The notes below the pieces were generated by a model that was not told the origin of the DNA, did not search any database, and saw only the letters and a list, made by a program, of their open reading frames with translations. From contig JBHIAV010000005.1 in NCBI GenBank assembly GCA_046758745.1, positions 32,001-96,000 of the forward strand: a DNA stretch of 64,000 bases. The letters run 5' to 3'. Positions 1 through 64,000 of the stretch are shown in pieces; the stretch's first letter is position 1; each line of letters begins with the position of its first letter. The position numbers and the translations under genes were made by a program. Origin of the DNA: Gemmatimonadota bacterium (GTDB lineage: Bacteria > Gemmatimonadota > Gemmatimonadetes > Palauibacterales > Palauibacteraceae).

Positions 1-1628
1 TAGATGTGCCAGTGCTGCCGGATGCCGCTCCGCGCGAAGCCCATCAGCCCCATCAGCCAGGTGAAGGTGACCGCGAGGATGAAGAGCGCGTACTGCGAGC
101 GGGCCGGCATGTGGCCCCAGCGGATGGCGCCGCGCGATTCCGCCCCGCGCATGAGCGCGATGTCGATGAAGACGACGAAGAGGATCGCGGCCAGCACGGC
201 GAGCACCTGGTAGACGCTGAACCCGATGCGCACGATCGCGGTGACGAAGTAGCCGTACACACCGTAGAAGACGACCACCGCCGTCGCGGCGGCCAGCGCG
301 ATCCCCTGCGTGATCGTCCCCGTCCGTGCCCAGCTCACCACCGGGGTCTTGTTGGCCCGCCGGTACAGCATGAAGGAAAGGAAGGTGGTGAGGATCATCA
401 GGTTCACCGCGGTGTTCTTGGCGCTCATCACGCCGAGCACGCCGAGGAAGGGATGGTGCGTCCCTCCCATCGCCGCGATCTCGTCGCGGGTCGCGATCAT
501 GGTGTGCGGGGTAGCCCACACGATCACGCCGAGGACCAGGAGGAGGAGCATCCACTTCACGTACTTCGTGAACCGCTCGGCCCCCGGGATCCTCCCCATG
601 CCGATCCACAGGTAGTAGTTGCCGGCCAAGAAGAGCACCCCGATGAGGAAGGCCTGGACGATCCACAGCCAGCTCATGAAGCCGCCCATCATCGTGATGC
701 CGAGCTGCTCGTTGAACTCGTAGACCTCCCGGCCCAGGTAGTAGCCGGCGAACGGGAGGACGATGAGGGCTCCGATGGCGATGAAGTTCCCCACGTAGCC
801 CATCCAGTCGTAGTGCGCCCGCTCCTCGTCGGTACGGGCGGCGAGGAAGCGGTAGGCGGCGTACGCGCCCACAATGGCCCCGCCGAACACCACGTTGGCG
901 ATGAGCCGGTGGATGTTGATCGGCATCCAGGTGGCGTTGGCGATGGCGCTCCACGTCTGCACGGTGGCCGGGGCCGTGTCCGGTGTCGCCTCGGCGGGCG
1001 GGCTCATCATGTAGGTGAGCCATCCGTTGGCGATGAACATCACCACCGTGCCCCACACGTTGAGCAGGATCCCGAGGCTCCAGTGCCACGCCTTGGCCCG
1101 CCCCGCCTTCCACCGCTCCCACCCGTAGTAGTACAGGTACAGGGTGAACGACTCCAGGAAGAAGAGCCCGACGTACAGCCACATCGAGGGTCCGAAGACG
1201 GCCGTCATGTATGCCCAGAAGACGGGGTACAGGGTCGAGAGGAAGAAGACGAGGATGGCGCCCCAGATCGCCGTGGCGCTGTAGGCGATGAGGAGGAGGC
1301 GGGTGAACTCCCTGGCCAGCCGGTCGTATCTGTCGTCCTTGCCGAAGATCCCGATCGCCTCCACCACCACCGCGAACATCGGAACCCCGAGCACGAAGGC
1401 CGCGAACATGAGGTGCACCTCGGCCGCGATCCACACCGCTCCGCGCGCGCCCACGATCGGGAAGTCTCCGTACGCCCGGACCGCCTCCTGCGCGACGAGC
1501 GGATCGGCCGCGAGCAGCAGCCCGGCGGCGATCGCCCCTCCGACGCCGAAGGCGCGTCTCCCGACCCTCCTACCAGCCGCAGCGGGCGCCCGCACGCGCC
1601 GCGTGCCGAGGCGGGGGGATCTTCTCAC
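1..1628 (-). CDS. Cytochrome bd-like oxidase subunit I (CydA superfamily, non-canonical Nitrospira/OR-N-like); runs off the window edge
   Basis: Not in the ORF track because it has no stop in the window. Manual translation from GTG at 1628, which overlaps the upstream TGA, gives a polytopic membrane protein with EVHLMFAAFVLGVPMFA, FFLESFTLYLYYYGW, WMPINIHRLIAN, GTHHPFLG and RSGIRQHWHI. Confidence 0.85.
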   Translation of the reverse strand, partial: MRRSPRLGTRRVRAPAAAGRRVGRRAFGVGGAIAAGLLLAADPLVAQEAVRAYGDFPIVGARGAVWIAAEVHLMFAAFVLGVPMFAVVVEAIGIFGKDDRYDRLAREFTRLLLIAYSATAIWGAILVFFLSTLYPVFWAYMTAVFGPSMWLYVGLFFLESFTLYLYYYGWERWKAGRAKAWHWSLGILLNVWGTVVMFIANGWLTYMMSPPAEATPDTAPATVQTWSAIANATWMPINIHRLIANVVFGGAIVGAYAAYRFLAARTDEERAHYDWMGYVGNFIAIGALIVLPFAGYYLGREVYEFNEQLGITMMGGFMSWLWIVQAFLIGVLFLAGNYYLWIGMGRIPGAERFTKYVKWMLLLLVLGVIVWATPHTMIATRDEIAAMGGTHHPFLGVLGVMSAKNTAVNLMILTTFLSFMLYRRANKTPVVSWARTGTITQGIALAAATAVVVFYGVYGYFVTAIVRIGFSVYQVLAVLAAILFVVFIDIALMRGAESRGAIRWGHMPARSQYALFILAVTFTWLMGLMGFARSGIRQHWHI

Positions 1629-2986
1629 GATCGGTCCCTGCCTCCGGCGAAGAACGGGAGGCGACGCGAGAAGTCGATCGGCATCTCCGAGCGAATCCTC
1701 TCCATGAGCTCCGGCGTGACGCGGGCGTGCCCCTTCCGGCGGGCGTACGCCTCGACCCGGCTCACCACGACACCCCGCACGAAGGAGGGGATCCGGGCGA
1801 GCCGCGCCTCGGCCTCCGGCGTCCACTCCAGCTCCGGGAGCTGCGCCATGCCGTACAGCACCGCGCGCCGAGGCTCCACCACCGGGAGGTCGCCGGCGGG
1901 CTCGTACGCGCAGGAGGGATCCTCGGCCAGGAAGTCCCCGTCCCGCGCGAAGGCGCGTGCCCGGCACCCGCCGCACACCTTCCGGTACTCGCACCTTCCG
2001 CACTTCCCCCCCAGCTCCCCCTCGCGCAGGAGGCGGAAGAGGGGAGCCGAGCGCCACACCTCCGCGAACCCCTCCGACCGCAGGTCGCCGGCCACGGCCG
2101 GAAGGTAAGGGCAGGGCGTAAGCTTCCCCTCGGGAGTGATCCGGCAGTACTGCACGCCGCATGGGCAGCGGGTGCCGTAGTTGAGGAGAGGCGACTCGGG
2201 GTCGGACTCCCATGCGTGACGCATGATCTGCGGCTGGCACTTCGAGCGGACGAGCATCCGGCCCCGGTATCTCCGCTCCAGGATGACGAGGCCGCGCAGG
2301 ACCTCCTCGTTCTCGACCGGAGCGAGGCCCCGCATCCCCTCACCCCGACCGGTCTGGACCAGGAAGTACACGTTGAACGACACGGCCCCCGCATCGGCGG
2401 CCCACTCGGCCAGTGCGGGTATCTCGTCCCGATTCCCTCGCGTGACCGTCGTCTGGACGATGAAGTCGAGGCGCGCATTCCTCAGCCGTTCCACCGCCCC
2501 CAGCGTCTCCTCCAGCGCTCCGGATCCGTGCCGGAAGCGGTCGTGGTAGCGAGGGTTCAGCGAGTCGACGCTGATCGCCGCCCCGCTCACTCCGGCCTCC
2601 TGCAGGGACTCGATTCGCTCCACGGTCAGCCGCGTGCCGTTCGTCCCGACGACCACCGTGGCGCCCCCCTTGTGGGCGTGTGAGGCGATCGCCTCCAGGT
2701 CGTCGCGGAGGAGGGGCTCGCCCCCGCTGAGGATCAGCAGGGGAGCGGGGTTCAAGGCGAGGATCTCTTCGATGATGCGGAAGCACTCCCCCGTCGTGAG
2801 CTCTCCCTCCGCGGAGTGCCACGTTCCGGCGGAGATATAGCAATGCGCGCACGCGAGATTGCAGCGACGGGTGACGTTCCACGCCACCACGTGGGGAAGG
2901 TAGCCGTCGCCGGCAGCCGGCCGTGCCCCCGGACGCGCCGCCACGAGGGCCTCCGGCCACTCGGGTGCGCCGGCCGGCCCGCTCAC
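1625..2986 (-). CDS. Radical SAM/SPASM protein (AhbD/NirJ-like) with C-terminal PCP_red-like domain
   Basis: WNVTRRCNLACAHCY (CxxxCxxC), SGGEPLLR, SPASM cysteines CPCG..YC..PCPY..KCGRCEYRKVCGGCRARA..DPSC; tail WTPEAEARLARIPSFVRG. Confidence 0.88.
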   Translation of the reverse strand: MSGPAGAPEWPEALVAARPGARPAAGDGYLPHVVAWNVTRRCNLACAHCYISAGTWHSAEGELTTGECFRIIEEILALNPAPLLILSGGEPLLRDDLEAIASHAHKGGATVVVGTNGTRLTVERIESLQEAGVSGAAISVDSLNPRYHDRFRHGSGALEETLGAVERLRNARLDFIVQTTVTRGNRDEIPALAEWAADAGAVSFNVYFLVQTGRGEGMRGLAPVENEEVLRGLVILERRYRGRMLVRSKCQPQIMRHAWESDPESPLLNYGTRCPCGVQYCRITPEGKLTPCPYLPAVAGDLRSEGFAEVWRSAPLFRLLREGELGGKCGRCEYRKVCGGCRARAFARDGDFLAEDPSCAYEPAGDLPVVEPRRAVLYGMAQLPELEWTPEAEARLARIPSFVRGVVVSRVEAYARRKGHARVTPELMERIRSEMPIDFSRRLPFFAGGRDRS

Positions 2987-3098
2987 GTCGCCCTGGACAC
3001 CCGCACCGGAGGCACCGCGACCCTACCCGGCCGCGCGCCGGGGTGGCTCCATGACGCGGAGGGCCCGGCACGGCTGTGTGGGATCGGAGCTCCCCTCA

Positions 3099-5108
3099 CT
3101 ACTCGCCCATCGGCCCGGGAACGTCGGCCTCCTTCCTCATCAGCTCCTCGACGGCGCGCCTCGCCTCCTCGGGGGTGGCCGTCTTGAAGTCCACCGGACA
3201 GCGCTCCACCTGACGCTCGATGTCGCGGATCGGGCAGCGCGTTACCCCCGCCGCCTTCGCCTCATCGATGAACTTCCGCATCTCGGGACTCACCCCATCC
3301 AGTCCCGCCGCCTCCGCCCGCGCCTGCTTCGCCTTGAGCTCGTTGAACATCACGAGCATGGTGTCCATGTCGAACTCGTCGGCTTCGATCATCGCCTGCT
3401 TGTTGTCGTCCATCACCATCGTGGTGACACGCCACATGCCGTGGCGCCGGGCAAAGCGCTCCACCGTGTTGCGGGCGAGAGGGCGCGCGATGAGCGGGAC
3501 CTGGCGGAGACGGTCGTACGCCTCGTGCGTCCACACGACCGGGTCTTCCTCGGTCCGCTCGCGCACGGTGGCGTGTCCGGAATAGGGGCACTTCGTCTCC
3601 ACGGGTCGGGGCGACTCGAAGACGTCCGCGTCGTGCGTCTCCACGACGGTGCGCTTCATCGCCTCCTCCGCCTTCACCTCGGCCAGGGCGAGCTCCTCGG
3701 CATCACCGACACCCATGATGAGCTGCATGTGGGTGGGGAGTAGCCTGCGGATCGCTCGGTCCAGCCACTCGTTCGTGACGGTCGGCAGTTCGGGCGGCGT
3801 GTGCTCCACATTCTCGAGAACGAACTCCTCGACCGCCTTTCGGGCGATCCCGAGCGCAAAGGGAGGGACCCGAAGGATTCGCACCTCGGCCTCCGGCGCC
3901 CACTCCAGACCGGTCTCGCCGTCTTCCTCGATCCATGGGATCTCGTCGGGTCGCACGTCCGTCGTCCCGATGAGGAGCACGCTGCACGGCGCGAGGCGGA
4001 TCAGGTTCTCGGCCTGCGACCCCATCTCCGTGCCGTCGACGCGGTGCGCCCCGTGTCGGGCCAGCACCAGCAGAGTCGGCTCGACCTCCTCGGCCCACTG
4101 GAGCACCACCTGGAAGGGCTTCCCGATGAGGATCTGCGTCGCGAGCTTGACGTCCGGGTACTCCTTCGCCATCGCCTCGGCCCGCTTGAGGTTGGCCTGG
4201 CAGAGACGGAGCAGACCCTTGTCGATGATGTTGTTGTGCAGCTCCTCCTGCTCCTCGAACTTGAAGACCTTCGAGGCCTGCACGGAGAGGACGTCCTTGA
4301 TGTTGTTGAAGACGACGTGGTGGTACTCGACGTCGAAGGCGCTGCACACGAAGAGCTTGGCCCCGAACTCTCGCGCCATCTCCAGCGCCATCCGCATCGC
4401 CTTGTAGCAGTAAGACGATCCATCAATGCACACCATCCACCGTCCGCCCTGTAGCGGCCGGTCGTCACGCACGATGAGGACATCCTTGTGCACCGAACGG
4501 ACCACGCGGGAGACCACGCCGCCGAGCTGCGAGTAGGGCTGACGTCCGATGCCGTGCGCCCCTATGGCCAGGAGGTCGTAGCGTCGCCCGGAAGAGCCGG
4601 CGAGCTTCCGCTCCGAGTCTTCTTCCTCCGCCACGAGGCGACCGGTCTCGCTGATCTTCACGTCGCTGCGAACGACGTCGCCGCCGTCGTATCGGGCGGC
4701 GATGTTCGGATCGAACCCGATGAGGCTCGGGAGCTGGCCGCGGCCCTCGTTCGCCTCCCGGATGATCTCCTCGAAGTTGATCCCCTCGAGGAGCTGCCGG
4801 GTGAGCGGCGCACCCGCCTCCGAGCAGCGCTGGGCGACCCGGTCCAGAAAGCTGTCCGCGATGAGCTGGAGACCCTTCTCGATCAGCTTGTCGTGAATCT
4901 TCCGCTGTCGCTTGATCTCCTCGGAAGTCTGGAAGCGAGCGGGGAGCCCGCTCTCCAGCTGGCGGAAGCGAATGTCGTGGAGCCGCGCTGCGTACACGTG
5001 GTTCGCCGTGATGCGGCCGCCCGACCGCGAGCACAGCTCGATCGCGCGCTCGAGGGCCCAATCAGAGTGGACCGAGTTGTCCACGGGAACGAGCAGCTCA
5101 CGGTACAT
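3099..5108 (-). CDS. Tandem universal stress protein (2x USP) with two PCP_red-like domains and a Cys-Pro-containing tail
   Basis: MYRELLVPVDNS..AL and LLAIGAHG..LGGVVSRVVR (USP1); WMVCIDGS and LLVLARHG..MGSQAENLIRLAPCSVLL (USP2). Start placed at ATG 5108 after a GAGG. Confidence 0.85.
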   Translation of the reverse strand: MYRELLVPVDNSVHSDWALERAIELCSRSGGRITANHVYAARLHDIRFRQLESGLPARFQTSEEIKRQRKIHDKLIEKGLQLIADSFLDRVAQRCSEAGAPLTRQLLEGINFEEIIREANEGRGQLPSLIGFDPNIAARYDGGDVVRSDVKISETGRLVAEEEDSERKLAGSSGRRYDLLAIGAHGIGRQPYSQLGGVVSRVVRSVHKDVLIVRDDRPLQGGRWMVCIDGSSYCYKAMRMALEMAREFGAKLFVCSAFDVEYHHVVFNNIKDVLSVQASKVFKFEEQEELHNNIIDKGLLRLCQANLKRAEAMAKEYPDVKLATQILIGKPFQVVLQWAEEVEPTLLVLARHGAHRVDGTEMGSQAENLIRLAPCSVLLIGTTDVRPDEIPWIEEDGETGLEWAPEAEVRILRVPPFALGIARKAVEEFVLENVEHTPPELPTVTNEWLDRAIRRLLPTHMQLIMGVGDAEELALAEVKAEEAMKRTVVETHDADVFESPRPVETKCPYSGHATVRERTEEDPVVWTHEAYDRLRQVPLIARPLARNTVERFARRHGMWRVTTMVMDDNKQAMIEADEFDMDTMLVMFNELKAKQARAEAAGLDGVSPEMRKFIDEAKAAGVTRCPIRDIERQVERCPVDFKTATPEEARRAVEELMRKEADVPGPMGE

Positions 5109-5423
5109 CGACACCTCGAATCCAGGGGTGCCGCCGCCCAAGTGGGAGCGCGGGAGGCGCCGGGCGTGCGGGAGGGGCGAGCCGCAGGGCCGGTGGTGAC
5201 GCGGCTCCGCCCGCGAAGCAGCGCGCGACGGTCTCGGAGCCGGATCTCCACCTCAGCCCCACGAGCCTCTCGACCCGTCGTTCCCGAGGCCCACTTCGAT
5301 TCCGGCGTAGGGCGCGCGCCGCGCGCGGCGGGCCCGCCTCTATCGGTGAGACGGGCCCCCGCCCGTCCCGAATTCGACTCGAAAGGAGCGCCTCTCCCCT
5401 GACCCGGGAGTGCGCTCGGCGTG

Positions 5424-5454
5424 AGTATATAGCCGCGGCGGCGACAGCTGTCAA
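5424..5454 (-). promoter_or_regulatory. Sigma70-like promoter upstream of the USP-rSAM-bd-like genes
   Basis: Minus strand TTGACA (5454-5449), 17 nt spacer, TATATA (overlapping TATACT). Confidence 0.65.
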
Positions 5455-5549
5455 ACGCCGCCAAACAGGCGCTCTCGAGGCGCGGACGACCCCCCGATCC
5501 ACCGCTCTCCGCGCCCGAGGAACGCTCTCGCCGGCGGGTTCGGATGGGC

Positions 5550-6302
5550 TCACGCAGCCGCTCCGGCGAGCCGGCGGGCGAGGGTCGGCGCCGCCGCGAG
5601 AACAAGCCCCGCCCCCAGCAGGACGACGGCGATGGGCCCGATCCACGAGGCGAGGGGACCGACCCCGCCGGTACCCGTCAGCGCCCGGGTGACCGCAGGG
5701 GACCCCGCCGAGACAGCGAGCAGGCCGTCGTGGAGCGGGCCGAATGGGCTGAGGTGTTCCACCGTCTCGGCCCATGTTCCGGGCCCGGCCGCGCGGAACA
5801 CCCCGCTCAGGTGGAGCGCGAAGAGCGACGCCGCCGCGCACGCGAGGGCGCCCTCGGCGAGCGAGCGCACGAGCGCCGCGATGACACTTCCGAGGAGGTT
5901 TCCGAAGAGAAGCGCGAGCAGCAGCCCCGCCGCGGCGCCGAGGCCCGGCGCCCACGAGGCTCCGGAGACCGCGAGCAGGATGAGGAGGAGGGGCAGGAGC
6001 TGGAGCGCGTCCAGGGCCGCCGCCGCGATCGTACGCTCGGCGAGCCAGGCGCGCTCGCCATACCCGGTCAGCCTCACTTTCTCCACCCAGCCGGACGCCC
6101 CCTCTCGCACGAGCGGGATGCAGCTCCCAAAGGTGGCGAAGAAGACGATGAAGACGCTGAACACGGCCGCCCGGTGCGGTGCGGCCGCCGGACTCGCCGC
6201 CACCGGGAGCAGAAGCGCGACGGGGACGATCACGTTCCAGGCGAAGAGTCGGCGACGCGTGAGGGCGATCCGCCACTCCAGGGCCCACACGCGCCCGATC
6301 AC
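5550..6302 (-). CDS. ABC-2 type transporter permease
   Basis: About six hydrophobic segments, VWALEWRIAL N-terminus and LSPF C-terminal motif; lies directly after an ABC ATPase. Start estimated at GTG 6302. Confidence 0.7.
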   Translation of the reverse strand: MIGRVWALEWRIALTRRRLFAWNVIVPVALLLPVAASPAAAPHRAAVFSVFIVFFATFGSCIPLVREGASGWVEKVRLTGYGERAWLAERTIAAAALDALQLLPLLLILLAVSGASWAPGLGAAAGLLLALLFGNLLGSVIAALVRSLAEGALACAAASLFALHLSGVFRAAGPGTWAETVEHLSPFGPLHDGLLAVSAGSPAVTRALTGTGGVGPLASWIGPIAVVLLGAGLVLAAAPTLARRLAGAAA

Positions 6303-6333
6303 GGGTGCTCCCTCCCCCGACCCTCTCTGTCCC

Positions 6334-7350
6334 TCACGGGCCGCCGCGAGCGGAGAGACCCGTCCCCCGCAGCGCCGTCTCGTCGGGGGCCGGGGCCGCC
6401 CCGTCGAGGGGAACCCCGGCCAGCTCCAGGAAGACGTCGGCAAGGTTCGGCTCGTGCACCCGAATGGAGCGGGGCTCGCACCCGGCCTCGAGCAGGCGTG
6501 CGCACAGCTCCGGGAGCGCGGCGCCCCCCGCGGGTGAAGCGAAGCGTGCTCCCTGCGGATACAGTGCCAGCGTCCGCACCTGCGGCTGCGGTTCGAAGCT
6601 CCTGCTCGGCATCTTTCCCGACACCTCGATCACGGTCTCCTTCGCCAGCCCGGCGATGAGGTCGCGGGGAGGGCCGTCCGCGATGAGCCTTCCGCCGTGC
6701 AGGAAAGCGACCCGGCTGCACGCCGTCTCCACGAACGCCGGATCGTTGGAGGCCACCAGGGCCGCCGCTCCTCTCGACGCCGCATCGGCCATGGCCGCTC
6801 GCAGCGCCGCCACGCCGAGGGGATCCAGCCCGAGCGTGGGCTCGTCGAGCAGGAGGAGGTCGGCTGATGCGGCCACCGCCTCTGCGAGGGCGAGACGGCG
6901 GCGCATCCCGTGCGAGTAGATCGATACCCTTTCCACAGCGCGGTCGGCGAGGCCGAAGTCGCGCAGCGCGCTATCCAGCGCACCGGCCGCTGCCTCGCCC
7001 CCGTGTCCCCTGAGGCCGAGCAGACGGAGAACGTTCTCGCGCCCCGGGAGGGATTCCTGAAACGGAGTGCGGTCGAAGACGACGGCAACCCGCCGGCGGA
7101 GGTGCGACGCCGAGTCGGAGGGCTCGTTCGGGAAGAGGCGTGCCGAGCCCTCGGCCGGAGGGAGCACCCCGGCTACGATGCGGAGAAGGGTCGTCTTCCC
7201 GGAGCCGTTCGGCCCCATCACTCCGAGGACTTCCCCGGCCGCCAGCTGGAGCGTCAGCCCCACCAGAACAGGCGGCCCGTCGGCGTAGCGGTGGCCCAGC
7301 CCGCACAGGGCCAGGACGGGTCCCACCGGGACGGACGGACCTGTCGTCAT
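6334..7350 (-). CDS. ABC transporter ATP-binding protein (exporter type)
   Basis: GPNGSGKTT, YSHGMRRR signature, LLLLDEPTLGLD, C-terminal PNLADVFLELAG. Confidence 0.88.
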   Translation of the reverse strand: MTTGPSVPVGPVLALCGLGHRYADGPPVLVGLTLQLAAGEVLGVMGPNGSGKTTLLRIVAGVLPPAEGSARLFPNEPSDSASHLRRRVAVVFDRTPFQESLPGRENVLRLLGLRGHGGEAAAGALDSALRDFGLADRAVERVSIYSHGMRRRLALAEAVAASADLLLLDEPTLGLDPLGVAALRAAMADAASRGAAALVASNDPAFVETACSRVAFLHGGRLIADGPPRDLIAGLAKETVIEVSGKMPSRSFEPQPQVRTLALYPQGARFASPAGGAALPELCARLLEAGCEPRSIRVHEPNLADVFLELAGVPLDGAAPAPDETALRGTGLSARGGP

Positions 7351-7706
7351 GGGACGAGCGTGTGACCGTCCTCGTCATACACGGTGATCGCGTCCACCGG
7401 ACAGGCGGCGCACGCCCGCAGGAGACGCTCTCGCCCCACCGCCTCCGGAGTCGTCAGCACCGCGATCTCTTCCGCGTCCAGCGCGAACGCCGCCGGCGCT
7501 TCGGCGATGCACTCCGCGAAGCCGACGCACAGGCCCCGGTCGATCGCCACGCGAAGCCTCCCGACCCGGCGGTCGCACCGCGCATCCGCGATGGCTTCCG
7601 GCATCCGGCCCGCAGCGAGGACCGGCGACTGTCCCGGCGCGGCCTCCTCCCGCCGGGCAGCCGCCGACCCGGCACCGCGAGGGGGAGGGGGGACGGATGC
7701 CGTCAC
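7347..7706 (-). CDS. Small single-cluster ferredoxin (3Fe-4S type)
   Basis: VAIDRGLCVGFAECIAEAPAAF...ACAACPVDAITV. Start uncertain (GTG 7706 or ATG 7604). Confidence 0.8.
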   Translation of the reverse strand: MTASVPPPPRGAGSAAARREEAAPGQSPVLAAGRMPEAIADARCDRRVGRLRVAIDRGLCVGFAECIAEAPAAFALDAEEIAVLTTPEAVGRERLLRACAACPVDAITVYDEDGHTLVP

Positions 7707-8152
7707 ATCCCCTCGAGGCCGAGCTCCCGACGTGCCCGATCCATGATGGCGGGAGTGATCTCGGCGATGCCCCGCTCCCTCGCATAGTCGATGTAGATGC
7801 GCTTTACCATCCCGCGCACGAAGGAGGGGACGGCCCCCAGCCGTTCGATCGCCTCCACGCTCCAGCGCACCGTGGCGGCCGACGGCTCGGGCGGTGCGGT
7901 ATCCGCGAACGCCTTCTCCCGGCCCTCCGCCAGAGAGCCCCGCACCATCTCGAAGGGCTGTTCGGGCACCGCACGCCCCCCGATCCGGACCCCGAGGGAG
8001 GCCACGAGCTGCGTCTCCATGGGGTTGGTCAGCAGTCCGACCCGGTGGTCGCACGACGGGCAGCGGAAGGCGGCCGCCAGCGTGCCGTCCCCCGGGAGGT
8101 CCCGCTCCTCGAACACCATCTGCTCGTCGCACTCCACGCACAGGAACTTCAC
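7703..8152 (-). CDS. Zn-ribbon plus PCP_red-like domain protein
   Basis: CVEC...CPSC at the N-terminus; C-terminal WSVEAIERLGAVPSFVRGMVKRIYIDYARERG. Confidence 0.8.
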   Translation of the reverse strand: MKFLCVECDEQMVFEERDLPGDGTLAAAFRCPSCDHRVGLLTNPMETQLVASLGVRIGGRAVPEQPFEMVRGSLAEGREKAFADTAPPEPSAATVRWSVEAIERLGAVPSFVRGMVKRIYIDYARERGIAEITPAIMDRARRELGLEGM

Positions 8153-9036
8153 GCCGCCTCCTCGCCCCCCAGGAGGGTCGCGGCGATCGTCGCCAGTGCC
8201 CTGCCCGCCGGACGATCGAGGGCGCCGAGCGGGTCTCCCTTCTCCGCCAGCGCGGCGCTCTCGGGATCAAGCGGGACGCGCCCGAGCAGCGGGATTCCGA
8301 ACAGCCCGGCCAGAGACTCACCGGCATCGCCTCGGAAAAGAGGCCGCACCGCTCCACACTCCGGGCAGGCGTACCCGGACATGTTCTCGATCACACCCAG
8401 GGCGGGCATGCCCCGCTCCCGGGCCTCGCGGAGGGAACGCTCCACGCTGGCGCGGGACGCGTCCGAGGGGATGGTGACGACCAATGTCCCCGAGAGGTCG
8501 GGAACGAGTTCCGCGAGGTCGATCATGCGCCCCGTACCGGGCGGAAGATCGATCAGAAGGAGATCCAGCTTCCCCCACTCCACGTCCCCCAGGAACTCGC
8601 GCAGTGCCCCCTGCTCCTGCGCTCCCCGCCACACGAAGCTCTCCGAGGCGGGCTCCTTCCAGGCGAGAGGTCGTCCCGCCTCCAGAAGCAGCTCCATCGA
8701 CATGACCCGCACTCCCGCCGGGCTCACCGCCGGCACCACCGCCGATTGCTCCACGCGGAGCTCTCCCGGCGACACCCCCGACAGGCGGGCGGCCGTCGGG
8801 CCGTGAAGGTCGGCGTCGAGCAACCCGACCCGGGCCCCTGCGCGAGCGGATTGGGCGGCCAGCAGGGCTGCCACGAAGCTCTTCCCGACCCCGCCCTTTC
8901 CGCTCATCACGGCCACACAGCGTTCCACCAGCTCGAGGCGCCGGCGCACTTTTTCGCGCTGCGCGGTCACCTGAGCGACGAGGTCGGACCGGTCCCGGCC
9001 GAGGAGCTCCGAGTAGGTGCGGAAACCGATCGTCAC
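8149..9036 (-). CDS. Mrp/ApbC/Nbp35 family P-loop ATPase (Fe-S cluster carrier)
   Basis: SGKGGVGKS, LLDADLHGP, WRG, DLPPGTG, ENMSGYACPEC. GTG start at 9036 overlaps the upstream stop. Confidence 0.88.
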   Translation of the reverse strand: MTIGFRTYSELLGRDRSDLVAQVTAQREKVRRRLELVERCVAVMSGKGGVGKSFVAALLAAQSARAGARVGLLDADLHGPTAARLSGVSPGELRVEQSAVVPAVSPAGVRVMSMELLLEAGRPLAWKEPASESFVWRGAQEQGALREFLGDVEWGKLDLLLIDLPPGTGRMIDLAELVPDLSGTLVVTIPSDASRASVERSLREARERGMPALGVIENMSGYACPECGAVRPLFRGDAGESLAGLFGIPLLGRVPLDPESAALAEKGDPLGALDRPAGRALATIAATLLGGEEAA

Positions 9037-9530
9037 AGGTCCCAGCCGGCGCGGGCCAGCATCCACAGGTTGATGAGCACGACGACCACGGCCGTCACGT
9101 AGAGCGCCGCCGGGAGGCGGGCCTCCGCAACGGGCAGGAAGCCCCGCCGGACGAGGGCGGGGAGGCGGAGCGCGTGAAGGAGCCACACCGCCCGCGCGAA
9201 CCACGGATTCTGCCAGCGCCACAACCCCCAGAAGACGACGGCCACGATGGCCGCGCCGAGGAGGAGCCACACCCAGACCGCACCGCGCTCGGCCGGCAGG
9301 ACGCCGGCCCGAGCCGCGGCGATGACGGCCGCCTCGTACAGGAGTCCGACGTGCAGATAGACAAACGCCGCCTGCCGGAACTTGACGGCCCGCGCCGGCG
9401 CGTGAGGCAACCTTCGCGCCCGGCGAGCCGCCGGCTCGGCCGAACCGGGCCCGTCCGCCACCGCGCCTTCCGGACTCTCCGCCGCTCGGCTCCCCGCCAT
9501 ACTCTCTTCCGTCTGGGGTCTTTCGCTCAC
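9033..9530 (-). CDS. Hypothetical membrane protein (about 4 TM segments)
   Basis: Hydrophobic segments; translationally coupled to the Mrp gene. Confidence 0.65.
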   Translation of the reverse strand: MSERPQTEESMAGSRAAESPEGAVADGPGSAEPAARRARRLPHAPARAVKFRQAAFVYLHVGLLYEAAVIAAARAGVLPAERGAVWVWLLLGAAIVAVVFWGLWRWQNPWFARAVWLLHALRLPALVRRGFLPVAEARLPAALYVTAVVVVLINLWMLARAGWDL

Positions 9531-9712
9531 CTTACCGGTACAGCTTGCCGGGGCGCCCGCTGTTCCGCAACAGCGGCTGTCCCGCCGCGCCGCCGCGCGC
9601 TAGTTTTCTGGGTGTAGGGTGCCGCGAAGCGGCGCTTTCTCTGCCTGGGGTGCGGCGAGCCGGCACGTGGCAGTGCACACGCGTCCCGCGGCATGGAACA
9701 TGAGGAGGCGAC

Positions 9713-9916
9713 GTGTCCCTCATCGGCTTTCACAGGGTTCTGATCGGGAGCGCGATTCTCTTCTGCGCGCTCTTCGCAGTGTGGGAGGGGTGGCGATACC
9801 TGCAGGCGGGAGGCGCGGCCGAGCTCACCCTCGCCGTCGTGTTCGGAGTCCTCGCCTGCTCCCTCGCGTACTATCTGGCGAGGCTCAACCGCTTCCTCGG
9901 ACGCGAATCTTCTTGA
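9713..9916 (+). CDS. Small 2-TM membrane protein
   Basis: Strong RBS (GAGGAGG) before GTG; two hydrophobic helices. Confidence 0.65.
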   Translation: MSLIGFHRVLIGSAILFCALFAVWEGWRYLQAGGAAELTLAVVFGVLACSLAYYLARLNRFLGRESS

Positions 9917-9985
9917 GGGCGGCGCGTCCCCGGCGACCCGCCGCCCGCGCCGGGGCTGCCGACTGACCGAGGCTTCCGAGCCGGC

Positions 9986-10618
9986 GTGAGCGACGAGGTC
10001 GGCGCCGGCGGGAGTCCCGCCTGGCTCCTCGGCGCGGCGGCGCTCTTCCTCCTGCTCCTGGCGGCTCTCGTCGCGACCTCCCTGTGGCGCCGCGAACCTC
10101 CGGCCTTTCCCATCACCCACCGGACGCCTCAAGAGGCGGGAGACTCGCTCGGCCGAGGCCTCGTGACGCTCGACGCACGGGACCGGCGCGCCTGGGTGCG
10201 CTTCGACTTCTCCCGCTCCGCGGTCGTGGAGAGCGGGGAGCCGGCGGGCTGGGATGTGGCCGCTCGCCGCCATCGATTGATCGTCAACGGTGGCCAGGGC
10301 TTCGCCGGGCACGGAGGCGTGATCGAGGTCACCGGCACGCCGTACGAGGCGGTGGGCGAGGCACCCGACGAGGGGTACACGGGATCCAGGGTCACCGCGG
10401 GAGGCGACTCGGTCAACTCCGTCTTCGACGGCTGGTACCGCTACGGCTTCTTCTCTCACCTGCTCGAGCCGAAGCCGGCCACGTACATCGTGCGAACGGC
10501 AGACGGAAGATATGCGAAGCTGCGCATCCTCAGCTACTACTGTCCGGGAGCGGAGCCCGGCTGCCTCACCTTCGAGTACAGCTACCAGGGAGCGGGCGGA
10601 ACGAGGCTGGCGCCCTAG
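9986..10618 (+). CDS. HmuY-like heme-binding protein with N-terminal membrane anchor
   Basis: LDARD..WVRFDFS, WDVAARRHRLIVNGG and WYRY...YIVRTADGRYAKLRILSYY resemble HmuY family motifs. Confidence 0.75.
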   Translation: MSDEVGAGGSPAWLLGAAALFLLLLAALVATSLWRREPPAFPITHRTPQEAGDSLGRGLVTLDARDRRAWVRFDFSRSAVVESGEPAGWDVAARRHRLIVNGGQGFAGHGGVIEVTGTPYEAVGEAPDEGYTGSRVTAGGDSVNSVFDGWYRYGFFSHLLEPKPATYIVRTADGRYAKLRILSYYCPGAEPGCLTFEYSYQGAGGTRLAP

Positions 10619-11121
10619 TCGTCCGACAGCTCCCTGATGCGAGTCACCAGGCGCGAGGTCGAGCGTTCCGGCACAAGCGGGAGCACGTGCACCTCGCCAC
10701 CCGCCGCGAGCACGTCGGGGCCGCCCACGATCTCCTGTGGTCCGTAGTCGCTCCCTTTTACAAGCACGTCGGGGAGCAGCTTCCGGATCAGCTCGAGCGG
10801 CGTGTCCTCGTCGAACACGGTGACAGCGTCCACGCAGCGGAGCGCGGCGAGGATCACCGCCCGGTCCCCCGCCGTCTGGAACGGCCTGCCTCTTCCCTTG
10901 ACCCGGCGCGCCGAGGCATCCGAGTTCACTGCCACCACGAGTCGATCACCCAGGCGGCGAGCCTCCTCGAGACACCGGATGTGCCCGGCGTGCAGGAGGT
11001 CGAACACCCCGTTCGTGAAGACGAGCCGGTGGTCGCGAGGCCTTCCGTACGTCGCGCACAGCGCCGGCCGGGCGAGCACGCGCCCCATGCCCGGTACGCG
11101 GCGTTCCTCGCCGCCCCTCAC
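10615..11121 (-). CDS. rfaE2: D-glycero-beta-D-manno-heptose 1-phosphate adenylyltransferase (RfaE domain II / HldC)
   Basis: LVFTNGVFDLLHAGH, VAVNSDASARRVKG, PDVLVKGSDY, STS. Confidence 0.9.
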   Translation of the reverse strand: MRGGEERRVPGMGRVLARPALCATYGRPRDHRLVFTNGVFDLLHAGHIRCLEEARRLGDRLVVAVNSDASARRVKGRGRPFQTAGDRAVILAALRCVDAVTVFDEDTPLELIRKLLPDVLVKGSDYGPQEIVGGPDVLAAGGEVHVLPLVPERSTSRLVTRIRELSDD

Positions 11122-12074
11122 CTCGGGTCCCTCGCACGGCGCCCGAGCAGCTCTCCCGCTCCTCGCTCGAGGAGTCGTTCGGCGAGCGCCCTCCCGATCG
11201 CCGCCGGCTCGAACGCCGAGCCGGAGAGCGCATCTCGGATGGCGACCCGCCCGTCGGGCGAGAAGACGGCGGCGGCGGCGCGCAGGCGCGGCCCCTCCAC
11301 CTCCGCGAATGCCCCAACCGGGATCTGGCACCCCCCTCCGAGCGCTGCCAGCAGGCTCCGCTCGCACTCGACCGCGGTCCTCGCTTCCCGGCTCTCGATC
11401 GCCGCCAGCAGGCGAGCCGACTCTTCGTCCGAGGCCCGTGCCTCCACGCCGAGGGCGCCCTGCCCCACGGCCGGGAGCCATTCCGGCGGTTCGAGCCGGG
11501 CGAGATGCCGGTGCGGGAGGCCAAGCCGCCGCAGTCCGGCCGCCGCCAGGATGATCGCGTCGTACTCCCCGTCCCGACACTTGCGAAGGCGGGTTTCGAC
11601 GTTCCCCCTGATGCTCCGAACCTCGCAGTCCGGCCGCCGGGCCAAGAGCTGCGCGACGCGCCTCAGGGAGGAGGTGCCGAGCACGCTACCTGCCGGAAGA
11701 TCCTCGAGTCCTCCCCTTCCCTCCCGGCGGATGAGCAGGTCGGCTGCGTCCGAGCGCTCTGGAACGCATGCCAGGCAGAGCCCCGCCGCCAGGTCGGTCG
11801 GGAGATCTTTGAGGGAGTGCACCGCGGCGTCGATCTCCCCCCGCAGGATCCGCCTCTCCAGCTCGGCGGTGAAGAGACCCTTGCCGCCGATCTCGGGAAG
11901 CGGTCGATCGATCGATCGATCCCCCTCGGTCTCCACGCCGACGATCTCCACGACGAGACCGGGCCAGGCCGTCCGCACCCGCTCGGCGACGACCTCGCTC
12001 TGGGCCATAGCGAGCCGCGACCGGCGCGAGCCGATGATGAACCGGGAACGGGAGAGCTCTGGCATGGCCGCCAT
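11118..12074 (-). CDS. hemC: Hydroxymethylbilane synthase
   Basis: GSRRSRLAMAQ, GGKGLFT, AVHSLKDLP, GTSSLRR, IRGNVETRL, GGCQIP. Confidence 0.95.
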   Translation of the reverse strand: MAAMPELSRSRFIIGSRRSRLAMAQSEVVAERVRTAWPGLVVEIVGVETEGDRSIDRPLPEIGGKGLFTAELERRILRGEIDAAVHSLKDLPTDLAAGLCLACVPERSDAADLLIRREGRGGLEDLPAGSVLGTSSLRRVAQLLARRPDCEVRSIRGNVETRLRKCRDGEYDAIILAAAGLRRLGLPHRHLARLEPPEWLPAVGQGALGVEARASDEESARLLAAIESREARTAVECERSLLAALGGGCQIPVGAFAEVEGPRLRAAAAVFSPDGRVAIRDALSGSAFEPAAIGRALAERLLERGAGELLGRRARDPR

Positions 12075-13687
12075 CAGAGAACCCGCCCCGGAAGGCGGCC
12101 GGGCCTACGGGCCGCGGCCACCGCCTCCCGCAGGTCCTTTCGCTGGAAGAGGATCTTGAGGAAGGGCGGCACGATGAAGGTGGAGAGAATCACCATGATG
12201 AGGATCGCGCTGTACACCGCGTTCGACAGGATCCCCGCCGTGAGACCGATCGAAGCGAAGATGAGCCCCACCTCACCCCGCGGGATCATCCCCACCCCCA
12301 CCAGCAGCTTGCTGGTGTCCCGCCGCCGCACCGCCAGACCGGATACGATCTTTCCGATGACCGCGATCACGGTGAGGATGAGGCCGACTGCCAGGACGGC
12401 CAGATCGAAGTCGTCCGATCCGGGAATGAACAGCTTCACGTTCACAGGCGCGCCCACCGCCACGAAGAAGATCGGGGTGAACACGTCGGCCACCGGCTCG
12501 ATCCGCTCCACCACCGCGTCGAACTGGTTCGTCGAGGAGAGCACGATCCCGGCGGCGAACGCTCCGATGATCATTGCGGATCCCGCCCAGTCGGCCAGCG
12601 CCGCCACCCCGAGCGCGAAACAGAAGGCCGTAACGAGCAGAACGCCGCGCACACGCATGCGATCCACGTAGTTGAACAGCGCCGGTGCGAACCGATTCCC
12701 GATCACCACGGCGAGGACGAGGAAGCCGACCGCGAAGAGGAAGATCTTCCCGATCGACAGGACGCCGACGGCGACGCCGCCCGCGAGCCCCGATACGACG
12801 GCGAGGATCACGATGCCCATCACGTCGTCGATGACCGCCGCCCCGATGATGATGCGCGCCTCGGGGGTACTCATCTTCTTGAGGTCCGCCAGGACGCGCG
12901 CGGTGATGCCGACGGAGGTGGCCGTGAGCGTCGCACCCACGAAGACGGCGACGATGGCGAAGGTGATTCCCTGCGGGTGGGCCCCGATACCGGGATTGAT
13001 CATGTACCAGTAGAGAAAGCCGAGCCCGAAGGGCACGACGACGCCGACCGTCGCGACGGAGAAGGCGGTCGGGCCCACATGGAACATCTCCTTGAGGTCC
13101 GTCTCGAGCCCGATCTCGAAGAGGAGGATCGCCACTCCGATCTCGGCGAAGATCTGGACGATCTCCCCGGTGGGTGTGTCGAACGGCGGCACGACCCCGA
13201 GCAGGCTGCTGCCGAGGACCACCCCGGCGACCAGCTCGCCGAGCACCGCCGGCTGTCCGCGCCGCTCCGCGAACTCGCCGAACAGCTTCCCGAGAAGGAG
13301 AATGGCGATGAGGACAAAGAAGACGTCGCGGACCCTCAGCCCGTCTTCCGCCTCTCCCGTCGAGTCGTGCGCGTTCTGCAGCGCCGGCCGGCCGGCCTCC
13401 CGGGCCGTTTCCGTCAGCCCGGCCCCGGTGTCCGCGCCCCCCCTTACCCCTTCCGCTCCCCGCCCCCGGCTCCTCGGTTCCGCGGTCCGGATCGCCCCGG
13501 GTGTGCCTCCGGCCGCTCGCCCCGTGCCTGCCGCGCCGGCGAGCAGCGGAGCCGGGGAGACAGGCGCTTCGCCCCCCGCCCGGCCCGCTCCGCCCGCGAT
13601 GACGAAGCACAAGCCGAGCGCGACGAGGCCGCGTCGCCAGAGCCTCCGGGTGCTCGCGCGCCGGCCTCGCCCCCTGCCGACTCTCAC
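12074..13687 (-). CDS. Cation:proton antiporter (CPA2/NapA family)
   Basis: GELVAG, LLFEIGLET, ATSVGITARVL, GAAVIDD, GMIPRGEVGL. Start uncertain. Confidence 0.9.
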   Translation of the reverse strand: MRVGRGRGRRASTRRLWRRGLVALGLCFVIAGGAGRAGGEAPVSPAPLLAGAAGTGRAAGGTPGAIRTAEPRSRGRGAEGVRGGADTGAGLTETAREAGRPALQNAHDSTGEAEDGLRVRDVFFVLIAILLLGKLFGEFAERRGQPAVLGELVAGVVLGSSLLGVVPPFDTPTGEIVQIFAEIGVAILLFEIGLETDLKEMFHVGPTAFSVATVGVVVPFGLGFLYWYMINPGIGAHPQGITFAIVAVFVGATLTATSVGITARVLADLKKMSTPEARIIIGAAVIDDVMGIVILAVVSGLAGGVAVGVLSIGKIFLFAVGFLVLAVVIGNRFAPALFNYVDRMRVRGVLLVTAFCFALGVAALADWAGSAMIIGAFAAGIVLSSTNQFDAVVERIEPVADVFTPIFFVAVGAPVNVKLFIPGSDDFDLAVLAVGLILTVIAVIGKIVSGLAVRRRDTSKLLVGVGMIPRGEVGLIFASIGLTAGILSNAVYSAILIMVILSTFIVPPFLKILFQRKDLREAVAAARRPGRLPGRVL

Positions 13688-13746
13688 GGCCTACCGGGTC
13701 CGCTCGCCCGGCCGGGCTCCGCCGCGGACGGTCCGGCCGCGAGCGC

Positions 13747-14253
13747 TTACCACTGGGACTGCGCCCCGTCCACGATCTTCTGGATGAGGTTCTCGAGCGC
13801 CAGCTGCTGACCCTCGTCCTCCGTCTCCGTCTCGGGGTCGTACTCGCCCACGCCGGTCACCGAGGGAGCGTTCCAGATCACCTCGTTGCGCTGCAGGTCG
13901 ATGATCTCCACACGGGCCCGAATCGTGATCCGCCGCTGGAACACGTCGGCTCCGACATCCTCGCGAGCCTCGAAGTTCAGCGCGCGGTCGGCGTACCCGG
14001 TGATGGTCGCGCGGATCACGGAGTCCGCGTCCCCCTCCGAGGCGAGCTGCACACCTAGGCGACCGCGCGCGGCGTCGAGAAGACCCTGAGTGAGCTGTTC
14101 CGTGAGGGTGAAGCGGGTCGTCTGATTCTCGACCGGAGGGACGAACATGGTGTGGACATGCGAGGGAAGGCCCCCTCCCCCGGAGAAGGTGTAGTTGCAG
14201 CCGGCCAGAGCGAGGACGAGAGCGAGCCGGCTAACGCGAAGACGTGAGCTCAT
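13747..14253 (-). CDS. lptE: LPS assembly lipoprotein LptE-like
   Basis: Lipobox LAGC followed by NYTFSGGGGLPSH..FVPPVENQT. Confidence 0.75.
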   Translation of the reverse strand: MSSRLRVSRLALVLALAGCNYTFSGGGGLPSHVHTMFVPPVENQTTRFTLTEQLTQGLLDAARGRLGVQLASEGDADSVIRATITGYADRALNFEAREDVGADVFQRRITIRARVEIIDLQRNEVIWNAPSVTGVGEYDPETETEDEGQQLALENLIQKIVDGAQSQW

Positions 14254-15019
14254 AGATCTCTTTCGGGTGAGGCGCGGTGGCCCGTACTTTCCCCATCTCC
14301 CATCTAACGCGGCTCCGGGCGGCGAGGTCCCGATACTCGGCTCTGCGGGGCCACTCCCCCTCGGCATGCCACTCGACGACTACCCTCCGGAGAGTGCGGC
14401 CGGCTCTTCGCTGCTCGAGCCGTCGCAGGCGTCCCTCGCGCAGGAAGAAGTACGTGGTCTCGCTCCGGTCGTTCCCATACACCAGCACCTCGTCCTCTCC
14501 GGAAACGTATCCGCGGGTCGGCTCCGGGGCGGCCGGCCGGAAGATGCCGGCCATCGCGTACAGGAATGGCGGGGACGGCAACTCGACATCCTCGATCTCG
14601 CCGAGGGTGGCGAGGGAATCGCCCGCCAGGGAGACGGCGAGGGCCAGGTCGCCGGAGGTGAACAGGTCCAGTCGCAGGCTGTCGGGGGGGTTGAAGCGCG
14701 CGATCCCCTCCCCTTCCACCCGCCCGCGGCGGTCGCCGTACCGCCACTCGAATCGCACCGTCGCCGGCGTCACCGCACCGCCGAGGGAAGCCCGACGGAC
14801 CACGGCCACGGGATCGTCGAGAGGCGGGCCCGTCCCGACAAACCCGGTACAGCCGGTCGCCGTCAACACGCTCGCCACCAGCGCCCCGACCCGAAAGCGG
14901 TCCCGGGGGGGCAAAAAGCCCGGAAGGCACGGGCGCTGACGCAGGGGGGCGAGCAGAGGAAGGGGGCCGCGACAGCTCATCCGGAGCGACCATCCGGGCG
15001 GCGGCCGCTCAGCTCGCAT
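14231..15019 (-). CDS. Hypothetical lipoprotein-like protein (beta-rich, possibly LolA/LolB-like fold)
   Basis: LTATGC lipobox-like motif, PPDSLRLDLF; coupled to its neighbours. Start uncertain. Confidence 0.5.
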   Translation of the reverse strand: MRAERPPPGWSLRMSCRGPLPLLAPLRQRPCLPGFLPPRDRFRVGALVASVLTATGCTGFVGTGPPLDDPVAVVRRASLGGAVTPATVRFEWRYGDRRGRVEGEGIARFNPPDSLRLDLFTSGDLALAVSLAGDSLATLGEIEDVELPSPPFLYAMAGIFRPAAPEPTRGYVSGEDEVLVYGNDRSETTYFFLREGRLRRLEQRRAGRTLRRVVVEWHAEGEWPRRAEYRDLAARSRVRWEMGKVRATAPHPKEIYELTSSR

Positions 15020-15467
15020 GCTCCGCCGGCCGGGCAGCGCCGTCGGCTCGCGCGAGCTCCTCCAACGCCTTCCGCAGCTCGGCCGGCATTCGCCGCGGTC
15101 TCCCCGCGACGTCCGTGCACACCAGGTCGGTGGATGCGCGGGCGAGAAGCTCCCCGTCGGAACTCCGCAACACGTCGTACAGGAAGGTCACGGAGCGACT
15201 GCGCACGGCGCTGACTCGCGTCTCGACGGCCACGAGCTCCTCGTACTCCGCTCCCCGTCGGTACTCGACCTCCAGGCGGGAGACGGGCAGGAGGATTCCT
15301 CTCCTTTCCAGCTCCGCGTACGAGATGCCGCTCTCCCGCATCAGGGCGGTGCGACCCAGCTCGCACCAGACCACGTAGGCTCCGTGATGTGCCCTTCGCA
15401 TCTGGTCTGTCTCGGCGTAGCGAACCCGAACTTCGACCCGCCCGCCGCATTTCGCCTCGTCTCTCAT
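15009..15467 (-). CDS. Acyl-CoA thioesterase (YbgC/4HBT family)
   Basis: VRVRYAETDQM..AHHGAYVVWCELGRT. Confidence 0.88.
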   Translation of the reverse strand: MRDEAKCGGRVEVRVRYAETDQMRRAHHGAYVVWCELGRTALMRESGISYAELERRGILLPVSRLEVEYRRGAEYEELVAVETRVSAVRSRSVTFLYDVLRSSDGELLARASTDLVCTDVAGRPRRMPAELRKALEELARADGAARPAEHAS

Positions 15468-15630
15468 CGGCCTGAACAGAGGGAGATCCCCTCGCCTCGC
15501 GCAAGGGGCGGGGAGCGAGGGACGCTCCGCGCGTGCCCGGCGACGACATGCACCGGTCCCGCCCGCGCCGAACACCGGGACGTCGGCGGCCGCCTTTCCG
15601 GTCTCCGGGGCGGGGATCTATGTTTCATCG

Positions 15631-16365
15631 GTGGATCCGATCACGCTGGTCACCTCGGACGCACATCTCGGCGAGGTGTCCGCCGAGAACGAGGCGGCGT
15701 TTCACGCCTTCCTCCGGCACGCCGCGGGCGCCGCCGGCGAGCTCCTGATCAACGGCGACTTGTTCGACTTCTGGTTCGAATACCGCTCCGTCGTGCTTCG
15801 CCGTCATTTCATGACCCTGCGTCTTCTGGCCGACCTGGTGGACGCGGGGGTGCGGGTGCGCCTGGTAGGCGGCAATCACGACGCGTGGGGCGGGCCCTTC
15901 CTGACCGAGGAGATCGGGATGGAGCTCATCCAGGGTCCCGTGGTGACATCGGTCGGCGGACGCCTCGCCTACCTGGCACACGGCGACGGGCTGGCGGAGG
16001 GTGACTGGGGGTACCGCGGGCTCAAGCGGGTGATCCGGAGCCGGGGTGCTCGGAAGCTCTTTCGGCTCGTTCATCCGGACCTGGCGACGCGTCTGGTGCG
16101 CCGTGTGAGCCGCACGCAAGAGAGGCGGGCTGATGGCCCGCGGGACGATCTCCGTCGCGCCGAGCTCCTCTCATCGCACGCCGAGGCGATCCTCGAGGAA
16201 CGACCCGAACTGGAGCTAGTGATCTTCGGTCACGCGCACCGTCCTGAGCTCCGCGAGATAGCTCCAGGCCGGCACTACCTGAATCCCGGCGACTGGATCC
16301 ATCATTGCAGTTACGCGGTGGTGAGCCCGGAGCGGATCGAGCTCAAGCGGTGGAATCCACGCTGA
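15631..16365 (+). CDS. lpxH: UDP-2,3-diacylglucosamine hydrolase (LpxH-like metallophosphoesterase)
   Basis: SDAHLG, GDLFDFWFEY, GNHD, AHGDG, FGHAH, NPGDW. Confidence 0.85.
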   Translation: MDPITLVTSDAHLGEVSAENEAAFHAFLRHAAGAAGELLINGDLFDFWFEYRSVVLRRHFMTLRLLADLVDAGVRVRLVGGNHDAWGGPFLTEEIGMELIQGPVVTSVGGRLAYLAHGDGLAEGDWGYRGLKRVIRSRGARKLFRLVHPDLATRLVRRVSRTQERRADGPRDDLRRAELLSSHAEAILEERPELELVIFGHAHRPELREIAPGRHYLNPGDWIHHCSYAVVSPERIELKRWNPR

Positions 16366-17203
16366 CCTTCTCGAGGTGGTCGATCTCGCCACCCAGAAAC
16401 CTGCTCGCCAAGCTGCCGAAGCGTTCCGCGTCGTCCGTCACGAAGTAGCGCCCTGCCACTGCACGACCTTCGGGTGCGAGCAGTCCCGCGCCGGCCAGGG
16501 ATCTCGCCACATGGTCCGCCGTCGCCTCCGCCGAGTCGATGAGTGTCACGGTCGGCCCCGCCACGTCCGCCAGAAGGGGCTTGAGGAGCGGGTAGTGGGT
16601 GCAGCCGAGGACGAGCGTGTCGATGCCCCGATCGAGAAGCGGCCGCAGGTAGTGCTCGGCCGTGAGACGCGCCACCTCGCCCGCCGTCCATCCCTCCTCC
16701 ACGAGCGGCACGAAGAGAGGACACGGGGCCGCGACGATCTCCGCCTCCGGCCGCCAGGAGCGGATGGCGCTCTCGTAAGCCCCGCTCTCGATCGTCCCCT
16801 GTGTGCCGATGACGCCGATCCGCCCGCTCGGCGAGTCGGTCGCCGCCCGTCTGGCACCGGGCTCGACTACGCCGATCACCGGTACCCGGGCGCGCTCTCC
16901 GATCACGGCCAACGCGTGCGCGCTGGCGGTGTTGCACGCCACCACGATCGCCTTGACCCCTCGCGCGACCAGGAAATCCGCCGCCTCCGTCGAGTACCGC
17001 CGTATGGTCGAGGCCGATTTCGGACCGTATGGGAGGCGGGCCGTGTCCCCCAGATACACCGTCGACTCGTCCGGGAGGCACCGACGGATCTCCCGCAGCA
17101 CCGTGAGGCCCCCGATGCCGGAATCGAACACGCCGATCGGCGCTTCGAGGCGGAGATCCCCTCCGTTCCCGGTGACTCCGCTCGCTCCTCCCCGCGCCGC
17201 CAT
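16343..17203 (-). CDS. murI: Glutamate racemase
   Basis: IGVFDSGIGGLTV, PYGPKS, VVACNTAS, LGCTHYP. Confidence 0.95.
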   Translation of the reverse strand: MAARGGASGVTGNGGDLRLEAPIGVFDSGIGGLTVLREIRRCLPDESTVYLGDTARLPYGPKSASTIRRYSTEAADFLVARGVKAIVVACNTASAHALAVIGERARVPVIGVVEPGARRAATDSPSGRIGVIGTQGTIESGAYESAIRSWRPEAEIVAAPCPLFVPLVEEGWTAGEVARLTAEHYLRPLLDRGIDTLVLGCTHYPLLKPLLADVAGPTVTLIDSAEATADHVARSLAGAGLLAPEGRAVAGRYFVTDDAERFGSLASRFLGGEIDHLEKVSVDSTA

Positions 17204-17208
17204 CGATG

Positions 17209-17796
17209 CTATGGGCCACGCACGGCGATGCGGTAACGCAGCTCGAGGCCTGCCGCGCCGTCCGCGGGTGGCGTCACCTCTCCCTCGAACCCCTGCAGGT
17301 GCGCGGACACCCACGCGTCCACGCCGCTGAGAAGCGCGAAGAAGGCAGCCAAGACGATCCAATCCTCCCGCTGCTCCTTGCGCGCATCCACCAGGGCGCT
17401 GTCGGCCGGTGAGGCGCGCCGCGCCGCGTCCAGCTTCGACTGAGTCTTGAAGACCATGAACAGGCTTCCCGCCTCGGCGGCAAAGTAGAAGGCCCCACGG
17501 CCCGGCTTTCCCGCCGCCACCTGGCCCCACCCCGGGACGATGAGCGATCGGCCGAGCGCGCCGAGCGGGCTGACCCGGGGGCGGGCCGCAGAGTCGGGGA
17601 CGACCCCGGCTTCCTGCCGTTCCTCCGCCTGCCGCGGCTCGCCGGCTCCCCCTTCCCGCGAAGCTCCACCAGCGGCCGGACTCCCGCCGCCGCTCTCGGC
17701 GGGGCCAGGCTCCTCCGCCCGCGGCCGCTCCGGCTCCTGAGCCGACGCGTTCCGGGACGGCCGTGCCGCAGCCGCCGCCACGCAGAACAGGAGCAC
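17209..17796 (-). CDS. Hypothetical secreted/membrane protein (DUF5683-like)
   Basis: SPLGALGRSLIVPGWGQ and DAWVSAHL motifs; signal-like N-terminus. Start estimated. Confidence 0.6.
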   Translation of the reverse strand: MLLFCVAAAAARPSRNASAQEPERPRAEEPGPAESGGGSPAAGGASREGGAGEPRQAEERQEAGVVPDSAARPRVSPLGALGRSLIVPGWGQVAAGKPGRGAFYFAAEAGSLFMVFKTQSKLDAARRASPADSALVDARKEQREDWIVLAAFFALLSGVDAWVSAHLQGFEGEVTPPADGAAGLELRYRIAVRGP

Positions 17797-17983
17797 CGCC
17801 GAGCGGGAGATGACGATGCGGAAGCAGGTACGGGAGGCGAGGGGGGCCGAGCGCCCCGTTCCCTGGGCCCCGCGCCCGGATTCCGGTCGCTCCCGTGGCC
17901 CCCGCTTCCCTGCCCCTGCCGGCGGCCGGTCCCGCGCCTCCGGAAGCCGCGATCCCCGCTCTGGCACCGGGAGGGCCGGGAAA

Positions 17984-18080
17984 TGGCGGGAGCGTGTGGG
18001 AATCGAACCCACCCGGGACGCTATCCGCACCCCGAAACGGTTTTGAAGACCGCCGGTGACACCAGCCACCATCCGCTCCC
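17984..18080 (-). tRNA. selC: tRNA-Sec (anticodon UCA)
   Basis: 97 nt, GGGAGCGG...CTTCAAA anticodon loop, long variable arm, extended D-stem, GGTTCGATTCC T-loop, 3' GCCA. Confidence 0.95.
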
Positions 18081-18135
18081 CCGGCGTCGCGCCAAACGCT
18101 CTCCCTCCGGCGTCGCCCCGCTCCATCCCCCTTCC

Positions 18136-18537
18136 TCAACCGCCGGCGGCGGGGCGGAGACGAGCGATGAGCTCCACCTCCACCCGGGCGTCGCGCGGAA
18201 GCCTCGCCGACTGCACGGCCGAGCGAGCCGGGTACGGCTCCTCGAACGCCTCTGCGTACACCTCGTTCACCGCCGCGAACTCGTCCATGTCGGCCAGGTA
18301 CACCGTCGTCTTGACGACGTCTCGGAAGCCGAGCCCGGCGGCGCGAAGCACCGCGTCGAGGTTTCGGAACAGCTGGCGGGCCTGGCTCACCACATCCGGA
18401 CCGGCCATCTTTCCGGTAGCCGGATCGATCCCGATCTGTCCGGCGGCGAAAAGGTACCCCCCGGCGATGATGCCCTGCGAGTACGGACCGAGGGCGGCCG
18501 GCGCCCCCTTCGTGTGAACTGCTCTCGTGTCCGTCAC
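18136..18537 (-). CDS. ridA: RidA family enamine/imine deaminase
   Basis: APAALGPYSQG, GQIG, VVKTTVYL, PARSAV, VEVELIA. Confidence 0.93.
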   Translation of the reverse strand: MTDTRAVHTKGAPAALGPYSQGIIAGGYLFAAGQIGIDPATGKMAGPDVVSQARQLFRNLDAVLRAAGLGFRDVVKTTVYLADMDEFAAVNEVYAEAFEEPYPARSAVQSARLPRDARVEVELIARLRPAAGG

Positions 18538-18657
18538 CTCGCTTCCTCTCCGTCCGGTTCGGTCCGCACGGGGGCCGAGCGCGGCCCTCCGCCGCGCGCG
18601 TGGGAATGTCGCGGCGGCGCGTCGCCGAGCCGCCGGCGCGTGTGAGCTTCCGGACCT

Positions 18658-20322
18658 CTAAAAAAGCCCCTCGATCCGTCCGTCCGGGTGCACACGCATC
18701 GCCTCTGCTGCGGGTCGGGCCGGCAGCCCGGGCATCGTCAACACGTCGCCCGTGAGCGCCACCACGAACCCCGCGCCCGCCGAGAGTCGAAGCTCGCGCA
18801 CGGTGACCTCGAAGTCACACGGCCGGCCGTGCAGAGCCGGATTGTCGCTGAGCGAGTATTGGGTCTTGGCGACGCACACCGGAAGGTCCCCATAGCCCGC
18901 CGCCACGAAGCGCGTCACCGCTCGCTCGGCGGCGGGGAGCATGTTGATGCCGCGTGCACCATACGCCCGGGTGGCGATGGTTTCCAGCTTCTCGGCGAGC
19001 GGCACCTCGAGCGGATAGAGGGGCCGGAAATCGGCACCGTCATCCTCCAGAAGCTGGAGGAGACGAGCGGCCAGGGACTCGCCCCCCTCACCCCCCCGCG
19101 CCCACACATCCGCCGTTTCGCACGGAGCGCCGGCCTCCTTGCACAGCTCGGTCACCGCGGTCAGCTCCTGCTCGGAATCGGAGGCGAAGCGGTTCACCGC
19201 GACGATGGTGGGCACGCCGAACTGCTTCACGTTCTCGATGTGGTGAAGCAGGTTCGGGAAGCCCGCCCGCACGGCTTCCGGGTTCGGGTGGGTCAGCTCC
19301 GCGGCCGGAAGGCCCGCGTGTCGTTTCAGCGCGCGTATCGTGGCCACGACGACTGCAGCGTGGGGCGTCAGCTTACCGGTGCGGCACTTGATGTCGAAGA
19401 ATTTCTCCGCCCCCAGCTCGGAGGCGAAGCCCGCCTCGGTCACCACGATATCTCCGAGCGTCAGCGCCGCACGCGTCGCGATCAGGGAGCTGCACCCATG
19501 CGCGATGTTGGCGAATGGCCCGCCGTGCACGAAGGCGGGTCCCCCCTCCAGCGTCTGCACCAGATTCGGAGCCAGCGCGTCCCGCATGAGGAGCGCCATG
19601 GCGCCGCTCACCTTCAGCTCGGCGGCCGACACGAGCGTGCCGTCGGATCGCACCCCGAGCACGATGCGTGCGAGCCGCTCCTCGAGGTCTCGCAGGTCGG
19701 TCGCAAGGCAGAAGATCGCCATCACCTCGGACGCCGCGGTGATGGTGAACCTCTCCTCGCGGGGGACACCGTTCAGCGCACCGCCCAGACCGACCACCAC
19801 CCGGCGTAGGGCTCTGTCGTTCATGTCGGTCGCTCGTTGCCACTGGATGCGCCGCGGATCGATCCCGAGCGAGTTCCCACGGTGGAGGTTGTTGTCGAGC
19901 GCCGCGGAGAGAAGGGAGTTGGCCGCCGTGATCGCGTGGAAGTCCCCGGTGAAGTGGAGGTTGATCTCCTCCATCGGGAGCACCTGGGAATACCCACCCC
20001 CGGCCGCCCCACCCTTCATCCCGAACACCGGGCCGAGCGACGGTTCCCGCAGGCAGAGAACCGCGTTTCGGCCGAGCCGGCGAAGGGCCTGTACGAGTCC
20101 GACCGAGACCGTGGATTTTCCCTCCCCGGCCGGCGTCGGCGTCATGGCGGTCACGAGGACCAGCCTGGCTGTGGGCTTTCGGGCGAGCAGAGTCTCGAGG
20201 TCGACCTTGGCGACGTAGTGTCCGTACAGCCGGAGCTCTGCCTCTCCGAGCCCCAGCTCTTCGGCGACCTCTCGGATCGGCCGCAGGGTGGCGCACTGCG
20301 CGATCTCGATGTCCGTCGGCAT
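18658..20322 (-). CDS. fhs: Formate--tetrahydrofolate ligase
   Basis: TPTPAGEGKST, REPSLGP, KGGAAGGG, HGGPFANIAHG, KTQYSLSD, TMPGLP. Confidence 0.97.
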   Translation of the reverse strand: MPTDIEIAQCATLRPIREVAEELGLGEAELRLYGHYVAKVDLETLLARKPTARLVLVTAMTPTPAGEGKSTVSVGLVQALRRLGRNAVLCLREPSLGPVFGMKGGAAGGGYSQVLPMEEINLHFTGDFHAITAANSLLSAALDNNLHRGNSLGIDPRRIQWQRATDMNDRALRRVVVGLGGALNGVPREERFTITAASEVMAIFCLATDLRDLEERLARIVLGVRSDGTLVSAAELKVSGAMALLMRDALAPNLVQTLEGGPAFVHGGPFANIAHGCSSLIATRAALTLGDIVVTEAGFASELGAEKFFDIKCRTGKLTPHAAVVVATIRALKRHAGLPAAELTHPNPEAVRAGFPNLLHHIENVKQFGVPTIVAVNRFASDSEQELTAVTELCKEAGAPCETADVWARGGEGGESLAARLLQLLEDDGADFRPLYPLEVPLAEKLETIATRAYGARGINMLPAAERAVTRFVAAGYGDLPVCVAKTQYSLSDNPALHGRPCDFEVTVRELRLSAGAGFVVALTGDVLTMPGLPARPAAEAMRVHPDGRIEGLF

Positions 20323-20380
20323 CCCCTCCCCTTCCTCCTCCTCTCCTACTGGTCGAACCGGTCAGGCTCGAGCTGTCGCC

Positions 20381-21430
20381 TCACGCGCGGGATCTCGCCG
20401 AGGCGGGCCCCCGCCGTCCGACGCCGGCGGTCTCCTCCGCCGGGCAGCCCGCTATGAGCTCACCCCGGGTGACGGGGACGGCGCCCAGGCGAGATACCTC
20501 GATCCCGGCCGCGTGGTTCGCCAGAGCGGCGGCGGCGGGCACGGGCGCGCCGCCCGCGAGCAGCACCGCCAGCGTGGCGGTCACCGTGTCGCCCGCCCCG
20601 GTGACATCGAACACCTCCCGCGCGCGGGACGGAATGGCCAGCGGCGCCGGGTCGTCGCGCGTGAGCAGGAGCATGCCCCCCTCACCGAGAGTGAGGAGGA
20701 GGTGGTCGCACGCCAGGCGTTCCGCCACTCCCCGCAGCACCTCCGCCGCGCGCGGAACCCGCTCCACGCCGAGGGCCGCCGCCAGCTCCCTCCCGTTGGG
20801 CTTTACGAGGAACGCCCCGCGGTAGTCGAAGAAGTGCCGGCGCTTCGGATCGACCAGGGCCGGGATCCCGCGTGTCCGGGCCTCCGCGAGCAACCGAACC
20901 GCGAGGCCAGGCTCGAGGACTCCCTTGTCGTAGTCCTCCAGCACCACGGCGTCGGCCCATCCCAGCGCGCCAAGGGCCCGCGCGGCAAGCTCCTCCCGAG
21001 TGGCGGCGCCGATGGACGAGGTCGTCTCCCGGTCCACCCGAAGCATCTGCTGATGCTTGGCGAGGATCCGCGTCTTGATCGTCGTCGGCCGGCCACGCTC
21101 CACCACTAGGTCATCGCTCCCGATCCCGTGCGCACCCAGCCCCTCGCGGATGAGCTCGGCTTCCGCGTCGGACCCGGTGACCGACACGAGGCGGCAGGCG
21201 GCCCCCAGGGCGGTAACTCCCGCAGCCACGTTCGCCGCCCCGCCGAGGGCGGTGCGCTCCTCCGCCACGCGAACGACGGGGACCGGCGCCTCGGCCGAGA
21301 TCCGCTCGACCGTTCCGCTCACGTAGCGATCCAGCATGCTGTCGCCTACGACGAGAACGCGTGCTCCGTCCGCGGCATCCAGAAAGCGGCGGGCCTCATC
21401 GGAACCAACGAGATGGGCGTCCGGTCGCAC
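20381..21430 (-). CDS. rfaE1: D-glycero-beta-D-manno-heptose-7-phosphate kinase (RfaE domain I / HldA)
   Basis: VVGDSMLDRY..G..ERISAEAPVPV, GGAANVA, DYDKG, DVTGAGDT. Confidence 0.92.
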   Translation of the reverse strand: MRPDAHLVGSDEARRFLDAADGARVLVVGDSMLDRYVSGTVERISAEAPVPVVRVAEERTALGGAANVAAGVTALGAACRLVSVTGSDAEAELIREGLGAHGIGSDDLVVERGRPTTIKTRILAKHQQMLRVDRETTSSIGAATREELAARALGALGWADAVVLEDYDKGVLEPGLAVRLLAEARTRGIPALVDPKRRHFFDYRGAFLVKPNGRELAAALGVERVPRAAEVLRGVAERLACDHLLLTLGEGGMLLLTRDDPAPLAIPSRAREVFDVTGAGDTVTATLAVLLAGGAPVPAAAALANHAAGIEVSRLGAVPVTRGELIAGCPAEETAGVGRRGPASARSRA

Positions 21431-21563
21431 CTCGCTTCACCTTGCGCCGAAGATGGGGCCTCGGTAACCTGCGCGAGTCCTTCCGGCCCGGTCCCGGTGC
21501 CGTAACGTGTTGCCCCGCAACGGGCTGTACGATGGAGCGGACCGAAGGCCGAATTCGGGCGCG

Positions 21564-21592
21564 AAGATAGCCGGGATCCGAGAGAGAGTCAA
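21564..21592 (-). promoter_or_regulatory. Sigma70-like promoter for the rfaE1-fhs direction
   Basis: Minus strand TTGACT-17 nt-TATCTT in the divergent intergenic region. Confidence 0.55.
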
Positions 21593-21612
21593 AAGGCCCG
21601 CCGAAACAGCTC

Positions 21613-22443
21613 ATGAGCTCCGCGACGCCCGGCCCGGCACCGATCGCCTTCGCCAACGAGACGCTGAAAGGGTGGGCCTTTCACACCCAGGAATACATCG
21701 GCCTGCTGGGTCGAACTCTTCGCGCCTGTGTCTCGCGGCCCTTCTATTTCCGCGACCTCACGATTCAGATGGACGTCATCGGGGTCGGCTCGATCATGAT
21801 CGTCCTCCTCACGGGGCTCTTCACCGGGATGGTGTTGGCCCTTCAGTCGGCCGTCGAAATGGAGCAGTTTGGCGCGGAGATCTACATCGGACGGCTGGTG
21901 GGAGCGAGCGTGGTACGCGAGCTCGGCCCGGTGCTTACCGCGCTCATGGTCACCGGTCGGGCGGGATCCGGGATGGCTGCGGCGATCGGCGCCATGGTGG
22001 TGACGGAGCAGGTCGACGCGCTGTACACGATCGGCGTCGATCCCGTGCGCAAGCTCGTCGTTCCGCGCTTCCTGGCCGGGCTCATCATGCTGCCGATTCT
22101 GACCATGATCACGGACGTCGTGGCGGTCTTCGGCGGTTTGATCATTGCCCTCTTCAAGATCGGTCTCACCTTCGACCTGTACATGCGGTCGGTGTACCTC
22201 ACCCTGGCGGAGACCGGGTTCATACTCCGGTACATCCCCATCGACCTCATCTCCGGCCTGCTGAAGCCGATCTGGTTCGGAGCGATAATGGCCCTCACCG
22301 GCTCCTACTACGGCCTGAGCACGACCGGTGGAACCGAGGGCGTCGGGCGGGCGACCACCCGCGCCGTGGTGACCGCTTCGGTGCTGATCCTGGCGTTCGA
22401 CTACTTCCTCACACAGATCCTCATAGTCCTGCTGATAGAGTGA
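21613..22443 (+). CDS. mlaE: MlaE family permease
   Basis: RELGPVLTALMVTGRAGS, EQVDAL, GGTEGVGRATT. Confidence 0.93.
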   Translation: MSSATPGPAPIAFANETLKGWAFHTQEYIGLLGRTLRACVSRPFYFRDLTIQMDVIGVGSIMIVLLTGLFTGMVLALQSAVEMEQFGAEIYIGRLVGASVVRELGPVLTALMVTGRAGSGMAAAIGAMVVTEQVDALYTIGVDPVRKLVVPRFLAGLIMLPILTMITDVVAVFGGLIIALFKIGLTFDLYMRSVYLTLAETGFILRYIPIDLISGLLKPIWFGAIMALTGSYYGLSTTGGTEGVGRATTRAVVTASVLILAFDYFLTQILIVLLIE

Positions 22444-23282
22444 AGGCGCGAGGACTCGGAGACAGCGGCGAGCTGCGGCGCGAAGTTCGCGCCATGGTGC
22501 GGAAGGAGCTGGGGCTAGCGGTCGAAGACGACCGCCCCTCCACCCCCGCGGGCGAGGTCGTCATCGAGCTGCAGGACGTGTGGCTGGCCTATCCGGACAA
22601 TCCGGTTCTCCGTGGCATCAGCCTTCAGCTCCTCCGAGGAGAGACCCTGTGCGTCCTGGGGGGCTCCGGCGCCGGCAAGTCTACGATCCTGCGCCTCATC
22701 CTGGGCCTCACCAAGCCGGACGCCGGGGAGATCGTCGTCGATGGCTTGGTGCTCGCGCACGCTTCGCTCGAACAGGTCCTGGAGACGCGACGAAAGATCG
22801 GAATGGTGTTCCAGGGCGCCGCGCTTTTCGACTCCCTGTCGGTGTACGACAACGTCGCCTTCTATCTTCACGAGCACACCAGCCTGGAGGAGGAGGTGAT
22901 CGCGGAGTGCGTGCGCGAGGCGCTCGATTTCGTGGATCTGGACACGGACGTGATCCGCGAGCTCCTGCCGGCGGAGCTGTCGGGTGGCATGAAGAAGCGT
23001 GTCGGAATCGCCCGAGCGATCATCCACCGACCGGAGATTCTCCTTTTCGACGAGCCCACCAGCGGGCTGGATCCGATCACCACCCACACGATCAACGAGC
23101 TGGTTCGCAAGCTCCAGCGTGAGATGCGTGTAAGTTCGGTCGTGGTCACGCACGACATTCGATCGGCCTTCCGCATCGCCAACCGGGTCGCTCTATTGTT
23201 CAACGGAGAGATCATCTTCATGGGGAGCCCGGAGGAGATGGTGGGGTCGGAGGAAGAGTATGTGCGGGCATTCCTTCGCTGA
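22440..23282 (+). CDS. mlaF: MlaF family ABC ATPase
   Basis: GGSGAGKST, FQGAALFDSL, LSGGMKKRVG, DEPTSGLDP, VTHD. Start GTG 22440 or ATG 22494. Confidence 0.92.
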   Translation: MKARGLGDSGELRREVRAMVRKELGLAVEDDRPSTPAGEVVIELQDVWLAYPDNPVLRGISLQLLRGETLCVLGGSGAGKSTILRLILGLTKPDAGEIVVDGLVLAHASLEQVLETRRKIGMVFQGAALFDSLSVYDNVAFYLHEHTSLEEEVIAECVREALDFVDLDTDVIRELLPAELSGGMKKRVGIARAIIHRPEILLFDEPTSGLDPITTHTINELVRKLQREMRVSSVVVTHDIRSAFRIANRVALLFNGEIIFMGSPEEMVGSEEEYVRAFLR

Positions 23283-23384
23283 GGGACCGGGCCGCGGGTT
23301 CCGGCCCGGCGGTTTCCGCGAAGCGCTGCCCGTCGGCGCGGTCCCCCTCGATTCGCACCGCCGGTCCCGACTTCGGAGGGGAGG

Positions 23385-24365
23385 ATGAGACGCGGGACGA
23401 GGGTGACGTGGGAGCAGGTGCGCACCGGAGTCGTGCTCATTCTCGGCTTCGCGGTTCTTGCCGTCGGAGTCGTCTTCATCGGACAGACGGGCCACGTGTT
23501 CGGCGAGCGCTATCGCCTCGTCACCCTCATGCACAGCGCGGCCGGTCTCGTCCCGGGCGCCGCCGTGCAGCTGGCCGGCCAGAACGTCGGCCAGGTGGAC
23601 GCGGTGGAGCTCATCGAGCCGGACCGGCGGCCGGAGAGTGGCGAGGCGGTTGCCGTGTGGCTGGCCATCAACCGGGAGGTGCAGACCCAGATCCGACGCG
23701 ATTCGCAGGCCCGGGTCCGCACACAGGGCCTCCTCGGGGATCGGATCATCGACATCCGGCCGGGGACCTCCGCGGCCCGAGTGCTTCGCGAAGGCGACAC
23801 ACTGACGGCGGCCAGCGCACTCGATGTGGATCGACTCTTCGAAGAAGGGGCGGCTGCCGTCAGCGGGCTCTCCGAGGTGGCGAACAACCTGGCGGACCTC
23901 ACGCGTCGCCTGCTGGCAGGTGAAGGCTCGCTCGGCCAACTCGTGGTGGACGACGCGCTCTACCGGCGGATGGTCGACCTCTCCGCCTCCCTCGACACCC
24001 TGGTCGAGGTCACGGCGAATGAGAACACGACCTTCGGTCGGTTGCTGCGGGACGACGCGCTGTACCGCGCGCTCCTCGGCGCCGTGGCGGCCTTCGACAC
24101 CCTTACGGCGAACATCGCGAGCGGAGAGGGTACGCTCGGCCGCATGCTGATGTCCGATTCCCTGTACGTGGTCCTGCACTCGGTGGTCGCGCGATCCGAC
24201 TCCCTGCTCGCATCACTCCAGAGCGGGAAAGGGTCGGCGGGGCGCCTCCTCTCAGACGAGCGACTCTACGAGGAGCTCCTCCGCACCGTCGTCGAGCTCA
24301 ACAACATCCTCGCCGAGCTTCGCGAGGAGCCGCGCCGCTACATCCCACCGGTAAAGGTCTTCTGA
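23385..24365 (+). CDS. mlaD: MlaD/MCE family protein
   Basis: N-terminal TM, GLVPGAAVQLAG, TQGLLGD, repeated GSLG/GTLG helical units. Confidence 0.9.
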   Translation: MRRGTRVTWEQVRTGVVLILGFAVLAVGVVFIGQTGHVFGERYRLVTLMHSAAGLVPGAAVQLAGQNVGQVDAVELIEPDRRPESGEAVAVWLAINREVQTQIRRDSQARVRTQGLLGDRIIDIRPGTSAARVLREGDTLTAASALDVDRLFEEGAAAVSGLSEVANNLADLTRRLLAGEGSLGQLVVDDALYRRMVDLSASLDTLVEVTANENTTFGRLLRDDALYRALLGAVAAFDTLTANIASGEGTLGRMLMSDSLYVVLHSVVARSDSLLASLQSGKGSAGRLLSDERLYEELLRTVVELNNILAELREEPRRYIPPVKVF

Positions 24366-24424
24366 GGACAACCCGCACCTGCCCTCGGTGACGCGCGGCG
24401 CAGGCGCGTTCGGCGCTCCTCGTC

Positions 24425-24889
24425 CTACGAGCCTCGAGGCACTTCGGCCGCCGGCCGCGGTGCTTCCTCCGACGCGGGGCTGGCGTGTATGATCCGACGC
24501 CCCTGAAATGCGGTGGCGAGAAGGATGATGGCGGTGGCCGCTGCGACGATCGTCGTTAGGCTGCCCAGGAGCCTGCCACCCCGGTACAGCCAGCCGGCTG
24601 CTGTCACTCCGCTCGCCAGGGCGCCGAGAAGCGCCCACAGGCCCAGCTCCTCGTGCTCCTCGATCGCCGCCTCGGCCGCGTACCACAAGGACCCGACCGT
24701 CTCCTCCGCCTGACGGCCGGTGATGTACACGACAGGAGCGGTCAGCCCGGCGAGAACGAGGGAGATCGCCCCATAGCGCATCAGACTATCTCGGCCCGAT
24801 GCTTTTCCGGCCCCCATCGCGACCGCGCCGACGATCGCCAGGATGATGGGGAAGTGGTTGGTGACCAGATGGAGGTAGGGCCAGTTCAT
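24425..24889 (-). CDS. DUF2231-like membrane protein
   Basis: LHLVTNHFPI...TG..AEE...HEE; about 4 TM segments. Confidence 0.7.
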   Translation of the reverse strand: MNWPYLHLVTNHFPIILAIVGAVAMGAGKASGRDSLMRYGAISLVLAGLTAPVVYITGRQAEETVGSLWYAAEAAIEEHEELGLWALLGALASGVTAAGWLYRGGRLLGSLTTIVAAATAIILLATAFQGRRIIHASPASEEAPRPAAEVPRGS

Positions 24890-24943
24890 CGGGGATTTCC
24901 CATCGCCGACGGCGAGGCCATCGCCGCCAGGCACGGGGGTCGG

Positions 24944-25438
24944 CTAACGCTTGCCGTCGCCGTTGGGCCCGACGAGGTCGTGCAGCGTCATGAACGCCGT
25001 GATCCGGTACCGGATCGACCCACCGGGGAGGGTCACGGTGACCTCCTCTCCGACCCGGCGGCCGAGCAGCGCGCGTCCGATCGGCGAGGCCATCGAGATC
25101 TCGGACTTGTCGAAGTCGATGTAGTCGCCGAAGGCGAGTGTGAAGCTCTCCTCGGTGCGGCCATCGAGGTCGATCACTCGGACCTGAGAGCCGAAGCCCA
25201 CGCGATCCGCAGGAATCTGCTCGAGATCGATCTCGGCCAGCTCGGAGAGACGGCGCGAGATGTGGTCGAGGCGGGCCCGCACGAGCTGTTGCCGCTCGAG
25301 CGCGGCCGAGTATTCCGAGTTCTCGCGGAGATCGCCCTGTCCGACCGCCCTCTCGATTTCGGCGGGCAGTACGACCTTCAGCTCGTGCAGGAGTCGCTCG
25401 GACTCCTCGCTCAGTCGCTCCCTCAACCGATCCAGCAC
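24944..25438 (-). CDS. greA: Transcription elongation factor GreA/GreB family
   Basis: GDLRENSEYSAA, VGFGS, ISMASPIGRALLG; RBS AAGGGAG before GTG 25438. Confidence 0.9.
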   Translation of the reverse strand: MLDRLRERLSEESERLLHELKVVLPAEIERAVGQGDLRENSEYSAALERQQLVRARLDHISRRLSELAEIDLEQIPADRVGFGSQVRVIDLDGRTEESFTLAFGDYIDFDKSEISMASPIGRALLGRRVGEEVTVTLPGGSIRYRITAFMTLHDLVGPNGDGKR

Positions 25439-25532
25439 GGTGGTTTCTCCCTTGATCGGCGGCCGCGCCTCGCGCTCACGTGGGGAGCGAGGCGGGCCCA
25501 CCCACCCCTCCCACGCACGGAAGGAACTCGAG

Positions 25533-25572
25533 AAAAAAATCGCCGCGCGGAACTCGGCGAGCCCCGCGCGAC
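25533..25572 (-). terminator. Rho-independent terminator after tmRNA
   Basis: Minus strand GTCGCGCGGGGCTC-GCC-GAGTTCCGCGCGGC hairpin followed by a T7 tract. Confidence 0.8.
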
Positions 25573-25579
25573 ATGGTGA

Positions 25580-25946
25580 TGGAGGTGCCGGGAATTGCAC
25601 CCGGGTCCGCGAACCCATCGATCGCAGTCGCTACGTGCGTAGTCGGAGATTCAATCTCGTCGGAGTCGGGCTCACCGACGGCCCGTCACCGACCAGCCGC
25701 TATCGGCTTTACGCCATCTCGCCCCCTGCGCGCGCGGCACGCGCTGCGGGCCAGCCCGATTCTTCGACGCCCGCCGGCCCGCCTCGGGCCCGGCAGATCG
25801 ACGGACGGACTACGTCAACTTTCGTTACGCAGCCAGTGCCAAGTTATCGTTGGCAGATGTTGTTTTTCCCGGTGTTTCGCGAGGTTCCGAGCACCTCGGC
25901 ACGCTACCACGACCTCAGGAGAACACGTCGAATCTGATTCACCCCC
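25580..25946 (-). ncRNA. ssrA: tmRNA; tag peptide (A)ANDNLALAA
   Basis: 5' GGGGGTGAATCAGATTCGAC pairs with 3' CACCTCCA, with a G3:U pair; T-arm CCGGGTGCAATTCCCGG; tag ORF at 25854-25825. Confidence 0.95.
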
Positions 25947-26006
25947 AGGTTATCAAGCAGCCTTCATCGCCTGAGGCCCTCGAGGGGGCCCCGGGCACAC
26001 TCTTGC

Positions 26007-26035
26007 ACACTAGGAACCATTGATTGTTCCGTCAA
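26007..26035 (-). promoter_or_regulatory. Putative sigma70 promoter for ssrA
   Basis: TTGACG-17 nt-TAGTGT about 60 nt upstream of the tmRNA 5' end. Confidence 0.55.
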
Positions 26036-26588
26036 TCGGCCCGTCCGACCGAGGCCCCGTGCCGAGGGCGCTCCCGCGGCCGCTCGCCTGCACCCGGGCC
26101 CGGTACAGGGCGCGCAGGTGGCGAAGCGCCGGGCCGAGCGCCGGACGGACGGACGGCCCCGGGGGCCCTTCGAAGGATATGCAAAGAACGCGCCCGGGCC
26201 CGGCCGGCCCACCGACCAGGGACCAGCCGACGCCGGAGCCGAAGAGGTCCTCCGAGGAGAGCTGCAGGAGGAGCCCCTCCCGGAGCGACCAGGTGAACGG
26301 GTGGCCCGCCGCCTCCAGGGCGCATCCACCCAGCGATGCCGTCCGCTCTGTCCGTGTCTCCCGCTCGACGACCCACACCTCCCCTTCCAGCAACCACACC
26401 GCGATCCGTGCCGCGGCGAACGCCACGCGAAGGGCATCCAGAAAGCTCTCGAGGGGCGTGGCCTCTTCCCCCGCCCCGGAGAGCCCGGAGGGGATATCGG
26501 TCAGCGAGCGGGCCCGCTCTTCGTCAGAAAACGAGTTCCGGAGGCGCGACCACCAATCGGAGAGCCAGCGTCTCGGCCGATGAATCAA
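26010..26588 (-). CDS. Hypothetical protein (possibly a degenerate GAF-like fold)
   Basis: ATG overlaps the larB stop (ATGA); no recognised motif. Confidence 0.5.
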   Translation of the reverse strand: MIHRPRRWLSDWWSRLRNSFSDEERARSLTDIPSGLSGAGEEATPLESFLDALRVAFAAARIAVWLLEGEVWVVERETRTERTASLGGCALEAAGHPFTWSLREGLLLQLSSEDLFGSGVGWSLVGGPAGPGRVLCISFEGPPGPSVRPALGPALRHLRALYRARVQASGRGSALGTGPRSDGPIDGTINGS

Positions 26589-27352
26589 TCGCAGGACGCG
26601 AGGTGTTGGTTGATACGGGTGGCGGCGCAGGCGGCTCCATATCCGTTGTCGATGTTCACCACGGTGAGGCCGGGCGCGCAGGAGGTGAGCATGGTGAGGA
26701 GCGGCGTGAAGCCGCGGAGTGCGGCTCCGTATCCGCGACTGGTGGGCAACGCGATGACCGGCGTCGGAACCATCCCCGCAACCACCGAGGGGAGAGCGCC
26801 GTCCATCCCGGCGGCGACGATGATCACCGCGGCCCGGCGCAGCTCGTCCTGGAGCGTCAGGATGCGATGGAGTCCGGCCACGCCGACGTCCAGCCGCACA
26901 TCGACGGGATTGCCGTACGCCCGCGCGGCCACCCGAGCCTCCTCCGCTATGGGCAGATCGGATGTGCCAGCCGTCAGGATCAGCACGCGGCCGCGCACGT
27001 TGGGCGGGGTATCCTCCTTTGCCGGGAGGTGCGCGATGCGACCGGTTGGCGAGACCTCGATCCCGGGAAACTCACTCCGCAGCGCCCGGAGCTGTGGGTC
27101 TGTCGCCCTCGTCGCGAGAAAGCCCTCGCCCCGCCCGGCGAGTCCCGCGCAGATATCCAGCAGCTGAGCCGTCGTCTTCCCCTCGCACAACACGGCCTCC
27201 GGGTGCCCTAGACGGAGGGCACGGTGATGGTCGAGCTCGGCGAATCCGAGCTTCTCCGTGGGGAAGCCATCGAGCTCGGCCAGCACCTCATCGCACCCGA
27301 TACCACCCGTCGCGAGCCGTTCGAGAAGACGACTCAATCGCTCTCGTCGCAC
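26585..27352 (-). CDS. larB: LarB family (AIR carboxylase-like, nickel-pincer cofactor biosynthesis)
   Basis: DHHRALRLG.PEAV..EGKT, TAGTSDLPIAEEA, DVGVAGLHR, AGMDGALPSV, PTSRGYG, VNIDNGYGAA. Confidence 0.92.
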   Translation of the reverse strand: MRRERLSRLLERLATGGIGCDEVLAELDGFPTEKLGFAELDHHRALRLGHPEAVLCEGKTTAQLLDICAGLAGRGEGFLATRATDPQLRALRSEFPGIEVSPTGRIAHLPAKEDTPPNVRGRVLILTAGTSDLPIAEEARVAARAYGNPVDVRLDVGVAGLHRILTLQDELRRAAVIIVAAGMDGALPSVVAGMVPTPVIALPTSRGYGAALRGFTPLLTMLTSCAPGLTVVNIDNGYGAACAATRINQHLASCD

Positions 27353-27452
27353 TATGCCTCGCCCGTGTCTGTCTGGTCGCCCGGTCCGTCGGCGGAGCGC
27401 CTCCGCCGGTTGGGTGCAAGGTGGGATCCGCCGGCGTGCTACGCCAGCCCTT

Positions 27453-27482
27453 TTGACACGTTTTCGCGGCCCTGGATATACT
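27453..27482 (+). promoter_or_regulatory. Near-consensus sigma70 promoter for the PTS IIA gene
   Basis: TTGACA-18 nt-TATACT. Confidence 0.65.
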
Positions 27483-27600
27483 GCGTGCGAGTCTCTTCCC
27501 GGAGGTGGCCGGGGCGACTCCCGGGGCGGCCCGGGAGCGAAACGATCATGCACATCCGTGGGGGTCGACCCGATCCCCTTGTCATAAGGAGATGGCTGAC

Positions 27601-28053
27601 ATGCAGCTGCGGGATTTCTTCTCCGAGAATGCGATCAATCTGGACCTCAAGGCGCAGACCAAAGACGGCGTCCTCAAGGAGCTCGTACGCCTGTTCGATC
27701 TGGACGAGAAGTCCGAGGGTATCCTCTTCAAGATGCTCAAGCGGCGTGAGAACCTCGGTTCGACGGGAATCGGGAAAGGGATCGCCATCCCCCATTGTCG
27801 ATCGCTGGTCGTCAACAGGCTGCGCGTCGCCTTCGGACGTCACAGCGCCGGGATCGACTTCAAGGCGATCGACAAGAAACCGGTCCACCACATCTTCCTG
27901 ATCGTCGCCCCTCCGCTCGAAGTCTCCAACCAGTATCTGCCCGTGCTCGGGAAGATCGCCCAGTTCGGCAAGGAGTCCGACATTCCGGAGCGCCTGACGC
28001 GGATTGACAAGCCCTCGCAGTTTCTGGAGCTGCTTCAGGAGAAGGGGGTCTGA
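27601..28053 (+). CDS. PTS IIA (fructose/mannitol/Ntr family, PtsN-like)
   Basis: RRENLGSTGIGKGIAIPHCR with the phospho-His; RBS AAGGAG. Confidence 0.92.
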   Translation: MQLRDFFSENAINLDLKAQTKDGVLKELVRLFDLDEKSEGILFKMLKRRENLGSTGIGKGIAIPHCRSLVVNRLRVAFGRHSAGIDFKAIDKKPVHHIFLIVAPPLEVSNQYLPVLGKIAQFGKESDIPERLTRIDKPSQFLELLQEKGV

Positions 28054-28057
28054 CCGC

Positions 28058-28414
28058 ATGCACCCGCAGCTCGAGATCCTGCTCGAGATGCAGGACCTCC
28101 ACAGCCAGAGGCGGGCGTTGCTCGAAGAGCCGACGCGGGAGGTCGAATCGTCCTTCTTCGACCTGGAGATCGACGAGGCCGTACGGATCCTCGATAAGAA
28201 GATCGAGGAGCTGATCGGACGGCTCGAGCCCACCGTGCAAGCCCGATACCGGACGATCGCCGGCTCACTGGGCCGCGCCGTAGTGCCGGTGGTGAACGGG
28301 ATCTGTTACGGCTGCTTCGTGGCCGTACCCACGGCGTGGGCCTCGGAGGCGAGCCGCAACGACCGGGTGCGCGTGTGCGACCAGTGCGGTCGTTTCCTGT
28401 ATCACGTCGACTGA
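28058..28414 (+). CDS. C4-type zinc-ribbon domain protein (short DUF164-like)
   Basis: AVVPV.NGICYGC...CDQCGRFLY. Confidence 0.8.
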   Translation: MHPQLEILLEMQDLHSQRRALLEEPTREVESSFFDLEIDEAVRILDKKIEELIGRLEPTVQARYRTIAGSLGRAVVPVVNGICYGCFVAVPTAWASEASRNDRVRVCDQCGRFLYHVD

Positions 28415-28500
28415 TCCACCCCACCGCCGAGCCGCGCAGATCGTGAGCTCGTTCCTCTCGGAGGAGAAACGGACCCCGCTCTCCGCCAATGCACCGGCCG

Positions 28501-28944
28501 TCATCGGGAGGCGAGGAGCTTCCTGACCTCACTCTCTCCGTTGACCAGCAGCTGCACGAAGTAGGGCCCCGACGCGACCCTCCGGCCGGAACGGTCCCGA
28601 CCGTCCCATAAGGCGAGATACCGGCCGGGTCGTGGATACGAGAGGGAGTCGATGGGCTCGCCGCGGCCCGCCGGGTGGTCGAGGGCCGTCGGGATCGCCA
28701 CCAGCTGGTGGAGGAGGCTGAAGATGCGCATCGAGACGGTGACCTCTCCTCCCGACGCGAAGGCGGAATCCCCCAGAACGAAGGGGATGCGGGCGGTCGA
28801 CCGGAACGGGTTCGGATACGGGACCCCCAGCGCAAACGGCGGCGCGGCGGTCGCCCGAGGGTCGGACGAGACCTCCTGCGCGTGCGCGGACCCGGCTTGC
28901 ACGCCGCCGAGGAGCAGCAGAAGCGCGGCGGCGGCCGCTCTCAT
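28501..28944 (-). CDS. Small secreted protein with FlgD-Ig/secretion-tail-like domain
   Basis: Signal peptide ending AHA-Q; PYPNPF...WDGRDRSGRRVASGPYFVQL. Confidence 0.7.
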   Translation of the reverse strand: MRAAAAALLLLLGGVQAGSAHAQEVSSDPRATAAPPFALGVPYPNPFRSTARIPFVLGDSAFASGGEVTVSMRIFSLLHQLVAIPTALDHPAGRGEPIDSLSYPRPGRYLALWDGRDRSGRRVASGPYFVQLLVNGESEVRKLLASR

Positions 28945-30827
28945 CGCTCGACGAGCTCCCTTCCCTCGCCTACGCGTCTCGTAACTCCCGTCCTATCCAA
29001 GAATTCCATAAGAGGGATCAAGTACTTTCGCGATACGCCGAACGCCTCTTTGAAGTCCCCCGGCGCCGCGGTACCCCGCTCCCCGAGGAGGCGGCGGGCT
29101 CGAAGTCGGGCGTTCTCGGCCTCCTCCGCGGCGAGGAAGATCTCCGGCGTCAGCGCCACGATCTCCTCCCGCTCGAGGAGGAGGCGAAGGAGGTCGTTGA
29201 GCAGCGGACGGTCCAGACCCAGCCTCGCCGCGATCTCATCGACGGTCGGTGGCGCCAGTCCTCCCTCGCCCACCGCGCGCGCCACCTCGGCCAGCGCCCG
29301 CTCTTCGGCGGCCGTCAGCTCGGCGCCGTGGCCGGGAAGCCGGGCGCTCGGGCCGTCGACCAGGATCTTCCGCTCGTCTACGAGCTCGTCGAGGGCGCGC
29401 TCCAGCAGTGCGGGTGCGAAACGACCGGCGGCGGCGGAGCGCAACCCCTCCAGGGATACGGACGGCGCCCTGCGGTTCGCGGCGTGCGCTCTCCGCACAG
29501 CGTCGAGGAGTGCGGACCGAGCGCCGGAGAGGATTTCCCGCGAGAACCACCGCCTGCCGATCCGGACCGCGTCTACGCGTCGCGCGTCGGGCCGGGCGAG
29601 CCGGTCGGCGGGAAGGCCCGTGACGATCGGGAGCCTCTCGTCGGCCAGCCCCTGGCCGGCGGCGAGGCGAACCGCGGCGACGATCGCCTCCTCGGCGGTA
29701 CCGTCGAGGCAACGCTCCCATGCCCCGACCCGCTCACGCCAGCCTCTCGGCGGATCGAGCGCAGAGATGCGCCCGCCCCCGATCGTGGTGACGGGCGAGT
29801 AGAAGCGGATGACGAAGCGGTCGCGGCCGCGCGCCACCACCGGCGTCTCGAGCGCGAGGACCGCCCATCCACGCTGGCCGGGCTCGAGCCGGTCCCTGTT
29901 GGCGAGCACCACCCTGCTCATGACCTCGCTGGTGCCCAGATACAGGCGAACGCGCTGACCATGCTCCACGTGGCGCGGAGCGTGCGCGAGGACCTCCAGC
30001 CACACGCCGACGCGCCGGGACGGCCTCCAAGCGCCCTCCGAGACGATCACGCTCCCCCGCTTCGCCTCGTCGGCCTGGACCCCGACGAGGGCGAGGGCTG
30101 CCCGCCGTCCGGCGGCGACGCGCGGGCGCGTCCGTCCGTGCACTTCCACGGAGCGCACCCTCACCCTCTTCCCGCCCGGAAAGAGGCGAACCCTATCCCC
30201 GCTCGCCACCTCCCCACTCCACACGGTCCCGGTCACCACGGTACCCACACCACGGATGGTGAAAGAGCGATCGACGGGCATGCGGAACAGGTCCCTTCCC
30301 TCCTTCCCGCGCGCATGCGCCGCCTGCCGAAAGATCTCGGCGCGGAGCTCATCCACACCGGCTCGGGTAGCCGCCGAGACGGGCACCACCGGCCAGCGGG
30401 TGTGACCGAGGACGGCCCGAAGCTCTTCGGCCACCGCCTGTCGGGCCAGTTCGAGAAGCTCCGAGTCCGTCCGATCGACCTTGTTCAGGGCGACGATTCC
30501 GTGCTCCACTCCCAGGAGCCTGGCTATCGCCAGGTGCTCGCGGGTTTGCGGCATCGGCCCCTCCTCGGCCGCCACCACCAGGAGGAGGAGGTCGATGCCG
30601 GTGGAGCCCGCCAGCATGTTCTTGACGAAGTCCTCATGGCCGGGGACGTCGATCACTCCCACCTCGACCCCTTCCTCCGCTCCGAGTCGGGCGAAGCCGA
30701 TGTCGATCGTCAGTCCGCGCTCCTTCTCCTCCTTCCAGCGGTCGGTGTCGACGCCTGTCAGGGCGCGAACGAGCGCCGTCTTCCCATGGTCGACATGTCC
30801 GGCCGTGCCCACCACCACCCCTTTCAT
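28941..30827 (-). CDS. selB: Selenocysteine-specific elongation factor SelB
   Basis: GTAGHVDHGKT, EEKERGLTIDIGF, DVPGHEDFVKNMLAG; C-terminal winged helix SRKYLIPLMEFLD. Confidence 0.96.
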   Translation of the reverse strand: MKGVVVGTAGHVDHGKTALVRALTGVDTDRWKEEKERGLTIDIGFARLGAEEGVEVGVIDVPGHEDFVKNMLAGSTGIDLLLLVVAAEEGPMPQTREHLAIARLLGVEHGIVALNKVDRTDSELLELARQAVAEELRAVLGHTRWPVVPVSAATRAGVDELRAEIFRQAAHARGKEGRDLFRMPVDRSFTIRGVGTVVTGTVWSGEVASGDRVRLFPGGKRVRVRSVEVHGRTRPRVAAGRRAALALVGVQADEAKRGSVIVSEGAWRPSRRVGVWLEVLAHAPRHVEHGQRVRLYLGTSEVMSRVVLANRDRLEPGQRGWAVLALETPVVARGRDRFVIRFYSPVTTIGGGRISALDPPRGWRERVGAWERCLDGTAEEAIVAAVRLAAGQGLADERLPIVTGLPADRLARPDARRVDAVRIGRRWFSREILSGARSALLDAVRRAHAANRRAPSVSLEGLRSAAAGRFAPALLERALDELVDERKILVDGPSARLPGHGAELTAAEERALAEVARAVGEGGLAPPTVDEIAARLGLDRPLLNDLLRLLLEREEIVALTPEIFLAAEEAENARLRARRLLGERGTAAPGDFKEAFGVSRKYLIPLMEFLDRTGVTRRVGEGRELVER

Positions 30828-31561
30828 CGGACCCGCCCGAGTCCGAGGAAGTCGAGCGAGCGGAGACGCACCCCCTCGGCCAGGTGATGCCGGATGAAAT
30901 CGGCCACGAGAGTCACCTGTCGGTCGGTGACATCCCCCGCGCCGTCCCCCCCCCCCGCCAGCGCGCGCAGCTTCGTGAGCTCCGCCCCGCTCAGGAGCGC
31001 CCCCACTTGCGAACAGCTTTCGCAGCGTACACCTCCCGAGGCGCAATCGAATCTGCCCGGCTCACCGGAGGCGATCGGCCGGCCGCACTCGAGGCAGAGA
31101 TCCAGGGCCGGGGCGAAGCCCAGCACCGCGACGAGCCGCCAGATCCGTCCGAGAGCGACCGACGGCACGACTGGCACCGAAGCCGCCAGGAGGGCATCGA
31201 GCCCGCCGGTAAGCGCCTCGTACAGTCGCTGATCCGCCTGCTCGGGGGCGAGGCGAAGGACGAGCTCGCAAAGGACCGAGGCGCCGGAGAAGCGATCGAG
31301 GTCCGAACCCAGCTCCTGCCGGGCGTGCAGGAGCTCGAAATCGGAGAGGGTGTGGAGGTCGCGGTTCGACTTCAGATAGAGGGTGGCGCGGCCTTCCGCG
31401 AACGGCTCGAGGAGCCCTGCGAGGCGACTCCGCGGCCGAAGAGCTCCCCGGGCGATCGCCGAACGCGGTCCATGCTCCCGCGTCATGAGGCGAAGGATCT
31501 TGCTCGTGTCGCTGTACCGGAACGTCTGCAACACGACGCAGCGGGTCGTTACGATCGGCAC
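30824..31561 (-). CDS. recO: DNA repair protein RecO
   Basis: YSDTSKILRLMTREHG..ARGA, LEPF, CLECG..C..C zinc finger. Confidence 0.92.
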   Translation of the reverse strand: MPIVTTRCVVLQTFRYSDTSKILRLMTREHGPRSAIARGALRPRSRLAGLLEPFAEGRATLYLKSNRDLHTLSDFELLHARQELGSDLDRFSGASVLCELVLRLAPEQADQRLYEALTGGLDALLAASVPVVPSVALGRIWRLVAVLGFAPALDLCLECGRPIASGEPGRFDCASGGVRCESCSQVGALLSGAELTKLRALAGGGDGAGDVTDRQVTLVADFIRHHLAEGVRLRSLDFLGLGRVR

Positions 31562-31718
31562 GAGCGCAAGTTACGCGCGTCATGATGGGCGAGCAACGAG
31601 TCATCGGTCGCCCCGGTTCGGGATCGAGGGGGTGCGCCCGCCGCGGGGGGATCATGACCGAGGGCGGCCGCGTCGCTCTGCACGGGGCCGCCAGGGCCCG
31701 GGGGGGCCGCGTGCGACC

Positions 31719-32519
31719 CTATTCGCCCGATCCCCGCGATGCGGCGGAGAGGGGCACCACCTGCCGTCCGAGCGCACCGAGGTTCAGCACCCGCACCGGC
31801 CAGCCGAAGGCCGATTCCAGGCGCTCCGGCACCAGCACGTCGGATGGCCGTCCCAACGCTTCGACCCGCCCCCCCACGAGAAGCACCAGGTGGTCCGCGT
31901 ACCGAGCCGCGAGGTTGAGATTGTGGGTGATGGAGATCACGTCTAGTCCCTTCTCTCGAACGAGGTCCGACACGAGCTCGAAGAACTCCATCTCATGCCC
32001 GAGATCCAGGTGCGCGGTGGGCTCGTCGAGAACCAGGTGGCGGGGCGACTGGGCGAGTGCCCGGGCGAGCCGCGCGCGCTGCATCTCGCCCGCAGAGAGC
32101 CGCGACACGTCGCGCCACACGAGCTCCGCCAACCCCGTTCGCTCGATCGCTTCCCACACGATCTGCCGATCCTCGCGGGCCAGGCCCGCCCATGCCCGGA
32201 GGTAGGGGTGGCGTCCCATCTCGACGTACTCCCACACGGCGAGCGGAAAGTGAACCGGCTCCTCCTGCGTTACGACGCCGACGCACCGGGCGAGCTCCCG
32301 CCTGGGCCAGGAGCTGCTCGGGCGGCCCCTGAACAGGGCCTCGCCGTGCTCGGGCTCCAGAATACCGAGCAACAGCCGGAGGAGCGTGCTCTTCCCCGCC
32401 CCGTTTGGACCCACGATGATGGTGTGCATCCGCGCCGGACATTCGAGGCTCACCTCGGCCACCGCCGGCATGCTCGCCCCCGGGTAGCGATATGACACGC
32501 GGGAGAGCTCGAAGCTCAC
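31719..32519 (-). CDS. Cobalamin/iron-siderophore ABC transporter ATPase (BtuD/FecE-like)
   Basis: GPNGAGKST, LSAGEMQR, DEPTAHLD, THNLNLAARYAD. Confidence 0.9.
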   Translation of the reverse strand: MSFELSRVSYRYPGASMPAVAEVSLECPARMHTIIVGPNGAGKSTLLRLLLGILEPEHGEALFRGRPSSSWPRRELARCVGVVTQEEPVHFPLAVWEYVEMGRHPYLRAWAGLAREDRQIVWEAIERTGLAELVWRDVSRLSAGEMQRARLARALAQSPRHLVLDEPTAHLDLGHEMEFFELVSDLVREKGLDVISITHNLNLAARYADHLVLLVGGRVEALGRPSDVLVPERLESAFGWPVRVLNLGALGRQVVPLSAASRGSGE

Positions 32520-33502
32520 CGGACGTAGCGCCGCCGGAGGAGCACGAGGAAGAAAGGAACGCCCACGAATGCCATCACCACCCCCACGGGAATCTCCAGC
32601 GGCGCGGCGGCTGTGCGCGCGGCCGAGTCCGCCGCCACGAGCACCGCTCCGCCCCCCAGGAAGCTGAGTGGGATCAGCCGCCGGTGGTCTGCCCCCCACA
32701 GCATGCGGACGGCGTGCGGGACGACGAGCCCGACGAAGCCGATCACGCCGGCAACGCTCACCGCAATGGCCGCGAGGAACGATGCCAGGAGATAGGCGAG
32801 CCGCTTGACGCGCTCGACTTCGGTCCCCAGGTGCGCGGCGGTCTCCTCCCCGAGGGCCAGCGCGTTCAGGTGCCGCCCAAGCGCGACGGACGCCACGACG
32901 GCCGGAAGGGCGTAGGCGGCGACGATGGCCGTCATGCGCCAGGACGCCTGTCCGAGGCTTCCCATCGTCCAGAATATCGCCGATTGAAGGGCCCGCGCCG
33001 ACGCCAAGGTGAAGAGCAGCATCACGCAAGCGGTGAAGAACGCGCCGGCTACGACACCGGCCAGGAGCAGAATGCGGGTGTCGAGCCGACCCACGGACGA
33101 CGCGACGCGGAAGACCAACGCGATCGCGAGGACGGCGCCCGCGAACGCAGCCAGCGGAAGGCTCACCGCGCCGAGCGCCGACATCCCGACCGTGATCGCC
33201 GCGACGGCGCCCAGGGCCGCACCCGATTGGACGCCGAGCAGGTAGGGCTCCGCCAGTGGGTTTCTCAGCAGCGCCTGGAAGAGCGCACCGGAGACGGCGA
33301 GGCTCGCTCCCGTGAGGATGCCGGCCGTCACGCGCGGGAGCCGCACCGCCAGGAGGATGGTGCGGGCCGGAGTCTCCTCGCCGCTGACGACGGCGCGCCA
33401 CAGCTCCGCCGGGGTGAGCGAGGCCGGGCCCAGAAGGAGCCCGGTCATCGCGCTCGCCACAAGAAGCGCGCCCGCGATGGCGAATGGGATGACCCGCCTC
33501 AC
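32516..33502 (-). CDS. Cobalamin/iron ABC permease (BtuC/FecCD family)
   Basis: RLPR, QALLRNPLAEPYLLG, ALGEETAAHLG, IGFVGLVVPH. Confidence 0.92.
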   Translation of the reverse strand: MRRVIPFAIAGALLVASAMTGLLLGPASLTPAELWRAVVSGEETPARTILLAVRLPRVTAGILTGASLAVSGALFQALLRNPLAEPYLLGVQSGAALGAVAAITVGMSALGAVSLPLAAFAGAVLAIALVFRVASSVGRLDTRILLLAGVVAGAFFTACVMLLFTLASARALQSAIFWTMGSLGQASWRMTAIVAAYALPAVVASVALGRHLNALALGEETAAHLGTEVERVKRLAYLLASFLAAIAVSVAGVIGFVGLVVPHAVRMLWGADHRRLIPLSFLGGGAVLVAADSAARTAAAPLEIPVGVVMAFVGVPFFLVLLRRRYVR

Positions 33503-34512
33503 GGCGCGTCCGACCGCACGGCCATCGGTCCCTCCAAGGGGCGACCGGCGCTTCCCCGACCTCCTCCACGTGCCGGGGGGGCACCGTCCGGCGGGCCGAC
33601 AACGCCCACCTCCGGATGTATGGCCACGGCGAGGATCGCGGCGGCTTGCCCGATGCGGGGTCCCAACCGGTGCACGATGTCCGCATCGACGGTGCGCACA
33701 GAACCCTCCCGAACGGCACGAACGGCGTTCCACCCCGGCCTCTTCGTCGGGGGTGTCTGCCGACCGGCTGGTTCCGCGGTCAACGGATACAGGATGACCT
33801 CAGGGTCGCGCTCCGCGATCGCCTCGAGGCTCACCTGAGGGGACGGCGAGGCAAGATCGCTGAAGATGTTCCGCCCGCCCACGATCGCGATGAGGGAATC
33901 CAGATAGCTGCCAGCGCCGATCGTGATCGCGGGAGGATACCAGATATCGTAGTAGACGGATCGTGGCGGCAGATGCCGCGTCAGCTCCTTCACCCTGCGG
34001 AGCTCTCGCCGCACCCCCGTCAACAAGGCCTCGGCCGCCTCGGTCCGGCCGGTTAGGAGGCCGAGGCGCCCGACGGTACGCTCGAAGTCCGGTAGCGTGT
34101 TGAGAGCGACGGCCAGGGAGGGGATCCCCAGACGCTCGAACTCCCGCACGGCCGGCACGTTGTCCGAGCCGGCGAACAGGATCACGACGTCGGGACGGTG
34201 AGCCAGCACCAGCTCGGTCGAAGGACGAACGGCGTCGCCGAGATTGGGGAGGTTCAGCACCTCCGGCGGATAGTCGTCCCACCGGGACCGGCCGGCCACG
34301 CTCTCCCCCGCGCCAATCGCGAAAAGGACCTCCGTGACGGCGGGGATAAGGGAGACGATGCGATCCGGAGGCCGGGCAAAAACCAGGGTACGCCCGAGGT
34401 CATCGGTGACCCATGTGGTGTCGCCGCGACGGGCGTGAACCGTTCCGTCCGTGGCTCCCGCCACCGACACGAAGGCGGCCAGGGCGTACAGAGCGCCGGC
34501 GACTTCCAACAA
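33499..34512 (-). CDS. Cobalamin-binding periplasmic protein (BtuF-like)
   Basis: DDLGR..PDRIVSLIPAVTEVLFAIGAG, DYPPE, RLGPRI; RBS AAGGAGG before TTG 34512; lies downstream of a B12 riboswitch. Confidence 0.85.
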   Translation of the reverse strand: MLEVAGALYALAAFVSVAGATDGTVHARRGDTTWVTDDLGRTLVFARPPDRIVSLIPAVTEVLFAIGAGESVAGRSRWDDYPPEVLNLPNLGDAVRPSTELVLAHRPDVVILFAGSDNVPAVREFERLGIPSLAVALNTLPDFERTVGRLGLLTGRTEAAEALLTGVRRELRRVKELTRHLPPRSVYYDIWYPPAITIGAGSYLDSLIAIVGGRNIFSDLASPSPQVSLEAIAERDPEVILYPLTAEPAGRQTPPTKRPGWNAVRAVREGSVRTVDADIVHRLGPRIGQAAAILAVAIHPEVGVVGPPDGAPPARGGGRGSAGRPLEGPMAVRSDAP

Positions 34513-34597
34513 GATCCCCTCCTTCCGCGGGAGGGGAACGGGTACCCCGGGGCGCCTGTCCGCCCACACCCTTCCCGCGAAGAGCTCGAGTGGGCGG

Positions 34598-34755
34598 GGA
34601 CGGGACACGTCTCCTGGCTCGAGGCCTCGCCGTGCCTTCCCGGAGCGCCTCCAGTGGCGTGTTACGGCGAGAGCGGCTCCTGGCCGCGGTGCCTCTCACA
34701 GTGGCGGGGCCGCGCCGGCTTCACACCGGCTTCCGTATGCCCCATCCCCGATCCG
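34598..34755 (-). promoter_or_regulatory. Cobalamin (B12) riboswitch
   Basis: Minus strand GGAAGCCGGTGTGAAGCCGGCGCGGCCCCGCCACTGT...GCCACTGG...GGGAAGGC...GAGCCAGGAGAC (B12 box). Boundaries approximate. Confidence 0.92.
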
Positions 34756-34911
34756 TGCCGGGCGGCGCAGGTCATCACCTTCGCACCCACGGGGTGCGGA
34801 CGACTGTCGCCGGCCGTGGCCGGAACGCCGCCCGGCGGTCTCGACCTACACTAGCCGGCGGATCGATGGCGGGGCAAGCGGGGCGCCGGGCGGGGTGGAG
34901 ACCGGTCGGCT

Positions 34912-35991
34912 CTACCGGCAGCCGCTGCGACGCATAGCGAAGACGGCGGCCGCCAGAAGAGTGATGCCGGCGGCCAGCCATGCCCACGCGGCGGCGTTCG
35001 GACCGGCGGCGGACCAACTGACGGCCACGCGCGACCCCGCATCGAGCTCCCTGCCGGTGAAGCGAAGGTAGACACGGCCCTCGACCTCGGTGGTCTCCCG
35101 CGCCTCCGCCCCTTCCACCCGAGGCTCCGAGGCGGTACGAGCGATCAGCAGCTCGAGCCTGCGGGTCCGGTGATCGACCGGTAGCTCCAGAGCGCCGTCC
35201 GGCACCATGTAGCGAAGCGTCACCCTCCGCCCGGTCGGCCGCAGCGGGCCCGCGAGGATCACCCTCCCGTCGACGAACCGGATCTCACCGGTGGCAGGGC
35301 CGCTGGGGACGACCACCTTGTCCGTCGCGCCGCGTGGGAATCGGGCCGTCCATACGGCCTGGCCGGGGGCCGCGGCCACCAGCGTTCGACCGGACGTTCC
35401 CTCGAGGTCGAAGACATCCATCACCTCGAGGGCAGGGCTCCCGGGCTCGAGCGGCGAGAGGATCGTGTGGCGCACGGAGACGGTGACGTCCCCGGGCGCG
35501 CCGGACACGATCGCCGTGTCGTAGACCAGGACCCGGTAGGGGCGGGGTGGATCCTCTCCTCCGTGCAGGGGCGGCCCGAAGTACAGAACGCCCTGGTGGC
35601 GGGCGGCGGTGAGGTACACCGCCGTGCTGCCGGGAGGCTCGCGCAGGAGGAAGCGGAACGACCCGTCGCGAGCGGAGACGACCGAGTCCACGAGGGCGCC
35701 GGAGTCGGCCGTGACCCGGTGCAGTTCCACCCACGCCCCAGAGACGCCGCGTGAGTCCACCCCCCGCACGACCACGCCCCTGAGCTCTCTCGCCGCGTCC
35801 TGGGCCGGCCGGGTGACCCGGGACTCCACCACGGCCTCGGCCGGAGCGGCCGCGTGAGGACTCTCCGCGACGGCCAGGGGCGCAGGCGGGAGCAGGAGAG
35901 AACAAGATAACAGCGAGGCGGTGACCGGGCGCCGGACGACGGCCGTGCCTTCCACAAGCGCACGACCGGCCGCCGGAACGGCTTCGCTCAC
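34912..35991 (-). CDS. Hypothetical exported protein with prealbumin/carboxypeptidase-regulatory-like N-domain and C-terminal TM anchor
   Basis: Signal-like segment, LRGVVV..VELHRV..S.RDGSFRF, C-terminal hydrophobic helix plus RR. Confidence 0.6.
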   Translation of the reverse strand: MSEAVPAAGRALVEGTAVVRRPVTASLLSCSLLLPPAPLAVAESPHAAAPAEAVVESRVTRPAQDAARELRGVVVRGVDSRGVSGAWVELHRVTADSGALVDSVVSARDGSFRFLLREPPGSTAVYLTAARHQGVLYFGPPLHGGEDPPRPYRVLVYDTAIVSGAPGDVTVSVRHTILSPLEPGSPALEVMDVFDLEGTSGRTLVAAAPGQAVWTARFPRGATDKVVVPSGPATGEIRFVDGRVILAGPLRPTGRRVTLRYMVPDGALELPVDHRTRRLELLIARTASEPRVEGAEARETTEVEGRVYLRFTGRELDAGSRVAVSWSAAGPNAAAWAWLAAGITLLAAAVFAMRRSGCR

Positions 35992-36533
35992 GGGGTGAAG
36001 CGCCCGAAGTCCTCCGGATTCAGTCGCTTCAGGTAGTCCCGGAGCTTTTCCTTCTCCTCCTCCGTCGGCTCGCTCTCGCCGGAAGCGCCGACCGCCCAGG
36101 GTGGAGCGTCCGCTTCGTCCTCGAAGCTCGACTCCTCGATCTCGAAGCTTGTCATCTCGAGCAGCGAGTCGTCCGCCAGAATCGGAGCCGACGCCCGCAG
36201 AGCGAGGGCGACGCTGTCGCTCGGGCGGGAGTCGATGGAGATGAGCTCTCCGTCGCGCCGGAAGATCAGGGAGGCGTAATAGGTGTTGTCCACCACCTTG
36301 GTGATCAACACGCGCACGAGCTCACTCCCGAGCCCTCGCACCACGGTATTGAAGAGATCGTGAGTCAGCGGCCGCGAGAACTTGATGCCGGCCAGCTCCA
36401 TGGCGATCGCGCTCGCTTCGCCAGGGCCGATCCAGATCGGCAACAGGCGGTCCCCGCCCTTCTCCCTCAGGATGACGACCGGCGTGTTCGAGGCCTTGTC
36501 CAGCCCGAGGCTCGCGACTTCGACTTCGGTCAT
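35988..36533 (-). CDS. Bifunctional nuclease family (DUF151)
   Basis: LPIWIG..EASAI, RPLTHDL, IDSRPSDSVALAL. Confidence 0.92.
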   Translation of the reverse strand: MTEVEVASLGLDKASNTPVVILREKGGDRLLPIWIGPGEASAIAMELAGIKFSRPLTHDLFNTVVRGLGSELVRVLITKVVDNTYYASLIFRRDGELISIDSRPSDSVALALRASAPILADDSLLEMTSFEIEESSFEDEADAPPWAVGASGESEPTEEEKEKLRDYLKRLNPEDFGRFTP

Positions 36534-36567
36534 CCGCACCCCCGGCGAGGCGTTCTCACAGGCCCCC

Positions 36568-38034
<1,467 letters not shown>

Positions 38035-39216
38035 CTACACCTTCGCCTTGAGCTCCTCCACCCGGTCGGTCCGTTCCCAGCTGAAGCCGCCGTCCGGCTG
38101 TGGGGATCGGCCGAAATGACCGTACGCAGCAGTCCGGCGGTAGATAGGCCGGCGAAGCTCGAGGGCCTCCATGATGGCCAGGGGGCGAAGATCGAAGACC
38201 TCCTTGACCGTCCGCTCCAGCTCCACATCGGGTACCGCGCCCGTGCCGGATGTGTCGACCGTGACCGACACCGGCTCCGCCACCCCGATCGCGTAGGCGA
38301 GCTGGATCTCCACCTCCCGGGCGAGCCCCGCCGCGACGACGTTCTTGGCCACCCAGCGGGCCGCGTAACTCGCCGAGCGATCTACCTTCGAGGGGTCCTT
38401 GCCGCTGAATGCTCCGCCTCCGTGTCTGCCCCAGCCCCCGTACGTGTCCACGATGATCTTCCGCCCCGTAACGCCGGCATCCCCCCGAGGCCCACCCACC
38501 ACGAACCGGCCCGTCGGGTTGATGTGCACGACCACGCTTTCGGGATCGTACAGCTCCGACGGCAGCGCCGCCTCGACAACCTGTGGGATGAGCGCTTCGC
38601 GCAGTTGCTCCTGCGAGACGTCCGGGGAGTGCTGCGCGGAAAGCACGACCGTGGTCACCCGAAGGGGACAGTCGCCCTCGTACTCGACCGTCACCTGCGA
38701 CTTCCCGTCGGGGCGAAGCCAGTCGAGGATCCCCTCGTGGCGCACCTGAGCTAGACGGTGCGTCAGCCGATGTGCCAGGTGGATCGGCAGGGGCATCAGG
38801 TTCTTCGTCTCGTTGGTGGCGTAGCCGAACATCATCCCCTGATCACCGGCCCCGCCGCTGTCCACTCCGCGGGCTATGTCCGGCGACTGCCGATCGATCG
38901 AGGTGAGGACCGAGCAGGTGTCGCAGTCGAAGCCGTACGAGGCATCTTGGTACCCGATCCCCCGGATCGTGTCGCGCGCCACGTCGGGGATGTGGACGTA
39001 CCCACAGGTGGTGATCTCGCCGGCCACCAGGACCAGGCCGGTCGTGACGAGCGTCTCGCATGCCACCCGGGCCTTCGGATCCTGCTCCAGGATCGCGTCG
39101 AGCACACCGTCCGAGATCTGGTCGGCGATCTTGTCCGGATGGCCTTCGGTGACGGACTCCGAAGTGAAGAGATGGCGGCCGCTCGCGGGCACTTGTGCTC
39201 CCGTCGTGGTGGACAC
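38035..39216 (-). CDS. metK: S-adenosylmethionine synthetase
   Basis: [48 protein letters not shown]. Confidence 0.97.
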
Positions 39217-39280
39217 TCCGAGCTCGACCGGCCCCCATGCGCGGGACCGGGGAGCAAAGCGCCCGGAAGCTACCGGTAGC

Positions 39281-41092
39281 CTATTCGACTGACAAGCCGC
39301 TCCGGAAGGCGAGGGCGGGCATCTCGATGTCGTCCAGATACTCGCGGATGGCGACGCGCACCTCCCTAGCCGACTCCACGCGATGAAGGTCTGCGCACAG
39401 GCGCTCGAGGTCGCCCGCTGAAACGGCGCGTACGACCTCCTTGACCTCGGCCAGAGAGGAGAGCGAGAGGCTGAACTTACGGTAGCCGAGGCCGATGAGG
39501 ACGCAGATCCCGATCGGGTCTCCCGCCACGTCCCCGCAGGCCCCGAGGTCGAGTTCGTGCCGGGCCGCTTCCCGCACGAGCCGGGAGTACATACGCAGCA
39601 TGGCCGGGTGCAGCGAATCGTACATCTCCGCCAGCTTCGCATTGCCCCGGTCCGCCGCCAGAACGTATTGCGTCAGGTCGTTCGACCCCAGACTGACGAA
39701 ATCCACGTGCGGGGCCAGCAGGTCGAGGATCTCCAGCGCCGCGGGCGTCTCGACCATGACCCCGACGGGCACCCGTCTCTCGCGCAGGCCCGGCTCCAGC
39801 GAGTCGTACACCTCCCGCAGGATCGCCCGCGTGCGACGCACCTCGTCGACTGAAACGATGAACGGGAGCAGGAGGCGAAGGTCCCCGTGCTGCGCCGCGC
39901 GCACGGCCGCCCGTAGCTGGTTGCGGAAGAGCTCCGGCAGATCCAGGCAGACCCGGATCGCGCGCCACCCGAGGTAAGGGTTCTCCTCCGGCGGCATCGC
40001 GAGGAAGAGTGGAAACTTGTCTCCTCCGATGTCGAAGGTTCGGAGAGTGACCTCGCTCCGGGGGAAGACCTCTAACACGCGCCGATACGCCTCGTACTGC
40101 TCCTCTTCGCTCGGGATCTCACGTCGGCCGATGACGAGAAACTCCGAGCGGAAAAGGCCGACGCCGCGCGCCCCGAGGTCGCGGGCTTCCCCCGCGTCGT
40201 CTGGCTGGTCGAGGTTCGCCTGGACGACCACCGGCACCCGGTCCGTCGTCTCCGTCGGCTGGTGGGCGAGCTCGGTGAGGCGTCTCTGCCGCTGCGACGC
40301 CTGTACCGCGGCCCGGCAGAAGCTGTCGATCTCATCCTCGGAGGGATCGAGGACGATCCTCCCCGTGCCGCCGTCGAGCAGAAGGAAGCTCCCGTCCTCG
40401 ATCTCGGCCAGGCGAGGCCCGACTCCCACCACGGCCGGGATACCGAGAGCGCGCGCGAGGAGGGCGGTGTGCGAGCCGCGGGATCCTCCGGCGCTCACGA
40501 AGCCCACCACACGTGCCGGATCGAAGCGTACGGCAACGCTGGGCGTGACCTCGTCGGCCACCAGGATCGATGGTTCGTCCCACGGTGTCTCCCAGGGAGG
40601 ACCCGCGTTTCCGAGCAGCGGGTAGAGGACGCGGAGGCGGACGTCGCGCAGGTCGGCGAGGCGATCGAGAACCATCGCGTGCGCCGAGTCGAGGAACCGC
40701 GCACGGATCTCCAGGATCCGCCAATCGAAGGCTCGCTCGGCAGCGAGGTAGTTGTCGCGGATGTAGGCGATCGTGCCCTCGACCATATCGGGATCGTCGA
40801 TCATCAGCGCCTGCGATTCGAACAGCTTCGCCTCGAGAGGTCCGATTCGTTCGGCCGTTTCGTCGCGCAGCCCGAGGATCTCCCGTCGAGCCCAGTCACG
40901 GGCTCTGGTGAAGCGCTCGATCTCCGCTTCGACTTCCCCGGGACCGATGGTGCGGTGAGGCACGGGCGGAATGTCCCAATCGACCCGCCGCGCTATACCC
41001 AGGACTCGGCCGGTAGAGGCCGCGATCCCCTCGATGTGGCAGCTCAGCGCGCCCTTCGATTCCGGCAGCTCAGGACTCCTCCCCCGCGACAT
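39281..41092 (-). CDS. ptsI: PTS enzyme I
   Basis: [12 protein letters not shown] (phospho-His), [42 protein letters not shown]. Confidence 0.95.
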
Positions 41093-41390
41093 TCTCGTAG
41101 TCCGTCTCCTGTTCGCCGAAGTCTCTCCGCACCAGCTCGCATAGGGCCGCGACCGCCTGGGAGCTGTCCTCGCCCTCCGCCCGTATGGTTAACGTGGATC
41201 CACATTCCGCGGCCAGCATCATCACGCCCATGATGCTCTTCCCGTTGACCTCCAATCCGTCCTTCTCGACCAATATCGTCGCCGCGAAGCTCGAAGCCAG
41301 CTTCACGAACTCGGCCGCCGGCCGCGCGTGCAGCCCGAATCGGTTCCCCACCCGGACGGTGGCGCTGCTCTCGCTCACCGGCGCGACCCA
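41070..41390 (-). CDS. ptsH: Phosphocarrier HPr
   Basis: GLHARPAA (His15) and GKSIMGVM (Ser46). Start uncertain. Confidence 0.95.
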   Translation of the reverse strand, partial: WVAPVSESSATVRVGNRFGLHARPAAEFVKLASSFAATILVEKDGLEVNGKSIMGVMMLAAECGSTLTIRAEGEDSSQAVAALCELVRRDFGEQETDYENVAGEES

Positions 41391-41418
41391 AAGGCCGGAG
41401 CGCCCGACCGTCCCCACA

Positions 41419-42156
41419 CTAGCCGAGCGTCAGCCAGACGAGCGGGGCGGCGAGAAGCAGGCCGATCGCGATCTTCCCACCTCTGGCCGGCCACCGAAAC
41501 GCCACCAGCGCGGCGCTCGCCCCGCCGATCGCCAGCGGGATGCCGGCGTCGGCTACGTGCGGGATCCGCAGCGAGAGCGCGAGCGTCGCCGCCCCGAGCA
41601 GCAGCAGGTTCAGGGGAGCCAGCGCCGTTGCCACCCGGTCCAGCCACGAGTCGTGGAGTGCGCGGCCGAGGCGAAGCCCGCGCAGCCATCCCGTGCGCAT
41701 CCCCCAGATGCGGAGCGCGGCGTGGCCGGAGTTGTACAGCCCGAGGAAGGCGAGGGCCGCCACCCACGGCGTCGCTCCCGCCGCGAAGAGCAGGATCGCG
41801 ACGAAGAGACAGACGGGGCGCCACGTCGCCCATACGAGGCGGTCTCCGAGCGTGCCGAGCGGTCCCCGAATTGCGATCCGGAATCGCTCGATCTTTTCGG
41901 CCTCTTCACCCTCCGCCTCGAGGCGCGCCAGGGCCCCGACCGCCATTGGGCAGAGGTAGGGGTGGGCGTTGAAGGACTCGAGATGACGCCGAACCGCTGT
42001 CTTGAGCCCCACCGGGTCCCCGGCGTACACCCGCCGCAGCAGCGGAAGGAGGCTGTACGCGATGCCGCCCCCCAGCAGCGTGCGGTAGTTCCACGAGCCC
42101 TGGACGGCGAATCCGCGAAGCCAGGCGGACACGAAGTCCGTTCGGAGGGGCCGCAT
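41419..42156 (-). CDS. PTS mannose/fructose/sorbose family IID
   Basis: QGSWNY, RHLESFNAHPY, GPLGTLGD. Confidence 0.88.
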   Translation of the reverse strand: MRPLRTDFVSAWLRGFAVQGSWNYRTLLGGGIAYSLLPLLRRVYAGDPVGLKTAVRRHLESFNAHPYLCPMAVGALARLEAEGEEAEKIERFRIAIRGPLGTLGDRLVWATWRPVCLFVAILLFAAGATPWVAALAFLGLYNSGHAALRIWGMRTGWLRGLRLGRALHDSWLDRVATALAPLNLLLLGAATLALSLRIPHVADAGIPLAIGGASAALVAFRWPARGGKIAIGLLLAAPLVWLTLG

Positions 42157-42857
42157 CAGTACGCCCTCCCGACGACCCAGGCGACGGCGGCTCCGAGCAG
42201 CAACAGATGCCACGCGTGGAGGCTGGCCGAGAGGGTCCTCGCTCCCGACCCTGCGGACCCGCTCACCGCCACGACGAGAAGCGCGGCGGTGGCGGCCACG
42301 GCCGTTGGAGCGAGCGAAGAACCCGCCGCCAGTCGCGTCGCGATCGCCGTCGGCAGGGCAAAGCCGCCCGTGATCAGGCCCGCCCGGAGGGCATCCAGCG
42401 CGATCGCGGTGCGGTGGCGACGCTCCAGCCTCGCCGGCTCGCCCGCCAGCGCCTCGACTGGCTTGAGGAGCCCTTCATTGATGCGCCGGAGCAGGTGGAC
42501 GGAACGGGCGCCGAGCCACCCGATCGCCCAGCCGGCGAGGAGCGCCACGACCAGGGCCGCGAGCCCGGACCCTCCCGCCGCAGCGTATCCGGCGCCGGCG
42601 ACGACTCCGGCCGGTCCGGTGTCCGGGTACGTCGCGGCGCCGTAGGGGGGATGGGCGAGGGCGAGCAGCTCCAGAATCGCCCCGCACATGAAACCCGCGG
42701 CCGGATCACCGAGCAGCGTCCCCCCCAGCGTGCCGGCGACCAACGGGCGCGACAGCATGAGCTGGGGCCACGAGACGGCGTCAACGCCGCACACGGCGCC
42801 GCACGTCACCAGCAGGAGCCAGGTGCCCGGGCCGATCGCGAGCTCAGTCAGCGGCAT
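42156..42857 (-). CDS. PTS mannose family IIC
   Basis: LSRPLVAG..G.LLGD...G...GA.LEL, PYGAATYPD. Confidence 0.85.
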   Translation of the reverse strand: MPLTELAIGPGTWLLLVTCGAVCGVDAVSWPQLMLSRPLVAGTLGGTLLGDPAAGFMCGAILELLALAHPPYGAATYPDTGPAGVVAGAGYAAAGGSGLAALVVALLAGWAIGWLGARSVHLLRRINEGLLKPVEALAGEPARLERRHRTAIALDALRAGLITGGFALPTAIATRLAAGSSLAPTAVAATAALLVVAVSGSAGSGARTLSASLHAWHLLLLGAAVAWVVGRAY

Positions 42858-43332
42858 GCAGCACTCCGTCCAGCTCTACCTCCGTCGCGGTGGGGAGATC
42901 ACGTGCGGTGAGCGAGCGCGCCAGCTCCGCGATGACCCGAAGGTCGTCCACCTCGGCGTCCCGCAGGTACACGTAGTCGAGCACGGCGCGGCGGCCGGGG
43001 CCATCGTGCAGCCCTCCGACGTTCACACGCCGGTCCTGCAGCCGGCCCGTCTCCGCGAGGGCCCGCATCGCCCCGGTGCCTCGCGTGAGCAGCGCGCCCA
43101 CACCCGGCAGCGCGTCCAGCTCCGAGAAACGATCGATCGCTTCCACCTCGCTCAGGAAGTAGACAGAGATGTTCTTGGGAAGCCCGGCGCCATACAGCTC
43201 CTGCTCCCACTCGCTCTCCGCGATCCGGTCGTCCACCACCACGTAATACGAGATCCGGAGCCGCACGCCCCAGCCGACGATCACCTGGCCGTGCAGGAGG
43301 CGTTCGTCAATCCGAAACAGGCTGATCGGCAC
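42844..43332 (-). CDS. PTS mannose family IIB
   Basis: RIDERLLHGQVIVGW, VNVGGLH. Confidence 0.9.
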   Translation of the reverse strand: MPISLFRIDERLLHGQVIVGWGVRLRISYYVVVDDRIAESEWEQELYGAGLPKNISVYFLSEVEAIDRFSELDALPGVGALLTRGTGAMRALAETGRLQDRRVNVGGLHDGPGRRAVLDYVYLRDAEVDDLRVIAELARSLTARDLPTATEVELDGVLHAAD

Positions 43333-43720
43333 GCGACGACTCCCCGGGGAGGTGGAGCGTGGTCCCGGCCCGACCCTTGGCCACAAGCCGACGGCTGAGC
43401 GTCTCCAGCTCCATGTCGCGGTGGAAGACGAAATCGAGCAGCATGGAAAGGCTGACTCCGGTGACCACCGCGACCCGCGGCGACCGCATGCACAGGGCCC
43501 GGCCGGCGAAAGCGCAGCTGCCGCTCGCCAAGTCGACGAAGATGATCGCCGGTCCCTCGCCCACGGCCGTCTCCACGCGAGCGCTCAGCTCCTCCGGTGT
43601 GCAGCCGAGGTTGCTGATCGGTGAGAGGGCGCCACGCACCCCGGAGATCTCCTCCGCGGCGCGGATCATGGACGCGGCCATGTCACCGTGTGCAACCACG
43701 ACGCCGACCACGTCACTCAT
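43307..43720 (-). CDS. PTS mannose family IIA
   Basis: VVVAHG, FVDLASGS, VTGVSLSMLL. Confidence 0.88.
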   Translation of the reverse strand: MSDVVGVVVAHGDMAASMIRAAEEISGVRGALSPISNLGCTPEELSARVETAVGEGPAIIFVDLASGSCAFAGRALCMRSPRVAVVTGVSLSMLLDFVFHRDMELETLSRRLVAKGRAGTTLHLPGESSRADQPVSD

Positions 43721-44672
43721 AATCCTCCTCGAGATACTCCCGGATCGGCTGCAACTTCTCCTTCAGCCGATGTTGAAAGAGCGTGGCGCTGTCCACACCG
43801 GCATAGCGAAGGAGATGCCGCATGGCGACGACCTCACACAGCACCGTCAGGTTCTTCCCCGGGTTCAACGGGATCACCACCTTGGGGAGCGGCACGGCCA
43901 GGATCGGGGTCGATTCCACCTCCAGCCCGGTCCGATCGTAGTAGCCGTCGTCCCTCCACTCCTCGAGCTGCACCACCACCTCGATCCGCTTCTGCTGTCG
44001 GGTCGCCCGAATGCCGAACAGCGCCCGCACATCGATGATCCCGATCCCCCGAATCTCCATGTGATGGCGCTGCAGCTCGTGACCCCGGCCGATCAGGACA
44101 TCGACCCCGCGCCGGGTGATCATCACGACATCGTCAGCGACCAACCGGTGACCGCGTTCGACCAGATCCAGCACGCACTCGCTCTTCCCGATCCCGCTCT
44201 TGCCCACGAACAGCAGTCCGACCCCGTACACGTCCGCCAGCGAACCGTGGATCGCCGTCGTGGGGGCGAATTCCTCTTCGAGGAACGGCTGGATACGCCG
44301 GTAGAACTCGCCCGTCTTGAGCGTCGTCCGAATCAGGGGCACGGAGCTCGCTCGGGCGCACTCGACCAGCTCGGCCGGAGGCTCCAGCCCCTTCGTGACG
44401 AAGATCGCGGGAATGTCGAAGGTGAGGAACTCGCGCAGCACGGACGCCCGCTGGTCCGGCGGGAGAGATCTCAGGTATGTGATCTCCGTCTCGCCCATGA
44501 CCTGGATCCGGCGCTCGGGAAAGCGCTCGACGTACCCGCTGAGCGCGAGGCCCGGGCTCGATACCTCGGGGCCGGCGATGATGCGGTCCAGGCCGCCGTT
44601 CCCCCCCACGAGATCGAGGAAGAGGATCTCCCGCTTCCGCGCCAGGAGATCCCGTACACGGAGTTCGCTCAA
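43713..44672 (-). CDS. hprK: HPr kinase/phosphorylase
   Basis: GKSGIGKSE, GHRLVADD, MEIRGIGII, PGKN. Confidence 0.96.
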   Translation of the reverse strand: MSELRVRDLLARKREILFLDLVGGNGGLDRIIAGPEVSSPGLALSGYVERFPERRIQVMGETEITYLRSLPPDQRASVLREFLTFDIPAIFVTKGLEPPAELVECARASSVPLIRTTLKTGEFYRRIQPFLEEEFAPTTAIHGSLADVYGVGLLFVGKSGIGKSECVLDLVERGHRLVADDVVMITRRGVDVLIGRGHELQRHHMEIRGIGIIDVRALFGIRATRQQKRIEVVVQLEEWRDDGYYDRTGLEVESTPILAVPLPKVVIPLNPGKNLTVLCEVVAMRHLLRYAGVDSATLFQHRLKEKLQPIREYLEEDYE

Positions 44673-45004
44673 GCGCTCTGATCCAGCTCGAGGGTGGCTT
44701 CTCTCGCGACGGCTTTGTGATCGCGTCGTCGAGAGCGGGATTTCTTCAGCTGCCGGGACAGCTTGTCTATCACCCGGTCGATGGCCGTGCGGAACTCGGA
44801 CGCCTCGGCGTGCGCGTGGATCGAGTCGGCGCGGCTGATCGCGAGCTGGGCCTCCACCTCGCACCGGTTCTTCTCTTCGAGGAGCGTGACCTCAACCCGC
44901 AAGATGCGCGGCTCGAACCGGACGAGTCGGGAGAACCGCTCGTCGATCAGAGAACGGAGTGTGTCTGACACCTCGAAATGCCGAGCAGAAACGATCACCT
45001 GCAT
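44669..45004 (-). CDS. hpf: Ribosome hibernation promoting factor
   Basis: MQVIVSARHFEV..., AID..IDKLSRQL. Confidence 0.9.
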   Translation of the reverse strand: MQVIVSARHFEVSDTLRSLIDERFSRLVRFEPRILRVEVTLLEEKNRCEVEAQLAISRADSIHAHAEASEFRTAIDRVIDKLSRQLKKSRSRRRDHKAVAREATLELDQSA

Positions 45005-45018
45005 TCTGTATGCCTCCT

Positions 45019-46128
45019 TTACCGCGAGCACACGGCGGCGAGCGTCTCCTCCGTCTCTCGGGCCGCTCGATCCCAGGTGAAACCGGCCGCGTGGGCGATT
45101 CCCCCCTCACCGAGTCGCGCCCGCAGCTCGGGGTCCGTGCAGATCGCCTGCAGCCGGTCCGCCCACGCCTGCGGGTCGTCGTGGCGAACCAGGAAGCCGC
45201 TCACTCCATCCACGACTGACTCGCGAAGCCCGGGCGAATCGCTGGCGACACAGGGCGTGCCGCACGCCGCGGCTTCCAGATTCGTGATCCCCCAACCCTC
45301 CTTCGGCGAGGGATATACACTTACCCACGCGCGTCTCAGAAGATCGATCTTCTCCTCCTCCCCGACGAATCCCAGAAACTTCACGCGCTCCTCGACCCTG
45401 GCTCGCTCGGCGATCCGGACGAGCCGTTCGGCGTCGTCACCCCGCCCCGCGACCAGCAGCCGGGTCCGCAGGCCGCGAGCCTCAAGGATCGCCAGCGCGC
45501 GAATGACGACGTCGAGGCCCTTGTAACGCTTCAGACGACCCACGTACGCCAGTGTCGGTTCGGTGAAACGCGGCCTGGAGGGATCTGGCTTGAACCGCGA
45601 GTGATCCAGGCCCGGGAAGATCACTCGGATCCTCTCGGGATCGAAGCCGCGCTTTTCCAGGTCCCCCGCCGTGCTGCGGGAGATCGCCACGAACGGCACC
45701 GCGCCGTACGCGATCGGCATGAGACGCTCCGCGAGCCAAACGGTCGCCGCGATCGGGAACGCCTCCTGCGTGAACGCCGTGGTACCGAAAAGGTGGGGCA
45801 CCAGGCCGAGCACCGGGACCCGACTCCACCATGGTGTGAACAGCGGCAGCTTGTTGATGTCCTCGACAATGATGTCGAAGTCCTCGCCACGCGACCTCGT
45901 CACGAAGGCCCGATACGCTACCAGCGGGAACGTGTACCGCCTGCCGGCCCTCCACACCCTCATCCCGTCGACGCCTGTCTCCACGGGCGCATCGCTCCAC
46001 CCCGACGCGAGGAGCGTCACGTCGTGACCCCTGGCCGCCACGCGCCCGAAGATCTCGTGCAGGTGAACCTCGGCGCCCCCCGCCTGCGGGTTCAGCCGGT
46101 CCTGCCAGTTGACCACGAGGATCCGCAC
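45019..46128 (-). CDS. Glycosyltransferase family 4
   Basis: NPQAGGAEVH, VGRLKRYKG, EGWGITNLEAAACG. Confidence 0.9.
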   Translation of the reverse strand: MRILVVNWQDRLNPQAGGAEVHLHEIFGRVAARGHDVTLLASGWSDAPVETGVDGMRVWRAGRRYTFPLVAYRAFVTRSRGEDFDIIVEDINKLPLFTPWWSRVPVLGLVPHLFGTTAFTQEAFPIAATVWLAERLMPIAYGAVPFVAISRSTAGDLEKRGFDPERIRVIFPGLDHSRFKPDPSRPRFTEPTLAYVGRLKRYKGLDVVIRALAILEARGLRTRLLVAGRGDDAERLVRIAERARVEERVKFLGFVGEEEKIDLLRRAWVSVYPSPKEGWGITNLEAAACGTPCVASDSPGLRESVVDGVSGFLVRHDDPQAWADRLQAICTDPELRARLGEGGIAHAAGFTWDRAARETEETLAAVCSR

Positions 46129-46148
46129 GCGTTCGGCGCACTCCGCGG

Positions 46149-46574
46149 TCAGCGGGTGACCGGGATCTTGCGGCTCACGGCGTCGAGAACGCCGTTGACG
46201 AAGCGCGGGCTGTCGATGCTTCCGTATTTCTCGGCCAGCCGGATCGCCTCGTGGATCACTACCGGGACCGGGACATCCGGACAGGAGGTCAGCTCGGCGA
46301 CCGCGAGACGGAGGATGTTCCGGTCGATCGCCGACAGCCGCTCGATCCTCCAGTTCTCCATGCACTCCTCGAGAAGCGAGTCGATGCCGCCGACCCGTCC
46401 CTCCACACTCCTGAGCAGCCGGTCGATGTGCGGGCGATAGCGTCTCCCGACCCTTCGGCGGAGCATCTCGCGCTCCGCAAACTCGATGAGCGACGGCTCG
46501 CCCGAGATCTCCCAGGCGTACAGCAGCTGCAGGACCCAGCTTCGGGCACGGGTCCTCGGGCTTCTGCCCTTCAT
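46149..46574 (-). CDS. nusB: Transcription antitermination factor NusB
   Basis: RTRAR..LQLLY, NWRIERL..IDRNILR, EAIRLAEKY, FVNGVLD. Confidence 0.95.
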   Translation of the reverse strand: MKGRSPRTRARSWVLQLLYAWEISGEPSLIEFAEREMLRRRVGRRYRPHIDRLLRSVEGRVGGIDSLLEECMENWRIERLSAIDRNILRLAVAELTSCPDVPVPVVIHEAIRLAEKYGSIDSPRFVNGVLDAVSRKIPVTR

Positions 46575-47032
46575 GGCAGCTGATCGGCCAGGGCGCTCAG
46601 CTCGAGCGCGGCGAGCGCGGCCTCCTCGCCCTTGTTGCCCACCGTACCACCCGAGCGGTCGAGCGCCTGGGGCAGGTTCTCAGTGGTCAGCAGACCGAAG
46701 CCGATCGGAATCGGATTCTGCCGCGCCAGCGCGGCCAGCCCATCCGTGGCCCCGCGACACACGTAGTCGAAGTGGGGCGTTTCCCCCCGGATCACGCAGC
46801 CCAGGGCCACGATCCCGTCGTAGCCCATCCGCGCGGCCATGCGTGCGGCCTGAGGGAGCTCCCATGCGCCCGGCACCCTGATGACGTCGATATCCTCCGC
46901 ACGTACGCCGTGCCGGAGGAGCGCCTGCCGTGCCCCCGCTTCCAGGCGCTCCGTAACCATCGGGTTGAACCGGCTGACCACCAGGCAGAAGCGCCGTCCC
47001 TCACCCCGCGGCTCCGCCTGGAACTCCGTCAT
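46571..47032 (-). CDS. ribH: 6,7-dimethyl-8-ribityllumazine synthase
   Basis: VSRFN, VPGAWELP, LGCVIRGETPHFDY, GNKG. Confidence 0.96.
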   Translation of the reverse strand: MTEFQAEPRGEGRRFCLVVSRFNPMVTERLEAGARQALLRHGVRAEDIDVIRVPGAWELPQAARMAARMGYDGIVALGCVIRGETPHFDYVCRGATDGLAALARQNPIPIGFGLLTTENLPQALDRSGGTVGNKGEEAALAALELSALADQLP

Positions 47033-48246
47033 GAAGTGCCGAGCAGATGCCCGAGCTTCTCGCGCTTCGTCTCCAGGTAGTCCGCGTTCACCCGTGACGC
47101 GCCCATCTCGAGCGGGACGCGATCCGTGATCTCCAGCCCGAACCCCTCGAGACCCGAGAGCTTCTTGGGATTGTTCGTCATGATCCGGATCGTGCTCAGG
47201 CCGAGATCGACTAGAATCTGGGCCCCGATTCCGTAGTTCCGAAGGTCGGCCGGAAAGCCCAGCACCTCGTTGGCCTCGACGGTGTCGTGCCCGCGGTCCT
47301 GCAGCTCATAGGCGCGCAGCTTGTTGAGAAGTCCGATCCCGCGGCCCTCTTGATCCAGGTACACGATGACCCCGGCGCCCGCCTCCGTCACCATGCGCAT
47401 CGCGGCCTCGAGCTGCGCCCCGCAGTCACATCGGCAGGAGTGGAAGACATCGCCGGTCAGGCATTTGGAGTGCACTCGAACCAGCACGTCCGCGGCGCCC
47501 CGCACATCGCCGCGAACCAGCGCCACGTGCTCATGGGCATCGACGTCGTTGCGGTAGCCGATGATCTGGAACTCGCCGAACGGGGTGGGGAGCTTGGCCT
47601 CGGCCACGCGGTGGACGAGCCTCTCGTTCTTCAGACGGTACGACACGATCTGGGCGACGGTGACGAACGGAACGGCATGGCGCTTCGAGAACTCCTGCAG
47701 CTGCGGACGGCGGGCCATCGTGCCGTCCGGGTTCAGGATCTCGCAGATGACTCCAGCCGGAACCAGCCCCGCCATCCGCGCGAGGTCCACCGAGGCTTCG
47801 GTCTGTCCGACCCGCTGTAAGACCCCCCCGGGTCTCGCGCGGAGCGGGAAGACATGGCCGGGACGCACCAGGTCCGACGGTCGGGTGCTCGGCCCGACCG
47901 CAACCTGAATCGTGCGGGCTCTGTCCGCCGCGCTGATACCGGTCGAGACCCCGAGCTCCTGCCGCGCGTCGATGGAAACCGTGAAAGCAGTCTCGTTCGG
48001 CCCGGCCGCACGGCCGTTCGCCATCAGCGGCAGGTCCAACCTGTCCGCGATCTGGGGCGCCAGGGTGAGGCAGATGAGCCCGCGCCCGTACGTAGCCATG
48101 AAGTTGATCTTCTCCGGCGTGATCTTCTCCGCCGCGCAGACCAGGTCACCCTCGTTCTCGCGGTCCTCGTCGTCGGCCACGATGACCAGCTCCCCACGCC
48201 GGATCGCTCCGATCGCCTCCTGTACCTTCCGATCGAACACCAACAC
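47029..48246 (-). CDS. ribBA: Bifunctional DHBP synthase / GTP cyclohydrolase II
   Basis: DDEDRENEGD, RPGHVFPL, RVHSKCLTGD, CDC, QEGRGIGL, TNNP. Confidence 0.96.
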   Translation of the reverse strand: MLVFDRKVQEAIGAIRRGELVIVADDEDRENEGDLVCAAEKITPEKINFMATYGRGLICLTLAPQIADRLDLPLMANGRAAGPNETAFTVSIDARQELGVSTGISAADRARTIQVAVGPSTRPSDLVRPGHVFPLRARPGGVLQRVGQTEASVDLARMAGLVPAGVICEILNPDGTMARRPQLQEFSKRHAVPFVTVAQIVSYRLKNERLVHRVAEAKLPTPFGEFQIIGYRNDVDAHEHVALVRGDVRGAADVLVRVHSKCLTGDVFHSCRCDCGAQLEAAMRMVTEAGAGVIVYLDQEGRGIGLLNKLRAYELQDRGHDTVEANEVLGFPADLRNYGIGAQILVDLGLSTIRIMTNNPKKLSGLEGFGLEITDRVPLEMGASRVNADYLETKREKLGHLLGTS

Positions 48247-48252
48247 GAGATC

Positions 48253-48888
48253 CTACCCCCGCTCTGGATGACTCCCGGCGGCCGTGGCTTCCCGCTCGAC
48301 GTAGGGCCGGAGGAGTTTGTCGACGTACTTTCCGATCAGGTCCGCTTCGATATTCACCGTGTCTCCGCCGGTGAGGCGAGACAGCGCGGTGTGACTCCAT
48401 GTATACGGAATGATGGCCAGTTCCGCGACATCCCCGCGCAGGCCGTTGACGGTCAGGCTGACGCCATCCAGGGCCAGCGAGCCGAACGGGACCGTCAGCC
48501 GGGCGACCTCAGCCGGCAGCCGGACGCGGAGGAACGTGGTCTCCCCGGCCTTCTCCACCTCCAGCACGCGCCCGATCCCGTCCACGTGGCCCTGCATGAG
48601 GTGACCCCCGAAGCGCTCTCCCGTCGCGAGCGCGGGCTCGAGGTTCACCGACCGCCCCGGCCGCCACTCGCCGAGCGTGGTGCGCGAGAGCGTCGTGCGG
48701 ATCGACTCGAACTCGAATCCCTCCTCGTCCGCCCGGGTCACCGTGTGGCACACCCCATCCACGGCCACGCTCTGGCCGGCGGCGAGCGCCACCGCGAAGT
48801 CCGGCGCTCCCACGCGAAAGTGGAGCCCCCCTTCCAGCGAGACCCGCTCGAGGACGATTCCGACCGCCTGCACGATCCCGGTGAACAT
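48253..48888 (-). CDS. ribE: Riboflavin synthase alpha chain
   Basis: MFTGIV N-terminus, GVCHTV, VNLE, GGHLMQGHVDG. Confidence 0.95.
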   Translation of the reverse strand: MFTGIVQAVGIVLERVSLEGGLHFRVGAPDFAVALAAGQSVAVDGVCHTVTRADEEGFEFESIRTTLSRTTLGEWRPGRSVNLEPALATGERFGGHLMQGHVDGIGRVLEVEKAGETTFLRVRLPAEVARLTVPFGSLALDGVSLTVNGLRGDVAELAIIPYTWSHTALSRLTGGDTVNIEADLIGKYVDKLLRPYVEREATAAGSHPERG

Positions 48889-48902
48889 TCGCAACGTCCC
48901 CG

Positions 48903-50147
48903 CTAGGAGACCACTTCGGCCAACCGACGCAGGAGCTCCCGGTTCTCCAGACGCAGCAGGGTGTCCTCCCCGAGGGCGCGCCGCTCGCCGATCCGCCATT
49001 CCCTCGGAACCGACGCTGGCACGGCATCGAACGCGGCCAGCCCATCCGGCCCGAGGAAACGCGGAGCCGCGACGAGGTACAGTCGCTGAACGAGTCCGGC
49101 CGCCAGGAAGGCCGACCCGATCCGCGCACCTCCCTCCACCAGCAGGGAACGGATCCCCCGCGCTCGCATGGCGTGGAGGGCCGAGCCCAGATCCAGGCGG
49201 GGGGCGCCGCGCGTAGGCCCGCCGGCACCGGCCGCGCCCTTCCCGCCTCCGTCTCCCTCGGCCGGGACCGCCAGGACGCTTACCCCCCGCGCTTCGAGGT
49301 TCGAGCGTCTGGCCGCGTCCGCTCCCGGCCCGCCGACCACCCACGTCGGAACCTCCAAAGCCGTTAGGGCCAGCGCTGCGTCCGGGCTCAACCGAAGCTC
49401 CGGATCGAGCACGATGCGCACCGGCGGCACGCGCGGCTCCGGGAGTCCCCGCGCGGTGAGCCTCGGGTCGTCCGCCTCGGCCGTCCCGATCCCGACGAGC
49501 ACGGCGTCGAACCCGGCACGCCACCGGTGGACCGCCCTCCACGCCCTCTCTCCCGTCACGGGGGTCCGCGCGCCGGGTCGCGCCGCGATCCGGCCATCGA
49601 GCGAAAGGCCGAGCTTGAGGGCCACGAATGGCCGACCGGTCAGCTCGTGCCACAGGAACGGGGCGTTGAGAAGAGCGGCGCTTCGGCCCTTCACCCCGGT
49701 GGCGACCTCCACGCCGGCCCGCCGGAGCCTCGTCGCTCCCCCCGCCGCGTGCGCGTGAGGATCGCGGCATCCGATGGCCACCCGCCGCACCCGCGCGCCC
49801 AGGATCGCCTCCGTGCAGGGCGGCGTCTTCCCCTGGTGGGCGCACGGTTCCAACGTCACGTAGAGAGTAGCTCCCGCCGCCCGGTCGCCGGCTCTCCGGA
49901 GCGCCACGGCTTCGGCGTGCTCACGGCCCCACTCGCCGTGGAAGCCCTCGCCCACCACCTCACCGTCGTGCACCAGCACGGCACCCACGAGAGGGTTGGG
50001 CGCCACTCGTCCCCAACCGCGCTCGGCGAGCTCGAGCGCCCGGCGCATCCAGGCCGGGTCGACCCACCCCGGGAGGTCGCGCCCTCGGGAAAGCTCGGGG
50101 CCCGCGGGCCGCGCTCCGGAGGCCGAACCAACCTCGGGGGGCGTCAC
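48903..50147 (-). CDS. ribD: Riboflavin biosynthesis deaminase/reductase
   Basis: PNPLVGAV, HAE, TLEPCAHQGKTPPC, SLDGRIA, VEGG. Confidence 0.95.
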   Translation of the reverse strand: MTPPEVGSASGARPAGPELSRGRDLPGWVDPAWMRRALELAERGWGRVAPNPLVGAVLVHDGEVVGEGFHGEWGREHAEAVALRRAGDRAAGATLYVTLEPCAHQGKTPPCTEAILGARVRRVAIGCRDPHAHAAGGATRLRRAGVEVATGVKGRSAALLNAPFLWHELTGRPFVALKLGLSLDGRIAARPGARTPVTGERAWRAVHRWRAGFDAVLVGIGTAEADDPRLTARGLPEPRVPPVRIVLDPELRLSPDAALALTALEVPTWVVGGPGADAARRSNLEARGVSVLAVPAEGDGGGKGAAGAGGPTRGAPRLDLGSALHAMRARGIRSLLVEGGARIGSAFLAAGLVQRLYLVAAPRFLGPDGLAAFDAVPASVPREWRIGERRALGEDTLLRLENRELLRRLAEVVS

Positions 50148-51178
50148 GTGACGCCCCTCAGCCGCACGGCGCCACCTCCGTCCACCAGCTCTCCGCAGCG
50201 AAAGGCCTCACACCCGGATCGGCGGACGCTCTCGATGACGGGGGCCTCGTGCTCGGGCCGCACCACCGCGATCATCCCCACGCCCATGTTGAGGGTGCGG
50301 TACAGCTCCTCCGCCGTGGCCCCACTCTTGAGCGCGAGGAAGCGGAAGACCGGTCCCGGCTCCCACGCGGCAGGGTCCACGACGGCATCCAGGGAAGCCG
50401 GGAGGAGCCGGCCCAGGTTGCCTGGGATCCCCCCGCCCGTGACATGCGCCAGCCCACGCACCCAGCCGGCGGCACAGGCTTCTCGAAGCGGTTCCAGATA
50501 CGAGCGGTGCATCCGGAGGAGCACATCGGCGACCGACTCCCCCGTGCCAGGCCACTCCTCGGCGAGCGACATCCCGAGGCGCTCGAAGAGCAGGCCGCGC
50601 GCGAAGCTGTAGCCGTTGGTGTGGAGGCCGCTGGACGCGAGGCCGATCAGCCGGTCTCCGGCCGCCAGCTGCCGCCGCGCGACGATCGGATATGTCGTGC
50701 GGCCAACGATGAAGCCCGCGAGGTCGTATTCGCCTGGTCGATACACGCCCGGCATCTCCGCTGTCTCCCCTCCCAGGAGGGCGAGCCCGTTGCACCGGCA
50801 GCCACGCGCCACCCCCTCCACCACCGCCTCCGCCGTATCCGGCTCAAGCATCCCGAAGGCGAGATAGTCCAGGAAGAACAGCGGCACGGCCCCCTCGCAC
50901 AGGATGTCGTTCACGCAGTGATTCACCAGGTCCTCGCCCACCGTGTCGTGACGCCCGGCCCGGATGGCCACCAGGAGCTTGGTTCCCACGCCATCCGCGC
51001 TCGCCACGAGCTCGGCCTCACCGGAGATGCGAAACCGCCCGCCGAAGGAGCCGCACGCCACCTCCACGCCCCGCGTCCGCGTGGAATCCACCAGCCTCGC
51101 GAGACGCGCCTTGAGCGCATCGGCGGCCTCGAGGTCGACTCCGGCCTCCCGATAGCTGTACGGCCCCGCCCTCACCAT
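50144..51178 (-). CDS. purM: Phosphoribosylformylglycinamidine cyclo-ligase
   Basis: YREAGVD, DGVGTK, PLFFLDY, GGETAEMPG, SSGLHTNGYS, HVTGGG. Confidence 0.96.
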   Translation of the reverse strand: MVRAGPYSYREAGVDLEAADALKARLARLVDSTRTRGVEVACGSFGGRFRISGEAELVASADGVGTKLLVAIRAGRHDTVGEDLVNHCVNDILCEGAVPLFFLDYLAFGMLEPDTAEAVVEGVARGCRCNGLALLGGETAEMPGVYRPGEYDLAGFIVGRTTYPIVARRQLAAGDRLIGLASSGLHTNGYSFARGLLFERLGMSLAEEWPGTGESVADVLLRMHRSYLEPLREACAAGWVRGLAHVTGGGIPGNLGRLLPASLDAVVDPAAWEPGPVFRFLALKSGATAEELYRTLNMGVGMIAVVRPEHEAPVIESVRRSGCEAFRCGELVDGGGAVRLRGVT

Positions 51179-52098
51179 CCGACGGGCGCCGGGTACTCGA
51201 AGCGCGTCATCTCGCGGAACCGCTGCACGCGCTCGCCGACCTCTTCCCCCGTGAGGTCGATGAATCTCTCGGGGCCGAACGCCTCGCAGGCGAAGGAACC
51301 GAGCGCACACCCGTACACGATCGCCCGCTTCATCTCCTCGAAGTGCAGACTCCCCGCCCGCGCCACGTGACCCAGCAGGCCACCGGCGAAGGCATCGCCG
51401 GCGCCGGTGGGATCGAACACGTCCTCCAGCGGATAGCCCGGGGCGAAGAAGATCCCCTCACGAGAGAAGAGGATCGCGCCGTGCTCCCCCTTCTTGATCA
51501 CGACGTAGGTCGGGCCACGCTCGTGGATCCAGCGGGCCGCTTGGGCGAGGCTGTAGCTCCCGGACAGCTCGCGCGCCTCCGCGTCGTTGACCAGGAGCAT
51601 GTCGATGCGGCCGAGCAGCTCGATGAGCGCCTTGCGCTCCCCCTCGATCCAGTAGTTCATCGTGTCGCACGCCACAAACTCCGGACGCTGGACCTGCTCG
51701 AGCACCTCGAGCTGCAAGCCGGGATGGATGTTCCCGAGGAAGATCCACCTGGCGTCCCGGAAGCCGCGCGGGATGGTCGGCTGGAAGTCGGCGAACACTC
51801 CCAGCTCCGTGGACAGCGTCTCACGGCTGTTGAGGTCGTAACCGTACACAGCGCTCCACCGGAAGCTCCGACCGGAGCGGCACTCGAGGCCCGCCAGATC
51901 GACGCCCCGCTGCACCAGGAAGTCGAGGGCGTCGAGCGGGTAGTCCTCTCCCACCACCCCAACGAGACGGATCGGAGTGAAAAGGGACGCCGCCGCGCTG
52001 AAGAAGACGGCTGAGCCGCCCAGGGTATCGGTGACCCGACCGAACGGGGTCTCCACGGAATCGAGGGCGACGCTCCCGACCACCAGGATCCCGCTCAT
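51172..52098 (-). CDS. PfkB family carbohydrate/nucleoside kinase
   Basis: VVGSVALD, LGGSA, KKGEHG, DPTGAGDAFAGG. Confidence 0.9.
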   Translation of the reverse strand: MSGILVVGSVALDSVETPFGRVTDTLGGSAVFFSAAASLFTPIRLVGVVGEDYPLDALDFLVQRGVDLAGLECRSGRSFRWSAVYGYDLNSRETLSTELGVFADFQPTIPRGFRDARWIFLGNIHPGLQLEVLEQVQRPEFVACDTMNYWIEGERKALIELLGRIDMLLVNDAEARELSGSYSLAQAARWIHERGPTYVVIKKGEHGAILFSREGIFFAPGYPLEDVFDPTGAGDAFAGGLLGHVARAGSLHFEEMKRAIVYGCALGSFACEAFGPERFIDLTGEEVGERVQRFREMTRFEYPAPVGW

Positions 52099-53795
52099 CC
52101 TCGGTCTCCTTCCCGGATCATCCGCTGTGGAGCGCGGAGCCCGAGGAGCCTCAAGCCATTGCGCAGCGTGATCTGTACGGCTCGGGCGAGCGCCAGACGT
52201 GCCGGGCGCGTCGGGCCCTCGGCGAGCACCCTGCGAGCCGGATCCATGTTCCCTTCGTGGTACCAGGAGTTCACCGCGCCCGCGAGCTCCTCGAGATATC
52301 CGCACACCTGGTACGGAGCTCGCGCGTCGGCCGCCCCGCGTACTACCTCCGGGAAGCGGAGCAGGATCTTCGTCACTTCACGCTCGGATTCGCCGTCCAG
52401 GCGAGCCAGCACCTCTGGATCCGCCGTGACGGCGGCAGGCTCCACCCTTCCCTTGCCGAACACGCTGCACATCCGGGCGTGCGCGTATTGCACTTTGTAG
52501 ACGGGATTCGCCTCGGACGTGTCGAGCGCCAGGTCGAGGTCGAAGTTCAGTGGCGCCTCCGAGCGGCGCATGAGGAAGAAGTAGCGCGCCACGTCCCTGC
52601 CGGTCTCCTCGAACAGCTCCCGGAGCGGCACGAACTCCCCGGCGCGTTTGCTCATCCTCACCTCCTCGCCTCCGCGGAACACGGTGACGAGCTGGATGAG
52701 GACCACTTCGAGGAAGTCCGACGGCGCGCCGAGCGCCTGCAGCGCGGCCCGCATACGGGGGACGTGGCCGTGATGGTCGGCCCCCCACACGTCGATCGCC
52801 AGGTCATACCCCCGTTCCAGCTTGTCGAGGTGATACGCGATGTCCGTGAGGAAGTAGGTATGCGAGCCGTCGCTCTTCACCAGGACACGATCCTTCTCGT
52901 CGCCGAAGCGGCTCGTCCGCAGCCACACCGCGCCTCCGTCCCGGTACGCATGGTCGGCCGTTTGGAGTCGCTCGAGGAGCGCCGAGAGGCGACTCTGCCC
53001 GGCGAAGGCGCTCTCCTCGCTGAACCGGTCCATGCACACGCCGAACGCCTCAAGATCCTCCGCCTGCTCCTCCCGCAGGATCGCGCTGGCCCGTCTCGCG
53101 AACAAGCGGGTGCGCTTCTCCGCGGAGAGGGCATCGAGCTGCGACGCCCCCTCCTCCGCGGCGATGCGTCGCGCCAGCTCCGTCACGTACCCGCCGTGAT
53201 ACCCGCTCTCGGGGACCTCGGCACCTCCACCGCGCTCCTGCCGGTAGCGAGCCTCCACCGACTCCCCGAGCAAATCGATCTGGCGTCCGGCGTCGTTCAC
53301 GTAGAATTCGCGCGTCACCGTGCAGCCGGTCCACTCGAGCAGCGAGGCCACCGCGTCTCCGACCGCCGCCCCCCGACCATGCGCCACGTGGAGCGGACCC
53401 GTGGGGTTCGTGGACACAAACTCCACGTTGACCCTGCGCGAGTCGGAGTCGCTCCGACCCCACGCGCGGTCCGCGGCGAGGATCCCTCGCAGCCCCTCCC
53501 ACAGGAGAGAGTCGTCGAGGCGAAAGTTCAGGAAGCCGGGCCCCGCCACCTCGACGGCCGACAGGCCGGCCGCAGCGGGGTCGATGGTCCGGGCGATTCG
53601 GTGCGCCAGCTCCCGCGGCGGGAGCTTCAACCGACCTGCCAGCACGAGCGCCGCGTTCGAGGCCAGGTCGCCGTGGCGCGGGTCGGGCGGACGCTCGAGG
53701 GTGGGCTCGAAGTCGGGAGGCCCACCCGCCTCGCGGACCGCACGACGGAGCTCCGTCGCAAGGGCCGCGGCCGGGCCGGCGAGGGTCTCAATCAT
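52095..53795 (-). CDS. argS: Arginine--tRNA ligase
   Basis: HGDLASN, AGPGFLN, EFVSTNPTGPLHVAHGR, GADHHG, MSKRAG, YKVQYAHAR. Confidence 0.96.
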   Translation of the reverse strand: MIETLAGPAAALATELRRAVREAGGPPDFEPTLERPPDPRHGDLASNAALVLAGRLKLPPRELAHRIARTIDPAAAGLSAVEVAGPGFLNFRLDDSLLWEGLRGILAADRAWGRSDSDSRRVNVEFVSTNPTGPLHVAHGRGAAVGDAVASLLEWTGCTVTREFYVNDAGRQIDLLGESVEARYRQERGGGAEVPESGYHGGYVTELARRIAAEEGASQLDALSAEKRTRLFARRASAILREEQAEDLEAFGVCMDRFSEESAFAGQSRLSALLERLQTADHAYRDGGAVWLRTSRFGDEKDRVLVKSDGSHTYFLTDIAYHLDKLERGYDLAIDVWGADHHGHVPRMRAALQALGAPSDFLEVVLIQLVTVFRGGEEVRMSKRAGEFVPLRELFEETGRDVARYFFLMRRSEAPLNFDLDLALDTSEANPVYKVQYAHARMCSVFGKGRVEPAAVTADPEVLARLDGESEREVTKILLRFPEVVRGAADARAPYQVCGYLEELAGAVNSWYHEGNMDPARRVLAEGPTRPARLALARAVQITLRNGLRLLGLRAPQRMIREGDRG

Positions 53796-54102
53796 CGGCG
53801 GCGGCCGACCCTTTCTTCCTCGCCCCTTTCTCCGCTCCCTCTCCCGTCTCTCCCGTCGCCTTCTTCCCGCCTGCCGCCGAATCATCACCCTCGCGGCCGC
53901 TCTTCCCCGAGGGCGCAGGGCTCTTGTAGTCCGTCGCGTAGAACCCCGGCCCCTTGAAGACGAGGCCGCCCCCGGTCGAGATCAGCCGCTCCACCCGGCG
54001 CTTCCCGCATTCGGGACAGCTCCGGATCGGCGGCTCGCTGATCCGCTGAAAGCGCTCGAATGCGTGCCCGCATGATCTGCACCGGTATTCGTACGTCGGC
54101 AT
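53788..54102 (-). CDS. FmdB family zinc-ribbon protein
   Basis: MPTYEYRCRSCGH.FE...CPECG...FKGPGFYATDY. Confidence 0.9.
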   Translation of the reverse strand: MPTYEYRCRSCGHAFERFQRISEPPIRSCPECGKRRVERLISTGGGLVFKGPGFYATDYKSPAPSGKSGREGDDSAAGGKKATGETGEGAEKGARKKGSAAADD

Positions 54103-54220
54103 CCGCTTCCCCTGTTCGCTTCGTCGCTCGCCCGCCGGCCGCGCGAGACTTCCCGGACCGGGGGCAGTCGCAATCTGAGACGGGCGGCCGATGCCTTCAA
54201 CGCCGCGTCCCGTGCCGCCC

Positions 54221-55837
54221 TCACGCAGGGGAGTACTCGCCCCACCTCTCGCGCAACGTGCCGCTGATCTCCCCCAGAGTAGCCCGCGCCTCCACGGCCC
54301 GGATGATGGGCGGCAGGAGGTTCTCCGTCGAAGCGGCCGCTCGGTCCACATCCGCGAGCGCCTCCCGCACGACGGCCTCGTCCCGGCTCGCCTTCACGGC
54401 CGCGAGCCGCCGGGCCTGTTCGGCCGCCAGGGCCTCGAAGTCCGGTCGGGTGGTCTGGGGCTCCGGCTCCTGCTCGCGAAACGCGTTCACCCCGACCACG
54501 ACCTCCTCCCCATCCTCCAGGCGCCGCTGGTATCCGTACGCGGCCCGGTGGATCTCGTCCGCCATGAACGAGATGGCGGTGGAGGCCCCACCCAGCTCCC
54601 CCACTCGGTCTAGGTACTCGCGCGCTCCGGCCTCCAGGCCGGCGGTCAGATGCTCCACGTAATAGGAGCCGGCCAGTGGATCCACCGTGTCCGTCACCCC
54701 GGATTCGAACGCGAGGATCTGCTGCGTGCGCAGGGCGAGGCGGGCCGCCTCGGCCGTCGGGAGGGAGAGCGCTTCATCGTACCCGTTCGTGTGGAGCGAC
54801 TGCGTGCCGCCGAGCACCGCAGCCAGGGCCTGTACGGTCACACGCACGATGTTGTTTCGAGGCTGCTGGGCGGCCAGCGTCGACCCCGCCGTTTGGGTGT
54901 GGAAGCGCAGACGGCAGCTCGTGTCAGAAGCGCCGAAACGCTCGCGCATGAGCCGCGCCCACAGCCTGCGCGCGGCCCGGAACTTCGCCACCTCTTCGAA
55001 CAGATTGTTGTGCGCGGCGAAGAAGAAGCTGAGGCGCGGCGCGAACTCCTCCAACTCCAATCCCGCGTCTCTCGCGCGCTCGACGTACTCGAGGGCGTTC
55101 GCGAGCGTGAACGCCACCTCTTGGACCGCCGACGCGCCGGCCTCCCGCATGTGATAGCCGCTGATCGAGATGCTGTTCCAGCGAGGGAGTCGGGTGGCGC
55201 AAAAGGCGAAGATGTCGGTCACCAGACGAAGGCTCGGCTCCACCGGATAGATGAACGTGCCGCGAGCGATGAACTCCTTGAGGATGTCGTTCTGTACCGT
55301 GCCGCTAAGACGATCGCGCGGGATGCCCAGGCCATCGGCCACCGCGACGTACATGGCCAGCAGGATCGCCGCGGTGGAGTTGATAGTCATCGACGTCGAA
55401 ACGCGCTCCAGGGGCACGTCGCGCAGGAGGATGAGCATGTCGTCCAGCGTATCGATTGCCACGCCCACCCGCCCCACCTCCCCCTCGGCCCGGGGATCGT
55501 CCGAGTCGAGCCCCATCTGCGTCGGCAGATCGAACGCCACCGAGAGGCCGGTCTGTCCGAACTCCAGCAGGTAGTGGAAGCGCCGGTTCGTTTCCTCCGC
55601 CGTCCCGAACCCGGCGTACTGTCGCATCGTCCACACGCGCCCCCGGTACATGGTCGGGTAGACGCCCCGCGTGAAAGGATAGCGGCCCGGCAATCCGAGC
55701 TCGGCTTCGACGCCGGGGGGAAGATCCGCCGCCGTGTAGACGGGGGCGACTTCCATTCCGGAGGTGGTCACGGGAAGCCGATGGGCATCCGCGTCCGGAA
55801 GTCTGCCGCGGTTCGCCCCGGCTCCGGCGGCCGCCAC
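54221..55837 (-). CDS. Methylmalonyl-CoA mutase, catalytic (large) subunit without the B12-binding domain
   Basis: [46 protein letters not shown]. Confidence 0.93.
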
Positions 55838-56331
55838 TATTTGAACCTCACCAGCACGTCGTCCCGATCGACCGCCTGGCCCTCCCGCACTTCCACCGCG
55901 GCGATCGTTCCGTTCCCCACGGATTTCAGCTCGTTCTCCATCTTCATCGCCTCCATCACGACGAGCGGGGTACCTGCCTCGACGCGTTGTCCGGGCTTCA
56001 CCTCCACGCGGACGATGAGGCCGGGCATGGGGGCGCGGAGGGCGCCGGCCGACTTCGAAGCGCCCGGGTCGCTCGCCAGCTCGCGTATCGCACGGGTGCG
56101 CTCGTCCTCAACCCGCACCCGGTAGCTCCGCCCCTCGACATCGATCAGCCATCCGTCGGCTGTGCGACGCGCCAGGACCCTGAAGCCACGGTCGCCCAGC
56201 CGCAGGTGTCGAACCGCGGTGCCCGGAAGGGCGGCGATCTCCGCCGGGACGAGGCGGCCTTCCATCTCCAGCCCAGCCTCGGTGAGCCACACTTCGTGCA
56301 CGGCTTCGCCGATCGTTGCCACGTACTTCAT
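55837..56331 (-). CDS. Biotin carboxyl carrier protein
   Basis: [13 protein letters not shown]. Confidence 0.93.
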
Positions 56332-56368
56332 GTGCCCCTTCCCGCGCGGTCGTGCCGCGCGGTCCCGC

Positions 56369-57874
<1,506 letters not shown>

Positions 57875-57935
57875 CGCCAGCGCCCTCGAGTGGAGCGGGC
57901 CTCCCACCCACGGCGGCGCGCCGCGGCGGGATCCG

Positions 57936-59486
57936 CTACAGTGGGATGTTGCCGTGCTTGCGGGGCGGGTTCCGGTCGCGCTTGTTTTCCAGCATGTGGA
58001 GTCCGGAAATCAGGCGCGCTCGAGTCTCGCGCGGGTCGACCACGTCATCGATGTAGCCACGGGCCGCCGCCAGATAGGGGTTGGCGAACTTGGCTCGGAA
58101 CTCCTCCTCCAGCTCGGCGGTTCGCGCCGGCCGGTCCACCGCCGCCTCGATCTCCCGGCGATACAGGATCTCCACCGCCCCCTTCGGTCCCATCACCGCG
58201 ATCTCCGCCGTGGGCCAGGCGAGGTTGAGATCCCCCCGGATGTGCTTTGATGACATGACGTCGTACGCCCCACCGTACGCCTTGCGCGTGATCACCGTCA
58301 GCTTCGGCACGGTGGCCTCACAGTACGCGTACAGCAGCTTCGCCCCGTGCTTGATGATACCGCCGTGCTCCTGGCCGATACCGGGCAGGAAGCCCGGCAC
58401 GTCCTCGAATGTGACGAGGGGAATATTGAACGCATCGCAGAAGCGTACGAAGCGGGCTCCCTTCAGGCTCGCAGCGATGTCGAGCACGCCGGCGAGGACC
58501 GCCGGCTGGTTGGCTACCACGCCGACGGATCCGCCCCCCAGCGACGCGAAACCGACGATCAGGTTCTGCGCGTAATCCCGGTGTACCTCCAGGAACTCGC
58601 CGTCATCCACAACACGTCGGATGACCTCGTACATGTCGTAAGGGCGATTGGGCTCGTCCGGAACGATCTCCAGGAGCTCCTCGTCGGCGCGATCGAAGGG
58701 GTCCGCGGTCGCCAGGGTCGGGGCAGCCTGCATGTTGTTGGAGGGAAGGTAGCGCAGGAGCGCCCGAATTCCCTGCAACGCCTCGACCTCGGAGCGGCAT
58801 GCGAAGTGCGCCACGCCGGAGGTGGAAGCATGCGTCCCCGCGCCTCCCAGCTCTTCGAAGCTCACCTCCTCATGCGTGACCGTCCTCACGACGTTCGGCC
58901 CCGTAACGAACATGTGGCTGATGCCGTGCACCATGAAGATGAAGTCGGTTATCGCCGGCGAGTACACCGCACCTCCGGCGCACGGGCCCAGTATGGCACT
59001 GATCTGCGGCACGACGCCGGACGCGAGCGTGTTTCGGAGGAAGATCTCCGCGTATCCTCCGAGCGAAGCTACCCCTTCCTGGATACGAGCCCCTCCCGAG
59101 TCGTTCAGGCCGATGAGCGGCACTCCGTTGCGAAGCGCCAGGTCCAGCAGTTTACAGATCTTCTCGGCGTGCGCCTCCGAGAGCGAGCCGCCGAACACGG
59201 TGAAGTCCTGGCTGAACACATTGACGGGCCGCCCTTCCACCCTGCCGTAGCCGGTGACGACGCCGTCTCCCGGGATCTTCTCCTCCGCAAGACCGAAGTC
59301 CGAGCAGCGATGCTCGACGAAGCGGTCCAGCTCCACGAACGATCCCGGATCGAGCAGGATCTCGATGCGCTCGCGGGCGCTCAGCTTTCCTCGGGCGTGT
59401 TGACGCTCCAGCCGCTCGGTGCCACCGGCCTCCTCGCTTCTCCTCCGGCGCTCTTCGAGATCCCGAAGCTTCTCCCATGTGCTCAC
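57936..59486 (-). CDS. pccB: Propionyl-CoA carboxylase carboxyltransferase subunit
   Basis: [47 protein letters not shown]. Confidence 0.92.
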
Positions 59487-59513
59487 GCCGGAATCTCCCG
59501 AGCAGTCATGGCT

Positions 59514-61400
59514 TCATGGGGACCCCTCTCCCCGCTCCCGTCGCGTCGCCCGCTCGCGTTCCTCCATCTCCTGCAGCAGCTCCCGCCTCGCCTCTTCCTG
59601 TCTGCGTGCCTCCTCCGCCCAGGCGAGGATGTCGGCCGGCTCTGCGGGGTCGAGGCGACGGCTCCGGAGGATTCGCATCAGCGTCCGTCGTCCCACGGTC
59701 GAGGTGGTCGGGTCGGGAGAGAGTTCCCCCGTGGCCCCGGCGAGCGGGCCGCGGCGGGAGGCGGCGCGGGCCACCGAGCCGGGCGGGACCGGACCTTCCG
59801 CCGGCACGCCTTCCAAGATGAGTCGCGTCGCGTCATAGCCCAGAGCAGGAAACATGTTGTCTGGCAAAGGCTTTCTATACGTCACCTCATACAGATTCTG
59901 GAAGCTCGACCACGCTGTCTCCAGGCTCACGCGGTCGACGTAGGTGGCCGCGATCCGGTAGTCCGCGAAGCTCGGGTCGAGTCGGCGCACCACCGCCGGG
60001 TCCGCCCAGCTCGGTCCCCCGGCCAGGATCGTCGCCCGAAGACCGTAGAACGAGAGCTGAGGTCCCAGCTGGAGGACGGTGCGCGGACCATCCGCCGCCA
60101 CGAACACGGCCTCCGGTTCTCTCTCCGCCAGGGCCGTGATCGGGCCCTCGAAGGTCGTGGAATCGGGATCGTACGCCACGGCTGCCAGAACGCCTCCCCC
60201 GGCCGCTTCCACTCCGGCCTGAAAGGCTCGGTATTTCCCGTCTCCGCCGGGGCTGGCCGGGTACAGAACTCCCAGCTTGCGGAGGCCGAGCTCCCCGGCG
60301 ATCCAGCGGCCCAGGTCCGCGGCCACCTCCGTCTCCCGACGGCTCCGTTCCCACAGTGTGTAGGCGTGGGGAAGCGGCATCCCGACGTCCGTCGCGGTGG
60401 GGCTGACGATGAGGAGCCCCTTGTACTCGCGTGCCCCGGCGGCGAGGGCAAGCCCCTCCGAGCGCACGGGACCCAGAATCCCGGCCACGCCCTCGGCCTC
60501 CAGGGCACGGAGCAGCTGCGCGGCCACATCGACACGGGAGTTGTCATCCAGCGTGGTCAGCTCGGCCCTTCGCCGGCCCGGCGTGCGGTTGTGCTCGGCG
60601 AGGGCCAGCTCGGCCCCCTCGAGAAGGAGAACGCCGACTGCGGCGAAGCGGCCCGAGAGCGGGAGGATCGCCCCGACGTGAACCGTGGATCGGTCGGCCG
60701 AGACCCTGCCCGCGGCCACCGAGCGAGCTGTCCGCAGCTCCTCGGGATCCGGTGCCGCTGCAAGGGCGGCGCTCGCTACACGTGCGGCCGAGTCGGCCAG
60801 ACCAGCCAGCGCCAGGGCTCGCGCGAACTCGGCCTGCACGATGGCCAGCATCGCCGGTGACGAAGAGCCGCCTTGAGCGAGCGATTCGAGCTCGGCCAGG
60901 GAGAGGCGCGCGGCCGCTCGCCGCATCAGCTCCCGACGTCTTCCGTCCTCCGCCTCCGGGTTCTCCAGCAAGATACGGATAGCCTCCGGCTCCTCGGCGA
61001 CGGCGACTTTGGCCGCCGCGAGCCGCCGGGCGCCTTCCCGGCGGAGCTTCCCCTCGTCTCCGATCCCGAGTAGGTCCTCGAACCTCGCCGGCCCGCTCGA
61101 CGGGCGGGCCACCGCTTCCCACAGCCGTGCCGAGAGCCATAGTGCCTGCGCCGCGGCGGGACCCGGCTCCTCCCGAAAAGTCAGGTACAGGGAATCCGCC
61201 AGCTCCGCGGCGAGGCGCGTGTATCCCGACTCGTATGCGGACCTCAGCGGGGCGATGTCCGCCGCCGCGATCGCCAACCCGGCGGCGGGTGGTGTCGTGC
61301 CCGGGGACTCGACGCCTGGAGCAACCTCCCGGGTTCCCGCGCATGCTGCCGCGAGGATGGCCAGCCCGGTGATCTCCCACGCGGCGACTCTCCCCGACAG
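59514..61400 (-). CDS. LppC/LpoA-like lipoprotein (TPR-like helices plus periplasmic-binding-protein fold)
   Basis: VGAILPLSG, ALGYDA, GATG motifs. An in-frame lipobox LAAAC lies upstream of the track's start at 61277; the 61400 (CTG) start is tentative. Confidence 0.7.
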   Translation of the reverse strand: MSGRVAAWEITGLAILAAACAGTREVAPGVESPGTTPPAAGLAIAAADIAPLRSAYESGYTRLAAELADSLYLTFREEPGPAAAQALWLSARLWEAVARPSSGPARFEDLLGIGDEGKLRREGARRLAAAKVAVAEEPEAIRILLENPEAEDGRRRELMRRAAARLSLAELESLAQGGSSSPAMLAIVQAEFARALALAGLADSAARVASAALAAAPDPEELRTARSVAAGRVSADRSTVHVGAILPLSGRFAAVGVLLLEGAELALAEHNRTPGRRRAELTTLDDNSRVDVAAQLLRALEAEGVAGILGPVRSEGLALAAGAREYKGLLIVSPTATDVGMPLPHAYTLWERSRRETEVAADLGRWIAGELGLRKLGVLYPASPGGDGKYRAFQAGVEAAGGGVLAAVAYDPDSTTFEGPITALAEREPEAVFVAADGPRTVLQLGPQLSFYGLRATILAGGPSWADPAVVRRLDPSFADYRIAATYVDRVSLETAWSSFQNLYEVTYRKPLPDNMFPALGYDATRLILEGVPAEGPVPPGSVARAASRRGPLAGATGELSPDPTTSTVGRRTLMRILRSRRLDPAEPADILAWAEEARRQEEARRELLQEMEERERATRRERGEGSP

Positions 61401-61404
61401 CCGA

Positions 61405-61433
61405 AGGGGTCCGGCGTCGCCCGCCGGACCCCT
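61405..61433 (-). terminator. Strong hairpin after rpsA
   Basis: AGGGGTCCGGCG / CGCCGGACCCCT perfect 12-bp inverted repeat; weak U tail. Confidence 0.5.
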
Positions 61434-61471
61434 CGCCCCACTACCGCGGTGCGACCGTACGGGAGCCGGCG

Positions 61472-63580
61472 TCAGGACTTCTCCTCGCCGCTCTCGCCTG
61501 CGGCCGTGCCGGCCTCGTCCGTGGCCTCGGCCCCGCCGGCCTCGGGAGGGGCCTCCGCCACCTCTGCCTCGGGAGCCACCTCGATCACCTCCGCCTCGGG
61601 AGGGGCTTCGGCTTCTTCCTCCTCGGGAGCCGCTTCCGCCGCCTCCGCCTCGGGAGCCGCCTCGACGGCCTCCGCCTCGGGAGCCGCTTCCGCCGCCTCC
61701 GCCTCGGGAGGGGCCTCCGCCGCCTCTGCCTCGGGAGCCGCCTCGACGGCCTCCGCCTCGGGAGGGGCCTCCGTGGAGGGTTTCGCCTCGGCGGCCCGCT
61801 CCTCCACTCCCGGCTCGCCGACCACCGAGAGCACGATCCGCCGATTGATCGGATCGGATTCCAGCACTTTGAGATCGAGACGGTCTCCCTCGACGTAGCG
61901 CTCCGAGGGCTCCTGCACGCCCTCGCCCAGCTGGCTCACCGGGACGAAGCCCTCGACATCTTCACCCAGGTCCACCACCACCCCCTTGTCGAGCAGTCGT
62001 ACGACCGTGCCGGGCGTCTCCTTGCCGGGCTCGTACTTCTTTGCCAGCTCGTACCAGGGATCGTCCTCGACCTGCTTGATCCCCAGCGAGATTCGCTTCT
62101 GCTCAGCGTCGATGTTCAGCACCACCACTTCGACCTCTTCTCCCTTGCGGACGACCTCCGACGGGTGCTGGACCCGCCGCGTCCAGCTCATGTCGGAGAT
62201 ATGGACGAGCCCGTCGATGCCGGGCTCGACCTCGACGAACGCTCCGAAAGAGGTGAGGTTGCGCACTACGCCACGGATCTTCGTGCCCGGCGGGTACTTC
62301 GACGGAAGGGCGAGCCAGGGATCCTCCTCCGTCTGCTTCATGCCGAGCGAGATCTTCTTCTCTTCCTCGTCCACCCGGAGCACAACGCACTCCACCTCCT
62401 GGCCGATCGAGACGAGTTGAGAGGGATGCCTCACATTGCGAGTCCAGCTCATCTCCGAGATGTGCACCAGGCCTTCGACGCCCTTCTCGAGCTCCACGAA
62501 AGCCCCGTAGTTCGTGATCGACACGACGCGGCCGCGCACCCGGCTACCAACGGGATATTTCGCGGCCACGTCCTCCCACGGGTACGTCTGGAGCTGCTTG
62601 AGACCGAGCGAGATCCGCTCTCGGTCCCAATCGATGTCGAGCACCTTCACCTCGAGCTCGTCGCCGATGTTGCACACCTCGGACGGGTGCCCGATCCGAC
62701 CCCAGGACATATCCGTGATGTGAAGGAGACCATCCATGCCGCCAAGGTCGATGAAGGCACCGAAGTCGGTGATGTTCTTCACCACGCCCGTGCGCACCTG
62801 ACCGACCTCGAGGACCTTCTTCAGCTCCTCCCGCTTCTTCGCCCGCTCCTCCTCCAGGATGACCCGACGGCTCACGACGATGTTGCGCCGGCGCTTGTTC
62901 AGCTTGAGGATCTTGAACTCGTAGGTGTTGCCAATGAGCTCGTCGATGTTCGGCACGCGGCGCAGGCCGATCTGAGAGCCGGGGAGGAATGCGTCCACGC
63001 CCATCAGGTCCACCGTCAGACCACCCTTGATCTTCCTCTTCAGCGTGCCTGGGACAGTGCGCCCGTTGTCGTACGCGTCCTTGATCTTCTCCCACACGCG
63101 GAGGAAGTCGGCCTTCTTCTTGGAAAGGACGACCACACCCTCCTGATCCTCCAAACTCTCGAGGAAGACGTCGACCTCGTCGCCCGGCTCGAGCGATTCT
63201 GGGTCCCGGAACTCCTCCAGAGGGACCGCCCCTTCGGACTTGAACCCCACGTCCAGAATGACGGCGTTGTCGGTCAGCCGGAGGACGCGCGCCTTCACGA
63301 TCTCGCCCTCGGCGATCTCGCTCAGGGTGTCCTCGTACATCGCCATCATCTCCTTGTACTCGTCCGGCGTGTACTCCTCCGTCTCGAACGGGTCGGCTTC
63401 CTCGTCCATCGGCTCGCCATCGACGGCGGCGGCTTCCCCGGTTCCTCCCGACCCGGTCGCGGATTCCGGCTGAGTCATCGCCTCGCCGTCCGCGGCAGAG
63501 ATGGCCTCGACGGCGGAGCCCGCCTGGGGGTCGATCTCGGTGCCGGGAGCGGAGCTTTCTTCGGTGCGGTCGTCAGTCAT
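61472..63580 (-). CDS. rpsA: 30S ribosomal protein S1 with acidic N- and C-terminal extensions
   Basis: Multiple S1 repeats (FGAFIDLGGMDGLLHITD, YGAFVELEKGVEGLVHISEMSW, FGAFVEVEPGIDGLVHISD). Confidence 0.97.
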   Translation of the reverse strand: MTDDRTEESSAPGTEIDPQAGSAVEAISAADGEAMTQPESATGSGGTGEAAAVDGEPMDEEADPFETEEYTPDEYKEMMAMYEDTLSEIAEGEIVKARVLRLTDNAVILDVGFKSEGAVPLEEFRDPESLEPGDEVDVFLESLEDQEGVVVLSKKKADFLRVWEKIKDAYDNGRTVPGTLKRKIKGGLTVDLMGVDAFLPGSQIGLRRVPNIDELIGNTYEFKILKLNKRRRNIVVSRRVILEEERAKKREELKKVLEVGQVRTGVVKNITDFGAFIDLGGMDGLLHITDMSWGRIGHPSEVCNIGDELEVKVLDIDWDRERISLGLKQLQTYPWEDVAAKYPVGSRVRGRVVSITNYGAFVELEKGVEGLVHISEMSWTRNVRHPSQLVSIGQEVECVVLRVDEEEKKISLGMKQTEEDPWLALPSKYPPGTKIRGVVRNLTSFGAFVEVEPGIDGLVHISDMSWTRRVQHPSEVVRKGEEVEVVVLNIDAEQKRISLGIKQVEDDPWYELAKKYEPGKETPGTVVRLLDKGVVVDLGEDVEGFVPVSQLGEGVQEPSERYVEGDRLDLKVLESDPINRRIVLSVVGEPGVEERAAEAKPSTEAPPEAEAVEAAPEAEAAEAPPEAEAAEAAPEAEAVEAAPEAEAAEAAPEEEEAEAPPEAEVIEVAPEAEVAEAPPEAGGAEATDEAGTAAGESGEEKS
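61529..61771 (-). repeat. Nine tandem 27-bp units encoding E(A/V)(A/P)PEAE(A/V)x in the rpsA tail
   Basis: Repeated gcctccgcctcgggag core; peptide EAPPEAEAV EAAPEAEAA EAPPEAEAA ... Confidence 0.85.
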
Positions 63581-63730
63581 GGGTTGTCGGTCCTCGATCG
63601 AGCCGCGCGCCGTCTGGCGCTCTCCCGAAAAACGAGCGGCCGGGGCCGAGCCTGGCTCGGCCTCCCAGCCGTTGGATCGATCGGCGCGACGCTCGGGCTA
63701 AGGGTAACGTGAAAGTCCCTAGAGCACAGC

Positions 63731-63759
63731 AAGCTAGGGAGATGGGTCGGGATCGTCAA
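63731..63759 (-). promoter_or_regulatory. Putative sigma70 promoter for rpsA inside the cmk 3' end
   Basis: TTGACG-17 nt-TAGCTT. Confidence 0.5.
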
Positions 63760-64000
63760 CCGTCGAACGAGCGCGCTCTCGGGCCAGCTCCACGATCCGC
63801 ACCACCACCTCTTCCGGCGTCGACGCCGTGGTGTCGATCAGTACGGCGTCCTCCGCCTGCCGCAGCGGAGAGTGCGCTCGGCTGGAGTCCGCATCGTCCC
63901 TCGCCCGCAGCCTCGCCGCTTCCGCGGCGACCGCGTCCCGCGTGGCCGTCTGGCCTCGCTGGAGCAGCCGGCGGCGGCCTCGCTCCCCTGCCTGTGCCGT
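63734..64000 (-). CDS. cmk: Cytidylate kinase, C-terminal part (truncated by the window)
   Basis: Manual translation: ER.RRR...RDDADSSRAHSPLRQAEDAVLIDTT; lies upstream of rpsA. Confidence 0.9.
   Translation of the reverse strand, partial: TAQAGERGRRRLLQRGQTATRDAVAAEAARLRARDDADSSRAHSPLRQAEDAVLIDTTASTPEEVVVRIVELARERARSTVDDPDPSP

Follow-up and report, generated by a model that had tools for sequence, protein, structure and literature searches.

The run of genes described here, A to I, encodes a set of helper proteins around a radical SAM protein (H) and a tandem USP (G), which probably supplies or installs the haem of the neighbouring bd-like oxidase (I). A haem-related role in maturation or supply is likely, while the gene content, the domain composition, the synteny and the co-occurrence are shown. 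The partner of the oxidase with the widest conservation is G, a USP-PCP_red protein, rather than the run as a whole; only G and H are widespread, and both are also found where no bd-like gene is near. The bd-like (OR-N) oxidases are thought to be the terminal oxidases of nitrite oxidisers and of many uncultured bacteria.

The window, a Gemmatimonadota DNA stretch of 64,000 nucleotides, carries the run on the minus strand of positions 1-9530 and a divergent HmuY-like gene on the plus strand (9986..10618; PF14064, 52.2 bits), as seen by GC3 frame analysis and Pfam. All genes named in the initial annotation were recovered in this way, including the nearby hemC for porphobilinogen deaminase, which belongs to the context and lies outside the operon (11118..12074, minus strand; PF01379, 260 bits). 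The HmuY-like gene keeps its divergent position in seven of seven related loci that reach that far, and hemC adjoins the cluster in three of seven such loci. The description of the run as largely stop/start-overlapping holds for four of the eight junctions, which show 4-base overlaps (GTGA at A/B, B/C and H/I; ATGA at D/E, where the stop codon of D overlaps the ATG of E), and fails for the other four, where gaps of about 30 to 440 nt were found. The overlap between the radical SAM stop codon and the GTG of the oxidase gene could be reproduced: the start codon of I at 1628 lies across the stop codon of H, which points to translational coupling of the two genes, and a GGAGG is located about 12 nt upstream. 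Past the window start the operon continues with three cytochrome c genes (2, 1 and 2 CxxCH motifs, one EB_dh domain) and a haem-copper oxidase, a part that the initial annotation does not cover.

H (1625..2986, minus strand) consists of a radical SAM domain, a SPASM domain and a C-terminal PCP_red domain (PF04055, 100.6 bits; PF13186, 31.6 bits; PF08369, 56.3 bits), and the Pfam cut-offs of the first two are exceeded. The CX3CX2C motif (C42, C46, C49) and eight further cysteines are invariant in 18 sequences. Tetrapyrrole enzymes make up all of its top matches, and any peptide maturase ranks behind them. NirJ2 (TIGR04055, 292.9 bits) and AhbD (TIGR04545, 286.5 bits) are the best-scoring families, though both scores are below the cut-off of 500, and there is no named family whose curated cut-off H reaches. 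The same score pattern is seen with orthologues from three other phyla, which have 309-321 bits on AhbD (TIGR04545). Judged by these profile scores, H belongs to the tetrapyrrole-modifying AhbD/NirJ2 clade. Like AhbD and NirJ2, it has the radical SAM core and the SPASM cysteines for two auxiliary [4Fe-4S] clusters; unlike them, it scores only 286-293 bits against the cut-off of 500, carries a C-terminal PCP_red domain and is always accompanied by a USP-PCP_red protein. AhbD also resembles H in that, according to the available part of the source, it occurs in a coproheme-making organism (PMC13564367), and ChdC and ferrochelatase are present here, but no AhbA/B/C partner was found for H. A further comparison concerns HemW, a radical SAM protein similar to HemN that serves respiratory enzymes as a haem chaperone. 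By this likeness, H as a relative of haem synthases could bring haem to a membrane respiratory complex instead of making it. However, HemW belongs to a radical SAM family other than that of H, and we know of no PCP_red or USP partner of HemW.

The PCP_red domain (PF08369, cut-off 32.5 bits), which does not appear in the initial annotation, tags three proteins of the run, namely H (56.3 bits), G (two copies, 53.7 bits) and C (48.9 bits). On the C-terminus of H, whose tail matches 2l09_A, there is one copy here and there are three in Proteobacteria. G (3099..5108, minus strand) combines its two copies with a tandem USP part (PF00582, 117.8 bits). Its predicted structure (pLDDT 75) finds as best Foldseek matches the tandem USPs Rv2623 (E 1.6e-15) and TTHA0350 with bound ATP (TM 0.82 by target), and in the alignment both USP halves keep all or most of G-2x-G-9x-G-S/G, which we take to be the USP nucleotide motif. 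According to the model, G is a tandem-type USP with the fold of ATP-binding tandem USPs, and nucleotide binding is predicted. C (7703..8152, minus strand) has a four-Cys Zn-ribbon, with C5, C8, C31 and C34 invariant in 12 sequences, in front of its PCP_red domain. Since distant G homologues possess two to five PCP_red domains each and some of them also a rubredoxin-like ribbon, G and C appear to belong together. In other phyla the rubredoxin-like ribbon is fused inside G, and C is a split-off Zn-ribbon-PCP_red protein that accompanies G and H in Gemmatimonadota. The same domain of about 45 residues is found at the C-terminus of BchB/ChlB of DPOR and in the stand-alone 2L09, and the copies in H, G and C are above the Pfam cut-off. 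In contrast to DPOR, there is no nitrogenase-like domain and there are no photosynthesis genes here. Moreover, PCP_red covers the last approximately 55 profile positions in BchB, whereas residues 398-420 form the helix that reportedly extends to the pigment in trans, according to the available part of the source (PMC12022308).

The remaining genes of the run, all on the minus strand, are less constant. B (8149..9036) is an Mrp/NUBPL-type P-loop Fe-S carrier ATPase that exceeds the PF10609 cut-off (216.8 versus 27.1 bits) and stays below those of the equivalogs MrpORP (218.8 bits, cut-off 450) and ApbC (129.4 bits, cut-off 348). D is a small single-cluster ferredoxin of the Fer4_13 type (7347..~7604, with a start at 7604 or 7550; PF13370, 34.6 bits). 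E (6334..7350; PF00005, 98 bits) is a DrrA/CcmA-like ABC transporter ATPase with sub-threshold matches to DrrA (158.4 bits) and CcmA (104.9 bits), and F (5550..~6302, with an uncertain start at 6302, 6290 or 6443; PF01061, 34.7 bits) is an ABC-2 type permease. The pair resembles CydDC and CcmAB as an ABC exporter encoded together with a haem protein complex. It differs from CydDC in being an ABC-2 type pair and not of the fused CydD/CydC type, and E does not reach the CydC and CydD equivalogs (94 and 80.3 bits, cut-offs 329 and 435). E and F are absent from three of the ten related loci that span this stretch; 10 loci from Dormibacterota, Chloroflexota, Binatota and an 'Actinomycetes' MAG have F orthologues located between G and the bd-like genes. 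A (9033..9530), the first gene of the run, encodes a membrane protein of 165 aa with three to four hydrophobic segments and without Pfam or NCBIfam match, and tblastn detected it in only two related loci.

The oxidase gene I (3..1628, minus strand) is represented in the window by its N-terminal 542 aa; in the genome it extends 202 bases beyond the window start and encodes 610 aa. PF01654 (79.8 bits) covers only profile positions 4-240 of 418. The equivalents of His19, Glu99 and His186 (E. coli numbering) align with the solved CydA chains 5doq_A and 9r2g_A, so I retains the His and Glu ligands of the ordinary bd haems. By a crude hydropathy count there are about 11-14 hydrophobic segments, and the subfamilies N1/N2 have 14 transmembrane helices. 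The quinol-binding Q-loop region is missing, the Pfam match ending at position 240, and the operon contains other electron donors. What I has in common with the OR-N family, as it appears in the accessible text of Murali, Gennis and Hemp (bioRxiv 10.1101/2021.01.16.426971), is the following: only the first CydA helices and the oxygen-site ligands are shared with CydA, there is neither a quinol-binding part nor a second CydA-like gene, and cytochromes c stand in the operon as alternative donors. As a difference, radical SAM genes do not occur in the main text of that paper, which likewise gives no cofactors of OR-N enzymes, describes none of these enzymes as characterised and identifies no haems (10.1101/2021.01.16.426971). 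The host genome has a second bd-like operon, and the module is absent beside it.

Within Gemmatimonadota, the co-occurrence with the oxidase is near-perfect. I was found in 32 of 121 genomes, and in all 32 H lies next to it on one contig; G is present in 31 of them with H between G and I, and the contig of the 32nd begins inside H. By family, the counts in this comparison are 5/5 (f1), 21/55 (f3), 1/28 (f4), 3/9 (f6) and 1/1 (f9). G, H and I are all missing from 88 of the 121 genomes, and H without I was found in none of the 89 genomes that lack I. The picture is no different in the 31 nearest genomes. Because 12 loci of the same family and two of a sister family share the gene order, and 32/32 oxidase-bearing genomes (the truncated contig included) share G-H-I, the arrangement is more than chance.

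Outside the phylum, 80 loci with G under 15 taxon labels present a more mixed picture. In 26 of them, from 10 of the 15 labels, at most 10 kb separates I from G. Three arrangements occur: I-J-K-L-(M)-H-(C)-G, divergent K-J-I / M-G-H, and G-E-F-I-I (J to M being further genes of these loci). Where I is absent from the locus, 12 of 15 genomes have it elsewhere. Proximity to bd-like oxidases is thus seen in 10 other labelled lineages but not in Nitrospirota, where G-H was within 10 kb of I in none of the 42 loci and, in three genomes, is more than 270 kb away from each of four to five I copies. Nor do the genes form a single unit: G and H are widespread, whereas Mrp was found in one of the 80 loci outside the phylum, the ferredoxin and the membrane protein A in none, and even among relatives E-F can be missing. 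No I was found in a gammaproteobacterial genome of 4.2 Mb with G-H-HemY, nor in two further MAGs of unknown completeness with G-H. Conversely, an H-like radical SAM protein (at E 1e-20) was absent from five of five genomes with G-E-F-I-I, which implies that the oxidase can do without H. The idea of a pathway dedicated to the oxidase, as formulated in the initial annotation, is therefore not supported, given G-H standing apart from I in Nitrospirota and in a large genome without I, and G beside I without H.

The host itself has other genes for haem b synthesis. ChdC, ferrochelatase and HemY are encoded in the same genome, as is a TIGR04053 radical SAM protein (433 bits, cut-off 395) next to HemY. 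Contig C51 agrees with the genome in composition. In this genome, which is 87% complete, no PF17805 match was detected for AhbA/B and no TIGR04546 match at the cut-off for AhbC. From this gene content, H is not the only haem b route of the host, nor is it simply the housekeeping AhbD. ChdC was not found in five module-bearing relatives, and there H could be the general enzyme. Among Proteobacteria, 19 loci have a HemY-type gene (TIGR00562, 252.6 bits) after H, and two gammaproteobacteria with G-H carry a true HemN, so a plain role of H in anaerobic haem b synthesis would be redundant there.

The explanation that we put forward tentatively, as having close to an even chance, is that H acts on an iron tetrapyrrole and that G and C hold H or its product and pass haem on to the oxidase and the cytochromes c. 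In its favour are the clade of H, the coupling of G and H to I inside and outside the phylum, the H/I overlap, the kinship of G and C, the other haem b genes of the host and a tetrapyrrole context, namely the HemY-type genes after H in Proteobacteria and, here, hemC and the conserved divergent HmuY-like gene beside the cluster. Against it speak the sub-threshold scores of H, the distance of G-H from I in Nitrospirota, genomes with G-H and no I or with G and I and no H, the second bd-like operon without a module, the HemN of two carriers and the relatives in which no ChdC was found. The core would be a cytoplasmic pair of the AhbD/NirJ2-clade radical SAM/SPASM protein H and the predicted ATP-binding tandem USP G, both with PCP_red. 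H would perform an oxygen-independent radical reaction, most likely from coproheme to haem b, its three Fe-S clusters being loaded by Mrp and its electrons coming from ferredoxin D, both of them lineage-specific helpers. G might hold H, its product or both with the help of C and hand the haem over to the co-translated OR-N-type oxidase and to the three cytochromes c that go with it. The E-F pair may transport haem or a reductant through the membrane, in the way that CydDC or CcmAB serve other cytochromes. We infer the substrate of H, the hand-over of the haem and the roles of G, C, E and F.

It is also conceivable, if unlikely, that H is a coproheme decarboxylase for the whole cell at low oxygen, with G and C as accessories, and adjoins the oxidase only through shared induction. 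A parallel is known from many Proteobacteria, where hemN lies beside cbb3 oxidase genes. Such a general supply would suit the presence of ChdC and ferrochelatase, the relatives without detected ChdC, the HemY genes after H and the isolated G-H pairs in Nitrospirota (42/42 loci) and in a genome without bd-like gene; moreover, AhbD is established in coproporphyrin-pathway organisms in the available part of PMC13564367. However, a general enzyme would hardly be expected to be so strictly tied to I in Gemmatimonadota (0/89), the host has a second AhbD-like radical SAM protein (TIGR04053) next to HemY, two gammaproteobacterial carriers possess HemN, and G also stands beside the oxidase without H.

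The redundancy of H for haem b here and in HemN-bearing Proteobacteria, its strict linkage to I in Gemmatimonadota and its position, in four phyla, as a group of its own that reaches neither the AhbD nor the NirJ2 cut-off would suit an enzyme that, with the help of G, makes from haem b or coproheme a modified haem needed at the OR-N oxygen-reducing site, by analogy with NirJ tailoring haem d1. The silence of the main text of Murali et al. on OR-N cofactors (10.1101/2021.01.16.426971) fits in with this. Nevertheless, we consider it quite unlikely, since H is missing from five genomes that have G and bd-like genes and lies far from I in Nitrospirota, and since I conserves the ordinary bd haem ligands. 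Equally improbable in our view is a control of regulation or assembly, in which G, as a hypoxia- or energy-sensing USP like the ATP-binding Rv2623, governs the oxidase or the ABC transporter, PCP_red domains serve only for docking and the target of H is a protein or peptide. Peptides are frequent substrates of SPASM enzymes, the fold and the nucleotide motif of G match ATP-binding tandem USPs, and G occurs beside E-F-I-I without H. In addition, USPs by low-oxygen-induced clusters rise in Nitrospira marina in the part of the report available (PMC8115632), and these may or may not be G orthologues. Against this stand the tetrapyrrole enzymes as best matches of H, the HemY genes in 19 loci and the absence of a conserved small ORF from the F-G gap in the eight loci examined.

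Supply or installation of haem by the helper set is the reading we prefer. If H makes only haem b, this would be a modest addition to haem biosynthesis. With the module, Gemmatimonadota, Nitrospirota and Proteobacteria join the groups in which AhbD-like enzymes are known. A bolder version, which we regard as distinctly unlikely, is that OR-N-type oxidases use an undescribed haem made by H from coproheme or haem b, with PCP_red as a tetrapyrrole-escort module and G carrying the product from H to the apo-oxidase; if this were true, G-H would add a new terminal branch to haem biosynthesis in more than 10 bacterial phyla. The module provides a first functional context for PCP_red outside chlorophyll synthesis. 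Since this helper set never parts from the oxidase in one phylum and recurs beside it in many others, it offers a concrete route to the OR-N oxidases.

The gene run proposed by the initial annotation is present in this genome (3.1 Mb, 87% complete, GC content about 70%), including the divergent HmuY gene and the nearby hemC. Gene identities come from Pfam and NCBIfam searches, and codon-position GC places every gene of the run except that for HmuY on the minus strand. In order of transcription, these are the genes for a membrane protein (A, 9530-9033), an Mrp/NUBPL protein (B, 9036-8149), a Zn-ribbon protein with a PCP_red domain (C, 8152-7703), a ferredoxin (D, about 7604-7347), an ABC ATPase (E, 7350-6334), an ABC-2 permease (F, about 6302-5550), a tandem universal stress protein (USP) with two PCP_red domains (G, 5108-3099), a radical SAM/SPASM protein with PCP_red domain (H, 2986-1625) and the bd-like CydA homolog (I), which begins at 1628 and runs past the window start. 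HmuY is encoded on the plus strand (9986-10618), and hemC lies at 11118-12074. The genes had been described as largely overlapping. This holds for the four junctions A/B, B/C, D/E and H/I, each with a 4-base overlap and the last being the claimed overlap of the rSAM stop codon with the GTG of the oxidase gene, whereas about 30-440 nt separate the genes at the other junctions. Within the cluster, neither Rfam nor promoter/terminator scans yielded a usable result; elsewhere in the window, Rfam detected a tRNA-Sec (17988-18080), a tmRNA (25577-25946) and a cobalamin riboswitch (34607-34736), all on the minus strand. Four DNA runs of one study contain the stretch, and no RNA run is listed with it.

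With the DNA before the window start included, I comprises 610 amino acids. Next on the same strand come genes which, according to family matches and CxxCH counts, encode a membrane-anchored dihaem cytochrome c (J), a membrane monohaem cytochrome c (K) and a dihaem cytochrome c fused to an EB_dh domain (L), and then a gene for a protein that matches a carboxypeptidase-regulatory-like domain (M). Directly downstream lie putative genes for subunits I, III and IV of a haem-copper oxidase and the haem o synthase CtaB, named from translations only (minus strand, 8865-14451 of the stretch G000:C5:14001-33700), so that about 25 kb of one strand are devoted to respiratory chain and haem genes. A second I-J-K-L set is located on the minus strand of another contig (about 6300-12000 of G000:C12:16001-36000). 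Its I protein shares 54% identity with that of the window; the three cytochrome c genes come next, as in the window, and none of the module genes, G and H included, lies beside the set. In a relative (G011), a separate G-like gene (60% identical) is located about 3.5 kb from the paralogous operon.

Compared to solved CydA chains, I can be aligned over the first helices only, with the equivalents of His19, Glu99 and His186 in place, and this fits the description of the OR-N type by Murali et al. At the start of I (1454-1628, minus strand), a basic stretch, a hydrophobic segment and AQ(E/D) precede the conserved first CydA helix. Judged by sequence, this conserved N-terminus might be something like a signal peptide or an extra anchor. 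A twin-arginine signal was rejected, since the RR of the window copy is not conserved in the orthologues, although the segment ending in AQ(E/D) is.

The proposed co-occurrence with bd-like oxidases is borne out within the phylum. We compiled an even sample of 121 Gemmatimonadota genomes, each at least 85% complete. I is encoded in 32 of them, exactly those that also possess an H orthologue (E ≤ 1e-80), whose place is in every case between G and I. G was found in 31 of these 32 genomes; in the last one, the contig begins inside H. One further genome has a weak partial G-like match, and 88 possess none of the three genes. The distribution is patchy by family (21/55, 1/28 and 3/9 genomes in the families f3, f4 and f6, respectively). 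This joint presence and absence indicates that G, H and I were gained and lost together, with related genomes counting as non-independent observations. Among the genome under study and its 30 nearest relatives, G and I occur together in 18 and are both missing in 12, and in one fragmented genome I stands at the edge of a contig and G is missing. H orthologues (63-71% identity) directly adjoin I in all 15 same-family genomes with either gene, while three genomes of the family lack both. The order in 12 fetched same-family loci is [HmuY, divergent] [A] B C D [E F] G H I J K L M. One same-family locus and both sister-family loci lack E and F, and in one sister-family genome the run reads B C D G I, with H missing.

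When 1.84 billion representative proteins were searched, 240 turned out to be related to G (E ≤ 1e-30). Ten distant relatives were scanned, and all possess two USP and two to five PCP_red domains; four of them also contain a rubredoxin-like ribbon, an architecture equivalent to a fusion of G and C. A genome scan with an alignment of G relatives, with one genome per species, yielded 565 stretches encoding such proteins. The best 80, none of them from Gemmatimonadota by title, were annotated by means of phmmer and a PCP_red model of our own. Among these best 80 of 565, H adjoins G in 67 loci, and I lies within 10 kb of G in 26 loci covering 10 of 15 taxon labels. Mrp is present in one of the 80 loci, and at E 1e-3 neither the ferredoxin nor the membrane protein A is detected in any of them. 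All three are additions of the Gemmatimonadota.

The arrangement I-J-K-L-(M)-H-(C)-G occurs in SAR324, Fibrobacteria, Nannocystaceae and Nitrosomonadales. In 10 of 16 gammaproteobacterial and both Parvularculaceae loci, K, J and I are divergent from G-H, and in Gammaproteobacteria a HEAT-repeat gene and M precede G-H. An 825-aa HEAT/PBS-lyase-like repeat protein is encoded before M-G-H in proteobacterial loci with a HemY-type oxidase gene after H (6506-8980 and 14199-15632 of locus L028), and a comparable HEAT protein is encoded after G in SAR324 (12367-14637 of L026). Altogether, a HemY-type gene follows H in 19 proteobacterial loci (TIGR00562, 252.6 bits in L028). Ten loci of Dormibacterota, Chloroflexota, Binatota and one 'Actinomycetes' MAG show the order G-E-F-I-I without H; in the dormibacterotal locus L038, the first I is confirmed by Pfam, and the second has no Pfam match and is identified by phmmer alone. 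I is found in none of the 42 Nitrospirota loci among the best 80 stretches. G-H are flanked there by genes for a B12-binding rSAM and a DUF4149 membrane protein (7938-9560 and 13659-14165 in the Nitrospira locus L101), each of which recurs in most of these 42 loci. This rSAM resembles the slr0320 'high light acclimation' protein (445 bits, below the cut-off). A kinship of A with the DUF4149 protein that follows H was dismissed, as the two do not align.

Fifteen genomes without I in the G locus were checked as a whole, and I is encoded elsewhere in 12 of them. Three Nitrospirota genomes possess four to five copies of I, each more than 270 kb from G-H. I is absent from the remaining three of the 15, one a symbiont genome of 4.2 Mb and the others MAGs of unknown completeness. 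All five genomes of the G-E-F-I-I type that were searched lack an H-like rSAM at E 1e-20, with a query that recovered relatives down to 30% identity in other genomes. Since G is accompanied by H, by the oxidase or by both, it is the constant partner. Taken together, the comparison links the bd-like oxidase to G and, in most lineages, also to H.

PCP_red (PF08369), which occurs once in H, once in C and twice in G, is otherwise the tail of the DPOR subunit BchB. In BchB, residues 398-420 form the helix that, according to PMC12022308, extends to the pigment in trans, and these residues precede the region covered by PF08369; we therefore make no claim that PCP_red touches tetrapyrroles. The tail of H matches the stand-alone PCP_red protein 2l09. 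Among solved structures H has no close relative, the best sequence matches being SkfB and PqqE. A predicted complex of H and C scored 0.38 (best control 0.00), with at least 83% of the contacts agreeing between runs and a partner pLDDT of at least 63. A score this high was obtained for 58 of 80 solved complexes and for 2 of 110 mismatched pairs, and among these, scores of 0.60 or under comprise only 7 of the 80 solved complexes and both mismatches; the prediction is weak support and was not counted as evidence. A RiPP-type precursor peptide found no support in the gap between F and G, which contains no conserved ORF of at least 25 aa when the window is compared to seven related loci.

The initial annotation had considered that H might simply be the housekeeping AhbD of the organism. 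We reject a housekeeping AhbD of a sirohaem pathway, since the genome encodes ChdC (184 bits), ferrochelatase HemH (221 bits), HemY (291 bits) and a second AhbD-like rSAM, and since, at 87% completeness, it has no match to AhbA/B and none to AhbC over the cut-off. The second rSAM (TIGR04053, 433 bits, cut-off 395; G000:C51:213-2821) adjoins HemY in convergent orientation and may be the general anaerobic coproheme decarboxylase of the organism. Mis-binning of its contig was rejected on composition (18.7 kb, GC 0.696, tetranucleotide correlation of 0.995 to the large contigs). H itself scores 293 bits for NirJ2 and 286 bits for AhbD (cut-offs 500), and orthologues from three phyla show the same pattern, which suggests a separate group inside the tetrapyrrole rSAM clade. 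The housekeeping picture is not clean: no ChdC was found in five module-bearing relatives, a strong HemY is rare in the family and found in no other genome of it, and in two gammaproteobacterial carriers a true HemN was found and ChdC was not. Of five carriers examined for HemJ, two have it.

General low-oxygen haem synthesis is a less likely explanation of the module than the one given below; the relatives without ChdC can be set beside it, and an extra anaerobic route to haem b would be redundant in the two carriers with HemN. The production of a special haem, for which the separate position of H may be considered, is somewhat less likely again, and so is a USP-based regulation: in the model of G (pLDDT 75), the N-terminal half matches Rv2623 and TTHA0350, two ATP-binding tandem USPs, and G is also found where H is missing. 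In the first USP domain of G, an insertion of about 50-70 residues was observed (3600-3850, minus strand; residues about 135-205), which is present in G proteins of Gemmatimonadota, absent from ten distant homologues aligned and modelled with low confidence. A link to haem is indicated by the family to which H belongs, by HemY next to it in Proteobacteria and by the hemC and HmuY genes nearby in the window. No description of the module was found in the literature covered; Murali et al. describe the operon contexts of these oxidases in a supplement, which lies outside that coverage. Our reading, to which we give slightly less than an even chance, is that the module serves the supply or insertion of haem for the bd-like oxidase operon.

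Follow-up and report, generated by a model that had tools for sequence, protein, structure and literature searches.

What is PCP_red (PF08369), a domain known from the tail of the chlorophyll-biosynthesis protein BchB/ChlB, doing four times over in three proteins of one gene cluster of a non-phototrophic Gemmatimonadota bacterium? The cluster lies at the beginning of the window, which is the whole stretch of 64,000 nucleotides that was analysed. Our results suggest that this gene cassette is co-inherited with an OR-N bd-like oxidase and is likely the dedicated haem maturation and delivery module of that oxidase, with PCP_red as its likely connector, a reading to which we give about an even chance.

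PCP_red copies in the window and the genome

A six-frame pattern scan of the window and the whole 3.08-Mb assembly found the PCP_red motif exactly four times; all four hits are on the window's minus strand, and their Trp codons start at 1825, 3533, 3902 and 7864, in agreement with the places (~1824, ~3532, ~3901 and ~7863) where the original prediction had put it. The proposed family also proved right, since the PF08369 gathering cut-off of 32.5 bits was passed in all three proteins, that is, by the radical SAM enzyme (56.3 bits, residues 388-431), the Zn-ribbon protein ZnPCP (48.9 bits, residues 97-141) and the tandem universal-stress (Usp) protein (53.9 bits across two stretches). When the four segments were scored alone, the radical SAM tail (1694..1825, minus strand, residues 388-431; 60.1 bits), the ZnPCP domain (7730..7864, minus strand, residues 97-141; 51.2 bits) and the second Usp copy (3402..3533, minus strand, residues 526-569; 43.2 bits) passed, and the first Usp copy (3741..3902, minus strand, residues 403-456 with an insertion) remained below the cut-off at 23.6 bits (E 2e-4), matching model positions 1-31. 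Its insertion precedes the last helix, its first 27 positions are near-invariant among 75 orthologues, and in the AlphaFold model both Usp copies are three-helix units, the helices of copy 1 spanning residues 405-411, 416-433 and 446-456. The ZnPCP copy also matched the PDB sequences 2XDQ (E 2e-7), 2KRU (9e-6) and 2L09 (2e-3).

These four were the only PF08369 matches in the genome, which is 87% complete, and a bchB gene was thus not detected; BchB models matched only the tail, at 18-40 bits versus cut-offs near 500, and the nitrogenase-like catalytic domain was absent. Among 251 Gemmatimonadota genomes, PCP_red occurred in two settings only, BchB and the cassette.

The cassette and the OR-N oxidase

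All cassette genes are on the minus strand. A small membrane protein with three hydrophobic peaks and no matching Pfam family (9033..9530; a frequent member, present in 34 of 80 Gemmatimonadota loci and in 3 distant loci) is followed by an Mrp/ApbC-family P-loop ATPase (8149..9033; ParA/NUBPL, 216.6 bits), whose stop is overlapped by the start of the ZnPCP gene (7703..8152; 149 aa, a CxxC..CxxC Zn-ribbon, a linker and PCP_red). Downstream are a small mono-cluster ferredoxin (7347..7604; Fer4_13), an ABC ATPase (6334..7350) and an ABC-2 type permease (5550..6302), the latter two being optional members identified by Pfam here and present in 26 and 27 of 80 loci, and then the tandem Usp protein (3099..5108; 669 aa, Usp-Usp-PCP-PCP by Pfam, alignment and model) and the radical SAM-SPASM enzyme with its C-terminal PCP_red (1625..2986; 453 aa). 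The stop of the latter overlaps the probable start of the bd-like oxidase gene, of which the 5' part (1..1628) is in the window and the end at contig position C5:31796. This tie to the OR-N oxidase, whose gene starts at 1628, is the main context and had been overlooked in the original prediction. Beyond the window, the run continues 3' of the bd-like gene with two c-type cytochromes, a dihaem c and EB_dh protein and a carboxypeptidase-regulatory-like protein, followed by CoxB/A/C/D and CtaB, and hemC is present inside the window. A sigma-70 promoter scan gave no match, and terminator matches were near chance level.

The predicted oxidase structure has the CydA fold (Z 30-33 versus CydA chains). 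The protein retains the equivalents of His19, His126 and His186, the first of these, His72, being invariant in 58 sequences, and carries the extra invariant His392 and His541. Since an invariant Tyr (58/58 oxidases) replaces Glu101 of Geobacillus CydA, the haem site is, as far as the alignment can tell, unusual. A residue count starting at a weakly aligned motif tentatively puts a Ser opposite the second CydA haem-ligand Glu, a placement that is not used as evidence. The model has 13 long helices and the hydropathy profile 12 peaks, compared with 14 transmembrane helices in OR-N1/N2. The locus contains no CydB, and has cytochrome c and alt-NxrC-like neighbours of the TO_1 type. According to the available parts of the OR-N literature, carriers include Ca. 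Manganitrophus and Nitrospinota, a copper site has been proposed for one Nitrospira bd-like protein, and these parts report no confirmed function for OR-N bd-like proteins. None of these proteins has a solved structure.

Using a threshold of E<1e-200, bd-like orthologues were found in 73 of the 251 genomes, and all 73 contained PF08369 and the cassette, while 167 genomes had neither the orthologue nor PF08369. The 11 other PF08369-positive genomes comprised eight with true BchB, one with a short BchB-type frame and two with the cassette, and the contigs of the two cassette genomes without a detected oxidase end inside the radical SAM gene. Genome G176 had no detected OR-N, its contig ending in that gene; G048 carries a divergent cassette on a 9.6-kb contig, possibly mis-binned, for which the profile search gave no OR-N and only a CydA-like match (6e-22). 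The cassette was not found in any of 176 genomes without an OR-N orthologue, many of which encode ChdC. The order Mrp-ZnPCP(-ferredoxin)-Usp-radical SAM-oxidase was kept across the Gemmatimonadota loci (n=80), which contained Usp in 80, radical SAM in 80 (recognized in a few by its PCP domain alone), ZnPCP in 75, Mrp in 69, ferredoxin in 68 and the bd-like gene in 68, and the latter stood behind a complete radical SAM gene in 66 of the 67 loci with room for it. This within-phylum co-occurrence largely represents one linked operon in related genomes and not independent events.

Homologues of the Usp-PCP protein were found in Ca. Manganitrophus, Nitrospinota, SAR324 and Mariprofundaceae. Among 80 distant loci, bd-like genes lay 3' of Usp-PCP in six, in which no radical SAM or Mrp gene was found, and a cox cluster lay beside it in eight, two of them with TO_1 cytochromes; about 40 of the 80, nearest to the Manganitrophus query, combined Usp-PCP with radical SAM-PCP, and the DNA retrieved around them contained no oxidase gene. 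A literature search, with most subscription journals outside its reach, found no publication describing the cassette.

Components of the cassette

Profile comparison placed the radical SAM enzyme closest to AhbD and NirJ2, at 286.5 bits for TIGR04545 (AhbD; distant homologues 305-335 bits) and 293 bits for TIGR04055 ('NirJ2'), both with a cut-off of 500. NirJ itself (TIGR04051) scored 186.8 bits against a cut-off of 515, and the conserved neighbours include no nir genes. Compared with 287-293 bits for these tetrapyrrole enzymes, peptide and protein maturase models reached 156 bits or less. The radical SAM motif CX3CX2C was present in 70/70 homologues, and the full eight-cysteine SPASM spacing of AhbD, CX20-33CX17CX36-37CX2CX5CX2CX17-35C (PMC10452713), in 69/70 and 31/32 homologues. 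Together with the PF08369 matches, the family placement and the full motif support the proposal of the original prediction that the domain belongs to a tetrapyrrole/Fe-S assembly module.

AhbA/B (PF17805) was not found in the 87% complete genome; according to the available text of PMC13564367, AhbD occurs in coproporphyrin-pathway bacteria without other Ahb enzymes, facultative ones included. The genome encodes HemE, ferrochelatase, ChdC and a TIGR04053 AhbD-like enzyme above cut-off, the last being 31% identical to the cassette enzyme, and a ChdC-family gene is present in 67 of 73 cassette genomes, so that, judging from gene content, the cassette enzyme is unneeded for bulk haem b. In genome G042, chdC-hemE-hemH end the cassette operon. 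A plasmid search of annotated AhbD relatives returned TIGR04053-type proteins only, at 29-37%.

The modelled Usp domains match the fold of Rv2623 and TTHA0350. Both contain the glycines of G-2x-G-9x-G-(S/T), which we take to be the ATP-binding motif of Usp domains; these are conserved in 94-95 of 95-96 sequences, the first Gly of domain 2 being Ala in the present protein. His44, His72, His263 and His291 are invariant (95/95, 95/95, 96/96 and 96/96 sequences from several phyla) and pseudo-symmetric, with two repeats of identical 28-residue spacing. The protein also has three Cys-Pro motifs (C507, C625 and C637), as do 74 of 75 Gemmatimonadota orthologues, against a background among 661 ORF tails of 33 with one motif and one with three. 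These motifs, which resemble haem-binding ones, were rejected as a universal Usp-PCP feature, since they occurred in only 3 of 70 distant tails.

The Mrp protein has a deviant Walker A motif, exceeds the PF10609 cut-off, falls below those of the ApbC and MrpORP models and matches Fer4_NifH and BchX weakly. Its profile matches PDB entries of ApbC/Cfd1 and also 3VX3/5AUN-5AUQ, presumably the HypB-HypA structures. A C-terminal CxxC, by our assumption the Fe-S cluster-binding motif of Mrp, is present in the window protein and 43 of 65 orthologues and missing in 22, one of them truncated. ZnPCP, with four Cys invariant in 52 sequences, adjoins Mrp in 64/64 loci. HypA homology of the adaptors was not found, the HypA family matching only 3 of 52, at E 0.13. 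Apparent Mrp-ZnPCP and ZnPCP-radical SAM fusions in the protein database were discarded, because they were mostly frameshifted read-throughs (13 inspected), in clusters mixing fused and separate forms.

A complex of two Mrp chains, ATP and ZnPCP was predicted with a score of 0.65, the best of three controls scoring 0.00. Among solved complexes 116 of 157 attained the mark used, compared with 2 of 215 mismatched pairs, rates that are only rough for runs with their own alignments and ligand, and blindly chosen neighbouring genes passed 7 of 44 times. The runs agreed in at least 88% of contacts, with a partner pLDDT of at least 78. As Mrp-family ATPase complexes exist in the PDB, the score may partly reflect likeness to known structures. 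The confident ZnPCP interface comprises residues 1-84 and a single PCP_red residue, 114; residues not named here are uncertain and possibly not free. With PCP_red outside this interface, ZnPCP would be an adaptor binding the Mrp dimer via its N-terminal Zn-ribbon half.

Proposed role, alternatives and known systems

We propose that Mrp, together with the adaptor, would equip the radical SAM enzyme with its three [4Fe-4S] clusters or keep these intact, and that the ferredoxin would supply the enzyme with electrons. The substrate would be an iron-porphyrin, modified by the enzyme at its propionate side chains, and the product would be either haem b, formed without oxygen, or a tailored haem. This haem would sit between the paired histidines of the tandem Usp protein, an ATP-binding carrier that would deliver it to the oxidase. 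PCP_red would then be the repeated protein-protein connector linking adaptor, enzyme and carrier, and is probably a connector between helper proteins. The Fe-S-loading step appears weakened by the orthologue sequences, since so many of them have lost the Mrp CxxC. An extended version, in which the cassette makes a novel modified haem for OR-N by means of an AhbD-derived radical SAM enzyme, the four-histidine Usp protein is a new type of ATP-gated haem chaperone and the PCP_red repeats are an assembly code shared with chlorophyll biosynthesis, seems rather unlikely to us.

The enzyme might instead be an ordinary oxygen-independent coprohaem decarboxylase of the AhbD type, backing up ChdC at low oxygen, so that the cassette would generally provide haem b under micro-oxic conditions to all of the respiratory locus, c-type cytochromes, caa3 oxidase and bd-like protein alike, and would not be a tool of OR-N alone. 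The full AhbD motif, the occurrence of AhbD in coproporphyrin-pathway bacteria without its usual partners as described in the available text cited above, the haem-synthesis genes in the window (hemC) and at the operon end in G042, and the cox genes beside the cassette in the eight distant loci are consistent with this. Nevertheless, the cassette was found in none of the 176 genomes without an OR-N orthologue, many of them ChdC-positive, the genome already encodes the TIGR04053 enzyme, and a plain AhbD requires no Usp protein, adaptor or PCP_red tail, which makes this explanation unlikely. Maturation of the oxidase protein and not of haem, with Mrp and the adaptor as a metallochaperone pair, the four-His Usp protein as a metal carrier and the SPASM enzyme modifying an oxidase residue, is very improbable. 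Mrp-type HypB and the zinc protein HypA are such an ATP-driven pair, and the profile matches of Mrp to the presumed HypB-HypA entries, a CxxC that is dispensable in Mrp while the four adaptor Cys are invariant, the Tyr and extra His residues of the oxidase and the copper site proposed in part of the literature would all fit, but the radical SAM enzyme scores far closer to tetrapyrrole enzymes than to maturases and the HypA family matches so few adaptors.

Two further alternatives concern the domain itself. The original prediction had PCP_red as a shared tag docking the three proteins on Mrp, by analogy with BchL, near which the BchB tail may lie. Both ATPases are of the MinD/NifH class, as the weak Fer4_NifH and BchX matches suggest, the helix-2 motif of the radical SAM and ZnPCP copies closely resembles that of BchB, and ZnPCP adjoins Mrp throughout, with residue 114 in the predicted interface. 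Of this prediction, the association of ZnPCP with Mrp was recovered in the modelled complex, but the confident contacts belong to the Zn-ribbon half and not to PCP_red, Mrp is near Usp-PCP in just 7 of 80 distant loci, and Usp proteins carry from 0-1 to six copies, with a PCP-only protein carrying four; docking on Mrp is accordingly a remote prospect. Alternatively, PCP_red could itself be a tetrapyrrole-binding lid or hand-off surface catching the iron-porphyrin, which would alter the role of the domain and is of no consequence for that of the cassette. In this phylum the domain was seen only in the two settings named above, both of them linked to tetrapyrroles, and a Pro-x-Phe-Val-Arg-Gly patch is conserved in the BchB, radical SAM and ZnPCP copies. 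The two Usp copies, however, carry a different patch, no conserved ligand, be it His, Met, Cys or Tyr, is common to the four copies, and each retains its own signature, as distinct protein interfaces would, so that we regard a lid as distinctly unlikely.

In major nitrite oxidisers, anammox bacteria and manganese lithotrophs, OR-N bd-like proteins have been proposed as the terminal oxidase or as a module for electron transfer, and a strictly co-inherited gene set would offer a direct route to cofactor tests and active expression of OR-N. If the modified-haem version were true, the cassette would supply what has been lacking for expression of the terminal oxidase proposed for Nitrospira, Nitrospina and manganese oxidisers. 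Independently of that version, the cassette is the first non-photosynthetic setting for testing PCP_red function, and the universal stress protein gains a candidate haem- or metal-binding role.

Comparison with known systems shows where the cassette departs from them. By HMM and PDB sequence matches, its PCP_red copies belong to the same 45-residue three-helix family as the BchB/ChlB tail (2KRU, 2XDQ and 2YNM) and the stand-alone Asr4154 (2L09), but in the present setting, in non-phototrophs, they are fusion parts of a radical SAM enzyme, of a tandem Usp protein and of a Zn-ribbon protein, at 1-6 copies per protein, and have no nitrogenase-like partner. The radical SAM enzyme has CX3CX2C and the eight-Cys spacing in common with AhbD, whereas it falls below both the AhbD and TIGR04055 cut-offs, has the extra PCP_red tail and occurs alongside ChdC and a TIGR04053 enzyme. 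The cassette Mrp shares the deviant Walker A, PF10609 and PDB matches of the Mrp/ApbC/NBP35 Fe-S carrier ATPases, yet lacks the N-terminal DUF59, has often lost the CxxC and has a separate four-Cys adaptor as its predicted partner. The nir genes of haem d1, which serve cd1 nitrite reductase, and CtaA/CtaB, which make haem a, are likewise genes for making and delivering a cofactor that cluster with the respiratory enzyme that they serve, and the nir system also has a NirJ-like radical SAM enzyme, but those gene sets differ and contain no Usp, Mrp or PCP_red modules. In the available parts of their accounts, where the cassette is not mentioned, the TO_1 (Ca. Manganitrophus) and bd-like_3 (Nitrospira, Nitrospina and anammox bacteria) clusters likewise have a single CydA-like gene, behind which lie two c-type cytochromes and dihaem c/EB_dh; compared with these, the present oxidase belongs to the heterotroph-rich Gemmatimonadota, shares its operon with caa3 oxidase genes and has the cassette upstream.

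Domain copies and gene neighbourhood

The original prediction, that one small PCP_red-like domain recurs four times in three proteins of the cluster, was borne out by a pattern scan, which found the W-motif on the minus strand of the window, at 1825, 3533, 3902 and 7864, and no further copy in the rest of the 3.08-Mb assembly. All three proteins (the radical SAM enzyme rSAM, the Usp protein and the Zn-ribbon adaptor ZnPCP) lie above the Pfam cut-off for PCP_red (PF08369), the tail domain of BchB/ChlB. Scored singly, three of the four copies pass, leaving the first Usp copy below the cut-off (23.6 vs 32.5 bits). Any two copies have 9–15 of their first 30 residues in common, and by sequence they match Asr4154 and the tails of solved BchB proteins.

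The minus-strand order is small membrane protein, Mrp ATPase, ZnPCP, ferredoxin, ABC pair, Usp-Usp-PCP-PCP, radical SAM-SPASM-PCP and a CydA-like (bd-like) oxidase gene, which runs from 1628 with a probable start overlapping the rSAM stop. Outside the window, the next genes encode two c-type cytochromes, a dihaem c/EB_dh protein, a carboxypeptidase-regulatory-like protein, CoxB/A/C/D and CtaB. On the other side, the cassette is adjoined by a HmuY-family (haem-binding) protein (9986-10618, plus strand; in 5/80 related loci), and hemC, for porphobilinogen deaminase (11118-12074, minus strand), lies 1.6 kb 5′ of it; hemC occurs in eight of the 80 related loci, immediately 5′ of the cassette in several of these. 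A hydrophobic ORF of 67 aa (9713-9916, plus strand), which belongs to no known family, diverges from the cassette. At the start of contig C5 (83-3466), outside the window, small genes and an integrase-like ORF suggest an integrated element.

Distribution of the cassette and its oxidase

The closest relatives were all from Gemmatimonadota, and the best 80 of 512 confirmed matches supplied the loci compared. Usp and rSAM were present in all 80 loci (rSAM in a few by its PCP domain only), ZnPCP in 75, Mrp in 69, ferredoxin and the bd-like gene in 68 each, the membrane protein in 34 and the ABC pair in 26-27. Mrp adjoined ZnPCP in 64/64 loci, Usp adjoined rSAM in 66/66, and the bd-like gene lay 3′ of rSAM in 66 of the 67 loci with room for it. 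Across 251 Gemmatimonadota genomes, PF08369 was found in 84, and the 73 with a bd-like orthologue (E<1e-200, other matches being at canonical-CydA level) were all among them, a strong pattern of co-occurrence but not 73 independent tests, because kin are non-independent and the genes are linked. Neither was found in 167 genomes; the unpublished genome G153 was counted only among those without the cassette. The other 11 PF08369-positive genomes comprised eight with BchB above cut-off, one with a short BchB-type frame and two with cassettes (G176 and G048) on contigs that break off within the rSAM gene; in these two genomes no gene for an OR-N oxidase (a CydA-like subunit without CydB) was found by profile search. 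The G048 cassette (L082, on a 9.6-kb contig) is of a divergent type with 36–44% identity, and many similar proteins occur in ENA assemblies.

Of 25 distant Usp-PCP proteins scanned, 23 had PCP_red; copy numbers ranged from 0 to 6, and a rubredoxin-like knuckle was often present as well. Named sources among ten proteins looked up were Nitrospinota, SAR324, Ca. Manganitrophus and Mariprofundaceae. Among the best 80 of at least 548 metagenome loci, PCP_red was on Usp in 80/80, together with 32 complete rSAM-PCP genes, seven Mrp, three adaptors and bd-like genes in six loci. Some 40 loci, those nearest to the Manganitrophus query, had Usp-rSAM flanked by genes for a Slr0320-like enzyme on one side and a small membrane protein on the other, with no oxidase gene nearby in the fetched DNA. 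Eight loci lay beside cox genes, two of them behind cytochromes of TO_1 (the OR-N oxidase cluster of Ca. Manganitrophus), and in six Usp-PCP was immediately 5′ of bd-like, Rieske and cytochrome b genes, with no rSAM in the fetched DNA. Since the contexts differ and Usp-PCP is always there, it is the constant member. The Slr0320-like radical SAM gene, which scores 445.6 of 775 bits, was 5′ of Usp-PCP in 30/80 loci (e.g., L128:129-1775), often behind a UbiE-like methyltransferase gene (15 loci), and our guess is that it may be part of quinone synthesis, not of the cassette. The small membrane protein, without a Pfam match, was 3′ of rSAM-PCP in 30/80 loci (e.g., L105:13663-14232). P0148, P0151, P0165 and P0198 combine Usp(-PCP) in one chain with a split-barrel domain of the pyridoxamine-oxidase-like type (in P0148 with a weak Pfam match); some proteins of this fold bind flavin or haem.

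The CydA-like protein has the CydA fold (Z 30–33 in structure comparison of its model), no CydB beside it, and neighbours that fit the TO_1 cluster and the bd-like_3 cluster of Nitrospira, as described in 10.1101/2021.11.15.468770, PMC6606698 and PMC3578206; this corresponds to the group that Murali et al. call OR-N1/N2. The equivalents of His19, His126, His186 and Glu108 are retained in an alignment of 58 orthologues, whereas Glu101 of Geobacillus CydA is Tyr in 58/58. No solved OR-N structure was found in PDB. The source genome has a second OR-N/TO_1-like cluster (L093, contig C12 22394-32045; oxidase 54% identical) without the cassette alongside, and similar paralogues occur in G056, G082 and G123, all cassette-positive.

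Mrp, the adaptor and a proposed connector role of PCP_red

PCP_red had been proposed to dock on Mrp or to hand on tetrapyrrole or Fe-S. A complex of two Mrp, two ATP and ZnPCP was predicted (score 0.65, best control 0.00), with at least 88% contact agreement between runs and partner pLDDT of at least 78; the mark was reached by 116/157 solved complexes and 2/215 mismatched pairs, counts that are only rough for this pair. No PDB sequence matched the N-terminal half of the adaptor, and since Mrp-family complexes are already solved, likeness to them may contribute to the score. The confident interface places ZnPCP residues 1–84 (Zn-ribbon and invariant linker) on the N-terminal helix and residues 85–146 of Mrp, and PCP_red contributes residue 114 only. 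The model thus favours the partnership but not the domain proposed to make it, and docking of PCP_red on Mrp is quite improbable. In our reading of the model, the Zn-ribbon half of ZnPCP links Mrp to the module, which would free PCP_red for another partner. That PCP_red forms a tetrapyrrole lid is also improbable: no metal ligand common to the four copies was found in a conservation comparison. PMC13474568 and PMC12022308 do not discuss the BchB tail. A protein–protein connector is the better fit than a cofactor site because copy number varies, each copy has its own conserved surface, a common metal ligand is absent and PCP-only proteins occur, such as one of four PCP_red domains 3′ of Mrp and a two-PCP adaptor (L129:17078-18037).

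The Mrp CxxC is absent in 22/65 orthologues and the four Cys of the adaptor are invariant, so that an Fe-S or metal site may be on the adaptor. The Usp model shows a tandem Usp fold like Rv2623 and TTHA0350, with long helical insertions. Each half holds His-x3-Phe … Gln-x3-His-x6-Gly-Leu with identical 28-residue spacing, and His44, 72, 263 and 291 are invariant in 95–96 sequences from several phyla, which suggests a pseudo-symmetric four-His site for haem or metal. Three Cys-Pro motifs in the Usp tail (74/75 Gemmatimonadota orthologues) resemble Cys-Pro-Val, reportedly the haem motif of haem lyases; as only 3/70 distant tails have one, they are at most lineage-specific support for a haem role.

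A candidate haem module for OR-N oxidases

The best families for rSAM were NirJ2 (293) and AhbD (287 of 500 bits), with peptide maturases far lower, and the full eight-cysteine AhbD spacing, as given in PMC10452713, was found in 69/70 and 31/32 homologues. Given this spacing and the sub-cut-off AhbD score, rSAM probably works like AhbD on sequence grounds but is not filed as AhbD. It is unlikely to be the sole haem b route of the cell, because HemE, ferrochelatase and ChdC are present in the source genome and a ChdC-family gene in 67/73 cassette genomes; AhbA/B had no match in the source genome. A separate TIGR04053 AhbD-like enzyme lies above cut-off outside the cassette (L175:300-1412, contig C51); a match above cut-off to this family occurs in 26/251 genomes. 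In G042, chdC, hemE and hemH end the cassette/oxidase operon, and at L177:17056-18138 a ChdC-family protein carries a fused Rieske domain, with hemE and hemH next in line to close the oxidase operon.

A general low-oxygen supply of haem b is kept alive by the occurrence of AhbD as an oxygen-independent alternative to ChdC, reported in PMC13564367, and is unlikely; metal insertion or protein modification is a very doubtful reading, peptide maturases being such distant matches of rSAM. We give about even chances to a module dedicated to maturing haem and delivering it to OR-N oxidases, starting from the observed domains, gene order, co-occurrence and motifs. Mrp and the adaptor, predicted to bind each other, would serve cluster loading, ferredoxin would supply electrons, iron-porphyrin chemistry would take place, Usp could carry the haem, and PCP_red would be the connector.

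No description of the assembled cassette was found in the literature searched, and the OR-N or UspA discussions in the available portions of PMC12342949, PMC10839748 and PMC8115632 do not mention it. All the parts come from known families, and the cassette, real, conserved and undescribed in that literature, is a variant of cofactor-maturation operons.

Follow-up and report, generated by a model that had tools for sequence, protein, structure and literature searches.

A subfamily of tandem universal stress proteins with four conserved histidines and a probable cofactor site

To our knowledge, the functions of the ATP-binding universal stress proteins (USPs) are largely unknown. Their sequence motif, G-x2-G-x9-G(S/T), is set out in a passage of PMC3673472. 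In Rv2623, a flexible loop spans residues 44–58, and dimerisation brings the ATP pockets of the two opposing monomers side by side, according to the structural passages of PMC2682197. In UspE (YdaA), which shares the tandem USP fold, pairs of histidines (117/119 and 193/244) have been proposed as Cd or Zn ligands (in part of PMC4750201). Hand-over of cytoplasmic haem to a membrane respiratory complex has been proposed for HemW, itself a radical SAM protein, in a section of PMC10114771. Oxidases related to cytochrome bd have been proposed to act as terminal oxidases in Nitrospira, Nitrospina and Manganitrophus, and are treated as uncharacterised in passages of PMC9040806, PMC12342949 and PMC10839748.

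Here we analysed a window of 64,000 nucleotides from a Gemmatimonadota bacterium (contig JBHIAV010000005.1, positions 32,001 to 96,000), in which one gene encodes a tandem USP with a pair of histidines in each domain. The described proteins Rv2623 (3CIS; Z 29.2, rmsd 2.9 Å over 276 residues) and TTHA0350 (3AB7/3AB8; Z 26.3 over 237 residues) have the same two-domain fold, and loops of the G-x2-G-x9-G(S/T) type are common to all three. The four-histidine USP differs from them in adding C-terminal PCP_red domains, in sharing only 20–27% identity in structural alignments and in having an ordered, histidine-bearing hairpin where Rv2623 has its flexible loop. The UspE histidines lack the x27 repeat spacing found here, and our protein scores 25.6 bits with the UspE model NF008380, against a cut-off of 227. 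The role that we consider resembles that of HemW, although here a USP would be the candidate carrier and the AhbD-like enzyme its separate partner. Full-text literature searches, with subscription journals outside their coverage, gave among the matches listed no description of a USP subfamily with four such histidines and PCP_red domains, and no haem-binding USP. The term ‘universal stress’ is absent from the main text of a preprint on the bd superfamily (10.1101/2021.01.16.426971), whose supplement on OR-N operons may show the genes, and from the main text of PMC9040806, PMC12342949 and PMC10839748; in the searchable text of a review of archaeal USPs (PMC12159084), the terms PCP, haem and histidine had no match. 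The feature is real and strongly conserved, and it defines a USP subfamily, undescribed as far as these searches reach, with a probable cofactor site.

A tandem USP with two histidine-bearing inserts

The gene, its domains and its predicted nucleotide-binding loops occupy the following positions of the window.

3099..5108, minus strand: gene for a tandem USP with two PCP_red domains (P0001), 669-aa translation
4464..5108, minus strand: USP domain 1 (USP1), residues 1–215, from the AlphaFold model and the Rv2623 match
3963..4448, minus strand: USP domain 2 (USP2), residues 221–382, from the model; best Pfam stretch 225–380
4869..4991, minus strand: insert 1, residues 40–80, from alignment and model
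4212..4334, minus strand: insert 2, residues 259–299, from alignment and model
4584..4745, minus strand: extra insert in USP1, approximately residues 122–175, of low model confidence and missing in distant homologues
4518..4562, minus strand: predicted nucleotide-binding loop of USP1, G183-x2-G186-x9-G196-G197, by the motif definition in PMC3673472
4017..4061, minus strand: predicted nucleotide-binding loop of USP2, A350-x2-G353-x9-G363-S364, which holds H355
3729..3911, minus strand: PCP_red domain 1, approximately residues 400–460, limits set by eye; Pfam, two stretches
3399..3533, minus strand: PCP_red domain 2, residues 526–570; best Pfam stretch 526–569

The protein scored 118 bits with the Pfam Usp model (cut-off 24) and 54 bits, in two stretches, with PCP_red (cut-off 32.5); it belongs to the tandem type of the USP family (PF00582), and the top Foldseek and VIA matches were tandem USPs. 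Its homologues carry the public name ‘universal stress protein’ and nothing more. USP1 and USP2 each run about 20 residues longer than the Pfam model (156 residues over 135 positions). The extra insert in USP1 has a pLDDT below 50 at residues 130–148, and distant matches align in two stretches around it.

A sequence-only reading of this DNA had described an identically spaced pair of histidines in each domain, within 4212..4979. Its coordinates are accurate to the base (the His44 codon starts at 4979 and the Leu299 codon ends at 4212), both 37-residue segments are present, His44 and His72 are 28 residues apart, as are His263 and His291, and the nine shared positions are those that it listed. 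It had further set the likeness of the inserts against domains that are otherwise divergent, and this contrast disappears on counting: the inserts are identical at 9 of 37 positions and three flanking segments at 7 of 40, 10 of 41 and 9 of 38. We therefore rejected the idea that the inserts are more conserved between the domains than the remainder, 9/37 being the domain average; the match within this one sequence is, by itself, what an old duplication gives. Across the family the shared motif holds in part, with H, F, H, L/I and G kept in both domains and Gln287 invariant, whereas Gln68 is kept in 74% and the lysine of KGL drifts (consensus R 31%, S 18%). On the sequence evidence, the real signal is the family-wide invariance of the histidines and not the likeness of the two inserts. 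The pattern H-x3-F-x23-H-x3-[ILVM]-x2-G has four occurrences among the 6.15 million residues of the six-frame translated genome, two of them in this gene, and the other tandem USP of the genome (contig C15) lacks it.

Four histidines conserved across the family

A first homologue search scored 1984 relatives among 8000 candidates; the best 119 of the 1984, besides the query, were used, and these are 70–81% identical to the query and Gemmatimonadota where named. Searching representatives clustered at 50% identity gave 194 matches at E ≤ 1e-30, the best 150 of which were used. We then compiled a 116-row alignment from the query, 98 of the 150 representatives (with fragments and the majority of N-terminally extended forms excluded) and 17 of the 119 close homologues. 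A 504-row set, to which locus-derived proteins and a third clade were added, comprises 591 sequences at E ≤ 1e-30 minus 40 fragments and 47 duplicates. The four codons and their conservation in the larger set are as follows.

4977..4979, minus strand: His44 codon; H in 501 of 504 rows, 3 gaps
4893..4895, minus strand: His72 codon; H in 504 of 504 rows
4320..4322, minus strand: His263 codon; H in 502 of 504 rows, 2 gaps
4236..4238, minus strand: His291 codon; H in 502 of 504 rows, 1 gap and 1 Phe

Membership was scored over a region that includes the insert, so that insert-less members would rank lower, and the drift of other histidines in the same protein serves as an internal control. The conservation in homologues on which the proposed cofactor site hung is borne out: all four histidines are kept in 499 of the 504 near-full-length homologues, against 3–21% for five other histidines of the protein in the 116-row alignment. 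Four of the five misses are gaps only, and the fifth, P0234, combines a gap with the Phe in a garbled USP2. One of the dropped fragments, P0210, has a garbled insert too.

In the 116-row alignment, which has a median pairwise identity of 40% and a minimum of 26%, His44, His72, His263 and His291 are invariant in every row, together with F48, E52 and L55 of insert 1, F267 and Q287 of insert 2, and the loop glycines; R69 of insert 1 is near-invariant. Aromatic and aliphatic residues are conserved near the histidines (F48, M/L51, L55, F267, L274, F282, F284 and I295), a hydrophobic and aromatic setting around invariant histidine pairs that agrees, by sequence, with a bis-His haemoprotein; insert 1 also has the conserved basic residues R47 and R69. 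A fifth conserved histidine, H355 in the USP2 nucleotide loop, is present in 494 of 504 rows (93% in the 116-row alignment). His37 is 99% conserved, but an equivalent histidine is found in ordinary USPs, and we rejected it as a family-specific ligand.

Named members come from Nitrospinota, Manganitrophus, SAR324, Mariprofundaceae, Chloroflexota and Clostridia and, in the third clade, from Anaerolineae, Methanoculleus, Methanospirillum, Methanobacterium and Asgard archaea, a range that extends from Gemmatimonadota to Nitrospirota, Chloroflexota and archaea. Searches of plasmids and of viral contigs found no members on either. Sequence searches of the PDB matched generic USPs and PCP_red domains but no solved structure from the four-histidine family, and residues 250–315 matched short generic USP clusters in the ESM Atlas at 0.81–0.82, within the range of chance matches.

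Predicted fold and nucleotide loops

AlphaFold2 modelled residues 1–385 with a mean pLDDT of 89, and the model of a Methanoculleus homologue gives the same picture of the hairpin (mean pLDDT 89.7). The predicted fold is that of a standard tandem USP, nearest to Rv2623 and TTHA0350 in fold searches; the top rows of these searches held no haem protein, but they were filled by USP matches. Each insert is predicted to form a helical hairpin after strand 2, in which a helix and a turn lead into an N-terminal extension of helix 2 (helix 41–50, a turn and the extension of helix 62–98 in insert 1; helices 262–271 and 276–281 and the start of helix 284–314 in insert 2). The insert is ordered in both models, which lends support to the earlier proposal of a binding site. 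From the helical register suggested by the coupled pairs 43–80 and 45–73, His44 and His72 would be offset by about two turns along the hairpin, which would not be an obvious bis-His geometry within one hairpin.

The motif of the ATP-binding USPs, and the Asp after strand 1 that also marks this subclass, are kept at the level of the family, with D10, D229, G183, G186, G196, G353 and G363 near-invariant. In the 504 rows, G183 is found in 502, G186 in 503 and G196 in 504; position 197 is S in 263, G in 204 and T in 37, and position 350 of the USP2 loop is G in 320 and A in 173. The query departs from the motif once per domain, with G197 for S/T and A350 for G.

Covariation between the inserts

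A mean-field coupling analysis was run on the 504-row alignment. Many of the top coupled pairs fit adjoining USP elements, judged by eye against the model; the top pairs also include L51–N292 and R47–C303, and three couplings join the inserts to the nucleotide loops (F59–S364, I187–V265 and I187–A310). With 183 Gemmatimonadota-like rows removed, 16 of the top 150 pairs fell in the block of insert 1 (40–86) by insert 2 (259–305), where 6.4 were expected, whereas two control blocks had 6 and 7, where approximately 16 were expected. Twelve pairs between the inserts reached a z of at least 4, compared with 0–2 in four tree-based simulations of independent sites, an imperfect null with 178–187 effective sequences against 143 in the real alignment. 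When the alignment was split into two unrelated halves, the block was not enriched (2 and 9 of the top 150, 6.4 expected); six pairs exceeded a z of 2.5 in both halves, but these were picked from the full set and are not independent of it. None of the top 300 pairs fell in the symmetric block, between the tip of insert 1 and the mid-helix of USP2.

These couplings suggest that the two inserts pack together, probably between chains. Given the USP topology, contacts between insert 1 and insert 2 would be hard to make within one chain and would fit a dimer of the Rv2623 type with interdigitated hairpins, an arrangement that would bring four histidines into one place rather than leave one pair in each domain. 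One shared four-histidine site seems as likely as one site per domain. Of the earlier picture of a bis-His pair in each domain, the invariance of the histidines stands; the pairing may instead cross domains or chains, as the coupling ties insert 1 to insert 2.

Gene neighbourhood

Four neighbours of the USP gene in the window bear on its role.

1625..2986, minus strand: AhbD/NirJ2-like radical SAM/SPASM enzyme with a C-terminal PCP_red domain (Pfam), scoring under the cut-off of either family
1..1499, minus strand: cytochrome bd-like subunit I, start not fixed, ending 204 bases beyond the window (PF01654, 64 bits)
7703..8152, minus strand: small protein with CxxC and PCP_red, part of the same module and close to the USP gene at 70 of 80 Gemmatimonadota loci
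8149..9270, minus strand: Mrp/ApbC-like Fe–S carrier ATPase, true start inside the frame (PF10609, 215 bits), in 64 of 80 Gemmatimonadota loci

Downstream of the USP gene, the radical SAM–PCP_red gene and the gene for bd-like subunit I are followed by two cytochrome c genes and then by caa3-like oxidase genes (frames after subunit I read by eye). Upstream lie an ABC pair, a ferredoxin, the CxxC–PCP_red protein, the Mrp ATPase, an HmuY-family gene and hemC, the last two being supporting context within the window. The bd-like gene would belong to the OR-N type, judging from the taxa of its homologues and from passages of 10.1101/2021.01.16.426971, with PF01654 as its only domain evidence.

Among 151 genomes of the phylum (a set that includes G057, counted only as a genome without the block), the USP orthologue occurs in 40 (E < 1e-100), while 41 have the bd-like gene and 41 the radical SAM orthologue (E < 1e-170). 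The 40 genomes with the USP all belong to the same 41, and the radical SAM gene of the remaining one (G120) lies at the start of a contig; another (G052) has a distant USP and a radical SAM gene without a bd-like match to the query. This co-occurrence is that of one physically linked block among related genomes, and its parts are not independent evidence. At 80 GTDB loci, the radical SAM gene was present in 70 and the bd-like gene in 64, or in 55 and 53 of the 56 loci of at least 12 kb. At 80 distant metagenome loci, many of them short, the radical SAM cluster was found in 53 by clustering and in 45 by stricter tblastn, and was undetected in 13 loci of at least 9 kb, some of these stopping shortly past the USP gene. 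At the same 80 loci, a HemY-family oxidase gene and a bd-like subunit were each present in 11, and a CopD/DUF4149-like gene was present in 30; SCO genes are present in two metagenome loci examined, and distant members of the family carry rubredoxin-like domains. The earlier view that this is not a generic stress protein gains from the context, in which AhbD-like and bd-like genes adjoin the USP gene and point to haem and oxidase assembly.

The radical SAM neighbour

The best NCBIfam matches of the radical SAM neighbour are of the AhbD/NirJ kind, and it shares with those enzymes a C-terminal CX2CX5CX2CX17C motif, found by eye, alongside the Radical_SAM and SPASM Pfam domains. It differs in its PCP_red fusion and in its scores (287–293 against 500): 293 bits with TIGR04055 and 286.5 bits with the haem b synthase model of AhbD, TIGR04545, both with a cut-off of 500. 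Seven distant orthologues score 263–341 with TIGR04545. The USP and radical SAM pair of locus L082 stands beside a near-cut-off AhbD (499 bits against 500).

We rejected a plain housekeeping AhbD as an identification for this neighbour, given that it scores below the cut-offs, that the host genome has HemE, HemH and a ChdC/chlorite-dismutase-family gene, and that 110 of the 151 genomes are without the orthologue; on the last two facts, it is unlikely to be the housekeeping haem synthase. The host genome, which is 87% complete, yielded no HemF. By sequence comparison, the enzyme looks like a dedicated paralogue. It could still act as an anaerobic coprohaem decarboxylase, a role that a review proposes for AhbD-like enzymes (in part of PMC10114771).

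A candidate tetrapyrrole carrier and its alternatives

We propose, with a probability of about 0.5, that the protein is a nucleotide-gated carrier of haem or coprohaem for the block of radical SAM enzyme and bd-like oxidase. Behind this proposal stand the computed fold, ordered hairpin, histidine invariance, retained loops and gene linkage and, weakly, the coupling of the inserts. The four invariant histidines would bind an iron tetrapyrrole (haem b or coprohaem), and the tandem USP would be the carrier or substrate holder for the adjoining AhbD-like enzyme, which in turn may serve the bd-like (OR-N) oxidases and their cytochromes. Two chains would dimerise as in Rv2623 with their nucleotide pockets facing, and the USP1 hairpin of one would interdigitate with the USP2 hairpin of its partner, gathering four histidines, with room for at most two bis-His haems per interface. 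Nucleotide binding may open or close this site, and the PCP_red domains may dock the USP protein to the radical SAM enzyme. The cofactor chaperone or sensor first read from the DNA is supported in part, by histidine invariance, ordered insert and gene context; given the coupling of insert 1 with insert 2, its pairing within each domain may give way to one across domains or chains. A bolder version would have an ATP-gated dimer, the first USP found to bind haem, clamp a tetrapyrrole between interdigitated histidine hairpins and feed it to an AhbD/NirJ-like enzyme, the two together making or inserting a special haem for OR-N oxidases; we offer it tentatively and consider it doubtful.

Another cargo would suit part of the same evidence. 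The histidines could coordinate a metal other than haem iron (Cu, Zn, Fe or Ni), whether to supply it to the oxidase or the radical SAM enzyme or to sense metal or redox state, which we regard as a serious though less likely alternative. The invariant E52 and Q287 near the histidines would suit such a site, as would the non-haem role that the methanogen members fit, the rubredoxin-like domains of distant members and, at the metagenome loci, the CopD/DUF4149-like gene next in 30 of 80 and the SCO genes in the two examined; UspE/YdaA is a tandem USP that binds Cd or Zn through histidine pairs (in part of PMC4750201), and one Nitrospira bd-like oxidase has putative copper sites (in a passage of PMC8115632). 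Yet USP2 lacks a conserved equivalent of E52, which may do no more than pair with R69; at 34 bits against 195 the CopD match is weak, and the most constant neighbour is a radical SAM enzyme of the tetrapyrrole type. Cytoplasmic copper chaperones typically have a Cys or Met cluster, and no conserved cluster of that kind is present in the four-histidine USP.

The histidines might instead serve the nucleotide site or the oligomer, by contacting the phosphates of an adenine nucleotide across the dimer, by assisting hydrolysis or by holding the hairpin, in a nucleotide-sensing regulator of the radical SAM enzyme that has no cofactor of its own. The insert begins directly after the residue of strand 2 with which USPs contact adenine, the glycines of the nucleotide loops are as invariant as the histidines, R47 and R69 offer conserved positive charge, and the inserts are coupled to the loops (F59–S364, I187–V265 and I187–A310). 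Known ATP-binding USPs nevertheless work without such a histidine pair, and strict histidine, with no swaps to Arg, Lys or Gln in about 500 sequences, would fit metal coordination better than phosphate contact; we consider this regulator improbable. Far less probable still is a generic stress USP in which the histidine pattern is a mere relic of domain duplication. That the identity between the inserts equals the domain average would be expected of such a relic, and the public names point the same way, but the four histidines are kept down to 26% identity while other histidines drift, the distribution tracks one gene block and the ordinary tandem USP of the genome lacks the motif. The conservation counts largely refute this reading.

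The carrier that we favour would matter for OR-N oxidases, which are biochemically uncharacterised and have been put forward as the terminal oxidases of bacteria that oxidise nitrite or manganese: should the USP and the radical SAM enzyme prove to be maturation factors, expression of bd-like oxidases in laboratory hosts may need both. Within the subfamily, four named residues and a soluble fragment of 385 residues lend themselves to direct study. Its methanogen members do not fit a role confined to oxidases. Methanoculleus, Methanospirillum and Methanobacterium are methanogens that are not known to have cytochromes. In a survey table (part of PMC3004389), Methanoculleus marisnigri has four genes in the columns that we read as ahb and Methanospirillum hungatei has none, which is compatible with haem in the former and not in the latter. 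The presence of members in methanogens and Asgard archaea suggests that the role, whether with tetrapyrrole or with metal, is older and more widespread.

The Cys-Pro tail

Three Cys-Pro (CP) motifs lie in the C-terminal tail; they were counted in the best 119 of the 1984 relatives.

3585..3590, minus strand: Cys-Pro motif 1 (C507); Cys in 119 of 119 close homologues
3231..3236, minus strand: Cys-Pro motif 2 (C625); Cys in 119 of 119 close homologues
3195..3200, minus strand: Cys-Pro motif 3 (C637); Cys in 119 of 119 close homologues

Among haem-regulatory motifs CP is the best known, yet its presence is not enough for haem binding (in a passage of PMC6356037). Compared with such motifs, the three conserved CP of the tail form a putative site by sequence and are confined mainly to the Gemmatimonadota clade, in which the tail might act as a lineage-specific transient haem site. 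At least one CP is present in the tail of 28 of 55 long representatives, and in 1 of 117 members of the archaeal/Anaerolineae clade.

USP protein outside the four histidines

Beyond the four histidines shared by its two USP domains, the USP protein has three further features, in USP1, in USP2 and in the tail:
Window 4584–4745, (−) strand: low-confidence insert of 54 residues in USP1, present among members from Gemmatimonadota; distant homologues lack it.
Window 4044–4046, (−) strand: His355, a fifth conserved histidine, within the USP2 nucleotide-binding loop.
Window 3195–3236 and 3585–3590, (−) strand: three Cys-Pro motifs in the tail.

His355 is kept in 494 of the 504 near-full-length homologues aligned, and the Cys-Pro motifs are present in all close homologues (119/119). 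Many distant USP members have CxxC rubredoxin-like domains between the PCP_red repeats in place of these motifs.

Genes at module loci

At L082, a distant metagenome locus, the PCP_red-bearing radical SAM gene directly adjoins a gene that scores 499/500 bits for AhbD (3790–6305); because the two stand side by side, they seem to be distinct paralogues. Across the 80 distant loci (L082–L161), a HemY-family gene occurs in 11 and a CopD/DUF4149-like membrane gene in 30, with both found together in none. The two may fill a single role interchangeably, or simply mark lineages. Two further genes lie near the module or resemble part of it:
Window 9986–10618, (+) strand: HmuY-family haem-binding gene near the module, found in 21 of the 80 Gemmatimonadota loci.
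G000:C12:26537–27760 (L163 5890–7917), (−) strand: second bd-like subunit I (53% identity), accompanied by cytochrome c genes of its own.

A search of G000, the genome that carries this second subunit, turned up no additional USP orthologue. A 9.6-kb contig (G052:C4; L164) encodes a distant version of the module, with USP, Mrp, CxxC-PCP_red and radical SAM genes, interrupted by toxin–antitoxin-like and other genes; it was possibly transferred or mis-binned.

Family members elsewhere

Proteins P0316–P0432 form one clade with the same four-histidine USP, and their hosts are Anaerolineae, Methanomicrobiales and Asgard archaea. Another family member, P0136, has an N-terminal match, scoring below the cut-off, to the PNPOx-like split barrel, a fold that includes haem-binding proteins.
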